From the NCBI GenBank assembly GCA_016935555.1, contig JAFGQR010000160.1, forward strand, positions 3,062 to 67,061: a DNA stretch of 64,000 bases, given 5' to 3'. Within the stretch, counting starts at the first letter, position 1; every line of letters starts with the position of its first letter. The notes under the pieces were generated by a model. The model saw nothing but the letters and a program-made list of their open reading frames with translations, ran no database searches and had not been told where the DNA came from. Below, piece by piece: positions 1 through 64,000 of this stretch. This DNA is from Verrucomicrobiota bacterium. Lineage in GTDB: Bacteria > Verrucomicrobiota > Verrucomicrobiia > Limisphaerales > JAFGQR01. The translations under genes were made by a program, and so were the position numbers.

Positions 1-1981
1 ACTGGGTATGCCTGAGGACGGGCCCGAGCGGATCGCCTGTGGCGGCGTTCCACAGCCGCGTGGCGCCGTCCTTGCACGCGGTCGCGAGCCGCTCGCCGTC
101 GGGGCTGAAGGCGATCCAGGTTACCCAGTTCGAGTGCGGCAGCGGGGGCAACAGCGGCTTGCCCGTGGCGGCATCCCAGATCCGTGCGGTGTGATCGATG
201 GACCCGGTCACCACGCGCCGGCCATCGGGACTGAATTCGGCGACGAGCGGGTGAACGCCCCCGAGGAACTCGCCGGCCGCGACCAGCGTCGGGTCGTGTT
301 GCAGCGGCGCGCTCACAGGTTGGCCGGTGGCGGCGTCCCAGACCCGCGCGCGGTTGTTCCGGGCGGCGGTGAGGAGCGTGCGCCCATCCGGGCTGAATCG
401 GGCGAAGGTCACGCAGTCGTCGTGCGCGATGGGCTGCAGGGCTGGCACGGCGAAATTGCGATGGGCCAGTTCATTCACCAGCCACTCGGCCACGACGAGG
501 TCGGCCGGGTTCTGGCGCAGGCGGCGGGCCAGGAGCGACAGCGCGCGGGCGGGCTGGTCGCGCGCAAAGAATTGGCGAGCCGCCTGGAGTTCCATGGCGC
601 GGAGACTGGCCTCGGCGCGCTGGCGGTGCTGTTCGGCTTCCATCCGGCCGGCTTCGGCTTGTGCTTCGGCTGCCAGGGCGCGGTTGCGTTCGTTTCTGGC
701 GCGAATGAATCCCGCTGTGGCGAGCCACAGGCCGAGCAGCAACGCCGCCAGAATCGCCGCGGCGCCCAGCACAGGCCCGCGATGGCGCCGGGCGAATTTG
801 TGGAGCCGGTACGCCATGCTCGGCGGCCGGGCCGCCACCAGCTCGTGATTGAGGTGCCGGCGCACATCCTCGGCGAACGCGCTGGCGGTCTCATAGCGCC
901 GTGCGCGATCCTTCTCGAGCGCCTTCATCACGATCCAATCCAGGTCGCCGCGGACCAGTTTCCGCAGCGTCGCCGGCTCGGTGTGTCGTCGTTCGGCGAC
1001 TTCGGTGAGTTTCTCTCCAAGCGCGTGCAGGCGCGTGGAGGGCTTGGGCGGCTCGGTCTCGCGAATCATCTTGCGGATGGCATCCAGGCCCGCCCGGGCC
1101 ATCGTCTCACGGTCAAAGGGCGTCACGCCGGTCAGCAGCTCATACAACAACACGCCCAAGGAGTAGATGTCCGCGCGCGTGTCCACGTCCATTCCGCTCA
1201 CGGCGGCCTGCTCCGGGCTCATGTAGGCGGGCGTGCCCACCATTTCCTGGAACCGGGTGAAAAGCGTTTTCTCCGTCAACTCCTGGCCAATCGCCTTGGC
1301 GACGCCGAAATCGATCACCTTGGGTATGGCCTCGCCATCGATCACGGTCACGAGCACGTTGGTGGGTTTGAGGTCGCGATGGATAACGCCCTTCTGGTGG
1401 GCGTGCTGGACCGCGTTGCAGACCCTGACGAACAGGTTGAGCCGCTCCCCGGTCGGCAGGTGGTTCTCGTCGCCATAGGTCGTGACAGGGATCCCCTGGA
1501 CCAGTTCCATCACAAAGTAGGGCCGGCCGCTTTCCGTGGCGCCCGCATCGAACACCCGGGCGATATTCGGATGGTCCATGAGGGCCAGCGCCTGGCGCTC
1601 CGCCTCGAACCGGGCGATGACCTCCCGCGTGTCCATGCCCGCCTTGATGATCTTCAGCGCCACCTTGCGGCGAACCGGTTCCTGTTGCTCGGCCATGAAG
1701 ACACGACCGAAACCGCCCTCGCCGATTTCCTGGAGGAGCTTGTAGCGTCCGATCAGGCTGCCCGGACCCGCTCCGAGGGGCTCCTCCTGCCGCACCAGCA
1801 AGGGTTCCTCGAGAAAATCGCCAGCGTGGTTGTGGGCCTTCAGGAGCGCTTCGATCTCCCCGCGCAGGCTCGCATCCCCCTTGCAGACCGCATCCAGATA
1901 GGCCGACCGCGCGGCAGGCGTCGGCTGCGCCGCCGCCTCCGCCAGGACTTGCTTGAGCCTTTCGTGGCTTGGGTTCATCAT
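1..1981 (-). CDS. Serine/threonine protein kinase with one TM helix and C-terminal WD40 repeats (3' end runs off the window start)
   Basis: Not in the supplied ORF track because no stop lies inside the window. Reverse-complement reading from ATG at 1981 gives [50 protein letters not shown]. Hanks kinase motifs read directly: [42 protein letters not shown]. These are followed by a hydrophobic helix ([20 protein letters not shown]) and WD40-type repeats (FSPDGR.., [33 protein letters not shown]). Frame checked at several points with no stop. The listed + ORF 8..2011 is its antisense shadow. Confidence 0.9.
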
Positions 1982-2149
1982 ACGCGCACCCCGTTACCGC
2001 TCCAGCCTTGACACCGTTTCAGCCAGTTCTCGCGATTCCCGTGCCTTGCGACGTGCCGGGACGCGCACCCCGCGACGGACGGGGGTTCGCCCTGCCGGAA
2101 ACGCGAGGGGCGCCTTCTCTATATATGCGATGGATCCGCCAAACTTGCT

Positions 2150-2749
2150 TCAACGTTTCAAACCGTTCTTCCCTGCGGAGGCCGCCTCGGGACGGATTTC
2201 CTTGAACAGCCAGGCCCGCGCGAACAACCAGGTGCGATCGGCTGCGCTGCGGCTCAGGCCGAGGACGCGGGCGGCCTGTTCGTGGGTCAGGCCGGCAAAG
2301 AACCGGAGCTTGATCAGCTCCGCGGCGGGCGGATCCAGCTCGGCCAGCTTGTCGAGGGCTTCGTGGAGCGCGAGGAGGTCTTCATCGGGCCAGGGTGTGG
2401 CGATGTCGGCTTCGCGCAATTCGACGCGCTGGAGCAGACCGCCGGCGCGCTGGCTCTTCTTGCGCCGCGCCCCGTCGATCAGGATCCGGCGCATGGCTTC
2501 CGCCGCCGCCGCGAAGAAGTGTTTCTGTCCGTCCCACGTGACCTCCTGCGCTCCCAGGGGGGAGCCGACCAGGCGCAACCAGGCTTCATGCACAAGCGCG
2601 GTGGCCTGCAGGGTTTGCCCAGGAGGCTCCTTGGCCAGATGATGCGCTGCCAGGCGTCGCAGCTCGTCGTAGAGAAGCGGCAGCAATTCCTCCGAAGCAC
2701 GCCGTTCACCCCGCTGCATCGCGTCCAGAAGCTGCGTCACTTGGCTCAT
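2150..2749 (-). CDS. ECF-type RNA polymerase sigma factor (kinase-associated type, TIGR02999/ECF43-like)
   Basis: ORF 2150..2827 (-). The likely true start is the ATG at 2749 (MSQVTQLLDAMQRGERRASEELLPLLYDELRRLAAHHL...). Region 2 (ALVHEAWLRLVG) and region 4 HTH (LRFFAGLTHEQAARVLGLSRSAADRTW) are readable. It sits 168 nt upstream of, and co-directional with, the kinase gene. Confidence 0.85.
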   Translation of the reverse strand: MSQVTQLLDAMQRGERRASEELLPLLYDELRRLAAHHLAKEPPGQTLQATALVHEAWLRLVGSPLGAQEVTWDGQKHFFAAAAEAMRRILIDGARRKKSQRAGGLLQRVELREADIATPWPDEDLLALHEALDKLAELDPPAAELIKLRFFAGLTHEQAARVLGLSRSAADRTWLFARAWLFKEIRPEAASAGKNGLKR

Positions 2750-3024
2750 AACACTCCCGACAATTCCAGGCGAATACACCCGGCCTGGCTGGTGTGAGGC
2801 TGATGGGGAAGAGCTTACAGATCCCAAGGCGCCATTTCAAGCAGATTTCTCAGCCGGATTCGCGAGGGCACCCTCATGCGGCGCCGGGGAGGAAGGCCGG
2901 CGGAAATTCGTCTAAGGAAACGCGGCGCTTGAGTGTCATAGAGGGCAGATGCAAGATGCGAGTCGCTGACACCAATGGCGCAATCGGTTAGACGGTTCGA
3001 TCGGATGACCTAGACCCACCGACC

Positions 3025-3588
3025 ATGCCTGTGGCGCAATCAGACGAAGCCAGCGCGGACGCACCGCGAGCGGAGAGCATCGAAGCGCTCTTCCACGCGC
3101 TCGAATCGCCGCTGCTGGGCTACGCCTTCCGACTCCTCCAGGATGCGGCTGCGGCCGAGGATATTGTGCAAGACGCGTTCCTTAAACTACACGCCCAGTT
3201 CGACGCCGTCCGTGAACCCCGCCGGTGGCTCTACCGGACCGTGCACAACCAGGCGCTCAACCACCGGCGCCACGCCGCCAAAGTCGTCCCCCTCCACCCC
3301 GAGGGCGAATCCGGCGAGTGCGCGTCCCCGGGGCCCGACCCGGCCGATGCGCAGCCGCTGCCCGACGAGCAGATTGCCCGCTGGGAAGAGATCGGGCAGG
3401 TGCGCCTGAGCCTCGAGGCGCTGGACGAACGAAGCCGCGAGTTGATCCGGCTCAAGTTCAACGACGAGCTGTCCTACCAGGAAATCAGCCAGCGCACCGG
3501 CCTGAAGACAGGGTATGTGGGGTATCTGCTCCATCACGCGCTGAAAACCATCGCCGCCGAACTGGCGGCCACCGGGGTGGTGCCATGA
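3025..3588 (+). CDS. ECF RNA polymerase sigma factor (sigma-70 family, group 4)
   Basis: 187 aa. Region 2 motif DIVQDAFLKLH...WLYRTVHNQALNHRR. Region 4 motif LIRLKFNDELSYQEISQRTGLKTGYVGYLLHHALK. Divergent from the sigma gene at 2150..2749. Confidence 0.9.
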   Translation: MPVAQSDEASADAPRAESIEALFHALESPLLGYAFRLLQDAAAAEDIVQDAFLKLHAQFDAVREPRRWLYRTVHNQALNHRRHAAKVVPLHPEGESGECASPGPDPADAQPLPDEQIARWEEIGQVRLSLEALDERSRELIRLKFNDELSYQEISQRTGLKTGYVGYLLHHALKTIAAELAATGVVP

Positions 3589-3604
3589 AACCCGGAGGAC
3601 CGTT

Positions 3605-6600
3605 ATGAACCCGGACCAGCCTTCCAGCCCGCGCGACGCGCAGGAGGCGCAGCTCACCGCGCTGCTGCTGGGCGAACTCACCGACGCCGAAGCCGAAGCC
3701 GTGCGCCAAGCCATTGCACAGGACGCCGACCTGGCCCGGCTGCACCAGCGGTTGCAGCATACCATCGGGTTGGTGCGCGAAGCCGTCGCGCCACCCGCCG
3801 GCGCCCCCGCCACCCCGGCGCCGACCCGGTTGTCCGAACCCCGCCGCCAGCGGCTGCTGCAACACTTCCAACTGGGCATCACCACGCTCATCCAACGGCC
3901 CACGCCCCGCCGGCTCTGGTGGTCGGTGCCCGTGCGCATCGCGGCCGCACTGGTGCTGTGCCTCGGGCTCGTCGCGGTGATCCTCCCCCACTTCATCAAA
4001 GCCAAAAGCCAGGTGCAAATGTCGTACCTGGGCCTCGACCTGGCAGAGCGCAACGCTCCCGCCACCACAGCTGTGCCCGAGAGGCGCGCCGATGAGTTCG
4101 TGGCTGCCGAGCGAACCCGTGGGGCACGTCACGCTGCATCCGTGCCGAAGACGGATTTGTACCTGGGCACCGCCGACGCCCGGACCGAGGGGGACTCTGC
4201 CGCGACGCCGCGGGATGCGGCGCCCGCGGCAGCCGGGCGCCTGAACGTCTATTTGCCCACGGTGGATTCCAGCGAGGAACCCGCAGAGGACTTCTACCGG
4301 CTGGAGAAACGCCCGGGCCCGACGACCAAGCCAACCCCGCCGACCGAACCGGCGGCTGTTGAAGTGGCTGCCGGCGAGGACGCGGTCCGTTTGACAGGGA
4401 TCAGCCTGCTGCGAAACGGCCACGCGCTGGTGAAACTCGTGGAAGCCGAAGAACAGGCAAGACCGGAGCCGCCCGCCGTGGTCGCCGCCATGCCGTCACG
4501 GCCACCGCCGCCCGCGCCGCGGACGCCAGCGCCAGCCGCGCCGACGACTGCCACGCCGGCGGCTGCCGCAACGATTTCAGGGGGGGCAGCGAATCGGATT
4601 GGCGAGTCTGAATTGTTGTCCACGCTTATTGTGGCGCAACAGTCCCGAGGCGGCACCCTGATGGGACCGCGCAAGGCCGGCGCTGCTCCTGCGGCGCCCA
4701 CCGCCGCGCCCGCGCCACCGGACAAGGCCCCGGCGCGAGGTCGCGGGTCGCGAAGTGATTGGGGTGAGCCCAAGGACGCGCTCGCGGCCGGGGACGCCGC
4801 ATTCCGGGAGAAGATGGTGTTGAACCGCGATGCGGCCGGGGTGCCGCTGGCGGCGGAAGGGCGGACGTTGGACGAGTTCGGCATTCAAGCGCAGTCGGTG
4901 AGCGGGCTGAGTGTGGCGAATGGGCCGGTGCCGGTGCCACTCGTCCCGCAGGCCTCGCCGCCAGCAGCCTTAGGCACGAAGGCGGGCGGCCTGGAAATCG
5001 CAGGCGGGCGGGAGAACCAAGAGAGCAGGAAACGCCAGATCGAACGTTTCGACACGGACCTGAGATTGCATCGGACGGGCGCGGAAGGCCTCGCGCTGGC
5101 CGAGGAGGGCGACGAACTGAAATCCCTCGACGGAATCACTGACGGCCGGGCGCGGTATTTCAACGGCGTTCAAGCGATGGATCCCGCCGCTTCGAGCCGG
5201 CAGCCGGCACAACCGGCGTTGGGCGACGCGCCGGTGGCGGGGAACTTGTCTTCTAACGCGACGTGGTCCATGACGTCCACCGTGGGGCCCGTCGCCGATT
5301 CGCGATCCAAGCCGGCAGCGCCTGCCGAGGGCATGGCCGCCGCAGTTGCCCGCGGTTACGGCGGCGGTTACGGCGGGGGCGGCTATGGGGGGTATGGCGG
5401 CGGCGCGGGGAGCGGTTCGGCCCGCGGGATCGCCTTGCCGCAACCCGGGGTTGAGCAGCCCAAAGACATGGCGTCGGCAAAATTCAAGCCGTCGTCGGAA
5501 GACAAGGCTGCGAACGTCCACGACGTGGAGGTTGTGGGTTACCTTGACTTGACGATGACCAACGATCATTCGTTGATCGCTCACCATTTGGATTCAAGTG
5601 GCGCGGGTGATCGCAACGCGGCTGGCCAACCCCTCAGTGTTTCTCATGCCAAGGGCATCTTTCATTCCCTCCACGATGGCGATGCGGGGGCGAGCAGGTT
5701 TGCTGGGGAGTTCAAGAGAGACAGCAAAGCGGCAGACAGGGCACGCGCGGAAGACCCGGGCCGGGAGCTGGCGAGGATCGAGCTGCCGTCGGACGGTGCG
5801 CGCGCCTCGGAGCGGATCGGCAACGTGACCGTCCGAACAACTTCCGGCAAAACGACCACGGTCCAGCTGCATGACATCCAACAAGCGGGGCAGGCGGCGA
5901 TTGCCGGAGACAGACTACTCGGTGCCAAACCGGCAGAGGCCGCCTCGTCCCGACCGGCTGCCGCTCCGGCGAAGCCACCCGCAGTTCCCCCCCAACCGGA
6001 GACAATACGCAAATTCGAGCACGCCCGGCTCGAGGCGAAATCGGATCTTGCGAAAGCGAACGAGGCGGCGGTGGCGGCGGATGTGAAGAAGGCGCGGCAG
6101 GAAGCCGTGGCCAAAGCCATCGAGGATCGCGCCGCCAAAACGACCGGCACCGCGCCGGTGCCGCAGCCCGAAGTTCAGACCCGGGACAACGCGTTTTCGA
6201 CCTTCTCGCTGAACGTGAGCGACGTGTCGTTCAAGCTGGCGGCGGCGAGCCTGGAGAAAGGCGCGATGCCCGACCCGTCGACGGTGCGGAGCGAGGAGTT
6301 CATCAACGCGTTCGATTACCGCGATCCGGAGCCGGCCCCGGGCGTGCCGATTGCGTTCGCGTGGGAGCGGGCGCGCTATCCGTTCGCGCACAACCGCGAT
6401 CTGCTGCGGTTCTCGGTCCAAACGGCCGCGCGCGGCCGCGAGCCGGGACGGCCTTTGAATCTCGTGCTGGTGCTGGACAACTCGGGCTCGATGGAACGGG
6501 CGGACCGGGTGCGGATCATTCAGGAGTGCCTGCTGGTGCTGGCCGGCAAGCTGCAGAAATCCGACCGGGTGAGCGTGGTGACCTTCGCGCGCACCGCACG

Positions 6601-7498
6601 GCTGTGGGTGGACGGCGTGGCCGGCAACCAGGTGGGCAAGGCATTCGGCCGCGTGGGAACGCTCACGCCCGAGGGCGGCACGAACCTGGAGGAAGCCTTG
6701 ACCCTGGCCTACCAGACCGCCCGTCGCCATTTCCTGGCGCAGGGCGTCAACCGCGTCGTCGTGCTCACCGACGGCGCCGCCAACCTGGGCAACGTGGACC
6801 CGGCCGCGCTCAAGGCGCAGGTCGAAGCCCACCGCACCCAGGGCATCGCGCTGGATTGTTTCGGTATCGGCTGGGAAGGCTACAACGACGACCTGCTCGA
6901 AGTGCTCTCCCGCAACGGGGACGGCCGCTACGGGTTTGTGAACACGCCCGAGGACGCCGCCGGCGGGTTTGCCGCGCAACTGGCGGGCGCGCTGCAGGTG
7001 GCCGCGTCAGACGTCAAGGTGCAGGTCGAGTTCAATCCGCGCCGGACGACGGCGTATCGGCAGATCGGCTACGCCAAGCACCAGCTCAAGAAGGAACAGT
7101 TCCGCGACAACACCGTCGACGCCGCCGAGATCGGCGCTGCCGAGTCCGGCAACGCCCTCTACGTCGTCGAAGTCCATCCCGCCGGGGACGGCCCGATCGG
7201 GGTGGTGCGCGTGCGCTACAAGGTGCCGGGAACCACCCGGTATCTCGAGCACGCGTGGACCGTGCCCTACACCGGGGCGGCCGCGCCGCTCGACCACGCC
7301 AGCCCCGCGATGCGCCTGGCCGCCACCGCCAGCGCGTTCTCCGAGTGGCTTGTCGCCAGCCCCTATGCCGCCGAAGTCACCACAGACCGGTTGTTGGGTT
7401 GCTTGCGCGGCGTGCCCGAAGCGCTGGCTCTCGACCCACGCCCGCAAAAGCTCGAATGGATGATCCGCCAAGCCCAGGCCATCGCGGGACGACGGTAG
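3605..7498 (+). CDS. Single-pass anti-sigma factor fused to a long low-complexity linker and a YfbK-like von Willebrand A ectodomain
   Basis: Starts 16 nt after the sigma stop. The N-terminal anti-sigma-like helix is LTALLLGELTDAEAEAVRQAIAQDADLARLHQRL, followed by one TM (WWSVPVRIAAALVLCLGLVAVILPHFI). A ~730-aa Ala/Pro/Gly/Arg-rich linker includes GYGGGYGGGGYGGYGGG. The C-terminal part reads FSTFSLNVSDVSF...SEEFINAFDY. It contains a vWA MIDAS motif (LVLDNSGSM...GGTNL...VLTDGAANLG) and a DUF3520-like tail (VKVQVEFNP...YRQIGY). Confidence 0.85.
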   Translation: MNPDQPSSPRDAQEAQLTALLLGELTDAEAEAVRQAIAQDADLARLHQRLQHTIGLVREAVAPPAGAPATPAPTRLSEPRRQRLLQHFQLGITTLIQRPTPRRLWWSVPVRIAAALVLCLGLVAVILPHFIKAKSQVQMSYLGLDLAERNAPATTAVPERRADEFVAAERTRGARHAASVPKTDLYLGTADARTEGDSAATPRDAAPAAAGRLNVYLPTVDSSEEPAEDFYRLEKRPGPTTKPTPPTEPAAVEVAAGEDAVRLTGISLLRNGHALVKLVEAEEQARPEPPAVVAAMPSRPPPPAPRTPAPAAPTTATPAAAATISGGAANRIGESELLSTLIVAQQSRGGTLMGPRKAGAAPAAPTAAPAPPDKAPARGRGSRSDWGEPKDALAAGDAAFREKMVLNRDAAGVPLAAEGRTLDEFGIQAQSVSGLSVANGPVPVPLVPQASPPAALGTKAGGLEIAGGRENQESRKRQIERFDTDLRLHRTGAEGLALAEEGDELKSLDGITDGRARYFNGVQAMDPAASSRQPAQPALGDAPVAGNLSSNATWSMTSTVGPVADSRSKPAAPAEGMAAAVARGYGGGYGGGGYGGYGGGAGSGSARGIALPQPGVEQPKDMASAKFKPSSEDKAANVHDVEVVGYLDLTMTNDHSLIAHHLDSSGAGDRNAAGQPLSVSHAKGIFHSLHDGDAGASRFAGEFKRDSKAADRARAEDPGRELARIELPSDGARASERIGNVTVRTTSGKTTTVQLHDIQQAGQAAIAGDRLLGAKPAEAASSRPAAAPAKPPAVPPQPETIRKFEHARLEAKSDLAKANEAAVAADVKKARQEAVAKAIEDRAAKTTGTAPVPQPEVQTRDNAFSTFSLNVSDVSFKLAAASLEKGAMPDPSTVRSEEFINAFDYRDPEPAPGVPIAFAWERARYPFAHNRDLLRFSVQTAARGREPGRPLNLVLVLDNSGSMERADRVRIIQECLLVLAGKLQKSDRVSVVTFARTARLWVDGVAGNQVGKAFGRVGTLTPEGGTNLEEALTLAYQTARRHFLAQGVNRVVVLTDGAANLGNVDPAALKAQVEAHRTQGIALDCFGIGWEGYNDDLLEVLSRNGDGRYGFVNTPEDAAGGFAAQLAGALQVAASDVKVQVEFNPRRTTAYRQIGYAKHQLKKEQFRDNTVDAAEIGAAESGNALYVVEVHPAGDGPIGVVRVRYKVPGTTRYLEHAWTVPYTGAAAPLDHASPAMRLAATASAFSEWLVASPYAAEVTTDRLLGCLRGVPEALALDPRPQKLEWMIRQAQAIAGRR

Positions 7499-7679
7499 AA
7501 TCCTCGACTTCTGGGACGGCTTGCGGACAGGTCAAGTGCTGGAGCCGTTGCTGAGCCGAGGATTCTGGGAACGAAAGTGGAATCACATGACAAACGCACC
7601 ATTCAATAAGCACGGAATGAACGACGTCCAGGTCCCCGTCGAACGGATCGACTGGGGAGGCCGCGCCGCCTTGAACCGG

Positions 7680-7748
7680 GTAGGGACGCGTTCCACCGCG
7701 TCCCTGACTTGCCGGGGAAACGTGGGACGCGGAGGAACGCGTCCCTAC
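7680..7748. repeat. REP-like nested palindromic element (GTAGGGACGCGTTCC ... GGAACGCGTCCCTAC)
   Basis: Perfect 15-bp outer inverted repeat (7680-7694 / 7734-7748). It is contiguous with a 9-bp inner inverted repeat (CCGCGTCCC 7696-7704 / GGGACGCGG 7724-7732) across a single A/A mismatch, with a 19-nt loop. Each arm is also self-complementary around ACGCGT. Confidence 0.6.
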
Positions 7749-10700
7749 CAGGCCCTGGCGTCGTGGCTGCTCGGATGTGTCCTTGCCTTTTCCCCTGCCG
7801 CCCCCGCCGCCGAAGCGCCTGCGGTGTCGGCGGCCGAGCTGACCGATGTGTCGCTGGACGGCAGCCTGACCAACGGCCGGGCGCGGCTGGTGATCCAGGC
7901 GCTGCTCAAGAATCTGCCTGAGGACAAAAAGAAGCTGGTGTATGTGGGCGCGTTCCAGCACCTGATCCGGGTCGCGCGCGAGAAGCTGACCCACCAGATC
8001 AGCGCCACGTTCGACATCTTGCAAGGCGAGCCGGAGGAGATCGTGTTGACGCTTACGGGCGAGGGCACGATCAAGAGTGTGACCGGGACGAACCTGTTGT
8101 TTTGGAACGTGCGGCAGGAAACCAACCAGACGCGTTCGCTGGTGCTGGTGCCCATGAAGACGGGCAAGCCGCTCAAGGAATTTGCGGTGGCGATCGTAGC
8201 CGACACCGATCTGGAGGCGCTGCCGGTGTCGGTCACGCCCCTCGGCTGGGCCGCGCCGCACGCGGCGCTATTCAAGGGGTTTGTGCGGGTGCTGGCGCCG
8301 GCGGCTTTTGCGGTGGAAGGCGGCCAGGCGAAGGGGCTGGTGCAAGTGGATTTGGAATACCTGCCCGCCGCCATGCAGGCGGCGGCCGGTCCGGCGGAGC
8401 CGGAGCCGCTGGCGTTCCGGTTCCAGGGGGGCGCCTATGCGCTGCCGCTGCGGGTTGCCCGGGCCGACCCGGACGCGCGGCAGGTGGTGCTGCGCGACTT
8501 CAAGCTGGTCGGCCGGCTGAGCGACAGCAATGCCGCGTTCACGCTGACCGCGACGGTCCGGGTCAACCCGCCCGAGGGCGGCACGCTCGAATTGTTGTCG
8601 GGCAACGTGGCGCTCAGGGAAGTGGAGTCCGGCGCGCATTGGCGGCTGAAGTTTGACAACGGCCGGTTCACACTCGTGGCCGACCAGGCGGGCGAGTTCC
8701 CGCTGCGCCTGCGGTTCGACGCGGCGGTGCGCCAGAACGCCGGCTGGAACCGCGTGGACTTCCGGCTGGCGCCCAGCGCGCTGCAGCCCGTCGTCCTCCA
8801 GGGTTTGAAACCCGACACGCAGTTCCAGATGGCCGGGGCTGCCAAGCCGGAGCGTCTCGGCAGCGAGTTCGCCACCCACCTGTCCCCCGACGGGCACGCG
8901 AACTGGTCATGGAAAGAAACGCGACCGGAAGCGGAAGGCAAGCTGTTCTACTCCGCGGAAATGCTCTGCCAGATCAGCGTGAGCCCCGGCCTGATGCGGC
9001 AGGTGGCGTTGCTCGAGGGGAAAGTGATGCAAGGCGAGCTGACGCGTCTGGTGCTGGGACTGCGCGGCGACGGGCAGGTGACCCGCGTCCAGGGCGACCA
9101 GGTCCTCTCCTGGAACGTCGAGCCCGTCCCAAACTCGGCCGATCGCCGCCTCGCGGTCCAGTTCAACCAGCCGCAAAAGGACAAGTTCGCCTTCCAGGTG
9201 CAGCTGCAGACGCCGCTGGGCGCGTTTCCTCAGACCTTTGGCGCGGTGCAGTGGCGGCCTGAGAACGCGGTGCGGTTTGCCGGGTATTACCGGATTGTGA
9301 ACGAAGGCGCCGTGCGCCTCGAGGTCGCCCAGGCGATTGGCCTGTCCCAGATCTCGCCGGAGCAATTCCCCGAAAGCGCCGCGACCAAGGCGGTGCTGGG
9401 CACGCAGGCCAGCCAGCGGTTTGCGTTCCGGTTCTCGAGCGTGGATTGCCAGCTGCGCATCCAAGCCGACAACATTCTGCCGGAGCTGAGCGTGTCCGAG
9501 GTGCTGGCATATCACCTGGGCGACACCGAACAGACGATCGAGGCGGAATTGGAGCTGGACATCCGCGAGGCGCCGCTGCGGGAGCTGCTGCTGCTCGTGC
9601 CCAAGGGTTACGTCCTCGCCCGCCTGACCGTGCCGGGGCTGAACGATTACTTCCTGACCGAACCCGAGGGGGCCGAAACCGCCCAGCTGCGGCTGGTCTA
9701 TGGCCAGCCCACCATTGGCCGCCAGGTCCTGCAACTGCGCCTCGAACGGAACAAGCCGCACGCGGACCCGACATGGCTTCTGCCGCGCGTCGAGGTGAGC
9801 AGCGTGAAATCCACCCGCGGCCAGCTGGGGGTGTCGGCGGCCGTGGGCTACCGGCTGGCGGCGGAATCGACGCAGGGGCTCACGGAGGTGGCGACGGCGT
9901 TTTTCCCCAGGAAAGTTGCCGGGCTGCAGGCGGCGTTCCGTTTGAGCGACGCGGCGTGGCAGGCGACGCTGCGCATCGAGCGGCTGCCGCAATCGGTGCA
10001 AGCGGATGTGTTTCACCTGTTCTCCATCGGCGAAGGGATTGCCTACGGCAGCAGCACGATGAACTACGTGATCTCGGGCGCGCCGATCGCGTTGTTCAAG
10101 GTGGAACTGTCGGGCGAATCCTTGCCCGCCAGCGTCGAGTTTACCGGCAAGGACATCCGCAACTGGCAGAAAGTCGCGGGCGGCTACGAGGTGCAACTGC
10201 ACACGCCGGTGACCGGCACCTACACCCTGCTGGCCAGCTACGAACGCCCCTTCAAGGCGCAGGGCGACACCCTCACCTTCACCGGCGCCCGACCGTCCGA
10301 CGCCCAGACCGAACAAGGTCACACCATCGTCGTCAGCGCCTACCAGTTCCAGGTCCGCCCGGCGAGCGTCTCGGCCGGCCTGCTGCCGCTCGACCCGGGC
10401 GAAGTGCCGGCCGAATACCGGCTATTCTTCGACGCGCCGATCCTGGCGGCCTACCGTTACACGTCGAGGCCGTTTAACCTGCAGCTCGCGCTCAGCCCGC
10501 TGACCCAGGGCGAAACCCTCAGCCAGGTCGTCGACCGCGCCGCCCTCGCCACCCGCATCTCCAAGGAAGGCGAGGTGCTGACCGACGTGACGTATTACGT
10601 GAAGAACCGCGGGCAACCCCATTTCCGAATGACCCTGCCCGCGGGCACCGAGCTTTGGGACACCCTCGTCAACGGCCTCAAAGTCATCCCCGCCCGCGAC

Positions 10701-13700
10701 GCCGCCTCGAACCTCATCCCGCTGCCGCAACAGGCCGACCCAAACGCCGTCCTCAAACTCGACCTTAAACTGGCCTCGCGCTCCAAGCGGCCCCAGCGCG
10801 TCCTCGCCTCCGCCCCGCGCGTCGCCGCGCCCGTCATGCTCGTCGAATGGAAATTCGAGCCGGACACGCGCCGGCGGCTGGTCTATCGCGCCGGCACGCT
10901 GACGCCCGTCGGCGGTGTGAGCGACGTGTCGGGGTTTGCGACGGTGGCGCGGCTGATGCGCCCGCCGCAGGGCGCGCGTGCGGTTCCGGCGTTGGTGTTC
11001 GGCTTGGCGGGGGTGGTGTTGGCCATCGCGGCGTGGCGCTGGGGCGGGCGACGCGGGGGGTGTCGATACGACGCGCGCCATCTCACCGGCATGGTGGTGG
11101 GGGGGGTGCTGTTTGCGGTGGGGCTGGTGAGTTTGGGCACGCTGGCCAGCCTGGCCGCGCAAGAGGCCCGGACGCTGTCCGGCAGCCTGGCCTTCGTGGC
11201 GCCCGTGCAGCAGGCCAACAGCGAGCTGAGTGTGGACGTCGCCAACCTCGCTCAAACGCCGTCGGCGTTTGCGGTGGCGTGGCGGCTGTGGCCGGTGCTG
11301 GTGGCGCTGCTGGTTTGGGGCTACTCCATCGTCACGGCGCGGACGTGGTTCCGTCCTGTGGGGTGGGTGCTGGGCTGGACGCTCCTGGGCTGGGCCGCGC
11401 TGCGCTGCCCCAACGGCGCCCCTGCGTTTTTCATTGGGCTGGGCGTGCTCGCGATCGTTGCGGTGGCGATCCCGGCCTTGAAACGGCTCTGGCAAATGCC
11501 GCCCCGAACCGCGCCGCCCGCGCCGCCCGCGCCGCCCGCGCCAGAGCCCGGTGCCGGGGCGTCGGCCGTTGCGGTGCTGGTGCTGAGCGGGCTGCTGGGG
11601 CTGGGCCTGACCACCGCGCAGGCTCGGGCAAGCCGCGCCAACACCCAAGCCGCCGTCGCGCCGGCCATCCATGCGCCAGACGCGCGCGTCCAGCCCTCCC
11701 CTGCCCTGCTGCTGGCCGCGGCCGACACCGCGCCGACGACACCAGGGCCGCGCGCGGTGCGGCGTCCGAAGCGGCCGGCGGCGGACAAGCCGGTGCTGGC
11801 GGAGTCGGTGCGGCAACAGTTGCGTGTGGAGGACAAGTTTGCGGTGGGCATGGCGAAGATCCGGTGGCAGGCGGAGCCGGATCAACAGCTGCCGCTGCTG
11901 CGTGAACCCGGCGTGTTGACGCGCGTGGTCTATCCGGCGGAGGCGATGCGGCTGGTCCAGCTGCCGAACGATCCGCGCCGGACGTGCGTGCTGCTGGCGC
12001 AGAAGGCCGGCACGTTCGACCTCGAGGTCCATTACCAAGTGCACGTGACCCGGAAGGATGGGGAAAGCGGCTTTGCGCTGCCCACGCAATACGGCCTCGT
12101 CAACGAGGTCCAGCTCACGCTGGTGGACCTGGACGTGGACGTCGCGTCGCCCGCGGCGGTGTCGACCCAACAGCAGCCGGCCGCAAGCGGCACGAACACG
12201 ATGGCCACGCTGGTGCTCTCGCCCCTCCAGGATGCGTGGATTGGCTGGAAACCGCGCAGCCGGGATGTGCGCCGCGAGAAGGCCGAGTTCTACGCCGAAC
12301 TCTTCCAGCTCTACGCGCCCACCCCGGGCGTCATCGAAGGCCTTCACCTTGCCCATCTCCGACCCGCCCGCGGCGAAGTGGCGGAACTGACTTTTGACGT
12401 GCCCGACGGGGCGACCATCATTGACGTCGTGGACCCGGCTCAACACCGGCCCCCGGCGGACGCCAAGAATTCCCAGGCGCCGGGCACGTCGCTGATTTCC
12501 TTGTGGCGGTTCGATCCGGACACCCGCAAGCTGCGGGTGAGTCTGAGCCCGGCCCAGTCGCGGCCGTTTCAGCTGGCGATCTACTCGCAGCTGGCCACCG
12601 GCCCGCTGCCCTTCTCGCAGTCCGTGGGGCTGATCACCGTCAGCCAGGCGGCCGGCCAGCCGCTGGGGCAGCTGGGCATCGCCACCGGGCCTGAGGTGCA
12701 GCTGGACGACGTGGCCGCCAGCGCGCTGTCCCCCATTCTCCTCGAGGATTTCCCCGCCCCGCCTCTGCAGCTGCTGGGGGCCCGTCTGACCGGGCTGGCC
12801 CTGCGCCGCGCGTTCCGGTATTCGGATTTGAAAGCGACGGTGGCCTTGAAGGCGGCGGCGGTGCAGCCGGATGTGCGGGTGACGACACAGGAAACGCTTT
12901 CGCTGGGGGAGGATCGGGTGGTGCTGGCGGCGAACGTGGGCGTGGCCATCACCCGGGCGGGCATCTTCCGGCTCAGTTTTGTCTTGCCTGCGGGGATGGA
13001 TGTGGAATCGCTGAGCGGCTCCGCGCTGAGCCATTGGACCGAGGCGAAAACCAACCAGGCCCGCCTGATCACCCTTCATCTCAAAGGCAAAACCGAAGGC
13101 GCCCAGCAATTCGCCATCAGCCTGGCCGGGCCCGGCCTGCGCGCGGTGACGAACTGGACGGTGCCGCGGTTTGTCGTGCGGGAAGCCACCAAACAGCGGG
13201 GCCAGCTGATTATTGTGCCGGAGCAGGGCCTGCGGCTCCAGGCGGCCGCGTCGGACGGCGTCGCCGCGTTCGACCCCCAGGAAGCCAGCATTCGGCAGAA
13301 GGGGGTGCTGGCATTTCGTTTGCAGCAGGTGCCATGGAGCCTGGCGCTGAACATCGAACAGGTGCCGCCCTGGATCCAGGTCGCCAGCCTCCAGCATGTC
13401 CTCGTCAGCGAAGCGCAGATGAAGGTCAGCGCCAATCTTCATTACCAGATCGAAAACACCGGCCTCAAGCTGCTCCATGTGCGCCTGCCCACCAACGCCG
13501 AGAGCGTCCTGTTCAAGGGCGAGCAGCTGTCCGATTTCCTCCGGAGCACCCACGCGCCCGCAGATGGCGCCCAGGAGTGGGAGGTCAAGTTGCACCGCCG
13601 TGTCATCGGCAAATACGCCCTGCAGGTCAGTTACCAGGTGGCCGTTCCCGAACAGGCGACCCACACCGTCGTGCGCGGCCCGCAGGCCGCCGATGCGGAT

Positions 13701-15002
13701 CTGCACCGTGGATTTCTCACGCTGCAATCCGGCGACCGCCTGCAGATCCGGGCCGGCGCGGTGCCGCTCGCGTTGCAGCCGACGGAATGGCAATCCATCC
13801 CGCGGGCATTGCTGCAGGATCTCCCGGCCACCGCGGCGCACCTCGCGTTCCGGCTGGTGGATCCGGCGTTTGCGCTGGCGCTCCAGATCGAGCGCCACGA
13901 AGCCGCCAAACTGCTGCCCGCCCGCGTCAACAGCACCACCCTCACCTCGGTCATTTCCGACGACGGCGTCATGCTCACGCATGTTCAGATGGCGATGCTG
14001 CCGGGCGACAAGCGGCTGCTCCACCTCACCCTCCCCGCGAACGCCCAGTTCTGGTTCGCCTTCGTCAACCAAAACGGCGTCTGGCCCTGGACCACCGCCA
14101 CCAACATCCTGATCCCCCTCGAACAACAGTCACGCGCCGCCGGTCCCATGGCCGTCGAGTTCTTCTACAGCAGCCGCATCGGCGCTGCCCGCAGCCGCTC
14201 CCTCAACCTCGAGCTGCTCGGCCCCAAGTTCGATCTGCCCATCGAAAACATCGCCTGGCGCGTCTACCTGAACGAAAAGTGGAAGCTGGCCGACTGGGAC
14301 GGCACGCTCCAACTCCAGGAAGACCGGGGCGTGGCGCGGCCGGGCGTGGCCAACGTGGAAACTTACCTCGCCACCGAAGCGAGCTTGAAACAAGAGAAGA
14401 CCAGGGAGGCCGAACAGATGCTCGCCATGGGCAACTCGTGGCTCAAGCGCGGCGACCCGCAGCAGGCCCGGCGCGCGTTCCAGGCCGCTTACGGGCTGTC
14501 GACGCACGACGACGCCTTCAACGAGGACGCCCGGGTGCAACTCCACAACCTGAAGCTCCAACAGGCGCTCATGGGGTTGAACCTGCGCCAAGCCACGGTC
14601 GCCGGCGAAACCGATGCCGCCGGAAGCAAACTCCGCGACTTGCGCGGGCGCAAAGGCAGTGCGTACACCCAGCAGGAAGCCCGGCAGATCATCGACAGCC
14701 GGTCTGCCGAGGAAAACGCGGCGTTCATGCGCCTCGCCGAACGCCTCGTCCAGCAACAGGACGCCGCCGTCGCCAGCGCCACCGCCATCCGCGCCAACAT
14801 TCCCCAGCAGGGCCGGCTCCTGACCTTCCGCCGCACCGTCCAAGTCAACCCCTGGGCCGACATGCGCATCGCCCTCGAAGCCCATGCCGTCCAGCCCGCC
14901 TCCCTCGGCCTGCGGTTCCTCGTCCTGACCGCCACGTTCGCCCTCTTGGGATTCGTCGCCTGGGTCATGCGCCTGGGCCAGGCACGGCGCGAGAATCCTT
15001 GA
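7722..15002 (+). CDS. Giant (~2,400 aa) membrane-spanning protein of unknown function built from two paralogous halves
   Basis: ORF 7521..15002. The first 200 nt are lower-GC and contain the REP element. The in-frame GTG at 7722 gives a signal-like N-terminus (GRGGTRPYQALASWLLGCVLAFSPAAPAAEA). The start is uncertain; ATG 7587 is an alternative. A central cluster of hydrophobic helices lies at about 10,960-11,480, followed by a Pro-rich hinge and a second ectodomain. The C-terminus has a TPR-like stretch (AEQMLAMGNSWLKRGDPQQARRAFQAAY) and a terminal TM (LRFLVLTATFALLGFVAWVM). I recognise no named family. Confidence 0.75.
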   Translation: MGRGGTRPYQALASWLLGCVLAFSPAAPAAEAPAVSAAELTDVSLDGSLTNGRARLVIQALLKNLPEDKKKLVYVGAFQHLIRVAREKLTHQISATFDILQGEPEEIVLTLTGEGTIKSVTGTNLLFWNVRQETNQTRSLVLVPMKTGKPLKEFAVAIVADTDLEALPVSVTPLGWAAPHAALFKGFVRVLAPAAFAVEGGQAKGLVQVDLEYLPAAMQAAAGPAEPEPLAFRFQGGAYALPLRVARADPDARQVVLRDFKLVGRLSDSNAAFTLTATVRVNPPEGGTLELLSGNVALREVESGAHWRLKFDNGRFTLVADQAGEFPLRLRFDAAVRQNAGWNRVDFRLAPSALQPVVLQGLKPDTQFQMAGAAKPERLGSEFATHLSPDGHANWSWKETRPEAEGKLFYSAEMLCQISVSPGLMRQVALLEGKVMQGELTRLVLGLRGDGQVTRVQGDQVLSWNVEPVPNSADRRLAVQFNQPQKDKFAFQVQLQTPLGAFPQTFGAVQWRPENAVRFAGYYRIVNEGAVRLEVAQAIGLSQISPEQFPESAATKAVLGTQASQRFAFRFSSVDCQLRIQADNILPELSVSEVLAYHLGDTEQTIEAELELDIREAPLRELLLLVPKGYVLARLTVPGLNDYFLTEPEGAETAQLRLVYGQPTIGRQVLQLRLERNKPHADPTWLLPRVEVSSVKSTRGQLGVSAAVGYRLAAESTQGLTEVATAFFPRKVAGLQAAFRLSDAAWQATLRIERLPQSVQADVFHLFSIGEGIAYGSSTMNYVISGAPIALFKVELSGESLPASVEFTGKDIRNWQKVAGGYEVQLHTPVTGTYTLLASYERPFKAQGDTLTFTGARPSDAQTEQGHTIVVSAYQFQVRPASVSAGLLPLDPGEVPAEYRLFFDAPILAAYRYTSRPFNLQLALSPLTQGETLSQVVDRAALATRISKEGEVLTDVTYYVKNRGQPHFRMTLPAGTELWDTLVNGLKVIPARDAASNLIPLPQQADPNAVLKLDLKLASRSKRPQRVLASAPRVAAPVMLVEWKFEPDTRRRLVYRAGTLTPVGGVSDVSGFATVARLMRPPQGARAVPALVFGLAGVVLAIAAWRWGGRRGGCRYDARHLTGMVVGGVLFAVGLVSLGTLASLAAQEARTLSGSLAFVAPVQQANSELSVDVANLAQTPSAFAVAWRLWPVLVALLVWGYSIVTARTWFRPVGWVLGWTLLGWAALRCPNGAPAFFIGLGVLAIVAVAIPALKRLWQMPPRTAPPAPPAPPAPEPGAGASAVAVLVLSGLLGLGLTTAQARASRANTQAAVAPAIHAPDARVQPSPALLLAAADTAPTTPGPRAVRRPKRPAADKPVLAESVRQQLRVEDKFAVGMAKIRWQAEPDQQLPLLREPGVLTRVVYPAEAMRLVQLPNDPRRTCVLLAQKAGTFDLEVHYQVHVTRKDGESGFALPTQYGLVNEVQLTLVDLDVDVASPAAVSTQQQPAASGTNTMATLVLSPLQDAWIGWKPRSRDVRREKAEFYAELFQLYAPTPGVIEGLHLAHLRPARGEVAELTFDVPDGATIIDVVDPAQHRPPADAKNSQAPGTSLISLWRFDPDTRKLRVSLSPAQSRPFQLAIYSQLATGPLPFSQSVGLITVSQAAGQPLGQLGIATGPEVQLDDVAASALSPILLEDFPAPPLQLLGARLTGLALRRAFRYSDLKATVALKAAAVQPDVRVTTQETLSLGEDRVVLAANVGVAITRAGIFRLSFVLPAGMDVESLSGSALSHWTEAKTNQARLITLHLKGKTEGAQQFAISLAGPGLRAVTNWTVPRFVVREATKQRGQLIIVPEQGLRLQAAASDGVAAFDPQEASIRQKGVLAFRLQQVPWSLALNIEQVPPWIQVASLQHVLVSEAQMKVSANLHYQIENTGLKLLHVRLPTNAESVLFKGEQLSDFLRSTHAPADGAQEWEVKLHRRVIGKYALQVSYQVAVPEQATHTVVRGPQAADADLHRGFLTLQSGDRLQIRAGAVPLALQPTEWQSIPRALLQDLPATAAHLAFRLVDPAFALALQIERHEAAKLLPARVNSTTLTSVISDDGVMLTHVQMAMLPGDKRLLHLTLPANAQFWFAFVNQNGVWPWTTATNILIPLEQQSRAAGPMAVEFFYSSRIGAARSRSLNLELLGPKFDLPIENIAWRVYLNEKWKLADWDGTLQLQEDRGVARPGVANVETYLATEASLKQEKTREAEQMLAMGNSWLKRGDPQQARRAFQAAYGLSTHDDAFNEDARVQLHNLKLQQALMGLNLRQATVAGETDAAGSKLRDLRGRKGSAYTQQEARQIIDSRSAEENAAFMRLAERLVQQQDAAVASATAIRANIPQQGRLLTFRRTVQVNPWADMRIALEAHAVQPASLGLRFLVLTATFALLGFVAWVMRLGQARRENP
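11511..11543 (+). repeat. 9-bp tandem repeat (GCGCCGCCC x ~3.6) encoding APPAPPAPPAP at the hinge between the two halves of the giant protein
   Basis: Read directly: gcgccgccc gcgccgccc gcgccgccc gcgcca. Confidence 0.8.
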
Positions 15003-15047
15003 GCCCGGAAACTCGTGGGCTGCGGATCACGCTCGTGCTCGGCGTTA

Positions 15048-17189
15048 CTATGGGGATGACGTCCGCGCGGCCGGCGGTGGCGTGTCGAGGCGGGGCAGAG
15101 GAAAGGGGGGCTGTTCGACGAGGGAACGCAGCCTGAGCTGGTTGGTGGTGTGGCCGCCGGTTTCCAGGAAGAACCAGCCGTCCTGCAAGCCGGCGTTGAT
15201 GGTGTCTTGGGCCTCCCAGGACGAGGTCGATGCGGTGAAGCGCGCGCGCAGCAGGGGGACCCAGTCGCCGGCGGTGGAGTTGACCCAGGCGTTGCCGAAT
15301 CGGGCGCGGCGGCGCTGCTGCGCACTGCGGGTGTCGCGCCGGAAATCCTCGATAAAGGAGTAATACCCCTTCAGCGGCTGCCCGCCGGTGCGGGTTCGGA
15401 ACGTGACCAGATGCCTCCACTGCCGGGCCGCGTGCATCCACACGTATCCGGCGTAGGCCGTCGTGTTGCCCTGGACCGCGCCGCGCACGAGGAAACGGTT
15501 GGTCTGGCCCAGCTGCCAGTCGAAATCGCCCATGCACTGCCCGCCAGTCCCCTCGCCGCCAAAACGCCGGATTCGCATCTCCGGATCGCTGTGCAGACAC
15601 TCGACACGGTCCTCGGGCTTGACCGCCGCCGGGTTGTCGCCGCGGGTGGGATCCCAGACCGAGAACAAAATGACCTTCCGGCCGTTGCCCAATTCCTGGA
15701 TCCCAAAATAACCTGTGTTCCAGCCGGCGGCCATGAAGTAGCTGCCGGGCACGGACTCGTCGACGGCCATTGCGGTGTGAAACCACTCGCCTTCGGGGCC
15801 CTGCCAGCCCCAATGCACGGAGCGCGCCGCGCGCGGGGCGGCGGGCGGCGCGGCGGCCGATGCCGCCCCGGCCGGCGCCATAACCAGGGCCGCGGCCAGC
15901 GCCACCTTTGCTCCCGAGCCGAGCAGCGCCTTGAGCCACTGCCAGACGGCTCGCATGCCCCTGACGATGGCGGCATCCCGCACGTCGCCAAGGCCGAGCG
16001 ACTCTGTCACGGCGCGTTCATGGGTGCGGTACCGCGGCGGCAGCAGGACCAGCGACCGGTGCTTGCCGCCGTCGTCCTGAATCACCCCCGGATTCAACAG
16101 GCCCCGTTCCATCACATACGGTCCGGATGGCAGGATGGCGGTGCGCGCGGGCAGGACCATCCAGGGGCGGTAGCGAAGCGTGAGCCGGTCCTGGCCCGGG
16201 GTGAGGCGGCCATAGGTGCGGACCGGGACCGTGCCGAGTTTGCGGGCGGTGAAGGCCCATGTGCGGCCGGGTTTCGGCGCAAACCGCTTGTGGCGCAGCG
16301 TCAGCAGGTCGAACGCGAACACGCTGCCGAACACGGTGAGCCGAAAGGACCAGCCGGCAAGAAAATACGCGGCCACCACCAGCACCACCGACCACGCCGC
16401 CCCCACATACGGATCGGCGAAGGCCGTTGCGGCCACGGTGGACAGCAGGAAAAAGCGCGCCGATTTGAGCGCCGCATCGAGCGTGGCGAAGGGGCTGATG
16501 ACGATCAGCACATTGACCACATGCGACGCCATCCACACCAGCCCGAAACACGCGATCGCCACCGGCACCGTCAGCAGGTTCACCAGGCTCCGCGGGTCGG
16601 CCATCGCCAGACCTGCACCCGGAAACCACGCGCCCTCGGAGGACACGGCCTGGAAAACGGTCGCCACCAGCGGCACAAAGGCGCCGGCCACAATCAGGCC
16701 GCTGAGCTTGTTCTCGAACAGCTCGATCGCGTCCATGGGCTTCTTCAAGGCCAGCGGCACCGCGGGCCCCATGACATCCTTCGCAAAACACACCCCCACC
16801 ACCAGCAGCCCCGGAATCCAAAACCACGGCCGCCCATACCACGGCACCCGCGCCCGCTCTTCGGGAGCGGCGCGCAGGTAGGTCCATGCACCCACGGCGC
16901 TGACACCCAAGAGCGGCGAGATGGCGACACCCGTGATGGTGGAAATCGCCTGGGCGGCTTGCACGCCTGGACTCGGCCGGGCCGCGGACGGCTCCGTCAC
17001 GGAGGACGTCTCTGTGATCGGCGACGGTGTCGTGGAGGGTGCGGCGGACGCGGCCCGGGCGGGGAGGCCCACGCCGGCGATCCACAGCATCGTCAGGACG
17101 GTCAATGTTCTCACAAGCCGCAAGCTGGCGGGCGGCGGGGGTGCTGTAAAGGCCGAAATGGGCGACTGCAGCGGCGCAATGCACTTCAT
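15048..17189 (-). CDS. Polytopic membrane domain fused to a C-terminal DUF3472-like domain
   Basis: 713 aa, ATG at 17189. The N-terminal half has multiple hydrophobic helices (e.g. FWIPGLLVVGVCFA, LIVAGAFVPLVATVF, LLTVPVAIACFGLVWMASHVV, WSVVLVVAAYFLAGW). An internal signal-like segment follows (MRAVWQWLKALLGSGAKVALAAALVMAPAGAASAAA). The C-terminal domain reads SYFMAAGWNTGYFGIQELGNGRKVILFSVWDP...GGEGTGGQCMGDFDW...YYSFIEDF, which I recognise as DUF3472-like. Confidence 0.8.
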   Translation of the reverse strand: MKCIAPLQSPISAFTAPPPPASLRLVRTLTVLTMLWIAGVGLPARAASAAPSTTPSPITETSSVTEPSAARPSPGVQAAQAISTITGVAISPLLGVSAVGAWTYLRAAPEERARVPWYGRPWFWIPGLLVVGVCFAKDVMGPAVPLALKKPMDAIELFENKLSGLIVAGAFVPLVATVFQAVSSEGAWFPGAGLAMADPRSLVNLLTVPVAIACFGLVWMASHVVNVLIVISPFATLDAALKSARFFLLSTVAATAFADPYVGAAWSVVLVVAAYFLAGWSFRLTVFGSVFAFDLLTLRHKRFAPKPGRTWAFTARKLGTVPVRTYGRLTPGQDRLTLRYRPWMVLPARTAILPSGPYVMERGLLNPGVIQDDGGKHRSLVLLPPRYRTHERAVTESLGLGDVRDAAIVRGMRAVWQWLKALLGSGAKVALAAALVMAPAGAASAAAPPAAPRAARSVHWGWQGPEGEWFHTAMAVDESVPGSYFMAAGWNTGYFGIQELGNGRKVILFSVWDPTRGDNPAAVKPEDRVECLHSDPEMRIRRFGGEGTGGQCMGDFDWQLGQTNRFLVRGAVQGNTTAYAGYVWMHAARQWRHLVTFRTRTGGQPLKGYYSFIEDFRRDTRSAQQRRRARFGNAWVNSTAGDWVPLLRARFTASTSSWEAQDTINAGLQDGWFFLETGGHTTNQLRLRSLVEQPPFPLPRLDTPPPAARTSSP

Positions 17190-17320
17190 CGCCGTAACCG
17201 CTTGGGCGCGTTCCGGTCCGCCCCGCGAACGCCGCCTCCTGCCACGAGACGTTGGGAACCGCAGATTGCTGGGGGGCGCGGGCGGACGCGGTGCGGCTCG
17301 CCGGGGAAATCACGTGGGGC

Positions 17321-18094
17321 TCAGGGATGCAGGCGCGGCGGGAACAGGGGTGTGTCGGCCAGGCGCATCATGGCCAGGCGATAAAGCACCGCCGTCTTCA
17401 GGCAGCCCCAGCCGTAAGCCAGGCTGCGGCGGAAGTTGATCGACGAGGCTTCGGGAAAGTAGCGGGTGGGGCAGGTGACCTCGCCGAGGGTGTAGCCGAA
17501 CCACAGCACCTGCAGCAGCACCTCGTTGTCGAAAACGAAATCGTCCGAATTCTGATCCAGCGGCAGTCGTTCCAGGATGTCGCGGGAGAAGGCCCTGTAG
17601 CCGGTGTGGTATTCGGACAATTTGGCGCCGGTCAGGAGGTTTTCGACAAGGGTCAGCGCCCGGTTGGCGGCATATTTCCACCAGGGCATGCCGCCTTGCA
17701 GGGCGTAGCCACCCAGGATGCGCGAGGCGAGCACACACGGGTAAAGCCCCTGCTCGATCAGGGACACCATCACGGGAAGCAGTTTTGGGGTGTATTGGTA
17801 GTCGGGGTGAATCATGACCACGATGTCGGCGCCGGCGTCGAGGGCCAGGCGGTAGCACGTCTTCTGGTTGGCCCCGTAGCCGAGGTTGCGGTCGTGGCGG
17901 TGGACGTCGACCCGCGGCAACTGCCGCGCGATGGCGAGGGTGGCGTCCTGGCTGGCGTCATCCACGAGGATGATCCGATCGACGAACTCGTGCGCCGCCA
18001 CCTCCTCGTAGGTGCGCATCAGGGTGCGGGCGGCGTTGTAGGCCGGCATCACCACCACCACGTTCTTTCCGTTCAACATCGCAACAGGCACCAC
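17321..18094 (-). CDS. Family 2 glycosyltransferase (Dpm1/polyprenyl-phosphate glycosyltransferase-like)
   Basis: VVVVMPAYNAARTL...ILVDDASQDATL...NLGYGANQKTCY...ADIVVMIHPDYQY. The listed start at 18094 is GTG; ATG at 18079 is an alternative start. Confidence 0.9.
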   Translation of the reverse strand: MVPVAMLNGKNVVVVMPAYNAARTLMRTYEEVAAHEFVDRIILVDDASQDATLAIARQLPRVDVHRHDRNLGYGANQKTCYRLALDAGADIVVMIHPDYQYTPKLLPVMVSLIEQGLYPCVLASRILGGYALQGGMPWWKYAANRALTLVENLLTGAKLSEYHTGYRAFSRDILERLPLDQNSDDFVFDNEVLLQVLWFGYTLGEVTCPTRYFPEASSINFRRSLAYGWGCLKTAVLYRLAMMRLADTPLFPPRLHP

Positions 18095-18177
18095 GGCACC
18101 TCGTCAGCCCGCGGACGTCCTTCCTTCTAACGCACCGGCGCGCCGCGGGCCAGCACTATTGCCGCCGAAACCAACAT

Positions 18178-18858
18178 TTGTCGCTGGACGCCCCCGCCCG
18201 GCGCTCTACTGTGGCGCCCGTGAACACCGTGGCCCTGCTCGATTACGGCTCCGGCAACCTGCGCAGCGTCGAAAAAGCCCTGCGCCATGTCGGCGCCACC
18301 GTGCGCATTGTGACCCGCCCCGAAGCGCTGCGCGAGGCGCGCGCCGCCGTGCTGCCGGGCGTCGGCGCCTTCGACGATTGTGTCCAGGCCCTGCGGCGCC
18401 AGGACCTGTTCGACGCACTCAAGACCTTCATCGGGTCCGGACGGCCGTTCCTGGGGATTTGCATTGGCTACCAGGCGCTGTTTGAACGCAGCGAGGAATT
18501 CAACAGCCGCGCCCCGGGCCTTGCGCTGTTTCCCGGCCGCGTCGTCCGGTTCACCGAGCGCCCCGGCCTGAAAATTCCCCAGATCGGCTGGAACCAACTC
18601 GACATCGCACAGCCCGAGTGCCCCCTTTACTGGCACATCCCCAACCACAGCCACGTCTATTTCGTCCACAGCTTCTACCCCCGCACGACTGACCCCTCCC
18701 TCGTCGCCACCTGGACCGACCACGGCGACGTGTTCGCGTCGTCGGTTTGGAAGGACAACGTGTATGCCACACAGTTTCATCCCGAAAAAAGCCAGCGCGT
18801 GGGCCTGCAGCTGCTGCGCAACTTCGTCGCCCTCGCCGGCCCCGGCATCCTCCGCTGA
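18178..18858 (+). CDS. hisH: Imidazole glycerol phosphate synthase, glutamine amidotransferase subunit
   Basis: VALLDYGSGNLRSVEKAL, PGVGAF, the catalytic-Cys motif LGICIGYQAL, FVHSFY and ATQFHPEKS. The listed start is TTG; the in-frame GTG at 18220 (VNTVALLDYG) would give a typical length. Confidence 0.9.
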   Translation: MSLDAPARRSTVAPVNTVALLDYGSGNLRSVEKALRHVGATVRIVTRPEALREARAAVLPGVGAFDDCVQALRRQDLFDALKTFIGSGRPFLGICIGYQALFERSEEFNSRAPGLALFPGRVVRFTERPGLKIPQIGWNQLDIAQPECPLYWHIPNHSHVYFVHSFYPRTTDPSLVATWTDHGDVFASSVWKDNVYATQFHPEKSQRVGLQLLRNFVALAGPGILR

Positions 18859-18877
18859 CCACGGCAGAGTTTCTTGC

Positions 18878-18937
18878 CAGGTTCCCAACCCGCCGAGCTG
18901 CACATTCCAACCACAACATGTTGTCGTTGGGAACCTG
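18878..18937. terminator. Nested inverted repeat between convergent genes (possible bidirectional terminator)
   Basis: CAGGTTCCCAAC (18878-18889) is the perfect reverse complement of GTTGGGAACCTG (18926-18937). A 12-bp perfect palindrome, ACAACATGTTGT (18913-18924), lies in the loop. There is no U-tract, so the terminator call is tentative. Confidence 0.4.
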
Positions 18938-18945
18938 ACAGGAAA

Positions 18946-21900
18946 CTACGGGGTGGTTAACCGGTAATACCGGTGTCCCGCGGTGAGGCTCTCGTTGACT
19001 TCGATCAGCGCCGGCAGCGACCGGAGCGGGATATTGGTGATGGTGGTCCAGACGCTCCCGGACAGGTCCGGACTGCCCTGGAGCGTGTAAGACTTTTCGC
19101 AATCGGCCCAGAACCGGATCCGGGCGGTGGCACCCGTGACGGCGAGAGATTCGATGGAGGGATGGCTGGCGGCCATGGGCGCGCCGACGGGGAACCGGCA
19201 GCCCAGGGCCTCGCCGCTGCGGCCGGCATGGAGCGCGGGCGAATTGGGTTGGAGGCGGTAGTCGCGCAAGGCGGCGTTGACAAACAGCGGGTCGGCCACG
19301 AGGACGCCCGGGCCGGCGGTGAAGGTGCCATTGCCGACGACGTTGGTGCTGCCGAAGAGCGTGTGATCGGCGTCGAGGGTGCCCTGGCCCAGCAGCACGA
19401 TGTCGATCGGGTTCCCATACACGATGTTGTTGTAGGAGTTGGTGATTTTGCCGGCGAGGCAGGTCGAACAGGTCTTCAGAAAATTCGAATAGCCGGCCAC
19501 GAGGTTGTCGACGACCGTGCTTTGGTAGACGCCCATCGTGGTGGGGTGCTCGGCAAACTCGCCCGCGCCGGTTTCCTTGCCCTTGATGGCGCCGCGGCAC
19601 CCGTAGATCAGGCAGTTGCTCACGGTGAGCCCCCACACGCCTTCGCCGGCGGAAATGCCGCCGTCGTGGGGAAAGTCGTACATGAGGGTATCCAGGATGG
19701 CGACGCCGACGGAGTAATGGCCCAGGCCGGGTCCGAGGTCGATCGCGTCGGTGTTGGTCTGCGGCCCGTGGCGGAAGGTGCAGCGGCGGATGGTGGAGCC
19801 GGGCAGCACACCGTCGAAATCCAACGCGTCGCTGCTGCTATTGTCCGCATACTCGAACAGGCTGTCCTCGATCACCACCAAGCTGCCCCGCCACAATGTC
19901 TCGTGGTAGGTGCGGAAATGGCAGCCGCGGACGGTGACGACGGCGTTTTCGCACCCGCCGATGGCGTAACCGCCGTCTTTGTAGTCGTGCAGGTAGCAGT
20001 CTTCGAGCAGGAGGGTGGCGTTGGTGGCGCCGACGCAGCCGCCCTGGATCTCCGCATGGCGCACGACCAGCGAGGCGTCGGTGCCGACGGCTGACAGCCC
20101 GCCCCACATGTCCTGGGGGTTCGCACCGGTGAAGACCACCTGGGCACCCGGTGCGCCGGCCACGTCGATGGCCCCGCCGCTGGTGGCCCGCAGGCCGGCG
20201 CGATTCGTCAGCCGGACCACCGTACCCGGTTCGATTCTCAGGGTGATGCCTTCGGGCACCACGACCGGCGAGACCACCAACACCGTGCCCGCCGCCGGCG
20301 ACCACACCGTGTCGCCCGGCAGCGTGCCGCCCGCGAGGAGGACCGGCGGCTGGCGGGTTGCCGCGGCGAGGTTCGAGAATCGGGACAGGCCCGACCCGTT
20401 GGTGGCGCGGACGCGGTAGAAATACGGCTGGCCGATGGCCGCCGAGAGGTCGGTGAACGCGCGGGTATTGGGGCCGACGCCGGCCAGCGGCTGCCACGCG
20501 ATGGCGTTGGTCGAGCGTTGGATTTCGAACCCGCATTCGTTGTCGGCGTCCTCCTGCCATGCGAGCTGGATGGCGTTGGTGCCGGGCGCGTGTGCGGCGA
20601 GGTCAAAGGGCGCGGGAGGCATGCCGCCGACCGGGACCAAGACGCCCATGTCGGCGTCGCCCGCGCCGGCAAACCGGACTGGCGAATCCGGGGCCAGGCG
20701 GTAGTCATGCAGGGCGGGGTCGAGGAAGCGGGGATCGAGGCTGAGGTTGCCGAAGCCGGGGTAGTTGGTGCCTTCGATGTCGCAGTAGGCGGCGGTGATT
20801 GCGCCTCCGCCGGCCAGGTGGATATTCGTCGCGTTGTCCCAGACGATGGTGTTCGTCGCCGCCGCCAGGCCCGGCCCTGGGAACCCCGACCGGACGTAGG
20901 CGGCGATGCCGGTTGTGTTGGAGACGAGCGTGTTTTGTTCGAAGACGCAGTTCGAGGCCGAATACACCGAGATGCCGTAAGCGGCATGATAGACCAGTGT
21001 GTTGCGCACCACGGTGCCGTGCGACAGCGCGGCAATCGACACGCCCTTGTCCGGGAAATCGTGCACCAGGCAGCTCTCAACCCGCATTCGCGGGCAGCCG
21101 CCGTTGTCGATCGCATCGGTTCCCGTGCCGGTTCCGAACCGGTAGGTGGTGCGGCGGATGACCACGTCCGGTTGATCCGCAACGTCTGTGGCATCCGAGC
21201 CGACGTGTTCGACGAGGCAATCCTCGATCAGCAGGGGCGTCTGACTGAACCGGCACTGGTCGTAGCGGGCAAGATGCGTGCGGCGCAGCGTCATCTGCTG
21301 GGCGCTCGCGCCCGACACAAACAGCACCCCCTCGGAAACGAAATCCCGCAGCACGGAATCTTCCACGGTCGCCACCGCGTTCGTCGCTGCCCGCACCTGG
21401 CCGTTGACCACCTCGGCAAAGTGCAGGCTGAGTTCCGAGTTCGCTCCGCTTGCCGACAGCTCACCCCACGTGGTCGCACCGTCGGCCGGCAAAAACCACA
21501 CCGGACTCTCGCCGGATCCCGTGACGCGGATGGCGCCCCCGGCTTGCGCGAGAATGGACGCCTCCGGCTCCAGCAGGACCACCACGCCGGGTGCCACGGA
21601 CAACGTGACTCCGGCGGGCACAGTCAACGCATTGGTCACGCGCACGATCCCCTGCCCCACGTTCCACGTCGCATCGCCGGCTAACACGCCTCCGATGCAT
21701 GTGGACGCGGTTTCCGACACAATGTCCCGGCTGACGGAGACCAGGACGGCCCCGCTGGCGTCGAGCGCGGCGGCATAAAGCCGGTTCATGCCCGGCACCA
21801 GCGGCTGCACGTGGGACCATTCGCCCGAACCCGGAACGAAGGACGCGTCCACACCGTTCACCGCGACGCGGAGGGCCCCGGCCATGGTGTTGGATCCGGA

Positions 21901-22629
21901 CAACAGCACCGTATTGGACGCCACCAGCGAAAAAAAACCGCCCTCGGTGGATACATCCGCACCGCCGGGGACGCGCAGGTCGGCGATGAGCGAAAAGTCG
22001 CTGCTGGTGGTGGCGGAGTTGATGCCCAGCACGGCCAGCACATGGGTGCCGGGCTGAAGCCGGCTGCCGACCTCACCCAAGTCGAACACATCCACGGCCA
22101 GACCCCGGTAGCCGAGCGCCTCATGATTGGCACCCGGGCGAGTGACGGCGTTGAAAGCGGGTTCGACGCCGACGCTGGTTTGCACGTTCGGCGAGCGGGC
22201 GACTTCCACGCCATCCAGGTAGGCCACGAACCCGTCGTCGTAATCCACCGTCAACTCCAGGCGCCGGCTGGGATCGATCGCCTCGCCAATCACAAACGTC
22301 TTCCGAATATACAGCGTCGAGGCACGGTTGTACATCACCGTCAGATCCGTCGCGTCATCGCCGTCATCATACCCGAAACCGCCCGGGCCAGTGCCCCACG
22401 ACGTGCCGAGCGTGACTTCATGATTGGTCTGCCAACCCGGAGGCGGCGCGTTGGTGCCCACATGGAACCGCCACAGGTCGTCGTGCCGCACCAGGGGCGG
22501 CGTGCCGATCTGGAAGGTGAACAGGCCCGTCTGGGCGTGGAGCGTGCAAGCCATGGCGCCGGCGCACAGCAGCGCGGCGACGGTGGCGCACCGACAGGAT
22601 GACGAACAAGTCAGGATCATGGACAACAT
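18946..22629 (-). CDS. Large secreted protein: N-terminal jelly-roll-like module, two right-handed beta-helix regions, FN3-like domain, conserved C-terminal FYRL-type module
   Basis: ORF 18946..22740. The probable start is ATG 22629, giving the signal peptide MLSMILTCSSSCRCATVAALLCAGAMACTLHAQ. Beta-helix-type repeats are readable (e.g. VHDFPDKGVSIAALSHGTVVRNTLVYHAAYGISVYSASNCVFEQNTLVSN). An FN3-like segment follows (PAPFDLAAHAPGTNAIQLAWQ...YFYRVRATN). The protein ends ...YTLQGSPDLSGSVWTTITN...GHRYYRLTTP. Confidence 0.85.
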   Translation of the reverse strand: MLSMILTCSSSCRCATVAALLCAGAMACTLHAQTGLFTFQIGTPPLVRHDDLWRFHVGTNAPPPGWQTNHEVTLGTSWGTGPGGFGYDDGDDATDLTVMYNRASTLYIRKTFVIGEAIDPSRRLELTVDYDDGFVAYLDGVEVARSPNVQTSVGVEPAFNAVTRPGANHEALGYRGLAVDVFDLGEVGSRLQPGTHVLAVLGINSATTSSDFSLIADLRVPGGADVSTEGGFFSLVASNTVLLSGSNTMAGALRVAVNGVDASFVPGSGEWSHVQPLVPGMNRLYAAALDASGAVLVSVSRDIVSETASTCIGGVLAGDATWNVGQGIVRVTNALTVPAGVTLSVAPGVVVLLEPEASILAQAGGAIRVTGSGESPVWFLPADGATTWGELSASGANSELSLHFAEVVNGQVRAATNAVATVEDSVLRDFVSEGVLFVSGASAQQMTLRRTHLARYDQCRFSQTPLLIEDCLVEHVGSDATDVADQPDVVIRRTTYRFGTGTGTDAIDNGGCPRMRVESCLVHDFPDKGVSIAALSHGTVVRNTLVYHAAYGISVYSASNCVFEQNTLVSNTTGIAAYVRSGFPGPGLAAATNTIVWDNATNIHLAGGGAITAAYCDIEGTNYPGFGNLSLDPRFLDPALHDYRLAPDSPVRFAGAGDADMGVLVPVGGMPPAPFDLAAHAPGTNAIQLAWQEDADNECGFEIQRSTNAIAWQPLAGVGPNTRAFTDLSAAIGQPYFYRVRATNGSGLSRFSNLAAATRQPPVLLAGGTLPGDTVWSPAAGTVLVVSPVVVPEGITLRIEPGTVVRLTNRAGLRATSGGAIDVAGAPGAQVVFTGANPQDMWGGLSAVGTDASLVVRHAEIQGGCVGATNATLLLEDCYLHDYKDGGYAIGGCENAVVTVRGCHFRTYHETLWRGSLVVIEDSLFEYADNSSSDALDFDGVLPGSTIRRCTFRHGPQTNTDAIDLGPGLGHYSVGVAILDTLMYDFPHDGGISAGEGVWGLTVSNCLIYGCRGAIKGKETGAGEFAEHPTTMGVYQSTVVDNLVAGYSNFLKTCSTCLAGKITNSYNNIVYGNPIDIVLLGQGTLDADHTLFGSTNVVGNGTFTAGPGVLVADPLFVNAALRDYRLQPNSPALHAGRSGEALGCRFPVGAPMAASHPSIESLAVTGATARIRFWADCEKSYTLQGSPDLSGSVWTTITNIPLRSLPALIEVNESLTAGHRYYRLTTP

Positions 22630-22860
22630 GTCGAGACCGCTTCCCGAGGAAGCGGACGATTCAACCGACACACCCTCGCACGACGCCTGCAAAGCACCAC
22701 CTGGCGCCTGCGGCGCCGCGATTCGGGACACGTTATCCATACCTCATCCGGTCGGAAAATGAAAGCGTTTGCTTAAAGACAGTGGCTTGGCGGAATTTGT
22801 CGCGCGCTGTTCCATCCTGCACATCACCAGGCTGGAAGGCCTGCCGGACACAGTCGCCCG

Positions 22861-23244
22861 TTAATCGCCGGGCAGCCGGCCCCTGCGGCGCATCGCCATC
22901 CGCCCCGGCAACAGCCCGCGTCGCGGGTCATTCGGGGGCCCATAATACCGGTTGAGCAGCACCCGCAGCGATTCCGGGTCGACCAGGAAAAAGCGGAGGG
23001 TGCGGCGGAGGGCGGTTTGGAGGCGGGCCATGGTGGCGTCGGAGGATCCTTTGGGCAATGCCACCCACAGGATGCCGCCGTGCAAGCCCACCGGCAGCGC
23101 CTCGAATTCACGCGCCACCGTTCCCGGCAGACACCGCAGCAGGTCCATGGTGAACTCGAATTGCGAAAGGTCCGCTTCCACGGGCTTGGGCTCGATCCGG
23201 ATCGGGCGCGCGAACGGCTTGGACCAATTCGGTTTCATCGGCAT
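22861..23244 (-). CDS. Small stand-alone protein resembling the N-terminal domain of GspE/PilB secretion ATPases (T2SSE_N/MshEN-like)
   Basis: 127 aa. FTMDLLRCLPGTVAREFEALPVGLHGGILWVALPKGSSDATMARLQTALRRTLRFFLVDPESLRVLLNRYYG follows the T2SSE_N pattern (..a....vlPl......l.va..dp.d...............a....i...l...y). Recognition is by eye only. Confidence 0.5.
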   Translation of the reverse strand: MPMKPNWSKPFARPIRIEPKPVEADLSQFEFTMDLLRCLPGTVAREFEALPVGLHGGILWVALPKGSSDATMARLQTALRRTLRFFLVDPESLRVLLNRYYGPPNDPRRGLLPGRMAMRRRGRLPGD

Positions 23245-23543
23245 GCGGCGGCGCGCTGTCCGCCCGCCGGCCGCGGCACGGATTATTGCGAAACGCGCGC
23301 CTCGTGTCGAGCGGGCCGCGCGGATTCCAGGGGGCGTCTGCGGTCGTTCAAGACAGGCTGGCCAGCAAGCACAGTCCGACGGCCTGCCAGGGGTGCGGGG
23401 AGCGAGGCGGACAAGGGACTGGAAATTTGAGTTGGTTTTTGCCCGGAAATGTGGTACTCATGGTCGAGCACCAAATCATACCGCCGCGAGATCCACCCTC
23501 TGAGGGTTTCCTCAGGTCCGATGCCGTGGCGACATGCGCACCT

Positions 23544-26500
23544 ATGACCTTGACCAGATTGTTTTCATCGTTCCTGGCGGCGAGCCTGGGCCTGGCGGCG
23601 ATTCCGGGCGGGCTGCCGGCCGCGTCGATTCCGGGCCTTTACAACACGGGCGTCAGCACCAGTGGCGCGCTGCTGCCGGGGGGCAGCGTGGACCCGCATT
23701 ACCGGATGATTCAAAGCACCGACACGCAATTTCCGGGGCCCAACGCGATGGTGGTCAATGAAGGGTGGCCGATCGTGCCCGCCGCCAACGGCGTGTGGAT
23801 CGCGAACGGTCCCAGCTCGAAGTGGTTGGGGCCCCAGGCGGCCCAAGGCAACGGCAATCAGCCCGGCGACTATGTCTACCGTCTGACCTTCGACCTGACC
23901 GGGCTGGAACCCAGTTCGGCCGTCATCACGGGCCGGTGGACGTCCGACAACGCGGCCACCGACATCCGCATCAACGGCGTCGGCACCGGGATCAACTACG
24001 ACGGCAACTTTGGGGCGTGGTCGGCGTCTTGGACCATCAGCAGCGGTTTTCGGGAAGGCACCAACACGCTCGATTTCGTCATCAACAACGCCGGCACCGC
24101 GGTGAATCCCACCGCCTTCCGGGTCGAGCTGAGCGGCACCGCCGACTACGAGGCGCCTCCCGGCACGCCGCCGTCCATCCTCGAGCAGCCGGTTTCGGCG
24201 ACCGTGGGTCAGGGGGACGCGGTGACGTTCGAGGTGAGCATTTACGGCGCGAAACCGCTGTTCTACCAATGGCGCCTGAATGGCGAGCCCATCCTCGGCG
24301 CCAACAGCGCCTCGTTCAGCATCCCCAGCGCCGGCTCTTCGGATGCCGGCGCGTACGACGTGGTGGTGACCAACGCCGCCGGCATGGCGACCAGCGATGC
24401 GGCCACGCTGTCCATTGTGGTTCTCAGCCCGGCCCAGCTGAGTTACGAACCGGCGGGCCCCTCCAGCCGGCGGACCGGCCTGGCGTTCACCGAGATCATG
24501 TATCATCCCCCGAAACGAGCCGACGGCCGCACCCTGGAGTTCGTGGAACTCTACAATTCGAATCCATTCTACGAAGACCTGGGCGGGTATCGGCTGGCCG
24601 GGCAACTCGACTACACCTTCCCGGCCGGCACGCGCATCGAAGGTCTGTGCTACGTGGTCATTGCGCCCGTGCCTGAGGATGTGATGGCGGTTTATGGCCT
24701 GGCCAACGTGCTGGGCGGCGCCACCAACCGCCTCGCCAACAACGGCGGACGCCTGCAACTCCTGAAACCATCCGGCGGCGTGGTGCTCGATGTCACCTAC
24801 GACGACCAGCCGCCCTGGCCGGCGGCGGCCGACGGGACGGGCCACTCGCTCGTGTTGGTCCGGCCGTCGCATGGCGAACGCGATCCCCATGCCTGGGCCG
24901 CCAGCGCACAGCGTGGCGGCTCACCAGGCGCGCCCGACCCGGTCCCGGCCGGACCGCTGGAGAACGTGGTGATCAACGAGATCCTGGCCCATACCGACCT
25001 GCCCAATCTCGACTACCTCGAACTCTACAATCATAGTCCTGTCCCCGTCGATGTGTCCGGCGGCTGGCTGTCCGACGACCCCGCCACCAACAAATTCCAG
25101 ATCCCCGCCGACACCACGCTGCCCGCCAACGGCTTCCTGACGTTCGACGAAACCCAGCTCGGGTTCGCCCTCGCCGCCGACGGCGAAACGGTCTATCTCG
25201 TCAGCCCGGACCAGCAGCGCGTGATCGACTGCCTGCGCTACGGCGGCCAGGCCAACGGCGTCGCCTTCGGGCGATACCCCGACGGCGCCGAGCTGTTTCA
25301 GGAACTGACGTGCCCGAGCCCCGACGCGCCCAACGCGCCCATGCGGATTCGGAACGTGGTGATTCACGAGATCATGTACCACCCGATTTCAAACGATGCG
25401 GAAGACGAGTATGTGGAGCTGTATAACCGCGGCGAGACGGCGGTGGAGATGGGCGGCTGGCGTTTCAGCGACGGCATCGACTACGCCTTCCCCCCCGGAA
25501 CCGCGATCGACCCGGGCGGTTACCTGGTTGTCGCCAAGAACGCGGCGCGCCTTCTGACTAACCACCCGGGGTTGAACCCCGCCGTGGTCGTCGGCGACTT
25601 CGGCGGCACGCTCGCAGACGGCGGCGACCGCCTGGTGCTGGCCATGCCCGAGTTCGACCTGGAAACCAACGCCGTCAGCGGCCTCGTCCGCACCAACACC
25701 TTCTTTGTGGTCGCCGACGAAGTGGTCTACGCCGACGGCGGCCGTTGGGGCATGTGGGCCGACGGCGGCGGCAGCAGCCTCGAGCTGAAAGACCCGCGCA
25801 GCGACAACCGGCTGGCGGCCAATTGGGCGGACAGCGACGAGACCGCCAAGGCGCCGTGGACGCTGGTGGAACATACGGGTCTGCTGGACCACGGCACCGG
25901 CAGCGCCAGCACCAACCTCCAAATCCACCTCCAAGACGCCGGCGAAGCCCTGGTCGACGACGTCGAAGTCATCGCCGTCACGCCCGCGGGCGGCAACCGC
26001 ATCCCCAACTCCACCTTCGAGTCCGGCACCGCCGGCTGGGTCTTCAAAGGCACCCACCGCCGCACGTCCCTCGAAACCGCCGAGGGCCACAACAGCGCAC
26101 GGTCGCTGCACCTGCGGGCGACGGACCGGGGCGACACGGTGAATTTTGTGCGTGCCACCTTCAGTTCGCCGTTCAACGCGAACAACACGGCCACCATTCG
26201 CGCCTGGGTGCGCTGGTTGCGCGGGCAGCCGGAGATCCTGTTCCGGTTCAAGGAGAACTACCTGGAGGCGGTGGGGTTCATGACCGTTCCGGCCAACCTG
26301 GGCACGCCGGGCGCACCCAACAGCACCGCCGTCCCCAATGCGCCCCCCGCCATCACCGCCGTGAGCCATCGCCCCGCGCTGCCGGCGGCCAACCAGCCCA
26401 TCCGCGTCCAGGCGCGCGTGCATGATGCGGACGGGGTGGCGGCGGTCACGCTGCGCTATCGCATCGATCCGGCCAGCACCCTGGTCAGCGTCCCCATGGG

Positions 26501-29500
26501 CGACGACGGCACCAGCGGCGACTTGGTGGCCGGCGACGGCGTCTACGGAGCGGTGATCCCCGGCCAGTCCGCCTCCCGCCTGGTCGCGTTCCGCATCGAA
26601 GCCACCGACGCAGCCGCCACACCCGCCGCCAGCCAGTTCCCCGCCGACGCCCCCGCGCGCGAATGCCTGGTGCGCACCGGCGAGTCGGTGCCGGCCGGCG
26701 CCTTTGGCACCTACCGGATGTGGATGACGCAGGCAACGTTCGATTTCTGGACCAACCGCGAGAAGATGAGCAACGAGGCGCTGGACGTGACGTTTGTCTA
26801 CGGCAGCCATCGGATCATCTACAATGCCGGGTCCTACTTCGCCGGCAGCGCGTGGACCAGCCCCGGCTACACCACGCCCTCAGGCAACCTGTGCGGCTAC
26901 GACATCCTCTACCCCGATGACGACCTGCTCCTCGGGGACGATCATGTGACGCTGGACTGGCCCGTGCGCGACCCCACCAACCAGCGCGAACAAATGATGT
27001 TCTGGCTGCTCGAGCAATACGGGCTCCCCAACCTCTACCGCCGCTACATCCACATGTTCGTCAACGGCACCCGCCGCGGCACCATCTACGACGACGTCCA
27101 GCAACCCGGCACCGACGTCCTCGAGGAATGGTTCCCCGAAGACGACGAAGGCGACCTGTTCAAAACCAATTTCTACTTCGAATACGCCGACAACCAGGCC
27201 CGCGAGGGCGGCACTCCCAACACGCTCGAAATCTTCGCCACCACCGGCGGGCAGAAGAAGATCGCGCGCTACCGCTGGAACTGGAAACCGCGGGCGATGC
27301 GCGGTTCGGCCAACGATTTCCGGGTGTTGCTGGACTTGGTGGACGCGGTGAACAGCCAGGGGGCGGCCTACATCCCCGCTGTTGAAAGCCAGGTGGACAT
27401 GGAGCATTGGATGCGCACGTTCGCCATGAACGACCTGGCCTCGTATTGGGATGCGTTCGGCAATCCCAACTACAAGAACACCTATCTGTACAAGCCCGAA
27501 CGCAGCGGCTGGAAGCTGTTCTGCTGGGATTTCGACGTCGGCCTGGGCGCGGGCATCGGCATCGACAACGAACTCTACAATGCGCCGTTGTTCCCGGGGA
27601 ACATCGACCCCACCGTGCAGCGCCTCTACCAAACCCCCGTCTTCGTCCGCGCCTATTGGCGCGCCCTCGAGGAAGCCGTCAACACCTTCTTCACCGCCGA
27701 GGCCGTCACCCCGATTGTGACGGCGAAATACGACGCGTTTGTGGCGAACGGCGTGAACCTCACATCGCCCCTGGTGTCCAGCGGCCGCGGCTACAGCCTC
27801 CCCGGCTTCGTCGCGCAACGCCGTGCCTGGCTCCTCACCCAGCTGGCGACCGTCGCCGCCCCCTTCGCCGTGGCCGCCCCCGACCAGGTCACGCTGGACA
27901 CCAACCTGCTTGTTCTCAACGGCACCGCGCCGGTTGGCGTGGCTGCGTTGACCGTCAACGGCCAGCCCTACCCGGCCGCGTGGGCTTCGGTCAGCAACTG
28001 GACGCTGCGCATTCCGGTGCCGGCAGGATCGAACCTGCTGACGATCGCCGGCGTGGACCGGCTGGGCCACCCCGTTGACGGCGCCACCCGCGACCTGGCG
28101 GTGACGTTCTCCGGCACCAACCTTTCCCCGGTCGGGGTCGTTGTCATCAGTGAAATCATGTTCAATCCCCTCACCCCAGACACCTCCTTCGTTGAACTCC
28201 ACAACACCTCCGCCACCCATGCCTTCGACCTCTCAGGCTGGCGCGTCAATGGCCTCGGCTTCACCTTCCCGTCCGGCTCAACCCTTCTCCCAGGCCAATT
28301 CATCGTCCTCGCCCGCGATGCCATCGCCTTCGGCGCCGCCTTCGGCAACGACCAGCCCGTGTTCGCCGAATTCGAAGGCGCCCTCGACAACGACGGCGAA
28401 ACCCTCAGCCTTCGGATGCCGGGCGCGGCGCCGGGGGAGGAAATTGAAGTGGACCGTGTCACTTACGACGACCTGGCCCCCTGGCCCACCGCCGCGAATG
28501 GGCAGGGGCCGTCCCTCCAGGTCCTCGATCCGCTGCAGGACAACAGCCGGGTGAGCAACTGGACCGACGGCCAGGGCTGGCGTTTCTTCAGCACCAACCG
28601 CAACGTCGGCAGTGTCATCACAACACCCTTCCGGCTCTCGTTCTACTTCGAAAGCAGCGGCGGCGATGTTTATCTGGATGACATCCGCTTCGCCCAGGAA
28701 GACACCCCCGGCCAGGGCACCAATGTGCTCGACAACCCCGGCTTCGAATCCGGCCTGGCCTCGTGGGGCCTTGGCCCGCTGGCCACCAATTCCATGGTCA
28801 TCGGGACCGACGCCCATTCGGGCGGCTCTTGTTTGCAGTTGGTCGTCGCCCCCGGCGGCGCGTCCCTGACCACGTTCTACCAGGAGCTGGCCACGATCAC
28901 GAGGAGCACCAATTATACCCTCAGCTTCTGGTACAAACCCGGCACCGCCGGCACCAACCTCAGTGCGCGCGTCAGCTCGCTCTTCCGCACCTCACTCCTC
29001 ATCGAGGAAATCCTGGCCACGCCCGGCGAGCCAAACGCCGGCGCCCAATCCCTGCCGCCATACCCGCCTCTCTGGCTGAGCGAGATCCAGCCCGACAACC
29101 AATCCACCGTCGCCGACAACCGCGCCGAAATCGATCCCTGGATCGAAATCCACAACGCGGGCTCCGAACGGCTCAGCCTGGACGGATGTTACCTCTCCAC
29201 CGACCTCGGCCGCCTCACGGCCTGGGCCTTTCCCGAAAGCCCGCCCCTGGAGCCCGGCGAATACCGGCTCGTCTGGGCCGACGCGCAGCCCGAGCAATCC
29301 GACACGGCTCACTGGCACGCCAGCTTCCGGCTCAACCCGACCAACGGCTCCGTCTACCTGTCCCAGTCCGTCGCCGGCACTACGCGGATCCTGGATTATT
29401 ACCATTACTCCGACGTTCCCCCGGACCGTTCCTACGGCACTTATCCGCCCGGTCAAAACAGCTGGCGCGACACGTTCCATTACCCCACCCCGGGGAACAC

Positions 29501-30209
29501 CAACAACCCGGCCACGCCGCCCCTGGCCTTGTTCATCAACGAATGGATGGCGTCGAACAACGGCAGCGTCCTCGATCCCGCCGACCAGGATGCGGACGAC
29601 TGGTTCGAAATCCACAATCCCAACGATGAACCCGTGAACCTCGCCGGTTACCGCCTGACCGACAACCCCGCCGATCCCACTCAATACATCATCGGGGACG
29701 GCTTCGAGATCCCGGCCGGCGGCTTCCAGCTGGTCTGGGCCGACGAGGAAACCAGCCAGACGGAGCCGCCCGGACGGTTGCACGTGAACTTCCGGCTCAG
29801 CGCCAACGGTGAGTCCATCATGCTGTTCGCCGCCGATGGCCAGCTCGTCGATGCCGTCGCCTTCGGCACCCAATCCGCCAATGTCAGCGAAGGCCGGTTT
29901 CCCGACGGCAACCGCCCGCCGTTCCGCCTCCTCGATCCGTTCACGCCCGGAGCCCCGAACCGGATCCCGGCCGAGGCCGCGCCCGTGATCCGGTCGATCC
30001 TCGCGGATCTGCCTGAAGGCCGGGTCACGCTGGTCTGGGATGCGGAAGCCAACCGGACCTATCGGCTGCAATACAAAGAACGCCTGGACGATCCCGCGTG
30101 GCTCGACCTGGAAGGCGAAATCACCGCCGCCGGAAGCACCGCGAGCAAGGAGGACGCCACCCTCGGTGGCGCTGCCCAGCGGTTCTACCGGGTTCTGCGC
30201 GTGCCCTGA
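23544..30209 (+). CDS. Giant secreted protein (2,221 aa): N-terminal beta-sandwich, Ig I-set-like domain, six lamin-tail domains (LTD), CotH domain, conserved C-terminal FYRV module
   Basis: ORF 23286..30209. The true start is likely ATG 23544, giving the signal peptide MTLTRLFSSFLAASLGLAAIPGGLPAAS. The Ig domain reads PPSILEQPVSATVGQGDAVTFEVSIYGAKPLFYQWRLNG...AGAYDVVVTNAAG. LTD motifs include FTEIMYHP..LEFVELYN, VINEILAHT..YLELYN, VIHEIMYHP..YVELYN, VISEIMFNP..FVELHN, PWIEIHN and LFINEWMAS..WFEIHN. The CotH-like region reads LDWPVRDPTNQREQMMFWLLEQYGLPNLYRRYIHMFVNG. The protein ends ..YRLQYKERLDDPAWLDL...AQRFYRVLRVP. Confidence 0.9.
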   Translation: MTLTRLFSSFLAASLGLAAIPGGLPAASIPGLYNTGVSTSGALLPGGSVDPHYRMIQSTDTQFPGPNAMVVNEGWPIVPAANGVWIANGPSSKWLGPQAAQGNGNQPGDYVYRLTFDLTGLEPSSAVITGRWTSDNAATDIRINGVGTGINYDGNFGAWSASWTISSGFREGTNTLDFVINNAGTAVNPTAFRVELSGTADYEAPPGTPPSILEQPVSATVGQGDAVTFEVSIYGAKPLFYQWRLNGEPILGANSASFSIPSAGSSDAGAYDVVVTNAAGMATSDAATLSIVVLSPAQLSYEPAGPSSRRTGLAFTEIMYHPPKRADGRTLEFVELYNSNPFYEDLGGYRLAGQLDYTFPAGTRIEGLCYVVIAPVPEDVMAVYGLANVLGGATNRLANNGGRLQLLKPSGGVVLDVTYDDQPPWPAAADGTGHSLVLVRPSHGERDPHAWAASAQRGGSPGAPDPVPAGPLENVVINEILAHTDLPNLDYLELYNHSPVPVDVSGGWLSDDPATNKFQIPADTTLPANGFLTFDETQLGFALAADGETVYLVSPDQQRVIDCLRYGGQANGVAFGRYPDGAELFQELTCPSPDAPNAPMRIRNVVIHEIMYHPISNDAEDEYVELYNRGETAVEMGGWRFSDGIDYAFPPGTAIDPGGYLVVAKNAARLLTNHPGLNPAVVVGDFGGTLADGGDRLVLAMPEFDLETNAVSGLVRTNTFFVVADEVVYADGGRWGMWADGGGSSLELKDPRSDNRLAANWADSDETAKAPWTLVEHTGLLDHGTGSASTNLQIHLQDAGEALVDDVEVIAVTPAGGNRIPNSTFESGTAGWVFKGTHRRTSLETAEGHNSARSLHLRATDRGDTVNFVRATFSSPFNANNTATIRAWVRWLRGQPEILFRFKENYLEAVGFMTVPANLGTPGAPNSTAVPNAPPAITAVSHRPALPAANQPIRVQARVHDADGVAAVTLRYRIDPASTLVSVPMGDDGTSGDLVAGDGVYGAVIPGQSASRLVAFRIEATDAAATPAASQFPADAPARECLVRTGESVPAGAFGTYRMWMTQATFDFWTNREKMSNEALDVTFVYGSHRIIYNAGSYFAGSAWTSPGYTTPSGNLCGYDILYPDDDLLLGDDHVTLDWPVRDPTNQREQMMFWLLEQYGLPNLYRRYIHMFVNGTRRGTIYDDVQQPGTDVLEEWFPEDDEGDLFKTNFYFEYADNQAREGGTPNTLEIFATTGGQKKIARYRWNWKPRAMRGSANDFRVLLDLVDAVNSQGAAYIPAVESQVDMEHWMRTFAMNDLASYWDAFGNPNYKNTYLYKPERSGWKLFCWDFDVGLGAGIGIDNELYNAPLFPGNIDPTVQRLYQTPVFVRAYWRALEEAVNTFFTAEAVTPIVTAKYDAFVANGVNLTSPLVSSGRGYSLPGFVAQRRAWLLTQLATVAAPFAVAAPDQVTLDTNLLVLNGTAPVGVAALTVNGQPYPAAWASVSNWTLRIPVPAGSNLLTIAGVDRLGHPVDGATRDLAVTFSGTNLSPVGVVVISEIMFNPLTPDTSFVELHNTSATHAFDLSGWRVNGLGFTFPSGSTLLPGQFIVLARDAIAFGAAFGNDQPVFAEFEGALDNDGETLSLRMPGAAPGEEIEVDRVTYDDLAPWPTAANGQGPSLQVLDPLQDNSRVSNWTDGQGWRFFSTNRNVGSVITTPFRLSFYFESSGGDVYLDDIRFAQEDTPGQGTNVLDNPGFESGLASWGLGPLATNSMVIGTDAHSGGSCLQLVVAPGGASLTTFYQELATITRSTNYTLSFWYKPGTAGTNLSARVSSLFRTSLLIEEILATPGEPNAGAQSLPPYPPLWLSEIQPDNQSTVADNRAEIDPWIEIHNAGSERLSLDGCYLSTDLGRLTAWAFPESPPLEPGEYRLVWADAQPEQSDTAHWHASFRLNPTNGSVYLSQSVAGTTRILDYYHYSDVPPDRSYGTYPPGQNSWRDTFHYPTPGNTNNPATPPLALFINEWMASNNGSVLDPADQDADDWFEIHNPNDEPVNLAGYRLTDNPADPTQYIIGDGFEIPAGGFQLVWADEETSQTEPPGRLHVNFRLSANGESIMLFAADGQLVDAVAFGTQSANVSEGRFPDGNRPPFRLLDPFTPGAPNRIPAEAAPVIRSILADLPEGRVTLVWDAEANRTYRLQYKERLDDPAWLDLEGEITAAGSTASKEDATLGGAAQRFYRVLRVP

Positions 30210-30267
30210 GCGCGCGGCGTTCCGCGTGTCCTGGCCTTGCCGCCGCGGGGCCGGGGATCGCCGTCCG

Positions 30268-31170
30268 TCAAAGCAGCCCCTGGTAGGCGAGCCACAACGC
30301 GCGATAATACCGCATCACCCGCACCGGGTCGGAACTTTCCGGGATCTCGGCCAGGCAATAGCCCCGGTACTGGATCGCGTTGAGCCTCGCCAGCAGCTTG
30401 CGGAACGGATAGTCCTCCAAATACAAATCCCGCATGTGCACCTCGTTAATGCGATCCTTCACCAAGTCGAAGTTCGCATCGAAGCCGTCCCCGGCAAGAT
30501 CGGACGGATTCGAGTTCCAACAGGCGCCGACATTCGGATGGTTGGCGGCGTCGAGGATGATTTTGATGTTGGGGAGCAGGGACGTTTCCCCGCCGTGCAC
30601 CTCCAGGCGGATCGCCACCCCGTGACCCTGGCCAAACTCACCCAACTCGCGCAACGCCGCGCCAATCTGCGCGAGCGTCTTCTCCTTGGGCACCCCCTTT
30701 GGCAGGCCGTTGGGGCGGACCTTGACGCCCGAGGCCCCGACGTCGCGCGCCAGGACGATATATTCCTTGGTGGCGGCAATGTCCTTGGCCAGCTTGACCG
30801 GGTCGGGCGTGTGATAGTCGAACGCGCTCCCCAGCCCCATCAGTTCCACCCGCGAATCCCGGAACCGCTTCTTCACCTCGGCGCGTTGCGCCGCGGTCAG
30901 TGCCACTTCGACCTTGTGCGCGTGCGTCGTGCGCAACTCGACTCCGTCGAACTTGGCCGCCTCGCAATTCCTGATAAGGGTGGGCACGTCCCACTGCTTC
31001 GCCAGGTTGTACGTCACCAGCCCAAGCTTCATCCGCGGCGCGCCGGTGACGAAATGCTGAGCCGGCGCCGCGCCGGCGACCCGTGCTGCCGGGCCAAGCA
31101 GCCCCATCACGCCCGCACCCATGCCGGCAGCCCTCAAAAACTCACGACGATTCGATTTCATGGATGACAT
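30268..31170 (-). CDS. Tat-signal sugar phosphate isomerase/epimerase (xylose-isomerase-like TIM barrel)
   Basis: 300 aa with the Tat leader MSSMKSNRREFLRAAGMGAGVMGLLGPAARVAGA. The TIM-barrel family pattern is readable (FDGVELR...GVKVRPNGLPKG...AIRLEVHGG). Confidence 0.8.
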   Translation of the reverse strand: MSSMKSNRREFLRAAGMGAGVMGLLGPAARVAGAAPAQHFVTGAPRMKLGLVTYNLAKQWDVPTLIRNCEAAKFDGVELRTTHAHKVEVALTAAQRAEVKKRFRDSRVELMGLGSAFDYHTPDPVKLAKDIAATKEYIVLARDVGASGVKVRPNGLPKGVPKEKTLAQIGAALRELGEFGQGHGVAIRLEVHGGETSLLPNIKIILDAANHPNVGACWNSNPSDLAGDGFDANFDLVKDRINEVHMRDLYLEDYPFRKLLARLNAIQYRGYCLAEIPESSDPVRVMRYYRALWLAYQGLL

Positions 31171-31444
31171 TCAACACCCAAACCGCCCGACACGCAACCC
31201 CCGGCACCGTCCCCATGCGGTCATTCCCGCGCGTGGTGGGCGGAAAGGAAAGGCGGTTTCGGGGCGCAAAGGCGCAAGGAGGCGTCCCGCGGCTGCGCCA
31301 AGAAATGTGTAGCGTTCGGCAATACTGCCGTAGTCGACGGCCGCCGCCCGCTCAACACTGGCACACGTCGCCTGCCGCGCCGTTCGCGGGCTTCCCCATG
31401 AATGGCGCGCGGATGGGCTCAGTCCAAGCAGTGCACGCGCAATC

Positions 31445-31663
31445 ATGAAGCGTCGAACGAGTGCCGAAATTCATCGCCGCCAGTTCCTGGCTGGTGCGAC
31501 CCGCGTTTTGGCCATCGGCGCCCTGGCCGCCACCGCCGCGCTCGCCGCCCGCCGCCGACGCGGCCGGCGTCCCGCGTCATGCCAGGACTGCCCCGTGCTG
31601 GCCGGATGCGTCTTCGCCAACGCGCCGGCCGACTCACATTGCCAACGGCCAGGCGCACCATGA
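31445..31663 (+). CDS. 72-aa Tat-motif, Cys-rich mini-protein (hypothetical)
   Basis: MKRRTSAEIHRRQFLAGATRVLAIGALAATAALAA + RRRRGRRPASCQDCPVLAGCVFANAPADSHCQRPGAP. It has a twin-arginine motif (RRQFLAG), a hydrophobic h-region and four Cys in the tail. Its stop TGA (31661-31663) overlaps the ATG (31660) of the next gene as ATGA. A short ORF in GC-rich DNA gets only moderate confidence. Confidence 0.5.
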   Translation: MKRRTSAEIHRRQFLAGATRVLAIGALAATAALAARRRRGRRPASCQDCPVLAGCVFANAPADSHCQRPGAP

Positions 31664-32715
31664 AGCCGTCCCCTGCCCTTCGCGTGCGGCGACGCTGTTT
31701 CCTGCGGGCTGGGATCCTGACCGCCGGCGCGGCCATGACCGTGTTTTCGCGCCGCCCAGGCTTCGGCGCCCAGCCCCCTCAAACCAATCCCTTCGCCTAC
31801 GACGTCAGCCGCCACAGCCGCGTCGACCCCGCCCTGGTCCACTTTTCCCTTGTCCAACAGTTCCGCGGTCCTGCGGGAGCCCGCCGGCTGGCGGTTGGGC
31901 CGGACCAATGTCTTTATATTGCCGCAGGGACGTCGGTGCATCTCTACGACGCGCAGGGCCGGCCGCTGGGGCTCAAGTCCCTGAACGCCGAGGCGCACGC
32001 CGTCGCGATGGCGGGTGACGGCTCGCTCTATGTGGGTTTGCGCGACCGGGTTGCCGTGTTTGCACCCAACGCCAGCCGGGCGGTTGTCTGGGCGTCGCCC
32101 GGGGAGCGCACTTGGATCAGCGGGGTGGCTGCGGGAAAGAACGACGTGTTTGCGGCCGATTCCGGCAATCGCGTTGTGCTGCGCTACGATCGCTCGGGCA
32201 AGCTTGTGGGGCGCATCGGAGGGCGCGACACGGAACGCAACGTGCCGGGGCTGGTTCTGCCCAGTCCGTTTCTGGATGTCGAGCTTCACCCGGACGGGTT
32301 GCTGCGGGTCAACAATCCCGGGCGGCACCGGGTCGAAGCCTACACGGTGGAGGGCGATCTGGAAGTTGTCTGGGGCAAACCCACGGCCGCCATCGAGGGG
32401 TTTTGCGGCTGCTGCAACCCCGTGAGCCTCGCCATCCTTCCCGGCGGAGACATTGTCACCTCCGAGAAAGGCCTTCCGCGGGTCAAAGTGTATTCGGTCC
32501 ATGGCAAGTTCCAATCCGTCGTTGCCGGGCCCGGCTCGTTTCCCGAGAATGCGCGGATCGGGGCGGGAGGCATCGCTCCGAACGGCATGCGGGCGTCGCT
32601 GGATGCGGCGGCGGACGCGCGGGGTCGGGTCTACGTGCTCGACACCGCAACCGCCCTGATCCATGTCTTCGCCCGAAAACCCGAAGCCGCCTTTGGCCGC
32701 CGGCACGCTGGCTGA
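31660..32715 (+). CDS. Tat-leader NHL-repeat six-bladed beta-propeller protein
   Basis: Internal ATG of ORF 31402..32715 gives MKPSPALRVRRRCFLRAGILTAGAAMTVFS. NHL-like blades are readable (LAVGPDQCLYIAAG, VAMAGDGSLYVG, DVFAADSGNRVVLRYD, LHPDGLLRVNNPGRHRVEAY, LPGGDIVTSEKGLPRVKVYS, GRVYVLD). It also carries an unusual EGFCGCCNP motif. Confidence 0.8.
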   Translation: MKPSPALRVRRRCFLRAGILTAGAAMTVFSRRPGFGAQPPQTNPFAYDVSRHSRVDPALVHFSLVQQFRGPAGARRLAVGPDQCLYIAAGTSVHLYDAQGRPLGLKSLNAEAHAVAMAGDGSLYVGLRDRVAVFAPNASRAVVWASPGERTWISGVAAGKNDVFAADSGNRVVLRYDRSGKLVGRIGGRDTERNVPGLVLPSPFLDVELHPDGLLRVNNPGRHRVEAYTVEGDLEVVWGKPTAAIEGFCGCCNPVSLAILPGGDIVTSEKGLPRVKVYSVHGKFQSVVAGPGSFPENARIGAGGIAPNGMRASLDAAADARGRVYVLDTATALIHVFARKPEAAFGRRHAG

Positions 32716-32722
32716 ACCCACG

Positions 32723-33304
32723 ATGAACCCCACCCCTTCCGATTCCACGCCGCCCGTCAGCCGCCGGCAATTTCTCAGAGACGGCCTGCGGGCGGCCGGC
32801 GTGGCGGGGCTGGGGGGTGTGGCGGGGCTGGGGGCGGCGCGGACGGGCGCCAGGGAGTATTACTGGCAGATCGATCCGGACAAGTGCGTCCGGTGCGGCC
32901 GCTGCGCCACCGAGTGCGTGCTCCAGCAATCCGCGGTCAAATGCGTGCACGCCTACGCGATCTGCGGCTATTGCGAGTTGTGCACCGGCTATTTCAACCC
33001 CGAACCCAACGCCCTGAACACCGGCGCCGAAAACCAGCTCTGCCCCACCTCCGCGATCCGCCGCACGTTTATCGAAGACCCCTACTACGAATACACCATC
33101 GACGAGCAACTCTGCATCGGCTGCGGCAAGTGCGTCGAAGGCTGCAGCCGTTTCGGCAACGGCTCCCTTTACCTCCAAGTCCGCCACGACCGCTGCCTCA
33201 ACTGCAATGAGTGCGCCATCGCCCGCGTCTGCGCCGGCGACGCCTTCCGCCGTGTGCCCGTCGATCAACCGTATCTGCTGCGGACCGCCCCGCCCGCCCA
33301 CTGA
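32723..33304 (+). CDS. Tat-exported poly-[4Fe-4S] ferredoxin (NapG/MauM/NosG-like)
   Basis: Internal ATG 32723 of ORF 32663..33304 gives MNPTPSDSTPPVSRRQFLRDGLRAAGVAGLGG (Tat). There are four Cys clusters: CVRCGRCATEC, CGYCELCTG...LCP, CIGCGKCVEGC and CLNCNECAIARVC. Confidence 0.85.
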   Translation: MNPTPSDSTPPVSRRQFLRDGLRAAGVAGLGGVAGLGAARTGAREYYWQIDPDKCVRCGRCATECVLQQSAVKCVHAYAICGYCELCTGYFNPEPNALNTGAENQLCPTSAIRRTFIEDPYYEYTIDEQLCIGCGKCVEGCSRFGNGSLYLQVRHDRCLNCNECAIARVCAGDAFRRVPVDQPYLLRTAPPAH

Positions 33305-33307
33305 CGC

Positions 33308-34768
33308 ATGCCCCCCGCCGCCCACGCCACAGCCCGCGCCCGCCCGGACCGGACCCGCGTCCGCCGCGCCCGCGTTCCCGCGGTGCTGGCCGGGGTCTGC
33401 CTGGTCCTTATGGCGCTAAACGCCACGGCCCAGCACCGATTCCCCCCGCCGGATTTCGAGGGCGGCCACACGCTGCCGGCCACCACCACGCCCGCGCCGC
33501 GGGCGCTCGTTCTCGAGTATGTGGATTTTGGGCTGCTGCTGGCCGGGCTGGGTGTGGCGGCGTGGCTGACCTTGCGACGCCGCTCGCGCCGGGGCGTGGT
33601 GATCCTGAGCCTGGCGTCGCTGGCCTATTTCGGATTTTACCGCGAAGGCTGCCTGTGCGTCATCGGCTCCATCCAAAACGTCGCCCTGGCGCTCGCCGAC
33701 CCCGGCTACGTCCTGCCCGCGTTCGCCCTGGGCTTCTTCGTCGCCCCCCTCGCCGTCGCCCTTTTCTTCGGACGCGCCTTTTGTGCCGGTGTCTGTCCGC
33801 ACGGCGCCCTTCAGGATTTGGTGCTTGTCAAACCTGTCAAGGTTCCCTCCTGGCTCGAACACGCGTTGGGAATCCTGCCGTTTGTTTACCTGGGCGTGGG
33901 CGTTCTGGCCGCCGCGACGGGGAGCGGCTTCATCATCTGCCGCTACGATCCCTTCGTGCCCCTGTTCCGGCTGTCGGGCAGCTTCAGCCTGCTGGTCTTC
34001 GGCGGCGCGATGCTGCTGCTCAGCCTGTTCGTCGGGCGCCCCTACTGCCGGTTCCTCTGCCCCTATGGCGCCCTGCTCAAAATGGCCGCGTCCATCAGCC
34101 GGTGGCGCGTCCGCACCACGCCCGACTACTGCACGCAATGCCGCCTCTGCGAGGAGTCCTGCCCCTTCGGCGCCATGCGCGAACCGTCCAGCGGCGCGGC
34201 GGATCCGACGACGCTGGTTGCGGAACGCAAACGGCTCACCGGCCTGCTGGTGCTGACGCCGGTGTTGATCGTCGCCCTGGGCTGGATCGGATCGCGTGCC
34301 GGGGGCCCCGCCTCCCTGCTCCATCCCACCGTGGCGCTGGCCGAAAGCCATCTCCGCCAGGAGCGCGCCCCGATGAACTACCCGCCCCAGTCCCCCGAAG
34401 CCCTGATGTTGGTCCGCGCCCGGCTCGACCCGGCCGCCCTTCTTGCCCAGGCCGCAGCGGTGCGCCGCCGTTTCATCGTGGGCGGCTGGCTCCTCGGCGG
34501 ATGGATCGGTCTGGTCCTCGGCGCCAAGTGGATCAGCCTGTCGGTGCGCCGACACCGCACCGACTTCGAGCCGGACCGCGGCGCCTGCCTCTCCTGCGCC
34601 CGTTGCTTCGAGTTCTGTCCCAACGAACGCGTGCGACGCGGACTGCTGCCCCCGGAAGCGCTTGTTCTCAAGGCCGCCCACGCCGGATTGCCCGGGGCCG
34701 GCGCGGGCGCCCGCCCCGCCGCCGCGCAAGCGGCTTCGCGGCCCGTCCAGCCTTGCCCGCATGCCTGA
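33308..34768 (+). CDS. Polytopic membrane Fe-S protein (NapH/MauN/NosH-like)
   Basis: 486 aa with about 8 hydrophobic helices. It has two CxxxCP motifs (FCAGVCPHGA, YCRFLCPYGA) and two ferredoxin motifs (CTQCRLCEESCP, CLSCARCFEFCP). Confidence 0.8.
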   Translation: MPPAAHATARARPDRTRVRRARVPAVLAGVCLVLMALNATAQHRFPPPDFEGGHTLPATTTPAPRALVLEYVDFGLLLAGLGVAAWLTLRRRSRRGVVILSLASLAYFGFYREGCLCVIGSIQNVALALADPGYVLPAFALGFFVAPLAVALFFGRAFCAGVCPHGALQDLVLVKPVKVPSWLEHALGILPFVYLGVGVLAAATGSGFIICRYDPFVPLFRLSGSFSLLVFGGAMLLLSLFVGRPYCRFLCPYGALLKMAASISRWRVRTTPDYCTQCRLCEESCPFGAMREPSSGAADPTTLVAERKRLTGLLVLTPVLIVALGWIGSRAGGPASLLHPTVALAESHLRQERAPMNYPPQSPEALMLVRARLDPAALLAQAAAVRRRFIVGGWLLGGWIGLVLGAKWISLSVRRHRTDFEPDRGACLSCARCFEFCPNERVRRGLLPPEALVLKAAHAGLPGAGAGARPAAAQAASRPVQPCPHA

Positions 34769-36572
34769 GCCTTCGCCAACGCTTTCGCCGCCTGCCGCGT
34801 CCGCCACGGCGGCTTGCGCCGTTCGGCTCGAGCGCGCCGCGTTGCTGACCGCGGTGGTGGCGGGGTTGTTCTGCGCGGTGCTGGTGGTGGGCATGATCGT
34901 GGTGCATGTGCGCTCGACGCTGGACGACCCGCTCAACGCGCCGCACATGGCGGCGCTTAAGAGCCAGCTCGCCGCCTCCCCCAAGGACGAAGCCCTCAAA
35001 CGCCAAATCCGCGAACTCGATCTCGATTTGCGCCGCAGTTACTTCCGGCAGCTGTCGATGAACCATGTCGGCGGCTGGATGTTGCTGGCGGGGTTCGGCG
35101 TGCTCCTGCTCGCCGCCAACAAGGTGCGCCAATTGCGCCAGCTCCCGCCCGCACCGCATCTCAACCCCAACGCCGCCGAGCAGGCCGCGCGCCGCGCCGC
35201 CCAGGCCCGCGGGTCGCTGGCCGGGCTCGCCGTCGCCCTCGCTCTCGCCAGCGCCGCTCTCGCCCTGGTTCTCAGACCCGCTGTCCCCGCCCGGCCCGGG
35301 GACCTCCAACGCCTGCTCGCCCGCAATGCCAGCCCCGCCCCCGCACCCCCGTCGCCTCCCCCGGCCGCCGAATCCAAAAACCACTGGCCCCGCTTTCGCG
35401 GTCCGGACGGCAACGGCATTGCCCTCCACACCAATGTGCTCCTCCAATGGGATGTCGCCGCCGGCACCGGCCTGCTCTGGAAAACACCCGTCCCCGCCCC
35501 CGGATTCAATTCTCCGATCGTCTGGAACGACCGCATTTTCATGTCCGGCGGCGACAAGCAGAAGCGCGAGGTCATGTGCTTCGACCTCGAGTCCGGCAAG
35601 CTCCTCTGGCAGCGCGCCGTCGACAAGGTCCCCGGCTCGCCCGCCGAACTGCCGGAGGTCCCCGAAATGACCGGGTTCGCCGCGCCGACCATGGCCACGG
35701 ACGGTCAGCGCGCCTACGTGATTTTTGCGAACGGGGATGTGGCTGCGTTTGGATTTGACGGCGCGCTGGCGTGGGCGACGAACCTTGGGGTGCCGCACAA
35801 TCCGCATGGTCATGCCAGTTCGCTGGCCATGTGGCAGGACCGGCTTCTTGTGCAGCTTGACCACGGCAACCCTGACGAGCATCTCTCCAAACTCCTCGCC
35901 TTCGACGGCGCCACCGGCAGCGTCCTGTGGCAGCGCGCGCGGCCTGTCGGCGACTCCTGGGCCAGCCCGATTGTGATCGACACCGCCGGCACATCCCAGG
36001 TCATCGCCCTCGGATTGCCCTGGCTCATCGCCCACGATCCCGCCGACGGCTCCGAGTTGTGGCGGGCGGACTGTCTGGAAGGCGAAGTGACCCCGTCCCC
36101 CGTGTTTGCCGACGATCGCCTCTTCGTGGTCAGTCCCAACATCTACCTGATGGCCATCCGCCCCGACGGCCGCGGCGACGTCACCAAGACCCATATCCTC
36201 TGGAAAGCCGAGGACGGCATTCCGGACATCGGCAGCCCGGTGAGCAACGGCGAGCTGGTGTTTGTCGTCAACACCCCCGGCATGCTCACCTGCTACGACG
36301 CCCGGGACGGCAAGAAACTCTGGGAACACGACTACGAGACCGAGGTCAACGCGTCGCCCACCCTCGTCGGCCGGCGTCTTTACCTCTTCACCGTCGACGG
36401 CGCCGCCCTCGTCGTCGAGGCGGCGCGGGCGTTCAAGGAGATCGCCCGCTCTGCGATGGGCGAGAAAGTGTTTGCGAGTCCGGCCTTTGTGCGAAACCGC
36501 ATCATCGTGCGCGGCGCCCGGCATCTGTTCTGCCTCGGAACCGCCGGCGACCAGATCGCCCAGGCGCCATGA
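34761..36572 (+). CDS. Membrane-anchored PQQ-like (BamB-like) beta-propeller repeat protein
   Basis: Internal ATG 34761 of ORF 34443..36572 overlaps the upstream stop by 8 nt. There are three N-terminal hydrophobic helices (LLTAVVAGLFCAVLVVGMIVV, GGWMLLAGFGVLLLAA, LAGLAVALALASAALALVL). PQQ_2-type propeller repeats follow (WPRFRGPDGNG, SPIVWNDRIFMSGG, CFDLESGKLLWQ, AFDGATGSVLWQ, AHDPADGSELWR, CYDARDGKKLWE). Confidence 0.8.
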   Translation: MPEPSPTLSPPAASATAACAVRLERAALLTAVVAGLFCAVLVVGMIVVHVRSTLDDPLNAPHMAALKSQLAASPKDEALKRQIRELDLDLRRSYFRQLSMNHVGGWMLLAGFGVLLLAANKVRQLRQLPPAPHLNPNAAEQAARRAAQARGSLAGLAVALALASAALALVLRPAVPARPGDLQRLLARNASPAPAPPSPPPAAESKNHWPRFRGPDGNGIALHTNVLLQWDVAAGTGLLWKTPVPAPGFNSPIVWNDRIFMSGGDKQKREVMCFDLESGKLLWQRAVDKVPGSPAELPEVPEMTGFAAPTMATDGQRAYVIFANGDVAAFGFDGALAWATNLGVPHNPHGHASSLAMWQDRLLVQLDHGNPDEHLSKLLAFDGATGSVLWQRARPVGDSWASPIVIDTAGTSQVIALGLPWLIAHDPADGSELWRADCLEGEVTPSPVFADDRLFVVSPNIYLMAIRPDGRGDVTKTHILWKAEDGIPDIGSPVSNGELVFVVNTPGMLTCYDARDGKKLWEHDYETEVNASPTLVGRRLYLFTVDGAALVVEAARAFKEIARSAMGEKVFASPAFVRNRIIVRGARHLFCLGTAGDQIAQAP

Positions 36573-38983
36573 CGGCCATGCCCCCCCCACCCCTCGCCCC
36601 CCCAGCTTCTCCGCAAGCCGCCGCGCCGGACGCGATCGACCTGGCGTTCGTCGACGAGGCCATCGCCCGCCTGGGCAACACGCCCGACGCCGTCATCCCT
36701 CTGCTCCAGGCCATCCAGGACCACTACGGCTGGCTGCCCGAAACCGCCCTGCGCCGCATCGCCGCCACCACCCGCATCCTGCCCTCCTCCATCACCGGCG
36801 TCGCCACCTTCTACGACATGTTCCGACACCAGCCCGTCGGCAAGCATGTCGTCCATGTCTGCCACGGCACCGCCTGCCACGTCGGCGGCGCCGACCGCAT
36901 CGAAGACGCCCTCCGCCGCCACCTGCGCATTGCCCCGGGCGCCCACACCGATCCCGACCGCCTGTTCACACTCGAATCCGTCGCGTGCCTCGGCTGCTGC
37001 ACGCTCGCGCCGGTGGTCAAGATCGAGGATCACATCGCCCAGGCCACCACCGAAAAGGTGCCGGACATTCTGCGCGATTTCCTGGCCAGCCGCACCCGCC
37101 CCGTCTCCCCGCAAAGCCCGGCCCCCGCCGCGCCTCCCCCGGACGGCGCCGCCCAAATCCAGGTTTGCCTTGACTCCTGCTGCGTCGCCAAGGGCACCGA
37201 CCGCATCTTCCACATCCTCCAGGAGACCATCGCGCGCACGGGCGCGCCCGTCACGGTGAAGCGCGTCGGGTGCGTCGGCGCCTGTTACCGGACGCCGATG
37301 ATTGAGATTGCCGGCCCCAGCCAGTCTCCGCGCGCCTACACGGATCTCAGCCCCGCCCGGGCGCGCACCCTGGTCGAAGCCCAGTTCCGGCCCCGCGGCT
37401 GGCAGCGGCGCGTATCGCGCTGGTGGGCGCGGGCGATCGACGGTGTGTTGCTGGACGATCCCGCCGCTCCCATCGCCGCCCGCCCCCGTGCCTTGCCCGA
37501 ACGCGATGCCGGGACCCGGGCGTTTTTCGGGCGCCAGGTCCATATTGCGATGGAACATTACGGGCGGCTCGACCCGCTCGATCTCGACGAATACCTCGCC
37601 CACGACGGCTTTGCCGGGCTGCGCCGCTGCCTCAACGAACTGCCCCCGTCCCACATCGTCGACCTCGTCGACCAATCCGGACTGCGCGGACGCGGCGGCG
37701 CCGGATTTCCCACCGGCCAGAAATGGCGCATGGTTCATCGTCAGGCGGGCGACACCAAGTACGTGATCTGCAACGGCGACGAAGGCGACCCGGGCGCGTT
37801 CATGGACCGCATGATCCTGGAGTCCTTCCCCTACCGCGTCATCGAGGGACTCGCCATCGCCGCAGTCGCCACCGGCGCCCACGACGCCATCTTCTACATC
37901 CGCCATGAATACCCCCAGGCCCTCAAACGCGTCCGAGCCGCCCTTGCCGAATGCGAGCGGCGCGGCTGGCTGGGGGCGCGTCTGATGGGCGCCGCCTACC
38001 CGCTGCGCGTCGTCATCAAGGAGGGCGCCGGCGCGTTCGTGTGCGGCGAGGAAACCGCCCTGATTGCTTCCATCGAGGGCCGGCGCGGGATGCCGCGGCT
38101 GCGCCCGCCGTTTCCTGCGCAGTCGGGTTTGCGGGGCAAGCCCACGCTGATCAACAACGTCGAGACCCTGGCGCTGGTTCCATGGGTCCTGCGTCATGGG
38201 CCCCAAGCCTTCGCCGCCATCGGCACCCGCACGAGCAAAGGCACCAAGGTGTTTGCCCTCGCCGGCCGCGTCCGTCGCGCCGGCCTCATCGAAGTCCCCA
38301 TGGGCACCACCATTCGCGACATTGTCGAGGACATCGGCGGCGGCGTGCCCGACGGACGCAAGTTCAAGGCGGTGCAGATCGGCGGGCCTTCGGGCGGCTG
38401 TCTGCCGGCGCGCCTGGCCGACACGCCTGTTGATTACGAGTCGCTGCGCGACGTGGGGGCGATCATGGGTTCGGGCGGCTTGGTGGTGCTCGACGACACC
38501 GCCTGCATGGTGGACATCGCCCGTTACTTCCTCCAGTTCACGCAAAACCAGTCCTGCGGCAAATGCACCTTCTGCCGCATCGGCACCAAGCGCATGCTCG
38601 AACTGCTGGAATTGCTCTGCGCCGGACGCGCCCAGCGCCGCGACCTGGCCGAACTCGAACACCTCGCCGTCCAAGTCAGCCAAAGCAGCCTGTGCGGCCT
38701 CGGCAAAACCGCCCCCAACCCCGTCCTGACCACCCTGCGCTACTACCGCGACGAATACGAAGCCCACCTGCAGGGACACTGCCCCGCCGGCAAATGCCCC
38801 GCCCTGATCCATTACGTCGTCACCCCCCGCTGCACCGGCTGCACCCTCTGCGCCCAGCATTGCCCTGTCGACGCCATCCCCCTTGCCCCCTACCGCCAGC
38901 ACGCGATCAACGACACCCTGTGCATCCGCTGCGATGCCTGCCGCGTCGTCTGCCCCCACGACGCCATCGACGTGAAATCCTGA
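36569..38983 (+). CDS. Fused NuoE-like [2Fe-2S] / NuoF-like FMN- and NAD(P)H-binding subunit with an extra thioredoxin-like ferredoxin and a C-terminal 2x[4Fe-4S] domain (HydB/HndC/StnBC-like)
   Basis: Internal ATG 36569 of ORF 35927..38983 overlaps the upstream stop as ATGA. NuoE motifs: LLQAIQDHYGWLP, VCHGTACHV, CLGCCTLAP. NuoF motifs: GLRGRGGAGFPTGQKW, ICNGDEGDPGAFMDR, SCGKCTFCRIG, SLCGLG. C-terminal motifs: CTGCTLCAQHCP and CIRCDACRVVCP. Confidence 0.9.
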   Translation: MTAMPPPPLAPPASPQAAAPDAIDLAFVDEAIARLGNTPDAVIPLLQAIQDHYGWLPETALRRIAATTRILPSSITGVATFYDMFRHQPVGKHVVHVCHGTACHVGGADRIEDALRRHLRIAPGAHTDPDRLFTLESVACLGCCTLAPVVKIEDHIAQATTEKVPDILRDFLASRTRPVSPQSPAPAAPPPDGAAQIQVCLDSCCVAKGTDRIFHILQETIARTGAPVTVKRVGCVGACYRTPMIEIAGPSQSPRAYTDLSPARARTLVEAQFRPRGWQRRVSRWWARAIDGVLLDDPAAPIAARPRALPERDAGTRAFFGRQVHIAMEHYGRLDPLDLDEYLAHDGFAGLRRCLNELPPSHIVDLVDQSGLRGRGGAGFPTGQKWRMVHRQAGDTKYVICNGDEGDPGAFMDRMILESFPYRVIEGLAIAAVATGAHDAIFYIRHEYPQALKRVRAALAECERRGWLGARLMGAAYPLRVVIKEGAGAFVCGEETALIASIEGRRGMPRLRPPFPAQSGLRGKPTLINNVETLALVPWVLRHGPQAFAAIGTRTSKGTKVFALAGRVRRAGLIEVPMGTTIRDIVEDIGGGVPDGRKFKAVQIGGPSGGCLPARLADTPVDYESLRDVGAIMGSGGLVVLDDTACMVDIARYFLQFTQNQSCGKCTFCRIGTKRMLELLELLCAGRAQRRDLAELEHLAVQVSQSSLCGLGKTAPNPVLTTLRYYRDEYEAHLQGHCPAGKCPALIHYVVTPRCTGCTLCAQHCPVDAIPLAPYRQHAINDTLCIRCDACRVVCPHDAIDVKS

Positions 38984-41046
38984 TGCCTGTCAACCTCACC
39001 ATCGACGGCCGCCCCGTCCAGGTCGACCCCGGCCAAACCGTGCTCGACGCCGCCCGCAAACTCGGCATCGCCATCCCCACCCTCTGCCACGTCGACGGGT
39101 TCCCTCCCGCCGCCTCGTGCTTCGTCTGCGCCGTCAAGATCGAGGGCCGCCCCAATCTCTGGCCCGCCTGCGCCCTGCCCGCCACCGAGGGGATGGTGGT
39201 GATCAATGATGCCGACGAGGTTCGCGACGCCCGCAAGACCGCCCTCGAACTGCTTCTGTCCGATCACACCGGCGATTGCATCGGGCCCTGCCGCCTGGGA
39301 TGTCCCGCCCGCCTCGACATCCCCAACTTCATCTCCCGGATCGCCGCCGGCGACTCCCGCCGCGCCAACGCCATCGTCACCGACGACCTCACCCTGCCCG
39401 CCTCGCTTGGCCGAATTTGCCCGCGGCTCTGCGAACAGCGCTGCCGCCGCTGCGACCTTGAACAGGCCCTCTCCATCCGCAACCTCCACCGCTTCGCCGC
39501 CGACCAGCAGCGCGATGCCGGCCTGCCCCACCTGCCCCCCAAAGACCCCCCCACAGGCAAACGCGTCGCCATCGTCGGCGCGGGCCCCGCCGGCCTCGCC
39601 GCCGCCTACCACCTCCTCCGGCGCGGCCACGACGCCGTTCTCCTCGATGCCCACCCCCTCGCCGGCGGCATGCTCCGCTACGGCATCCCCGAATTCCGCC
39701 TCCCGCGCCGCGTGCTCGATGCCGAGATCGGCGTCATCCAGAAGCTTGGCGGCCAACTCCGCCTGGGGGTGCGTCTGGGCCAGGACGTCACCCTGGACAA
39801 CCTGCGCCGCGAGTTCGACGCCGTGTTCCTCGCCGTCGGCGCCCAGGGTTCGCGCGGCCTCGGTTGCCCCGGCGAAGAGCTTGCCGCCAGCGCGCTCGGT
39901 TTCCTCGAAGAGATCGCCCACGGCCGCCCGCCCCGGCTCGGCCCGGAGGTCGTCATCGTCGGCGGCGGCAACACCGCCATGGACGCCAGCCGCTCCGCCG
40001 TCCGCCTGGGCGCCGCCTCCGTGCGCGTCCTCTACCGCCGCACCCGCCGCGAAATGCCCTGTCTGATGGAGGAAGTCGAAGCGGCCGAAGCCGAGGGTGT
40101 GAAGGTCGAGTTTCTCATCGCGCCGGAACGCCTCGAGCGCAAGGGCGGCCAGCTGCGGCTCACCTGCCTGCGCATGGAACTCGGACCGCCCGATGAGAGC
40201 GGACGCGCCCGGCCCGTGCCCGTGCCCGGCTCCGCATTCGACATCGAGGCCTCCTCCGTCATCGCCGCCATCGGCCAAACCGTCAGCCTCACCGCCCGGC
40301 ACATCCCCGACCTGCAGTTCTCCACATGGGGCATCGCCGTCAAACCTCAAACTCTCGAAACCAACCTCCCCGGCGTGTTCGCCGGCGGCGACGGCGTGAT
40401 CGGGCCCGACCTTGCCGTGCGCGCGGTTGCTGCGGGCAAGCTGGCCGCGGCGTCGATCCACCAATTCCTGATGGGCGACAAGGTCGCGGGCGCGCCGGAA
40501 CTGATCCACAGCGTCATGGGCAAGCTTGACGAAACCGAGCTGGCCGAACTGTTCCGCGACATTGAAGGCGCCGCCCGCACCCCCATGCCGCAGCTGCCCC
40601 CCTCGGAGTCCCGCGCGACGTTCGCGGAGGTGGAACTGGGGTTCTCCCCCGAAGCCGCCGCCGCCGAGTCCAAGCGCTGCCTGGGCTGCGGCTGCGGCAA
40701 AGCTCTCAACTGCCGCATCCGCCAGTATGCGGCCGAATACCATGCCGACCCCGGCCGGTTTGGCGGCGAGCGGCGCCTGTTCCGGCGCGATCTCACCCAC
40801 CCCGAGGTGGTCTACGAGCCGGGCAAATGCATCCTCTGTGGCGCCTGCGTCCAGGTCGCCCTTGAGGCAGGCGACGATCTCGGCCTGGCCTTCTTCGGAC
40901 GCGGCTTTGCGACGAGCGTGGCCGTGCCGTTCAACCGGCCCATGGCCGAGGCCCTCAAAACCTGCGCCAAGCGCGCCGCCGAAGTCTGTCCCACCGGCGC
41001 CATCATGCTCCGCGGCACCGGCTGCGCCGGCTGCCGGTTTGCGTGA
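38983..41046 (+). CDS. [2Fe-2S] (NuoG/HydA-N-like) domain fused to a GltD/NfnB-like NAD(P)H-FAD oxidoreductase and a C-terminal Fe-S domain
   Basis: Internal ATG 38983 of ORF 38563..41046 overlaps the upstream stop as TGATG. The N-terminus reads MPVNLTIDGRPVQV...TLCHVDGFPPAASCFVCAV. GltD-like motifs: CPRLCEQRC, KRVAIVGAGPAGLAAAYHL, YGIPEFRLP, VVIVGGGNTAMDASRSA, FAGGDGV. The C-terminus reads CLGCGCG...CILCGACVQV...CPTGAI. Confidence 0.9.
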   Translation: MPVNLTIDGRPVQVDPGQTVLDAARKLGIAIPTLCHVDGFPPAASCFVCAVKIEGRPNLWPACALPATEGMVVINDADEVRDARKTALELLLSDHTGDCIGPCRLGCPARLDIPNFISRIAAGDSRRANAIVTDDLTLPASLGRICPRLCEQRCRRCDLEQALSIRNLHRFAADQQRDAGLPHLPPKDPPTGKRVAIVGAGPAGLAAAYHLLRRGHDAVLLDAHPLAGGMLRYGIPEFRLPRRVLDAEIGVIQKLGGQLRLGVRLGQDVTLDNLRREFDAVFLAVGAQGSRGLGCPGEELAASALGFLEEIAHGRPPRLGPEVVIVGGGNTAMDASRSAVRLGAASVRVLYRRTRREMPCLMEEVEAAEAEGVKVEFLIAPERLERKGGQLRLTCLRMELGPPDESGRARPVPVPGSAFDIEASSVIAAIGQTVSLTARHIPDLQFSTWGIAVKPQTLETNLPGVFAGGDGVIGPDLAVRAVAAGKLAAASIHQFLMGDKVAGAPELIHSVMGKLDETELAELFRDIEGAARTPMPQLPPSESRATFAEVELGFSPEAAAAESKRCLGCGCGKALNCRIRQYAAEYHADPGRFGGERRLFRRDLTHPEVVYEPGKCILCGACVQVALEAGDDLGLAFFGRGFATSVAVPFNRPMAEALKTCAKRAAEVCPTGAIMLRGTGCAGCRFA

Positions 41047-41055
41047 GCCCAGCCC

Positions 41056-41784
41056 ATGCTCTCCGAGAAACCGTGGAAACCCGAGGCCATCATGCTGCTG
41101 GCGTCGGCCGTTTTCTTTTGCCTCGCCGCCACGGTCGGCATTGGCTTGGGCCTGGAGTTCCTGTTGCCGAATCTGCCCGTCGAGAGGCGCCAATTCTACA
41201 ACTTCCTCACCAGTTCGCTGGGCTTCCACGGGATGATCCTGGTTCTGACCGTTCCGTTCCTCAAGTTTCACGGAACCACGTGGCGGCAGTTCCTCGGCTT
41301 CGACCAGGCGCGGTGGCGACGCCACGTGGCCATCGCCGCCGGTCTCGCCGTCCCGCTCGTCCCCTTTGAGCTGGCCCTGAACCACTTGGCCGCCCAGCTT
41401 CTGCTCTGGCTCACGGTCACCCCGGAATACCAGTCCACCATCAAGGTGCTCCAAGTCAGCGTCAGCCCCTGGCAACGCGCCTGCTTCGGCGCCGCCGCCA
41501 TCGGCCTCGCCCCCCTGGCCGAGGAAATCCTCTTCCGCGGCATCCTCTACCCCGTCGTTAAGCAACTCGGCCGCCCCCAACTCGCCGTGATCGGCACCTC
41601 CCTTCTTTTTGCCGCCATCCATTCCAACCTTATGACCTTCCTGCCTCTGTTTGTCTTCTCCCTCCTCATGATCTGGCTCTACGAACACACGGACACCCTC
41701 GCCGCCCCCGTCATTGCCCACGCCCTGTTCAATGCCGCCAACTTCACCCTCTTCTTCTTTGAACCCCAGCTCCGAAGTGCTTGA
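41056..41784 (+). CDS. CPBP-family intramembrane glutamic endopeptidase (CAAX protease/Abi)
   Basis: 242 aa, polytopic, with motifs EEILFRG, LLFAAIHSN and HALFNAANF. Confidence 0.85.
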   Translation: MLSEKPWKPEAIMLLASAVFFCLAATVGIGLGLEFLLPNLPVERRQFYNFLTSSLGFHGMILVLTVPFLKFHGTTWRQFLGFDQARWRRHVAIAAGLAVPLVPFELALNHLAAQLLLWLTVTPEYQSTIKVLQVSVSPWQRACFGAAAIGLAPLAEEILFRGILYPVVKQLGRPQLAVIGTSLLFAAIHSNLMTFLPLFVFSLLMIWLYEHTDTLAAPVIAHALFNAANFTLFFFEPQLRSA

Positions 41785-41794
41785 ATCAGCCCCG

Positions 41795-42733
41795 GTGAAC
41801 GAACTCGACCTCATCCGCCTCCTGACCCAAAACCTCCCCACCCACCCCGCCGTCGTCGTCGGCCCCGGCGACGACTGCGCCGTGCTCGACCTCGGCCTGC
41901 CGGACCACTGGCTGCTCTTCAAAACCGACGCCATCGTCGAAGACACCCATTTCACCCGCGATACCCCCCCCGAAGACGTCGGCCATAAAGCCCTTGCCCG
42001 CCCCCTCAGCGACATCGCCGCCATGGCCGGCACGCCCACCGCCGCCCTCGTCACCGCCGCCCTGCCCGCCACGTTCGACCCCCGGCGCGTCTGCGCCGTC
42101 TACAACGGCATCACCCGCCTCGCCCAACGCTGCCACGTCGCCATCGCCGGCGGCGAAACCACCCGCACCCCCGACCGCATCCTCCTCTCCGTCTCCGTCC
42201 TCGGCACCGTCCCCCGCCGCCGCTGCCCCCTCCGCTCCGCCGCACAACCCGGCGACGCTATTTTCGTATCGGGCGACCTTGGCGGGTCGCTCGCCGGCAA
42301 ACACCTCCGCTTCGAACCCCGCCTGTCGGAGGCGCGCTGGCTCGCCGAACACTTTCCCATCCATGCCATGATCGACCTGAGCGACGGCATCGCCACCGAC
42401 CTGCCCCATGTCCTCGACGCCAGCCACGTCGGCGCCGAATTGCTCAAATCCGCCATCCCCGTCAGCCGCGCCGCCCGCACCCGCGCCCGCACCCGCCAAT
42501 CGCCGAAAGCCGCGCTCCTGGCGGCGCTGACCGACGGTGAGGATTTCGAGCTGCTCTTCACGCTTCCGCCCCGGCACGCTGTTTCTCTGTTCGACCGCTG
42601 GACACGGCAGTTCCCCGGCCTGCGCCTCAGTTGCATCGGCAAAATCACCGCCCAGCCGGGTCTCACCCTGCGCGATGCATCCGGCCTGCAACCCCTCGCC
42701 GCTCATGGCTACGTGCATTTCGACAAGCCCTGA
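41795..42733 (+). CDS. thiL: Thiamine-monophosphate kinase
   Basis: ELDLIRLL, GPGDDCAVL, KTDAIVEDTHF, LSDIAAMAG and GGETT. The listed start is TTG at 41714, inside the upstream gene. GTG at 41795, just after the CPBP stop, is more plausible; the start remains uncertain. Confidence 0.85.
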   Translation: MNELDLIRLLTQNLPTHPAVVVGPGDDCAVLDLGLPDHWLLFKTDAIVEDTHFTRDTPPEDVGHKALARPLSDIAAMAGTPTAALVTAALPATFDPRRVCAVYNGITRLAQRCHVAIAGGETTRTPDRILLSVSVLGTVPRRRCPLRSAAQPGDAIFVSGDLGGSLAGKHLRFEPRLSEARWLAEHFPIHAMIDLSDGIATDLPHVLDASHVGAELLKSAIPVSRAARTRARTRQSPKAALLAALTDGEDFELLFTLPPRHAVSLFDRWTRQFPGLRLSCIGKITAQPGLTLRDASGLQPLAAHGYVHFDKP

Positions 42734-43235
42734 CGACACGCTCGCCCTCGGATCGCGCTGGGGCCGCAACGCGCAGTCCGGCTGGCTCATCGGCCTGAGC
42801 GGTGACCTCGGCGCCGGCAAAACCCTGCTCGTCAAAGGCCTCGCCCGCGGCCTCGAGATCATTGCCCCCGTCCGCTCCCCCACCTTCGCCCTCCTCCATA
42901 CCTACCCCGGCGGCCGATTGCCGCTCGTCCACCTGGACTTTTACCGCCTCGAATCCCCGCTCCAAATCCATCGCGCCGGCCTCGAAGACTACCTCACCTG
43001 CCCGTCCGGAGTCACAGTCGTGGAGTGGATCGAACGCTGGTGGAACGTCACGACAACACCCCAGCCGGACACTCCGGCGCGCCGCGCCAGCCCGGCCCAC
43101 CGTGCCGCTGACGCCTGCCTCTCCCCCGCCCCGCCTCCCCGGGATCTGCCTCCCGGGGTGCGCTACCGCCACGTCCGGCTCGAATGCCTCACCGAAACCA
43201 CCCGGCGCATCGTCTATGAGGATTTTGGCCCTTGA
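42705..43235 (+). CDS. tsaE: tRNA t6A37 threonylcarbamoyl-transfer complex ATPase subunit
   Basis: Internal ATG 42705 of ORF 42537..43235. The P-loop reads GLSGDLGAGKTLLVKGLARGL, followed by SPTFALLHTY and HLDFYRL. The C-terminal extension is unusually long. Confidence 0.8.
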   Translation: MATCISTSPDDTLALGSRWGRNAQSGWLIGLSGDLGAGKTLLVKGLARGLEIIAPVRSPTFALLHTYPGGRLPLVHLDFYRLESPLQIHRAGLEDYLTCPSGVTVVEWIERWWNVTTTPQPDTPARRASPAHRAADACLSPAPPPRDLPPGVRYRHVRLECLTETTRRIVYEDFGP

Positions 43236-43878
43236 ATTCTCGTCGCCGCGCCGCAGCGCTGCTGTGGTCGACGCTCCGCCCGGTCGCTCACCCGTCGTGC
43301 TCGGCGAAGCCGCCGAACACCACGCAAGCCACACCCGCGCCTTTGCGTTGATCGACCGAGCTCTCGATGCCGCCGGCCTGCCACGCGACCGCGTGGACTG
43401 CCTTGCCGTCGGCCTCGGCCCCGGCAGTTACACTGGCATCCGCATTGCCATCGCCATCGCCCAAGGCTGGCGCCTCGCACGCAGCGTCCGCCTCCTGGGC
43501 ATCCCCACTCCGGATTGCCTCGCGCAACAAGCCCACGCCGCCGGCTTCCGCGGCCGCGCCCACTTTCTCATCGACGCCCAGCACCATGAATTCTACCTGG
43601 CCACAACCCATCTCCACCAAGCCGGCCCCGGGCCCCTCAGTGCTCTGCGCCTGGCCACTCTCGACGAACTCCGCGCCCTGTGCCGGACGGAGGACCTTCT
43701 GTTCGGCTACGATGTCCAGCACGCCTTCCCCCACACCCAATCCCTGTTCCCCCACGCCGCCGCCTGCGCCCGCCTCGCCATCGCATGGTCCAACGCCGTC
43801 CACACCGATCCGCTCGAGCCCCTCACCCTGAAAACCCCCGCCTTCGTCAAAGCCCCACCCCCACGAACCGATCCCTGA
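43216..43878 (+). CDS. tsaB: tRNA t6A37 threonylcarbamoyl-transfer complex dimerization subunit
   Basis: Internal ATG 43216 of ORF 42802..43878 gives MRILALEFSS... and VGLGPGSYTGIRIAIAIAQG. It overlaps the end of tsaE by 20 nt. Confidence 0.8.
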   Translation: MRILALEFSSPRRSAAVVDAPPGRSPVVLGEAAEHHASHTRAFALIDRALDAAGLPRDRVDCLAVGLGPGSYTGIRIAIAIAQGWRLARSVRLLGIPTPDCLAQQAHAAGFRGRAHFLIDAQHHEFYLATTHLHQAGPGPLSALRLATLDELRALCRTEDLLFGYDVQHAFPHTQSLFPHAAACARLAIAWSNAVHTDPLEPLTLKTPAFVKAPPPRTDP

Positions 43879-43885
43879 ATTCCCC

Positions 43886-45031
43886 ATGATCCCCAACTCC
43901 CACCGCTGCTGGGCTGAAGTCGACCTCGACGCGCTCCGCGAAAATCTCGCCTGGATCCGCCACCGGGTCGGCCCGGACGTCCAAATCATGACCGTCGTCA
44001 AAGCCGATGCCTACGGCCACGGCCTCAAACCCATCGCCGCTCTTCTCATGCAAAGCGGCACCGACATCTTCGGCGTCGCCAACCTCACCGAGGCGCGCCA
44101 TATCCGCGCCGTCGGCAAAGGCTGGCCCATCCTCATGCTCGGCGCCTGCCTCCCCGATGAAATCCCGCTGGCCGTTCGTGACGACGTGCGGCCCACCCTC
44201 TCCTCCCTCCCCGAAGCCAAAGCCTTCCACGCCGCCGCCGCCCGCGCCCGCAAAATCCTCGCCGTCCACCTGAAGGTCGACACCGGCATGGGTCGGCTTG
44301 GCGTCCCTCTCTCCGACGCGCCCGCCCTGGTCCGCCACATCCAGCGCCTGTCCGCCCTCCGCCTGGAAGGTCTCTACACGCACTTCTGCGCCGTCGAAGA
44401 CGACGCCGTCTTTTCCCGCCGCCAGGCCGAGCAGTTCCGACGCCTGGTTGACACCCTCGACGCCTGCCGGCTCAAGCCGCCCCTGATCCACGCCAACAAC
44501 AGCGGCGCTCTGCTCCACCAACCCGACACCCACTTCAACCTGGTCCGCCCCGGCCTCCTGGTCTACGGCGTGTCCCCGCCCGGTAAACGCCGCTCCACCT
44601 CCCGCCTCGCCCGGGACGTCCGCGCCGCCCTCTCCTGGAAATGCCGCGTCAGCCTCGTCAAAACCATCCCCCCAGGCACCCCCCTGAGCTACGGACGCAC
44701 TTTCGTCGCGCGCCGCACCATGCGCGTCGCCACCCTCACCGCCGGCTACGGCGACGGCTACGCCCGCGCCGGCAGCAACCGAGCCGAGGTCCTCATCCGC
44801 GGACACCGCTGCCCCGTTGTCGGACGCATCACCATGGACCAGATGCTTGCCGATGTGTCTCGCGTTCCCCGCGTCCGATGCGGCGACGACGTCGTGCTCA
44901 TTGGGCGCGAGGGCCGCCAGCAGATCACCGCCCACGAACTGGCCCTCCACTTCGGCACCGTCCCGTGGGAAGTCCTCACGGCCATCACGTGCCGCGTGCC
45001 CCGCCTCTACCACGGCGCCACCGCCGCCTGA
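43886..45031 (+). CDS. alr: Alanine racemase
   Basis: CWAEVDLDALRENL, the PLP-lysine motif VVKADAYGHG, GVANLTEA, RPGLLVYG and GRITMDQ. Confidence 0.9.
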   Translation: MIPNSHRCWAEVDLDALRENLAWIRHRVGPDVQIMTVVKADAYGHGLKPIAALLMQSGTDIFGVANLTEARHIRAVGKGWPILMLGACLPDEIPLAVRDDVRPTLSSLPEAKAFHAAAARARKILAVHLKVDTGMGRLGVPLSDAPALVRHIQRLSALRLEGLYTHFCAVEDDAVFSRRQAEQFRRLVDTLDACRLKPPLIHANNSGALLHQPDTHFNLVRPGLLVYGVSPPGKRRSTSRLARDVRAALSWKCRVSLVKTIPPGTPLSYGRTFVARRTMRVATLTAGYGDGYARAGSNRAEVLIRGHRCPVVGRITMDQMLADVSRVPRVRCGDDVVLIGREGRQQITAHELALHFGTVPWEVLTAITCRVPRLYHGATAA

Positions 45032-45166
45032 TCGCCGGAATCCCCCCCGCCCTCGCCCCACGCCCGCCCACGCGTGTTGTCTCCCGCTCGACTTGGGCGG
45101 GACGCGGCGGGTGCCGGGGATCCGCTCGAGAGCCGGACGGGATCGCGTTGTTGCCGATGAGGACGG

Positions 45167-48100
45167 CTAATCGAGTCGCAGCCGGTAGAAGCGCGCCCGG
45201 GTGTCGAAGGCGACGGGCCATTCGACATGTTGGGTGACTGGCGAGGCGGGGATGGTCTGGAGCGGGTGCCACTCGGCACTGCCGAGGGCATCGGCATATT
45301 CGATGGTATAGGTGAAATCCGCCACGGCGGTGAAGGTGAGCAGGGCTTGGGCCGGGGCGGCGCCGGGGACGATGGCGAACGCGATGCCGCTGAGGTCGTC
45401 GCCCGGATCGGAGCCGAGCCGGTATTCCTGGAGGTTTGTCAGGCCGTCGCCGTCGGCGTCTTCGGCGGCGTCGGCGGGGTTCAGCGGGTCGAAGCCGTAT
45501 TGGCGTTCCCAGGTGTCGGGCATGCCGTCGGTGTCGCTGTCGAGGGAGGCTTCGATGGGGCCGGGTGTTGGGGTGGCGGCGAGCCAGTTCACGGGGTCGT
45601 TGCCGAACTGGCCGGGTTCGATCCGGTGAAGCGAGTAGCCGGTGCCGTCGGCCTCGGCCGGCCAGGGGGCGGCATCGTGATAGCGGACGCGTTCGACGAG
45701 GATATAGGGCACGTCGTTGGTGGTGGGAACGCCCGGGCGGCGCAGTTCGATTTCGTCGCTGTCGTTGGCGAGTTTGCCGGAGTAGGGGCCGACGATGAGC
45801 TGGCTGGAGGCGAGCTGATATGTGCTGCGGAAGGCGGCGAGGGCGGCGGGGTTGTTGACGGGGTCGAAGCTGACGACCAGGAGGGTATCGAGCGGGGGGA
45901 TGAGGGTGCCCGGGGCGAAGTCGAAGTCGACGGCGTCGCGCAGGTGCCAGCCGTCGGTGGCGACGGCCAACTCGACGGGGACGCTGGAGAGGTTGCGGAG
46001 TTCGATGAATTCGTCGCGGGTGTTGTCGAGGCCGGCGAGGTCGGGGGGGTGGTACATGATTTCGGCGAGGACGACGGGACCGACGAGGGGGCAGGCGTTG
46101 GTTTTGCCCGTGCCGGTGCGGAATTCCTCGACGCTGCCGGGGTCGTCGACGCCGAAGGTGCGCCCGCTGGAGGCGACGAACTCCTCGCGCTGGTCGCTGG
46201 TGACGTAACGGCCGAACGAGACGCCGTCGGCGGCGGGGCCGAACTGGACGCGTGCCCTGTAGCCGGTGAGGGTGTGATTGACGGCGGCGGCCAGGACGAC
46301 CTCGTCGCCGCCCGAGCTGAGGGCGAAGGGCATGGCGGCGAGTTCGGCGTTGGTGAAGGACTCCTCGTAGAACACCACGAACCCGAACGGGGGCAGGACG
46401 GTGGGCGACGGCAGCTGGTATTTTTCGAGTGTGCTGGTGTCGTCGCTCAGCCACCAGCCGCCGATGTCGACGGGTTGGCTGGTGAGGTTGTGCAGTTCGA
46501 TGGCGTCTTCGAGTGGCGCGTCGGTGCGGGTGAGCACTTCATTGATGACGATCTCGGCCAGGCGCCGCCAGTTGGCCCGGCCGGGCGAGGCGGTGCCGGG
46601 GAAGGCGACCATGCTGGCGCTGCCGTCGGGGAAGAGCCCTTCCGACACATCCTCGGCCTGCGGACCGAACGTGACGCCGTGGATGAGAGTGCCGTTGGCG
46701 GTCGACAGCCCAATGGCCTCGCCGGCGCCCGCCAGCCCAAAATTGACATGGTCCGCCCCCGCGCCGGTGTTGCCGTCGGCGCGGAACCGGACAAACGCGT
46801 TGGTGGCGGTGCCGACGAACGAGAGGGCGGCGATGGGGTGTTTGGTGCGCAGGTTGAGATTGTCGGTGAGATGGAGGCCGCCGAGGGCGACGGGCAGCGG
46901 ATTGGGGTTATAGAGTTCGAACCAGTCGTCGTCGCCGGGCAGCGGATCGGCCAGCCACTCGTTGATTTTGAGGTTGGCGACCGCGCCGAGGACGGGCACG
47001 GCGGCGTTTCGGGCGTCGGGGGTGGGGGTGGTGAGGACCCAGTTGGTGCTTCCGTCAGGAACGCGGCCGATGGACAGGTCGGCGGTTTGGAGGCCGTAGA
47101 CGATGGCGTTGAGCAGGCCGCCGCCGGTGGCCGGCGCGTCGAACAGGTAGATGGCGCCGCCCGTGGCCTTGAGGCCGAACCCGGTGTTTCCGCTGTCGGC
47201 CGGCACGCCCCCGTCGCAGCGCACGCGCAGGAGCGCGTTTGAGGCGAGGGTGGTGCCGGTGGGGAAGACGAAGCGCCGGGGCTGGGTGGAATCATCGGTG
47301 AGGCTGAGGTCCGCGAGGTTCACGGTGTTGGAGGTGCCGTTGTAGAGCTCGACCCAGTCGGGGGTGCGTCCGGCTTCGGCGAGGGTGGCGTTGTTGGCGA
47401 GGAGCTCGTTGATGACGAGTGCGCCGCCGAACGATCCCGGCCCGCTGACGGCCGGGTTCGGGGCGCCCGGGGTGGGGGTATCGAAGAAGACGATGGGGCC
47501 GGTGCCATTGGGGCTGCGGCCCTGGGACTGGTTGAGCCGCTGCGGTTGGTACCACACGGCGTCGATGACCGTCAGGTCGGGCAGGAACAGGCCAAGGGTG
47601 CCCTGGTCGCCGCTCAGCGCGAAATTCACGTGATCGGCTCCCGCCCCGGGGTCGCCGTCGGCCCGGAGTTGCAGATAGCCGTGACCGGCGATGAAACTGA
47701 GTGGGGGGATGGCATGTCGTGCGGGCCAGCCCAGGGTTTCGTCGCTCAGGCATAATCCGCCGAGACTGACGGGCAGGGGGCAGGTGTTGAAGAGTTCGAT
47801 GAAGTCGGTGTTGAACGGGGTGGTGCCCAGCGCCAGCCATTCGTTGAGCCGCAGCGCACGCGGGTCTCCGGTCTGTGCCGACCGGTTGGCCGCGCCGAAG
47901 GTGGGCACGGTGAGCGCCCATGCCCCCGCGGCTCCGGTCTCATGCGTCCCGTCGCCGGCGGGTGTCAGGCGTCCGAGGGACAGGTCGGTGAGTTGCGGGC
48001 CGAAGCTGACGGAGTCGAGCAGGGCGCCGCCGTCGAAGGCGGGTGCGAACAGGCAGAGGGTTTCGCCGTTCTGGCTGAGGTTGAAGCCCAGGTGGCAGCC

Positions 48101-51100
48101 CGGGGTGCCGTCGGGGTCGTTGGCATAGACGACGAGGTAACCGCGGCCGGCGACGCTGGTGCCGGCGGGGAAGATGAACTTGTCAGGGTTGTCGATCTCG
48201 TCGGTGAGCCGGTATCCGGCGAGGTCGAGGCTGGTGTCGCCGGTGTTGTGGAGTTCGATGAGGTCGGGGGTGGTGCCGGCGTGGCTGACGGCGCCGGCGT
48301 TGCTGGCGAGGATTTCATTCAGCAGCAGCGCCGAGGCGCCGGGCTGCACCGTCCACGTGCGAGACACGGTGACGACGGCGTCGGCGCCGAACACGGCGTC
48401 ATTCTGGTAAAAGCCGGAGTCGCGGCGGCCGACGACTTCGACGCCATGGGGGCCGCTGGTCAAGTTGGTGAGCGTGATGGGGGTGGCAACGGGGGTTTCG
48501 GCGCTCCACAGGCCGTTGTCGAGCCGCCACCGGTAATGGGTGTAGCCGGACCCGTTGGGGAACGCGGCGGCGCCGGCGGGGATGCCGTTGCCGGTGCGGT
48601 TGACGCCCACGTGGAGGGTGGCGCTGGTCCAGGGAGTGGGGCTGATGGGTTCGCCCGAGACGGATGCGCCCGGGGGAATGACGCCTCCCAGGTCGCGGCC
48701 GTTGGGGCCCGCCGCCAGTGCCGGCGAGCCGGGCTGCAGGCTCAGCCATTGCCACATGATCTGGGCGTCGGCCCAGACATTGAAGTTGGTGGTTTCGGCC
48801 AGAACGGGCATGTGGTGGAAGAGCGGATCGGCCGTGACGTTGTTGCCGCCGGGGCCGGTCCACGGGGTGCCGTCGAGCTGGTGGATGAGATTGTTGGTGA
48901 AGGTGACGAGGGACGCGGACTGGTTGCGGACGAGGGCTTCGGCATCGGCGATGATATTGCCTTCGAGGTACATGCCGGCCCCTTCGTCGGTGCCTTCGTC
49001 GGCCATGATGATGACGGCGCCTTCGGGGTCCTGGCTGCCGGCGACGGTTTGGCGGACGATGGTGTTGTTGACGAGGGTGTAGAAGTTGCCCTGTTTGGCG
49101 AGGGCGACGTGGTCGATGTCGTAGAACAGGTTGCCGACGATGGTGAGTTCCGAGGTGTCGGCGGTGTCGGCTCCGCCGCTGATGGCGCTGGCCGAGTCGG
49201 GCGAGTCGTGGCGGCGGACGTGCAGGAAGATGTTGTGTTCGACCCAGGCGTCGGTGCTGTCCAAGTCGAGGATGTCGTCGTCGGAGCCGGTGAAGACGTT
49301 GTGGAGGATTTGCAGGATGGGACCGGGTCGGTTGCCGCCGGTGAAGTCGAGCGTGTCGTTATAGCCCTGGGCGCGTCCGAAGAAGTTGCGGAGGAACACG
49401 CCGCGTCCGCCGGTTTTGATGCCGCCGGTGCCGTGGACCAGTTCGAACCCGGCGGTGGCGGTGGGGAATTCGCAGTGCTGGACGACGAAGGAGGCGCGGT
49501 CCAGCGACAGATACTGGACGGCGGGGTTGCCGAAGGTGAGGTGATCGAGAAAGACGATGGCGTCGGTGGCGTGGATGGCCGTGCTGCCGTTGCCTGCGAA
49601 GTGCGCGAAGACAATGCGCGTTTCGGGCGACGACGCCCCGCCGTTCACGGTGATGCCTCCCCAGGCGGCGCCGCCCGGCGCGGCGCTGAACCGGATCCGG
49701 GCGGTGTCGGTGCCTTCGGCGAGGAGGCGTCCGCCGTTGGCGACGGTCAGGCCGGCACCGGGGGCGAAATAGACCGTCGCGCCTTGCTGGATGGTGAGGG
49801 TGGCGCCGGCGTTGACGGTGAGCGTGCCGCTGACGACATAGGGTCCGCCGGCCGCGGTCCAGACCGTGTCGGCGGCCACCGCGCCCGAAGCGGGCTGGAC
49901 GGAGCCGTCGTCATACCAGATGTCCGCCGTGAGCCGGGCGAACTCGACGGCGTTGGAATCGACCGATTGCACGAGCACGCGGTTGATGCCGGGCTGGAGG
50001 TGGACGGAATTGGTCCAGCGGGCGGTGAGGGGGGACCATGCGGCGGGCTGGCCGTTGACGAGGACCTGGCGGGTGTGGGCGGCGTGGGAGGCGCCGAAGA
50101 GGGGGACTTCGGCGTTGGCGGTGAACAGGAGCTGGTTGGAGGAGGCCAGGGAGCTGCCGAGGGTGAGGGCGAGGGGGATTTGGGAGAGCACGACGCTGCG
50201 GCGGTTGGCGGCGTAGGCTTTCATGGTGTCGATCGTGGTGGTGGTCGGCCCGTTGCCCCAGTGGCCGAGCAGCTGGTCAAAGAGGGGATGCAACTGCGAC
50301 GGGTGCAAGGCGGTGTCGCAGAGCCGGAGCAGTTCGCCGTAAAACACCGGGGCGAACAGGCTGTTGGTGAACAGGCGCCGGAGCAGCGGCACGTTCGGCG
50401 CGTTGCCGCCCGTGTTGGGCGGGTTGAGCATGATGAAGATCGAGGAGTTGGTTGAGACGGCGTAGCCGCTGGTGGTGTCGCCCTGGCCGAAGATGGTGTC
50501 GAAGTCGTGGCCGATCAGCACGAAGCGCGGGTCATGCACGCCGCGGTAGAGGGCGTAGTCGTCGCCGCGCCCGTTGAACAGGGAGGTTTCGCCGTAATTG
50601 ATCAGGGTGCCCAGGGCGAAGTAAGCCATCCACTCTTGCACGTTGGCATTGGTGCTGAGGGCCCGGGTGAAGTTTGGCTCATCGGGGATCTGGCTGAAGG
50701 TGTAGGTCAGGCGGACCAGGTCGGTCCAGTCCTGCTCGCTCTGGTTGGAGGTCTTGAAGTAGCCGCGCGTGCGGTAGCTGACGCGGTTGGTGCCCTGGTA
50801 GGACAAGTCCGCGTCGTGCGGGTAGACCGACGCCCGGTAGACGTTGCCGTCGGCGTCTTCGGGATACAGGTTTTCCGCGAGGCCGCCGTTGACCGGCTCG
50901 ACCAGCACGAACGTGCCGTAGCCGGCGCCGCTGCTGGTGCCGTTGACGGGCGCGTTGATGGGGGCGGGGTTGACGCCGTTGATGCGGTATTGAATGGCGC
51001 GCGCATCCGACGCTGCGACGCCGGCCAGGCGCGCGACTGCCGCGCCCATGAGCTGGGCGTGGACGAACTGGCTGTTGAGGTTGACGGCAGCCAGGCCGTT

Positions 51101-54100
51101 CCAGCGGTTGTCATTGGGGAGATGCAGACGGTTGTTGGGCGGCGTGCGCGAGCGCGAGCCGGCGCCGCGGACCCGCACGCCGCCCAGGTAGCGGATCTTG
51201 GTGCCGTCGCCATCCGAGCTGACGAGCGTCACATTGCTTTCCGCGTCGCTGGACCGGTCGCCGGGCGGGAATGCGGCGCGTTCGGTGCCGGTCATGACGA
51301 GCCGGAGGGCGGGCATGGCGTTGCCGATGGCTTCGTCGTCCACCTGGCAGAGGGCGTTGGCCAGCGGGCCGAACACGCCATTGGTGTCCCAGGTGGGAGC
51401 CGGCCAGGTGCGTTCGAGGCCGGAGGTGTCGGCCGCCCGCACGTAGAACTCGACCACGGTGCCGTTGGCTGCGGGCGGGAGGACCGCCCCGTAGAGGCCG
51501 TCGGCGGCCACCCCGTCGCCGTGGGCGCCGTCGTCGAGCATGTTGGTGGAGCTGAAGGCGCCCGGGCTGGTGCGGGTGTGATCGCGGTAAAGCAGGGTGA
51601 GGCTTTGCAGGCCGTCGGCCTGTTCGTCGCGCACGCGGGCGGTGATTGCCAGGGAGTCGGTCGAGCGTGGGATCGGGGGGGCGTGGGTCACGTCCAGCAC
51701 GAGGGGTGCGACGTTGGTGGCTGCGACCGAGTTGGGTCCGCCTGGCGTGCCTTCGAGCGTCGCGCTGGGCAGCCAGTTTTGTCCCGTCGTGTTGGGAAGC
51801 GCCGGGTTGACCAGCTCCATGGAATAGCCGAAGCCGTCGGCGGCGCAGAACCACGACCAGCCGGAGGCGCCGTTATCGACGATCTGGCGGCAGAGAATGG
51901 TGCCGGTGGCCGGGGACGCGGGGGTGCCGCTGACGGTGTAGGTGAAGGTGCTGTTGCCGACGGAGCCGGGGGTGAAGTAGCCGTTGTATTCGGGCTGGTC
52001 GGCGCCTGAGATGAGCACGCGGTCGCTGCTGCTGATGCCGTGGTCGAAGATCGACACGGTGGCGGTGCTGCCGCTGAGCGTGAGGCTCTCCACCCGGAGC
52101 GCGCGGTGCCCGCGCTCGCGGCGCGCCCAGTCCCCTTCGGTGGCGTAATGGACGCGGTTGACGACCTCACCCAGCGGGGTGACCAGCTCGAGGGTTTCAT
52201 CGCTGTTGGCCAGCTGGCCGGTCCAGCCGCCCACGACGTTGGACACGCCGGGGTGGCCGGCCCGGAAGACGGCGGCGTCCGCCGCCACCACGAGGCAACC
52301 CCCAGCGGGGATTGCGACGTTCGGGAAGGTGAACTTGACGCCGCGCGTGAAGCGCCAGCCGGTGAGGTTGACCAGGCTGGCGGTCACGTTGTGGAGTTCC
52401 AGCCACTCGTCCTCGGGACGCCCGCTGACCGGGTTGAACATGAGTTCGCTGATCACGATATTCCCTGCAAAGTCGGCGTCGGGATCCAGCACATAGGTCC
52501 ATTCGCCCCCGGCGAATTCGTTGGGGGGCGTGGCGAGGTCGGTGATGCCGTGTGCGAGGGACCAGCGGACCTCGACCACGCCGTTGGAGGGGGAAAGGAA
52601 GGAGAACGTGTAGGGGCCCGCGCCGGAGCCGTTGAGCGTGAGGGCCGGCACGCCGTTGACCAAAAGGTCGCCCCGGTCCAGGCCGATCACGGGCTCGGTG
52701 AAGGTGATTCGGATCTGCGAGAGAGACCGCACGGTGACGTTGGGCGGCGGTTCGCACAGGGCGACCGAGGGGGCAATGGTGTCGGGGGTGGAGTAGCTCC
52801 AGGTGGCCCCGGGCGCGGCGGCGTTGAACGGGTTGGGCCAGGCGGCCAGGTCGCGGATGCCGTGGGAGTTGGCCCAGGTGAATGCGGCGCAGGTGGCGTT
52901 CACGGGCGCGAAGGTGAAGGCATAGACGGCGCCGGAGCCGGTCATTCCGGTCATGGGGAGGCCGTTGACGAGCAAGTCGCCGGGGTCGACCCCGGCGACG
53001 GGTTCGCTGAACGTGACGGTGACGGCGGCGAGGTTGGTGACCTGGGCGCCCGGGGGCGGCACGACGGACGCGACGGACGGGGGGGTGAGGTCGAGGTGGG
53101 TGTAACTCCAGACGCTGCCTTCCCGGGACACGTCGAACGGCACCGCCGGCTCGTCGAGGTCCTGGATTCCGTGGCTGGCGCTCCAGCCGATGGTGACCGT
53201 CCCGTAGGGCGGCTGGGGGAAGGCGAACGTGTAGATGGCGCCGGCACCGGTCACGGCGGTTGCCGGGCTGCCCTCGACCAGCAGGTCGCCCGCGTCGACG
53301 CCGGTGACCGGTTCGCTGAAGGTGACGGTGATGTGGGTGAGCAGGTCCACGGTGGCTCCGGCGGGCGGCAGCTGCGCAGCCACGGTGGGCGTGCTTGGGT
53401 TGAGCAGCGTGTATTGGAAATGTGCGCCTGCGGCGTTCCCGTCGAACGGCTTGGGCGGATCGTCGAAGTCCTGGATATCCTGGTCGGCGGCCCAGGTGAT
53501 GGCGACCGGGCCGTAAGGCGGCTGGGGAAAACCGAAGGTGAAGGAAGTGTTGTCCGCGGTGGTCAGGGAGCTGGCCGGCACGCCGTTGACCCACAGGCTC
53601 ACCGCGCGCACTTCCGAGACCGGCTCGCTGAAGCGCACGGTGAGGTTGGTGAGGAAGAACACGTTGCCGGCCGGCGGCGTGATATCGGCCAGCGTGGGGG
53701 CAATGAGCGACGGATCGAGCAGGTAGGCATAGAGCTGGGCATTGAACCCGAAGTCGGAGCTGTCGGCGAGCGACTGGTTGAACGCATGCACGGCCAGCAG
53801 GTTGGTTCCGGGGAGGAGGCAGGCGTCGGTGTTGGGCAGCGTGTGGAGCAGGTAGGCCGCCCCGTTGTTGTTGGGTTCGGGAGCGGTGCCGCTGGCGGTG
53901 GCATCGTGCGGCAGTTCGCCCTGCGGCAGGTTGTAGCGGACCACTTCGACGCCGTTGATCCAGGCGATGAATCCGTCGTCGCTCTGCACGCGCAGGTAGA
54001 GGTTGGTCGCGGCGCGGGGGTTGGGGACTGTGAACGGCTGCCGCAGGTAGACGCTCGAATATCGTCCTTGCATGTCGCCCAGCAAGGTGCCGGGGGCTGC

Positions 54101-56983
54101 CGCCGTGTTGTAGGGATCCCCGTAATAGAACGGCGCCGCCCCCTGCCCCCAGGCGGCGTCGTCAAACTCCACCAGCCGCCATGCGCCGGCCGGAGTCGAG
54201 GCCTCGTTGGTGCCCCGGAGAAACCGCCACGTGGCGTTGGACTCGACGAGCAGGGTGCGCGCGTCGAGCGTGTAGTGCCACGTGGCGCCCGTGCTTGTCG
54301 GGCTGAAGGCATTGGGCGAGGGCGCCTGGTCGAGGATGCCCGGCGAGGGGGCCCATCCGATGCTGACATATTCGGCGGAGGGCTGTGAGAAGCTGAACGT
54401 GTACGTGGCGCCGCTGCCGTTCACGCCAAAGGCTGGCACCCCGTTGACGAGGAAATCCGTCGCGTCGACCCCGGTGACCGGCTCTGTGAAGGTCACCGTC
54501 ACCTGGTTGAGCCGGGTCACGGTGGCGGCGTCGGGGGGATTCTTGGCGAGAACATAGGGCGGCGTGCGATCGGTGAGGATGTAGGACCAGCTGCCGGCGA
54601 CGGTGTGATCGAAGGGAAGGTTCTCGGGATACCCGACGTCCGTGATGCCATGCGCATCCACCCAGCGCACCGTGACGGCGCCGTCCGGCGGCTGGTTGAC
54701 CGCGAAGTTGTAGACCGTCAGCCCGTCGCCCCAGACGTTGGTCGCCGGGATCTCGTTGACCAGCAGGTCGGCGGCGTCCACGTTAATGACCCGCTCGCTG
54801 AACGACACGCGGATGTTGGTGAGGACGCCGATGGTGGCCCCGGGCAGCGGGGCGCGAAACACCATGCGGGGCGCGACGGTGTTGGTGGGGGGGATGGTGA
54901 GATGGATGGTGGCGACTGCGGACGTGGCGCTGACGCCATGGACGTCGAAGGCGACCGCGGCGACCGCGCTGGTGCCGAAGAAGGCGCTCCAGACGAACTC
55001 ATACGGGGCGGTGTCATCCGTCCCGATGAGGGTGCCGTTGGCGAGGAACTGCACGTGGGCGACGCCGTAATAGGCGGTGGCGGTGGCGGCGACCAGCAGG
55101 TTGGTGGGCCCCTGGCCGCTGAGACCGTCCGGCGGGCTTGTCAGAGCCACAAACGGCGTCCCGACCGCGTCGTAGACCGTGATCGCCACCGACGCCGAGA
55201 CCCGCCTGCCGCCCACGTCGTCCACCGCCATCGCATACACCACGTGGCGGCCCGGCGCCGGGGGAGTCCACTGGACCGTGTATGGCTCCGCCGCCGCTTC
55301 GCCCACCTTGACCTGGTCGGCGTAAAACTCCACCCGCGCCACCGTGCCGTCCGCGTCCGAGGCTGTTGCGCTGAGGGTGACGGGGCCGGCCAGGAAGCTG
55401 GCTCCCGGGGCGGGCGCGGTCAGGGCGACCTGTGGCGGTTCATTGGTGATGACCACCGGCACGCCGGACAGGTCCATGTTGAAGCTGATGTCCGAGCTGG
55501 TGACAGTTGTCTGGTGGATCTCGACGGCGACCACGTTGGTGCCCTCGACCAGCAGGGTGGCGGGAACGGTGGCCGGGTAGAAATCGTCGCCGTCGTCACT
55601 CGCATTGATGGCCAGCGTCGTCGAAGTCACGGGTCCGGGGTTCATGTTGAAGCGCGCCGCCTCCGTGCCGTTGAGGTAAACCACCGCGCCGTCGTCGCGC
55701 TTCACGTTGAGCAGGACGCTGGCGTATTGGACGGCATTCTCCACCTGAAAGCGCTGCCGGAAATAGGTCGTCACATACACGTTCTGGGGGTCCAGCCCGT
55801 AGCTCACCGTTGTCGCCTCGTCCCCGTCTCCATACCCCAGCTCCGCCAGACCCGACGCCCAGGCGGTGTCGTCGAAGTCCACGGCGGTCCAGGCGGCGCC
55901 CTGGTCGGTGCCGTCGTCCAGGTATTTCCACACGGATCCCCGGGCCACCAGGGTTCGCTCCACCGCGATATTGACCGGCGCGGCCTCGTAGCGGTTCCCG
56001 GCGGCGTCGTGGCCGGTGGCCGTAAACCGGTGGGCTCCGCCTGTGACGTCGCTCCACACGGCGCTGAAGGGAGCGGTGGTGTCCTCGCCGAATTTCAATT
56101 CGTCGACGAAGAACTCGACGCGGGTGATGGAGCCTGAGGGCAGCAGGCCCACGGCGGCGACCGTGATGGGGTTGGTGGTGGCGAAGAGGGCGCCTTGCCC
56201 CGGCGCGGTGAGGGTCACCCCCAGGTTGGCCACCAGCACGCTCACGAGGGCGGAGGTGGCGACTTGGCTGGTCACATCGGTCACGACGGCGTAGAGGGAG
56301 TTGGATCCCACGGGCGGGCTGCTGAGAAGGGCGCTGTAGGGCGCGGCTGTGGCGCTGCCGAACAGGGCGGCGCCGTGGTAAAAGTCGACGCGGGTGACGG
56401 CGCCGTTGGGCGAACTGGCGGAGGCGGTGACGGTGAGGTTGCTGCCGGCGAGGAAGACGGCGCCGTCGGCGGGCGACGTGAGGGTCACGGTGGGCGGCAT
56501 GCCGACATGGAACTGGAAACTGCCGGTGGCGACACCGCTCCCGGAGCGGCGGGCGCCGGCGAGTTGGATCTGGTAGGTGATGCCGGACTGGACCGTGGCG
56601 GTGATGAGGCTGACGTCGGTGTAGCCTGGTGCGTTGTCGTTGATGGCCACCTGGGTCAGGGCGGCGACCGCGGTGCCGGTGAACACGCCCAGGTAGGTGT
56701 TGAATCCGCTGCCGAACGTGTCAAACCGCGCCGTGCCGGTGGCCGGAGCCGTCCAGCGATACCACACCGTCGCGCCCCGGTCCCGAAACCACCCCGCGGT
56801 CAGCGGCTCGCCGCTCTCGGTGGTGGCCCCGACATTGGATCCGGAGGCGCTGGCCGACGCGCCGGACAGAACGATGCCGTTGGCGAAGTGGTCGTTCACA
56901 GGCTGTGCCGGGGCTGGGGTGGAAAGCAATGGGGCCAGCGAGGCGGTTGCGGCGAGGGCGAGGACGGGACGCATGAACTTCAT
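45167..56983 (-). CDS. Giant secreted protein (3,938 aa): Ig-like domains, six ~95-aa Ig-like repeats, two jelly-roll modules, seven LTDs, CotH domain, right-handed beta-helix, thrombospondin-type-3-like Ca-binding repeats, C-terminal FYRL module
   Basis: Listed as a 4,386-aa ORF (45167..58327), but the upstream ~1.3 kb overlaps the real TPR and HupE genes out of frame. ATG at 56983 gives the signal peptide [31 protein letters not shown] motifs include [80 protein letters not shown] and [14 protein letters not shown]. The CotH-like region lies at about 50.3-51.3 kb, and beta-helix repeats at about 48.7-49.9 kb. The TSP3-like stretch reads [25 protein letters not shown]. The protein ends [19 protein letters not shown]...[10 protein letters not shown]. 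Confidence 0.9.
52490..54860 (-). repeat. Coding tandem array of six ~95-aa Ig-like repeats (2 + jelly-roll insert + 4) inside the 3,938-aa protein
   Basis: The unit consensus is readable six times: (V/I)[19 protein letters not shown]..(V/L).G(S/A)G..YTF.F.QPP.G.V.I.W....GI.D......F. Examples are [38 protein letters not shown] and [38 protein letters not shown]. Boundaries are approximate. Confidence 0.75.
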
Positions 56984-57045
56984 AGTGATACTGGCGGATT
57001 CAGACGTTGCAGACCAACACAGGGTTACGGACGGTGGAAATCGGG

Positions 57046-57993
57046 CTAGGGCTTGGGGCCGGGACCGGGGGAGGATGCGGGCACGGGCAGGCTGGCGAGC
57101 GAGGAGCGAATGCGTTTCTCGAGATCCACCATGGCGGGCACGGCGCGGCGTGTGGCGGGCAGGGTTTCCATCGCCTGCAGGGCGGCTTGAAAAGCCTCGG
57201 CGGCCTCCCGGGTCCGCCCCGCCTGGCGCAGGATGTCTCCCCGACGGGCGAGCCAGGTTTCCTTGCGGGGGTAATGTGCCATCAGCTTGTCGATCCGGGC
57301 CAGCGCGGCGTCGACATGGTTCTGCTGGATCTCGATCTCGATGGCGGCCAGCTGCAAGGTTACCAGGGGCCCGAGTTCGGCGAGGCCCTCCTCGAGACCC
57401 CGCAGCGCTTCGGCAAGGTGGGGGCCGCCTTCGGCGGCCAGGGCCTGCGCGCGTTCGAGGTAGAGTTCCGGCGTGGGCGGGGCGCTGACGCGAATGGCTT
57501 CGCTGTAATCGCGGGCTGCGGCGACGCCTTCGCCGAGCCTGACCTGGGCGCGGGCGCGCGTCATGAGCGCTTCGGCGTGGCCGGGTTGAATCGCCAGGAA
57601 GCGGTCGGCAGCCACCTTGGCGCTTTGGAACCATTGGGCGTCCAGGAACAGCCGGGCGCGCGCGAAGTGGAGGAAATGCCAGCGGTTGCTCAGCGTTTGG
57701 GCCCGTTCCAGGTCGGCTTGGGCCGCATCCCAATCGCAGTGGGACCGGTGCAGTTCCGCGCGCAGCCAGTAAAGCTGCGGATTGCGAGGGGACTGCGCAA
57801 TTTGTGTGGTGGCGTCGCGGATCAGGTCGTCCAGCTCGCCGTGCGCCGCGGCGCGCGGGGCTGGCGCGACGCAGGCTCCGGCAGCCAGCAACGCCGCGCA
57901 CCACACGGCGCCGACACGCCGAGCCAGACGCGCGGTGTCGCGAGATCCTGTCGGGGCTTCCGATCGATTGAGTGAGTGAGGGAGGATTTTCAA
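57046..57993 (-). CDS. TPR-repeat protein with N-terminal signal-like segment
   Basis: Lies in the frame of ORF 57046..58638, which upstream overlaps the HupE gene. TTG at 57993 overlaps the HupE stop (TTTTGA) and gives ...[29 protein letters not shown]. Helical TPR-like repeats follow ([29 protein letters not shown]; [29 protein letters not shown]). The start codon is uncertain. Confidence 0.65.
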
Positions 57994-59135
57994 AAGGGCA
58001 GAACTTTGAAGTCGAAGAGGCGTTCGGCCATCCAGATGCCGGCAACGAGGACCACGCCGGTGGAACCGAACTTGAAGGCCACCGTGCGATAAGCCCAGGA
58101 GCCGGCCATGAGATAGGCCAACGGCAGAAACACCGCGACGATCGCCAGCTGGCCCAGTTCGACGCCCAGGTTGTAGCCCGCAAGCGCCACGGCCAGCGCT
58201 TCGCCCGCCAGACCGAATTCGAGCAGGCCACCCGCCAGCCCAAACCCGTGGACGAGCCCGAACGCGACGGCGACCATCCAGCCCCGCTGGCCGTACCAGG
58301 GCCGGAGGTTGTTGCAGGCGGCGGCAATGACGGAGGCGGCGATCAGCGGCTCGACGATGCGGGGCGAGATCCGCATCACGTCCAACACCGCCAGGCTCAA
58401 GGTGACCGAATGCGCCAGCGTAAAGGCCGTCACAATCTGCAGCGTGCGCCACGCCACCGGGCGAAACGCAGGCTCGCACACCCACCGGCCGTCGGCGCGG
58501 CGGAAGACTGCGGGCAGCAGCAGCGCCAGGAGAAACAGGATGTGGTCGGGGCCCTGCCAGATGTGGCCGACGCCCTCGCGGATAAAGGTCCAGGCCTGGG
58601 CGCCACGCGAGGCGGGTTCCGCGAGCTGGCAGCGCCAAACCGGCTGGCTTGCGTCGAATGCCGCGACCTGGGTGCGGCCGACGTGCTCGACGCGCAGGCG
58701 CCCGTGCAGATTGGTATCGACGCCCAGCAGGGCGCGGCCGTTGATTTCCAGGAGGCGGATGGCGGGCGACTCAAGGGGAGCCGCCCAGGTGAGGCGTTTA
58801 TAATCGCCGGCGGCGAGGCGCACGGGTTCGACATCCTTGAGACGGATCGCCAGGGAGCGTCCGTCGGCGGTCAACCCCAGCCGGTGGAGGATGTCGGAGG
58901 CGAACCCGTCCGTCCAGGACTCCTGTTGTTCCGGGGGGAGCGCGGCCCAGCGTTCTGCGGACAGGGGCAGCGCCTGCTGCAAGTCGCTGACGGCGACGTC
59001 CCAGTAGCCTGTCACATTCGTGGCGGTGACGGCCACGGTCAGGAACGTCTCGCTGGGCGTGTGGGCGCGGGCGTGGGGACGGGCGCACACCGCGACAGCG
59101 GCCACCGCAAGCGTGATCCAACGTTGGAGGGCCAT
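57990..59135 (-). CDS. HupE/UreJ-family membrane protein (putative Ni/Co permease) with ~190-aa N-terminal periplasmic domain
   Basis: 381 aa, with signal peptide [24 protein letters not shown]. HupE/UreJ core motifs are readable: [37 protein letters not shown] and [13 protein letters not shown]. Confidence 0.85.
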
Positions 59136-59142
59136 CGCGGGA

Positions 59143-62100
59143 TCAGCGCTTTTCCAGCCGGAAGAACCCGGCGGGGCTGCTGGCAGACGGGACGAACTGG
59201 AACATCTGGTTGGTGCCGCCGAAGGAGACCACGTTGGTGATGCTCTGCCAGGAGGCGGCGGGCGACAGGCTCCCGGTGTGTTTCAGATCGTATTCGTCGG
59301 TGGTGGCGGACCAGGAGACGATGCAATTCTCGTTGTGCTGGGTGATGAAGAGCATCGGACCCGACGACGGCGACGACTTGAGCAGGGTGAAGTAATCCTC
59401 GGTGACGCCGTTGTTGTTGAGGTATTTGAAGTCGAGCTGGCCGCCGTTGATGTCGATGATCAGCGAGCCGGGGATGCCGGTCTTTTTGAGCAGGTGGGCC
59501 GGGTGCTGGATGTTGAAGGAGTTGCGCGGCTGGCCGCCCACGCCGGCGGTGACGTAGACGGTGCCGATGCGTCCGGGCGCCTGGCGGTAGGCGCCGTTGC
59601 CGTCGAGCTTGCCGTCGCCGGCATCGATCTTGTTGGTGGCGTTGAACGTGGAGGAGAAGCCGTAGTGGCCGTACAACAGCCAGGTGCGCTCGTAGACGTG
59701 CGAGTGGCCGGTCAGCACCAGATCCACCCCGTTGGCTTCGAGCACCGGCAACACATGCTCGCGCATCTGCACCATCCACGCCAGCGTGTCAGTGGTGGAG
59801 TCGGAATCGTGCGAGCCTTTCGAGTACGGCGGGCCGTGCCAGTAGGCGATGGTCCACATCTGACTGGCCAGCGCCAAGTCCTGTCGCAGCCACTCGATCA
59901 TCGGCGTCTCGCTCGAACTGGAGCAGCTGCCGTCGATCGAATCCAGGCAGATGAAATGGATGTCGCCGTAGTTGAACGAATAATACTGCTCCGTGCCGCT
60001 AGGCAGGCCTCCCGCCTCGCCACGCATCGGCAGCGTGAAGCTGGCATAATAGGCCGCGCCCCGCGCGTTCATGTAGTCGTGGTTGCCGATGGTGGGGAAT
60101 ACCGGCAGGTTGCGGAACATGGCGGCGTAGCCGTATGTCGAGCCGAAGACGGTGGCGGTGTAACTGTCATCCTGCCCCGCGACTTGGTCGTTGTCGCCCC
60201 CGGTCAGGAACACGTCTGCGGGTTTTGTGGCTGCGGCGTAGGCCAGATACGCATCGCGCACGCTCGCCTCGGTGGTGTTGGCGAAACCAAAATCGCTCAC
60301 GAAGAAGAGGCGCGTGGGGACGGCGTTGGTCGGGTGGGTGCGGAAATGGTAATCCGCGCCGCCCACGATGGTGACGCCGATGGTGCCCACCGAGTAGTAG
60401 TAGCGCGTGTAGGGGGTGAGGTTGGTGAGGGCGACCTCATGCTCCGTGGTCAAGGCGACGTCCTCGGCGGTGAGGCTCAGGTCGTCCGGCGCCAATCCGT
60501 AGCGCACCTGGGAGTCGCAGGCGGTTTCGGTGCGCCAGCGCACGATCATGCTGGTGGGCGTGCCGACTTGCAGATACGGCGGGCGCACCAGGGTTGGGGG
60601 CGGGAGGTTGGTGTCGAGCAGGTAGGTCCACGTGGCTCCCGGGAACACGTTGGGGGGCGAACACACGTCGGTGAATTCGCCGCTCAAGGCGACTTGGACC
60701 TCGCCCGTCCCAGGCTGCTCGACGAGGAACGCATAGGGTCCGGCGTCGGCGCCGGACACCCCGCTGGCCGGGACGCCATTGAGGAGCAGGTCGCCTGCCT
60801 CCAGCCCCGCGACGGGCTCGTCGAAGGTGAGGTTGACGCGTGTCAGCGAGCGGACGGTGGTGCCGGCCGGGGGCGAGACGGCGGCGAGCGAGGGCGGCAC
60901 GTTGTCGAGGGTGGCATACGTCCAGGAGGCCTCCGGCGCGGCCGCGTCGAAGGCGTTGGCGGGAAACGCGGTGTCGGCGATGCCGTGGCCGGCGGTCCAG
61001 GTGATGGCGGCGGCGCTGGCGTTGGGTTGTGGGAACGTGAAGGTGTACGTGGTGCCACTGCCGCTGACCGCCGCGGCGGGCACGCCGTTGACAAGCAGGT
61101 CGGTTTCATCCACTCCCACGACGGCCTCGGTGAAGGTGATCGTGATCATCGTCAGGTTCGTGGCGGTCAGGGCCGCGTCTGGAACGACTTCCGCCAAGGC
61201 TGGCGGCGTGCGATCGATGAGGGTGTAGCTCCAGGTGGAGCCCGGCGCGGCGAGGTTGAAGGCCACGGGCGGGTTTTCGGTGTCGGTGATATTATGGGTG
61301 GGGGACCAGGTGATGGCGATGTTGCCGTAGGGGGGCTGGGGAAAGGAGAACGTGTAGGTGGTGCCTTCGAGGCTCAGGCCGGTGGCGGCGACGCCGTTGA
61401 CCAGCAGGTCGTCGGGGGTCAGGCCCACCACGGGTTCGCTGAACACCACCCCGATCCGGTCGAGCTGGTTGACCATGGCGCCGGCGACGGGATCCTGGCT
61501 GACGATCACGGGCGCCCGCGGGTTGAGCAGCACGTATTGCCACTTCGAATTCGCGGCGCCGACGTTGAAGGCGCGCGGAGTCGCGTCGAAATCCGCAATC
61601 CCGTGGGTGGCGGCCCAGGTGATGGCCACGGCGCCATAGGCGGGCTGGGCGACGGTGAAGGTGTAGAGGTCATTGCTGGTGCCGCCGCTGACGGCCACGG
61701 CGGGCACGCCGTTGACGAGGAGGTCCTCGGGGTCGACGCCGCTGACGGGTTCATTGAACAGGACGGTGATGTTGGTCAGCTCGAAGATGCTCCCGGCGGG
61801 CGGGGCGACGCGGATGATGCCGGGGCCGACCATGGCCGGGTTGTAGCGGTAGGTGGTCAACTGGGTCTCGAACACGAAATCGTCATTGGTGGCCGCCACG
61901 TTGAAGGCCTGGACGGCCAGCACATTCAGACCCTCCCGCACGTAGCCGTAGGGATCCGGCAGGGCGTAGTTCACCGCCGCCACCCCCGAGGCGGTTTCGG
62001 AGTATTCGACGAGGGCGGCGAACTCGCAGCTGGGTTCGCCAAGGGGCACGTTGACACGGCAGACTTCGACACCGTTGATCCACGCGATGAACCCGTCGTC

Positions 62101-64000
62101 GCTTTGCGCCCGCAGCGTCATGTTGGTCACGTAGGCGGCACGGTCCAGGGTGAAGGATTTCCGCAGAAACACGCACGCATACCCGCCCTCCATGTCCGGC
62201 AGCAGTGTCCCGGGATTCTCCAGATAATCATACGGATCCCCGTAAAACACCGGCGTCGACACCGTCGCCCAATGCGCATCGTCATACTCCGTCTCCCGCC
62301 ATGCGTTCAGCGGGGCGGACGCCTCCTCGGTGCCCTTGAAGGCGCGCCATGCGGCGTTGGTGGGCACCAGCACGACGCCGGCGTTCACGACGTAGTTCCA
62401 GCCGCCGCTCGGCACAAACGCATTGGGCACCGTCGCCCGGTCCGTGATGCCGGGCGCAGTGGCCCACCGGACCACGACCGGCCCGTAGGGCGCGCTCGGG
62501 AAGGTGAACGTGTAGATCGCGCCCGAACCCGACAGTCCCGTGGCCGCCGCGCCGCGGACGATGAGGTCGGAGGCGTTGACGCCGTCGACGGGTTCGCTGA
62601 AGGTCACGGTGATTTGGTTGAGGTTTGTGACGCCGGCCGCGACGGGCGGATCCAGGGCGATGACCACGGGGGCGATTCGGTCGGCCATGGTGTAGTACCA
62701 GCGCGCCCCGGGGCCGCTGGCATCGAACAGCAGCGAGGCGGGATAGCCCCGGTCGGTGATGCCGTGGGACGGCGCCCAGGAGATCCGCACGTTGCCCACG
62801 GGCGGCTGGGCGACGGCGAACACGTAGTTCGATCCGGTGCCGCTGACTGCGGTTGCCGGCGTCCCGTTCAGGAGCAGGTCGCCCGGATCCACGCCGTAGA
62901 CGTCCTCGCTGAAGGTGACCGCGACCTCGGTCAGGGTGTCCAACAGGGCCCCGTCGGGCGGGCTGACCAGGGCGATCACGGGCGCCTCGGTGTTGTCCGG
63001 CGGAGGCACGATAAAGACATTGACGACGGCCGACGTGGCGCGCGCGCCCACGCTGTCGACGGCCACCGCGGCGATGTCGGTGTAGCCGAAGTCGGCGTTG
63101 CTCCACACCATGCTGTAGGGGCGGGTCGCGTCGGCACCGATCGGTTTCCCGTTGGCCAGGAACCACACGTTGGTGACCCCTTCGACGGCGCTTGCCGTGG
63201 CGGCGATGGGCAGGTCGGTCCACCCGTAGTAATCGACCATCGTCGGCTGCGTGAGCACCACGTAGGGGCGCGTGCCGGTTTCCTCGAGCCGCACCGCCAC
63301 GGGCGCATAGGCGTAGGGGCCCGCCGGGATGTTGCCCGGTGCCGGCCCCAGGTAGAGGGTGGACACCAGCGTGAACGACCCGTCCGCACCGGGCGCAATG
63401 TCATCCCACCCCACCATGTCGCCCGAGAGATTATCCCCGGTGTTCATGGCGGCTTCGTCGGGTCCGAGGGCCTCCGGCGCCTCGACGCAGGTCAGCACGC
63501 CGGCCGTGTGCGCCGCCGTCGCCTCCCCGGCGCTGACGAGGGCGAACTGGGTCCAGCGGTTGCGGAATTCCGGCACGCCGCCGACGGCCGTGGCCCGCAG
63601 GCTGTAGCGGCGCGTCGGGTCCAGGCCGGTAAAGAAGTGGAACACGAGCGAGTCGCGGCTCAGCACGATGGCGTGGTTGGCGTCGCCGGCGCCGAAATCG
63701 ACATAGCCGTTGAAGGTGTCGTAGGCGGGGGTGCCGGCCGGCGGCGCGCCGGATGCGCTGTCGCCCAGGGCGCCCAGGGCGAACACATTCAGGAAGACCG
63801 GCAAGGGGGCGCCCGTGGCGATGCTTCGCAGCGGGCCTTCGTCTCCGGGGGCGCCGTCGGTGGTGCCGAAGGCGTTCCAGGCGGAGGCGTTGGGATGGGT
63901 GTTGGCGCCGGCGTAGTGATCGTTATAGGCCACCCACTTGTGCAGGCGCTCGTATACCGTCAGGAGCACCGTCTTCGAGCCCCGGACGCCGCCGTTGTCC
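59143..64000 (-). CDS. Giant secreted protein (5' end beyond window; over 1,600 aa): Ig-like domains, six Ig-like repeats plus jelly-roll, purple-acid-phosphatase-like metallophosphoesterase, C-terminal FFRL module
   Basis: The listed start at 63969 is GTG, and the frame stays open to position 64000 (..DNGGVRGSKTV-LLTVYE), so the gene is probably truncated by the window. The purple-acid-phosphatase N-domain reads PPYLQVGTPTSMIVRWRTE...YGL...TEHEVALTNLTPYTRYYYSVG. Metallophosphatase motifs: FFVSDFG, GGDND, GNHDY, HGPPYS, GHSHVYER. The protein ends CIVSWSATTDEYDLKHTGSLSPAASWQSI...AGFFRLEKR. Confidence 0.85.
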   Translation of the reverse strand, partial: DNGGVRGSKTVLLTVYERLHKWVAYNDHYAGANTHPNASAWNAFGTTDGAPGDEGPLRSIATGAPLPVFLNVFALGALGDSASGAPPAGTPAYDTFNGYVDFGAGDANHAIVLSRDSLVFHFFTGLDPTRRYSLRATAVGGVPEFRNRWTQFALVSAGEATAAHTAGVLTCVEAPEALGPDEAAMNTGDNLSGDMVGWDDIAPGADGSFTLVSTLYLGPAPGNIPAGPYAYAPVAVRLEETGTRPYVVLTQPTMVDYYGWTDLPIAATASAVEGVTNVWFLANGKPIGADATRPYSMVWSNADFGYTDIAAVAVDSVGARATSAVVNVFIVPPPDNTEAPVIALVSPPDGALLDTLTEVAVTFSEDVYGVDPGDLLLNGTPATAVSGTGSNYVFAVAQPPVGNVRISWAPSHGITDRGYPASLLFDASGPGARWYYTMADRIAPVVIALDPPVAAGVTNLNQITVTFSEPVDGVNASDLIVRGAAATGLSGSGAIYTFTFPSAPYGPVVVRWATAPGITDRATVPNAFVPSGGWNYVVNAGVVLVPTNAAWRAFKGTEEASAPLNAWRETEYDDAHWATVSTPVFYGDPYDYLENPGTLLPDMEGGYACVFLRKSFTLDRAAYVTNMTLRAQSDDGFIAWINGVEVCRVNVPLGEPSCEFAALVEYSETASGVAAVNYALPDPYGYVREGLNVLAVQAFNVAATNDDFVFETQLTTYRYNPAMVGPGIIRVAPPAGSIFELTNITVLFNEPVSGVDPEDLLVNGVPAVAVSGGTSNDLYTFTVAQPAYGAVAITWAATHGIADFDATPRAFNVGAANSKWQYVLLNPRAPVIVSQDPVAGAMVNQLDRIGVVFSEPVVGLTPDDLLVNGVAATGLSLEGTTYTFSFPQPPYGNIAITWSPTHNITDTENPPVAFNLAAPGSTWSYTLIDRTPPALAEVVPDAALTATNLTMITITFTEAVVGVDETDLLVNGVPAAAVSGSGTTYTFTFPQPNASAAAITWTAGHGIADTAFPANAFDAAAPEASWTYATLDNVPPSLAAVSPPAGTTVRSLTRVNLTFDEPVAGLEAGDLLLNGVPASGVSGADAGPYAFLVEQPGTGEVQVALSGEFTDVCSPPNVFPGATWTYLLDTNLPPPTLVRPPYLQVGTPTSMIVRWRTETACDSQVRYGLAPDDLSLTAEDVALTTEHEVALTNLTPYTRYYYSVGTIGVTIVGGADYHFRTHPTNAVPTRLFFVSDFGFANTTEASVRDAYLAYAAATKPADVFLTGGDNDQVAGQDDSYTATVFGSTYGYAAMFRNLPVFPTIGNHDYMNARGAAYYASFTLPMRGEAGGLPSGTEQYYSFNYGDIHFICLDSIDGSCSSSSETPMIEWLRQDLALASQMWTIAYWHGPPYSKGSHDSDSTTDTLAWMVQMREHVLPVLEANGVDLVLTGHSHVYERTWLLYGHYGFSSTFNATNKIDAGDGKLDGNGAYRQAPGRIGTVYVTAGVGGQPRNSFNIQHPAHLLKKTGIPGSLIIDINGGQLDFKYLNNNGVTEDYFTLLKSSPSSGPMLFITQHNENCIVSWSATTDEYDLKHTGSLSPAASWQSITNVVSFGGTNQMFQFVPSASSPAGFFRLEKR
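60610..62940 (-). repeat. Coding tandem array of six ~95-aa Ig-like repeats (2 + jelly-roll insert + 4), colinear with the array at 52490..54860
   Basis: Units include [145 protein letters not shown] and VNLTFDEPVAGLEAGDLLLNGVPASGVSG. Boundaries are approximate. Confidence 0.75.

Follow-up and report, generated by a model that had tools for sequence, protein, structure and literature searches.

What does a 72-residue open reading frame (ORF) contribute to a cell when its stop codon overlaps the start codon of an NHL beta-propeller gene, and does it encode a protein at all? This question arises from a stretch of 64,000 nucleotides of verrucomicrobial DNA, hereafter referred to as the window. 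The original prediction was that this ORF specifies either a small exported subunit of the propeller or a cross-linked cofactor peptide resembling MauA and QhpC. The reading favoured here, to which we assign a probability of roughly 55%, is that the mini protein constitutes a Tat-targeted [4Fe-4S] small subunit of the NHL propeller, which would relay electrons between the propeller and a NapG/NapH-like module.

A small gene upstream of the NHL propeller

The mini-protein gene (31445..31663, + strand) starts with an ATG at 31445, the earliest start codon past the preceding in-frame stop, and terminates with a TGA at 31661-31663. Its translation, MKRRTSAEIHRRQFLAGATRVLAIGALAATAALAARRRRGRRPASCQDCPVLAGCVFANAPADSHCQRPGAP, comprises 72 amino acids, i.e. 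35 residues and a 37-residue tail, and features an RRQFL motif, a 15-residue hydrophobic stretch, the basic sequence RRRRGRR and a C-x2-C-x5-C-x10-C arrangement with cysteines at positions 46, 49, 55 and 66. Direct reading of the sequence hence agrees with the earlier description of the ORF, including its RR motif, its four-cysteine tail and its ATGA overlap. The gene is the first of a conserved operon and is devoid of annotation in the MAG, as it is in the related locus L081. The exact protein was not found in a collection of 15 billion proteins and the gene was therefore never called in the MAG.

Considered alone, the ORF is no more than chance expectation. The GC content amounts to about 68-70% here, 98 ORFs of at least 50 amino acids occur in 16 kb, and GC3 frame statistics over the mini region do not separate the frames. 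The region matched zero Rfam families, and a consensus scan found no promoter or terminator within it. An ORF of 437 amino acids that starts at 31402 also crosses the mini region in the NHL frame. A start of the NHL gene at this position was discarded, since the homologues as well as the NCBI call begin at MK...RRxFL; the upstream extension of the NHL frame is Arg/Pro-rich, off-frame-looking and missing from NHL homologues.

It is conservation in other genomes that lifts the mini ORF above chance. Among the 77 usable loci, defined as NHL orthologues with enough upstream sequence, about 72 contain a homologous mini ORF upstream of the propeller gene, and these ORFs share the RRxFL motif, the hydrophobic stretch and C-x2-C-x5-C. 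Hence, conservation upstream of orthologous propellers, the lack of which was to have spoken against the original prediction, is clearly found. In the reverse direction, all 7 mini-encoding places directly precede a gene of ~340 amino acids in the NHL position, followed by NapG/NapH-like genes wherever the contig reaches. Wherever it was encountered, the mini gene thus stands directly before the propeller gene. Five NHL loci (L027, L035, L038, L061 and the masked L026) have no mini gene, so that the propeller can exist without the mini protein.

A single-sequence search with the window mini protein yielded zero matches, and the family was recovered solely by a profile built from the synteny-derived orthologues. 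This profile retrieved at least 1,061 matches at E<=1e-3 and at least 1,897 representative clusters at 50% identity, 628 of them at E<=1e-10, each of which is labelled "hypothetical". Scans of Pfam and NCBIfam with the window copy and with canonical members returned no family model. Across the 15 closest mini pairs dN/dS ranges from 0.21 to 0.42; for the window copy against other members the ratio is uninformative, with dS saturated at ~1 or more. Judged from this sequence conservation, the mini ORF encodes a real, conserved small protein.

Coupling, export and operon context

The gene directly downstream (31660..32715, + strand) encodes a protein of 351 amino acids with its own RRxFL signal, which family alignment and AlphaFold2 (AF2) identify as a six-bladed NHL beta-propeller. 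The NCBI call (P0001, MBN2508096.1, 351 aa) uses the same start, ATG 31660. The stop and start codons of both genes overlap in the sequence ATGA (31660..31663, + strand), an arrangement of translational coupling that recurs with exactly 4 nt in 47 of 72 loci, while in 18 further loci the genes lie within +/-4 nt of each other. Moreover, the final codons of many mini members, which end in …GG before the stop, provide the GGAGG Shine-Dalgarno sequence of the NHL gene. Natural in-frame fusions of mini protein and propeller exist as well (L067, L073 and P0258; 2 among the 72 loci). The fused propellers are devoid of their own RRxFL signal, and therefore the mini N-terminus is the sole export signal there; for the same reason, the cysteine motif must end up on whichever side of the membrane the propeller occupies. 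Taken together, sequence evidence makes partnership of the mini protein with the NHL propeller well supported, and this part of the original prediction, the tie to the propeller, stands by virtue of adjacency, ATGA overlap and fusions.

The propeller itself is predicted by AF2 with a pLDDT above 95 for the blades and of 72-74 for the CGCC loop, which belongs to the invariant GFCGCCNP motif encoded at nt 32398-32421. Its best PDB matches are NHL domains, and Foldseek and PDB sequence searches returned generic NHL domains only (TRIM2/3, Thin, Brat, PknD), with no enzymatic lead.

The N-terminus of the mini protein carries the twin-arginine motif R11-R12-Q-F-L (31475..31489, + strand), of which RR and F vary little or not at all in the alignments A2 and A5. 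In the window the motif reads H-R-R-Q-F-L, and the family consensus is S/N-R-R-E-F-L-R; RRxF is present in 120 of the 120 top matches, and RH or RL replaces RR in a few members (L018, L004, L017). It is followed by the hydrophobic segment V21-A35 (31505..31549, + strand), which represents either the h-region of a signal or a short membrane anchor. This segment, VLAIGALAATAALAA, consists of 15 uncharged residues and ends in ALA-A, and across the family the uncharged stretch has a median length of 15 residues (range 11-18) and a mean Kyte-Doolittle value of 1.87. The subsequent basic stretch RRRRGRR (residues 36-42; 31550..31570, + strand), a position at which family members also feature Arg or Lys, is presumably a c-region of the 'Sec-avoidance' type, as judged from what is generally known of Tat signals. 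In the window and throughout the family, the sequence thus shows the hallmarks of Tat signals, namely a motif of the S/T-R-R-x-F-L-K type, an h-region of ~12-20 residues and a basic c-region, and we infer Tat export of the mini protein from its sequence.

With respect to the fate of this signal, the hydrophobic region of the mini protein is conserved at 0.39, as compared to 0.24 for the NHL protein's own signal, an Arg occupies position RR+9 in 100% of the family members, and AF2 predicts a helix across residues 11-38 with a pLDDT of ~80. Such high conservation of the N-terminal helix suggests that a functional anchor is retained, and it argues for retention of the signal over its cleavage. 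The window copy features ALA-A after the h-region; a clear AxA is missing from many members.

Beyond the propeller, the order of the operon is kept: the mini and NHL genes are followed by NapG-like, NapH-like and PQQ_2 propeller genes and then by a NuoEF-like gene. The NapG-like periplasmic polyferredoxin with its Tat motif SRRQFL (32663..33304, + strand; the true start is probably ATG 32723) adjoins the NHL gene in 80 of 82 loci. Next comes a NapH/MauN-like membrane Fe-S protein of the Fer4_5 type (33308..34768, + strand), which is present in 74 of 82 loci, the others being cut by contig ends, and which matches TIGR02163 at E=4e-12, under the curated cut-off. Family searches thereby corroborate the proposal that NapG- and NapH/MauN-like genes stand directly after the propeller gene. 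A membrane-anchored PQQ_2/BamB-like beta-propeller (34761..36572, + strand) occurs in 67 of 82 loci, and also in L081, L083, L084, L086 and L088. The operon continues with a NuoE-NuoF-like fusion flavoprotein with a C-terminal 2x[4Fe-4S] portion (36580..38983, start approximate, + strand), and a NuoEF-like gene comes next in L081, L083 and L084, too. Genes for radical SAM proteins, MauG, proteases or exporters were not found in the conserved operon neighbourhood. As a separate observation, a gene upstream of the propeller gene in L027, a locus without a mini gene, looks radical-SAM-like by eye. The operon is also present in a Methylacidiphilum MAG (L045). For NapH-like modules, a role as modular conduits that pass electrons to periplasmic oxidoreductases has been described (PMC8238504). 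Literature searches for NHL proteins with NapG/NapH or for small Tat-dependent, Cys-rich propeller subunits disclosed no account of such a system.

The cysteine motif and its competing explanations

The core C46-x2-C49-x5-C55 (CQDCPVLAGC; 31580..31609, + strand) consists of invariant columns in the alignments A2, A3 and A5. In its standard form, the family motif is C-x5-C-x2-C-x5-C followed by (G)LPxALS, in which the last three cysteines are invariant; the four-cysteine spacing is found in 146 of 148 representatives and in 120 of the 120 top matches, and exactly four cysteines are present in 307 of 322 members. Four variants without a cysteine at the canonical Cys1 position (-6) all still hold four cysteines, with the remaining one placed at x6, x9 or x11, or, in the window copy, at +10 downstream; the family member P0342, for example, has the spacing x6-x2-x5. 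The alignments accordingly uphold the joint conservation of RRxFL and CxxCxxxxxC for which the original prediction had called. As to the longer pattern CxxCxxxxxC...C, its core is conserved, but in full it proved to be a variant of the window copy alone.

The closest parallel to the canonical motif is offered by the RseC/MucC/RnfF family (PF04246), whose spacing C-x5-C-x2-C-x5-C(-G) is identical, likewise with a variable Cys1 and three conserved last cysteines. In E. coli RseC, the sequence of which was read from strain K-12, the motif is C20-x5-C26-x2-C29-x5-C35 with the last three conserved; its N-terminal domain can be reconstituted with an O2-sensitive [4Fe-4S] cluster and has RsxB and RsxD as interaction partners, and AlphaFold confidence is low for the Cys-rich region (PMC11729352). 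The same low confidence applies to the mini protein: in AF2 models of the window mini+NHL construct and of the fusion P0258, the cysteine segment has a pLDDT below 50 and is undocked. Furthermore, both are small membrane-associated proteins, RseC belonging with Rsx/Rnf and the mini protein with a NapG/NapH-like complex of the polyferredoxin type. This likeness is one of analogy and not of homology, because hhalign, which sets the motifs in register over 19 columns, assigns a probability of 3% and because Pfam RseC_MucC was matched neither by the window copy (E<=0.01) nor by canonical members (E<=1); homology to RseC was discarded on these grounds. The two also differ in topology, since the RseC motif is N-terminal and cytoplasmic and precedes two transmembrane helices, whereas that of the mini protein follows a single hydrophobic segment and is periplasmic according to the fusions. 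Their partners differ, too, namely Rnf for RseC and the NHL propeller for the mini protein, and the window copy shares with RseC only the C-x2-C-x5-C core and a downstream cysteine.

Compact four-cysteine [4Fe-4S] sites are also known from the cluster loop of Endonuclease III/MutY (C-x6-C-x2-C-x5-C) and from WhiB-like proteins (C-xn-C-x2-C-x5-C). The mini protein resembles both groups in its C-x2-C-x5-C core and in the variable distance to the first cysteine, a likeness at motif level alone, as these are unrelated cytoplasmic DNA-binding proteins. No match to the Fer4 clan was obtained for the window or the canonical mini protein, the spacing of which differs from CxxCxxCxxxC(P). By analogy, the cofactor of the mini protein would be a [4Fe-4S] cluster or another metal.

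Two further comparisons concern the N-terminus and the gene neighbourhood. The Rieske proteins AioB and PetA, Tat-dependent small Fe-S subunits with an N-terminal signal anchor, likewise feature RRxFL at the N-terminus of a small metal-cluster subunit that has a larger, catalytic partner. Among PDB sequences, the mini profile matches the Tat region of AioB best, at a non-significant E=1.1, and the mini protein, with ~35-45 residues after the signal, is devoid of the Rieske fold and of CxH...CxxH. Members of TIGR02811, 'formate dehydrogenase region TAT target', also comprise at most ~70 amino acids with an N-terminal Tat signal and are encoded beside a periplasmic oxidoreductase. The mini protein matches this model at E=0.0034 with 17.7 bits over residues 1-38, the cut-off being 48.45; membership was discarded, since the signal region alone aligns and the C-terminal part differs.

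Among the competing explanations, the one that survives best holds that the mini protein is a small partner or tether of the propeller without any Fe-S cluster. Its cysteines would pair in two disulfides or coordinate Zn or Cu, and its role would be structural, namely anchoring, assembly or export escort. We regard this explanation as possible but rather unlikely. An even number of cysteines suits disulfides equally well, the periplasm is where disulfides form, the conservation of the helix above that of the NHL signal and the universal Arg at RR+9 are in line with a structural role, and cluster-like packing is absent from the AF2 models. On the contrary, Sec would be enough for a small disulfide peptide, yet RR is nearly invariant; moreover, a Cys1 that moves while the total remains at four is typical of the exchange of one ligand for another in a metal site and suits fixed disulfides poorly. 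In addition, the identical spacing in RseC binds [4Fe-4S] (PMC11729352), and the neighbouring genes all encode Fe-S proteins.

A second explanation, which appears improbable, concerns the window copy only and regards it as degenerating or functionally altered rather than equivalent to a canonical member. By its sequence, this copy is a derived variant, the most divergent member seen. A gap of 7 residues takes the place in which other members have Cys1, VFANAPAD replaces (G)LPxALS, and Cys66 (31640..31642, + strand) stands in for the deleted Cys1, which makes the window copy the only one among 322 members with its fourth cysteine downstream of the core. The loss of Cys1 and LPxALS could mean that it functions in another way or is decaying, a view with which its closest relatives (L081, L082 and L001), all canonical, and its escape from the single-sequence search are consistent. 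Against this, the reading frame is intact and the ATGA is kept, of the residues that are invariant (R11, R20, C46, C49, C55) or nearly so (R12, F14) in the family none has been lost, the cysteine count is back at four, and the downstream operon is intact.

The earlier proposal of a cross-linked cofactor, i.e. of a precursor that is matured by enzymes in the manner of MauA, the light subunit of methylamine dehydrogenase (TTQ), or QhpC, the gamma subunit of QHNDH (CTQ and thioether bridges), or of a RiPP-like peptide, has become very improbable. Its appeal lies in the likeness of these small, Cys-rich, exported and propeller-paired proteins, in whose clusters the NapG/NapH homologues MauM and MauN are encoded, to the present arrangement; the radical-SAM-like gene seen by eye in L027 might be added. 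The mini protein, however, matches neither the MauA nor the QhpC family in Pfam or NCBIfam, its cysteine spacing is of the Fe-S type found in RseC, and its partner has a six-bladed NHL fold in place of the MADH heavy subunit. The conserved operon is devoid of a maturase and L027 of a mini gene, and a natural fusion to the propeller is unexpected for a leader-core precursor. Trp occurs near the cysteine core in 7 of 322 members and is absent from the window mini protein; because a conserved Trp is missing, TTQ and CTQ are excluded, as had been anticipated.

Finally, that the region encodes no functional protein and precedes the NHL gene as its 5' leader, or as an upstream ORF serving coupling alone, can practically be dismissed, given that the lack of annotation here and in L081, the chance frequency of such ORFs at this GC content and the Shine-Dalgarno role of the final codons are outweighed by amino-acid motifs kept over at least 1,897 clusters in spite of diverging synonymous sites (dN/dS 0.2-0.4), by the in-frame fusions, by the empty Rfam, promoter and terminator scans, and by an in-frame NHL extension that is Arg/Pro-rich and absent from homologues.

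Proposed function and implications

According to the favoured reading of a [4Fe-4S] small subunit, the mini protein would be translated together with the propeller via the ATGA overlap, so that both products should be nearly equimolar. The N-terminus, composed of S/N-R-R-x-F-L-R, ~15 hydrophobic residues and a basic c-region, would then direct the protein to the Tat pathway. This pathway transports folded, cofactor-loaded proteins, and Tat-type signals are also found on the NHL protein and the NapG-like ferredoxin. The four cysteines would hold a single metal centre, for which a [4Fe-4S] cluster inserted in the cytoplasm is the most likely candidate. Once in the periplasm, the mini protein would sit on the NHL propeller as its small subunit, possibly tethered to the membrane by an uncleaved signal, and would relay electrons between the propeller and the NapG/NapH-like module, which in turn would be linked to the NuoEF-like proteins of the operon. 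Signal cleavage, the direction of electron flow and the substrate are points on which we infer rather than observe.

A more far-reaching version, which we put forward as tentative, is that the mini protein and the NHL protein with its GFCGCCNP loop represent a new type of periplasmic metalloenzyme, in which a Tat-exported mini protein of ~40 residues with a single [4Fe-4S] cluster wires the six-bladed propeller to a NapG/NapH-like transmembrane conduit, with NuoEF-like NAD(P)H dehydrogenase subunits feeding that conduit from the cytoplasm. If true, a new oxidoreductase module, respiratory or detoxifying in nature, would be widespread in Verrucomicrobiota, which rank among the major phyla of soil and freshwater.

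A family of nearly 1,900 clusters, devoid of a name and of any Pfam or NCBIfam model, opens a strictly conserved, uncharacterised verrucomicrobial operon that joins two beta-propellers with electron-transfer proteins of the NapG/NapH and NuoEF types. From the fusion and coupling data, the mini protein has the NHL propeller for its physical partner, and the precedent of RseC leads to the concrete hypothesis that C-x2-C-x5-C and one movable cysteine together ligate a [4Fe-4S] cluster. If this hypothesis is true, a poorly understood Fe-S motif would extend from the accessory proteins of Rnf/Rsx to the periplasmic side, and the mini protein would provide an entry point to what NHL-propeller enzymes do in bacterial respiration.

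A conserved gene ahead of the NHL propeller

Read directly, the DNA holds the mini ORF, 72 codons on the forward strand (ATG 31445, TGA 31661-31663), whose product, MKRRTSAEIHRRQFLAGATRVLAIGALAATAALAARRRRGRRPASCQDCPVLAGCVFANAPADSHCQRPGAP, is identical to the one originally predicted. Its stop overlaps, as ATGA, the ATG at 31660 of the next forward-strand gene, which encodes a 351-aa protein with NHL repeats (Pfam NHL), identical to NCBI MBN2508096.1 (JXQ71_15525, Verrucomicrobia MAG) and sharing its start codon. GC content around the mini ORF is ~68-70%, 98 ORFs reach 50 aa or more in the surrounding 16 kb, a longer ORF from 31402 in the NHL frame likewise spans the region, and codon-position GC does not tell the frames apart there; taken alone, the ORF is no proof of a gene. 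Since the 72-aa sequence has no exact match in a collection of 15 billion proteins and a single-sequence search with it retrieved no relative, the gene is unannotated in the MAG of the window.

By means of the family-invariant peptides GFCGCCNP and T[CS]EKGLPRV, 80 loci with NHL orthologues were gathered, all from Verrucomicrobiota-type MAGs, and their upstream DNA was read in all frames. In ~72 of the 77 loci with sufficient upstream sequence, the NHL gene is preceded by a small ORF of the same build, in which RRxFL is followed by ~15 hydrophobic residues, a few basic ones and a Cys cluster; this bears out the conservation upstream of propeller orthologues on which the original prediction depended. 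The exceptions are L027, L035, L038 and L061, which lack a mini gene, and L026, which is masked. At L027 the gene before NHL (L027:1700-2460) looks radical-SAM-like by eye, while an unrelated gene occupies this place at L035 and L038.

Mini stop and NHL start overlap as ATGA in 47 of the 72 loci and lie no more than 4 nt apart in 18 more. A profile built from the upstream ORFs retrieved 1,061 proteins, all annotated as hypothetical and none with a Pfam domain, and an exhaustive HMMER scan yielded 1,897 representatives at 50% identity with E<=1e-3, including 628 with E<=1e-10. Conversely, each of seven genomic places of mini matches is directly upstream of a gene of ~340 aa that occupies the NHL position, and NapG- and NapH-like genes come next wherever the contig is long enough. 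Moreover, dN/dS is 0.21-0.42 for nearest orthologue pairs (dS 0.14-0.56), and neither Rfam families nor promoter or terminator consensus sequences occur in the mini region. A reading as a leader of the propeller gene is rejected on account of this conservation, the coupling or fusion to NHL, the dN/dS values, the reverse synteny and the missing Rfam match. Purifying selection acts on the conserved mini gene, which is translationally coupled, sometimes fused, to the NHL gene; in the window it is a real, previously unannotated gene.

Among long relatives, the one nearest to the window locus likewise has a canonical mini gene (L081:3577-3975) that the gene finder did not call, so that annotation of the family is inconsistent between assemblies. 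The final mini codons at L005, L020, L021, L057 and others, and at L081:3960-3975, encode Gly-Gly (GGA GGT TGA) and form a GGAGG Shine-Dalgarno sequence immediately upstream of the NHL start; the window copy ends in …GGCGCACCATGA and lacks this sequence.

Anatomy of the mini family and its divergent copy

The mini protein of the window diverges from the rest of its family, a large and unnamed one of Verrucomicrobiota whose members are mini proteins with a Tat signal and four Cys; the rough consensus of the family alignment is M..(8-10 aa)..S/N-RREFLRGGxRYALLAGLAAVSAxLxxRxGGxLxGQxCxNQGxCxGCxxFxxCGLPQALSAK. Invariant or almost invariant are the twin arginine, the Phe, the (G)LPxALS tail, the three Cys of C-x2-C-x5-C and two more Arg, one at RR+5 (96% of loci) and one at RR+9 (100%). 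A fourth Cys precedes the core by six residues in nearly all members, and 120 of the 120 top matches as well as 146 of 148 representatives have the full C-x5-C-x2-C-x5-C. Exactly four Cys surround the core in 307 of 322 members, whereas Trp is not conserved (near the core in 7/322).

Four members lack the canonical first Cys, each nevertheless retaining four: the displaced Cys sits at x6 (P0342), x9 (L046), x11 (L002) or, in the window only, ten residues downstream. The CxxCxxxxxC...C spacing read in the original prediction is indeed present in the window, but it is a derived variant rather than the family norm, because alignment shows Cys1 to have been removed by a 7-residue deletion and the closest relatives (L081, L082, L001) are all canonical. 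The return of the count to four argues for a putative four-ligand site. The window copy also has VFANAPAD where the consensus reads GLPQALSA; no other member seen is as divergent, and this copy may act differently.

A few mini genes (L018, L004, L017) encode RH or RL (SRHEFW, DRLEFL) where the others have the twin arginine; Tat may tolerate such variants, or else RR is not strictly needed for export. In addition, a subclade (P0131, P0134, P0137, P0164, L006, L042, L053 and others) extends 25-45 residues past LPQALSAK with a charged, Ser/Arg-rich stretch such as ...SRRSRREEAQT...LLTSAAT.

The propeller, its operon and natural fusions

AF2 predicts the NHL protein to be a six-bladed propeller with pLDDT above 95 in the blades; the closest PDB neighbours are generic NHL domains, which give no functional lead. 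One loop, GFCGCCNP (window 32398-32421, residues 247-254), contains three Cys, is invariant in the family alignment and is the lowest-confidence part of the fold (pLDDT 72-74); it may hold a metal or cofactor, or bind a partner.

The order mini, NHL, NapG-like, NapH-like, PQQ_2 propeller is kept at essentially every locus (NapG-like 80/82, NapH-like 74/82, PQQ_2 67/82, the missing ones being contig ends), and the mini gene opens the operon, as the gene upstream of it is not conserved. Tat-type motifs occur in three consecutive window products: mini (HRRQFL), NHL (RRRCFL) and NapG-like (SRRQFL). The NapG-like ORF (32663-33304) may start at 32663, overlapping NHL by 53 nt, or at ATG 32723 just past the NHL stop, the latter giving a normal-length N-region ahead of SRRQFL. 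Three further genes follow at 34761-41046, as at L081, L083 and L084. The first encodes a PQQ_2/BamB-like propeller anchored in the membrane, the second a NuoE-NuoF-like fusion that carries extra 4Fe-4S domains, and the third a GltD-like protein (Fer2_4/Fer4_20/Pyr_redox_2); the last two recur in this order wherever sequence extends. This gene set suggests that cytoplasmic NAD(P)H is linked to the periplasmic propellers.

Just 5' of the mini gene, L083, L084, L086 and L087 have a second PQQ_2 gene of ~467 aa. In the window, three giant ORFs lie near the operon: one of 2,307 aa directly upstream (23286-30209, forward strand; six lamin-tail domains, CotH kinase, CBM_4_9, Ig), one of 2,493 aa (7521-15002, forward strand, no Pfam match) and one of 4,386 aa (45167-58327, reverse strand). 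Several contigs with this Verrucomicrobiota-type operon (L005, L006, L026, L027, L040, L055, L059, L061 and others like them excepted from no count) belong to MAGs that bear the label Bifidobacteriaceae, Acidoferrum, Terriglobia or Proteobacteria, which likely reflects binning or labelling errors rather than horizontal transfer.

Mini and NHL form a single reading frame at L067:380-1474 and L073:3734-4819 and in the representative protein P0258. The fused propellers lack their own RRxFL signal and the first ~20 mature residues (NPFAYD...TDPKLI), a segment that may dock the separate mini protein. Since the propeller signal is lost, export would have to depend on the mini N-terminus as signal; the Cys motif would then share the propeller's side of the membrane, the periplasmic one.

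A putative iron-sulfur subunit

The core of the mini motif recurs in the cluster loop of endonuclease III (C-x6-C-x2-C-x5-C) and in WhiB (C-xn-C-x2-C-x5-C), and Tat is the usual export route for proteins acquiring Fe-S clusters in the cytoplasm. E. coli RseC has the same C-x5-C-x2-C-x5-C with the same pattern of one dispensable or movable and three conserved Cys; its isolated N-terminal domain reconstitutes an oxygen-sensitive [4Fe-4S] cluster, and it contacts RsxB and RsxD of an Rnf-type complex (PMC11729352). The likeness is at motif level only: hhalign places the motifs in register with a probability of only 3%, mini proteins do not match Pfam RseC_MucC, and architecture and membrane side differ.

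Based on the RseC-type motif, the fusions and the Tat signal, we propose that mini would be exported via Tat, carry one [4Fe-4S] cluster, dock onto the NHL propeller and wire it electronically to the NapG/NapH-like module, such modules being described as modular conduits for periplasmic oxidoreductases (PMC8238504). The Cys segment has pLDDT below 50 in AF2 models of both the window mini+NHL construct and a natural fusion, so that structure does not support the interface or ligand geometry; AlphaFold confidence is low in the RseC Cys region as well (PMC11729352). Alternatively, the four Cys might form two disulfides or bind another metal. The hydrophobic stretch is short (family median 15 residues) and the window copy has an ALA-A site, where the signal might be cleaved. 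However, pairwise identity in the region after RR averages 0.39, clearly above the 0.24 of the signal that the NHL protein itself carries, suggesting that this region is kept as a helix for anchoring or interaction.

The original prediction likened the system to MauA/QhpC with MauM/MauN, and the likeness holds insofar as a propeller is paired with a small, Cys-rich exported protein beside NapG/NapH homologues. None of the features defining MauA/QhpC is found, however: Trp, a profile match and maturase genes are lacking and the propeller differs, leaving a cross-linked cofactor peptide unsupported, whereas a small subunit is supported by conserved adjacency, coupling and fusions with NHL. Taken together, within a conserved redox operon the mini proteins are obligate neighbours of an NHL propeller, to which they are occasionally fused. 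The family, its partner and the operon are uncharacterised, but the finding is familiar in kind, namely a putative small Tat-dependent metal-binding subunit.
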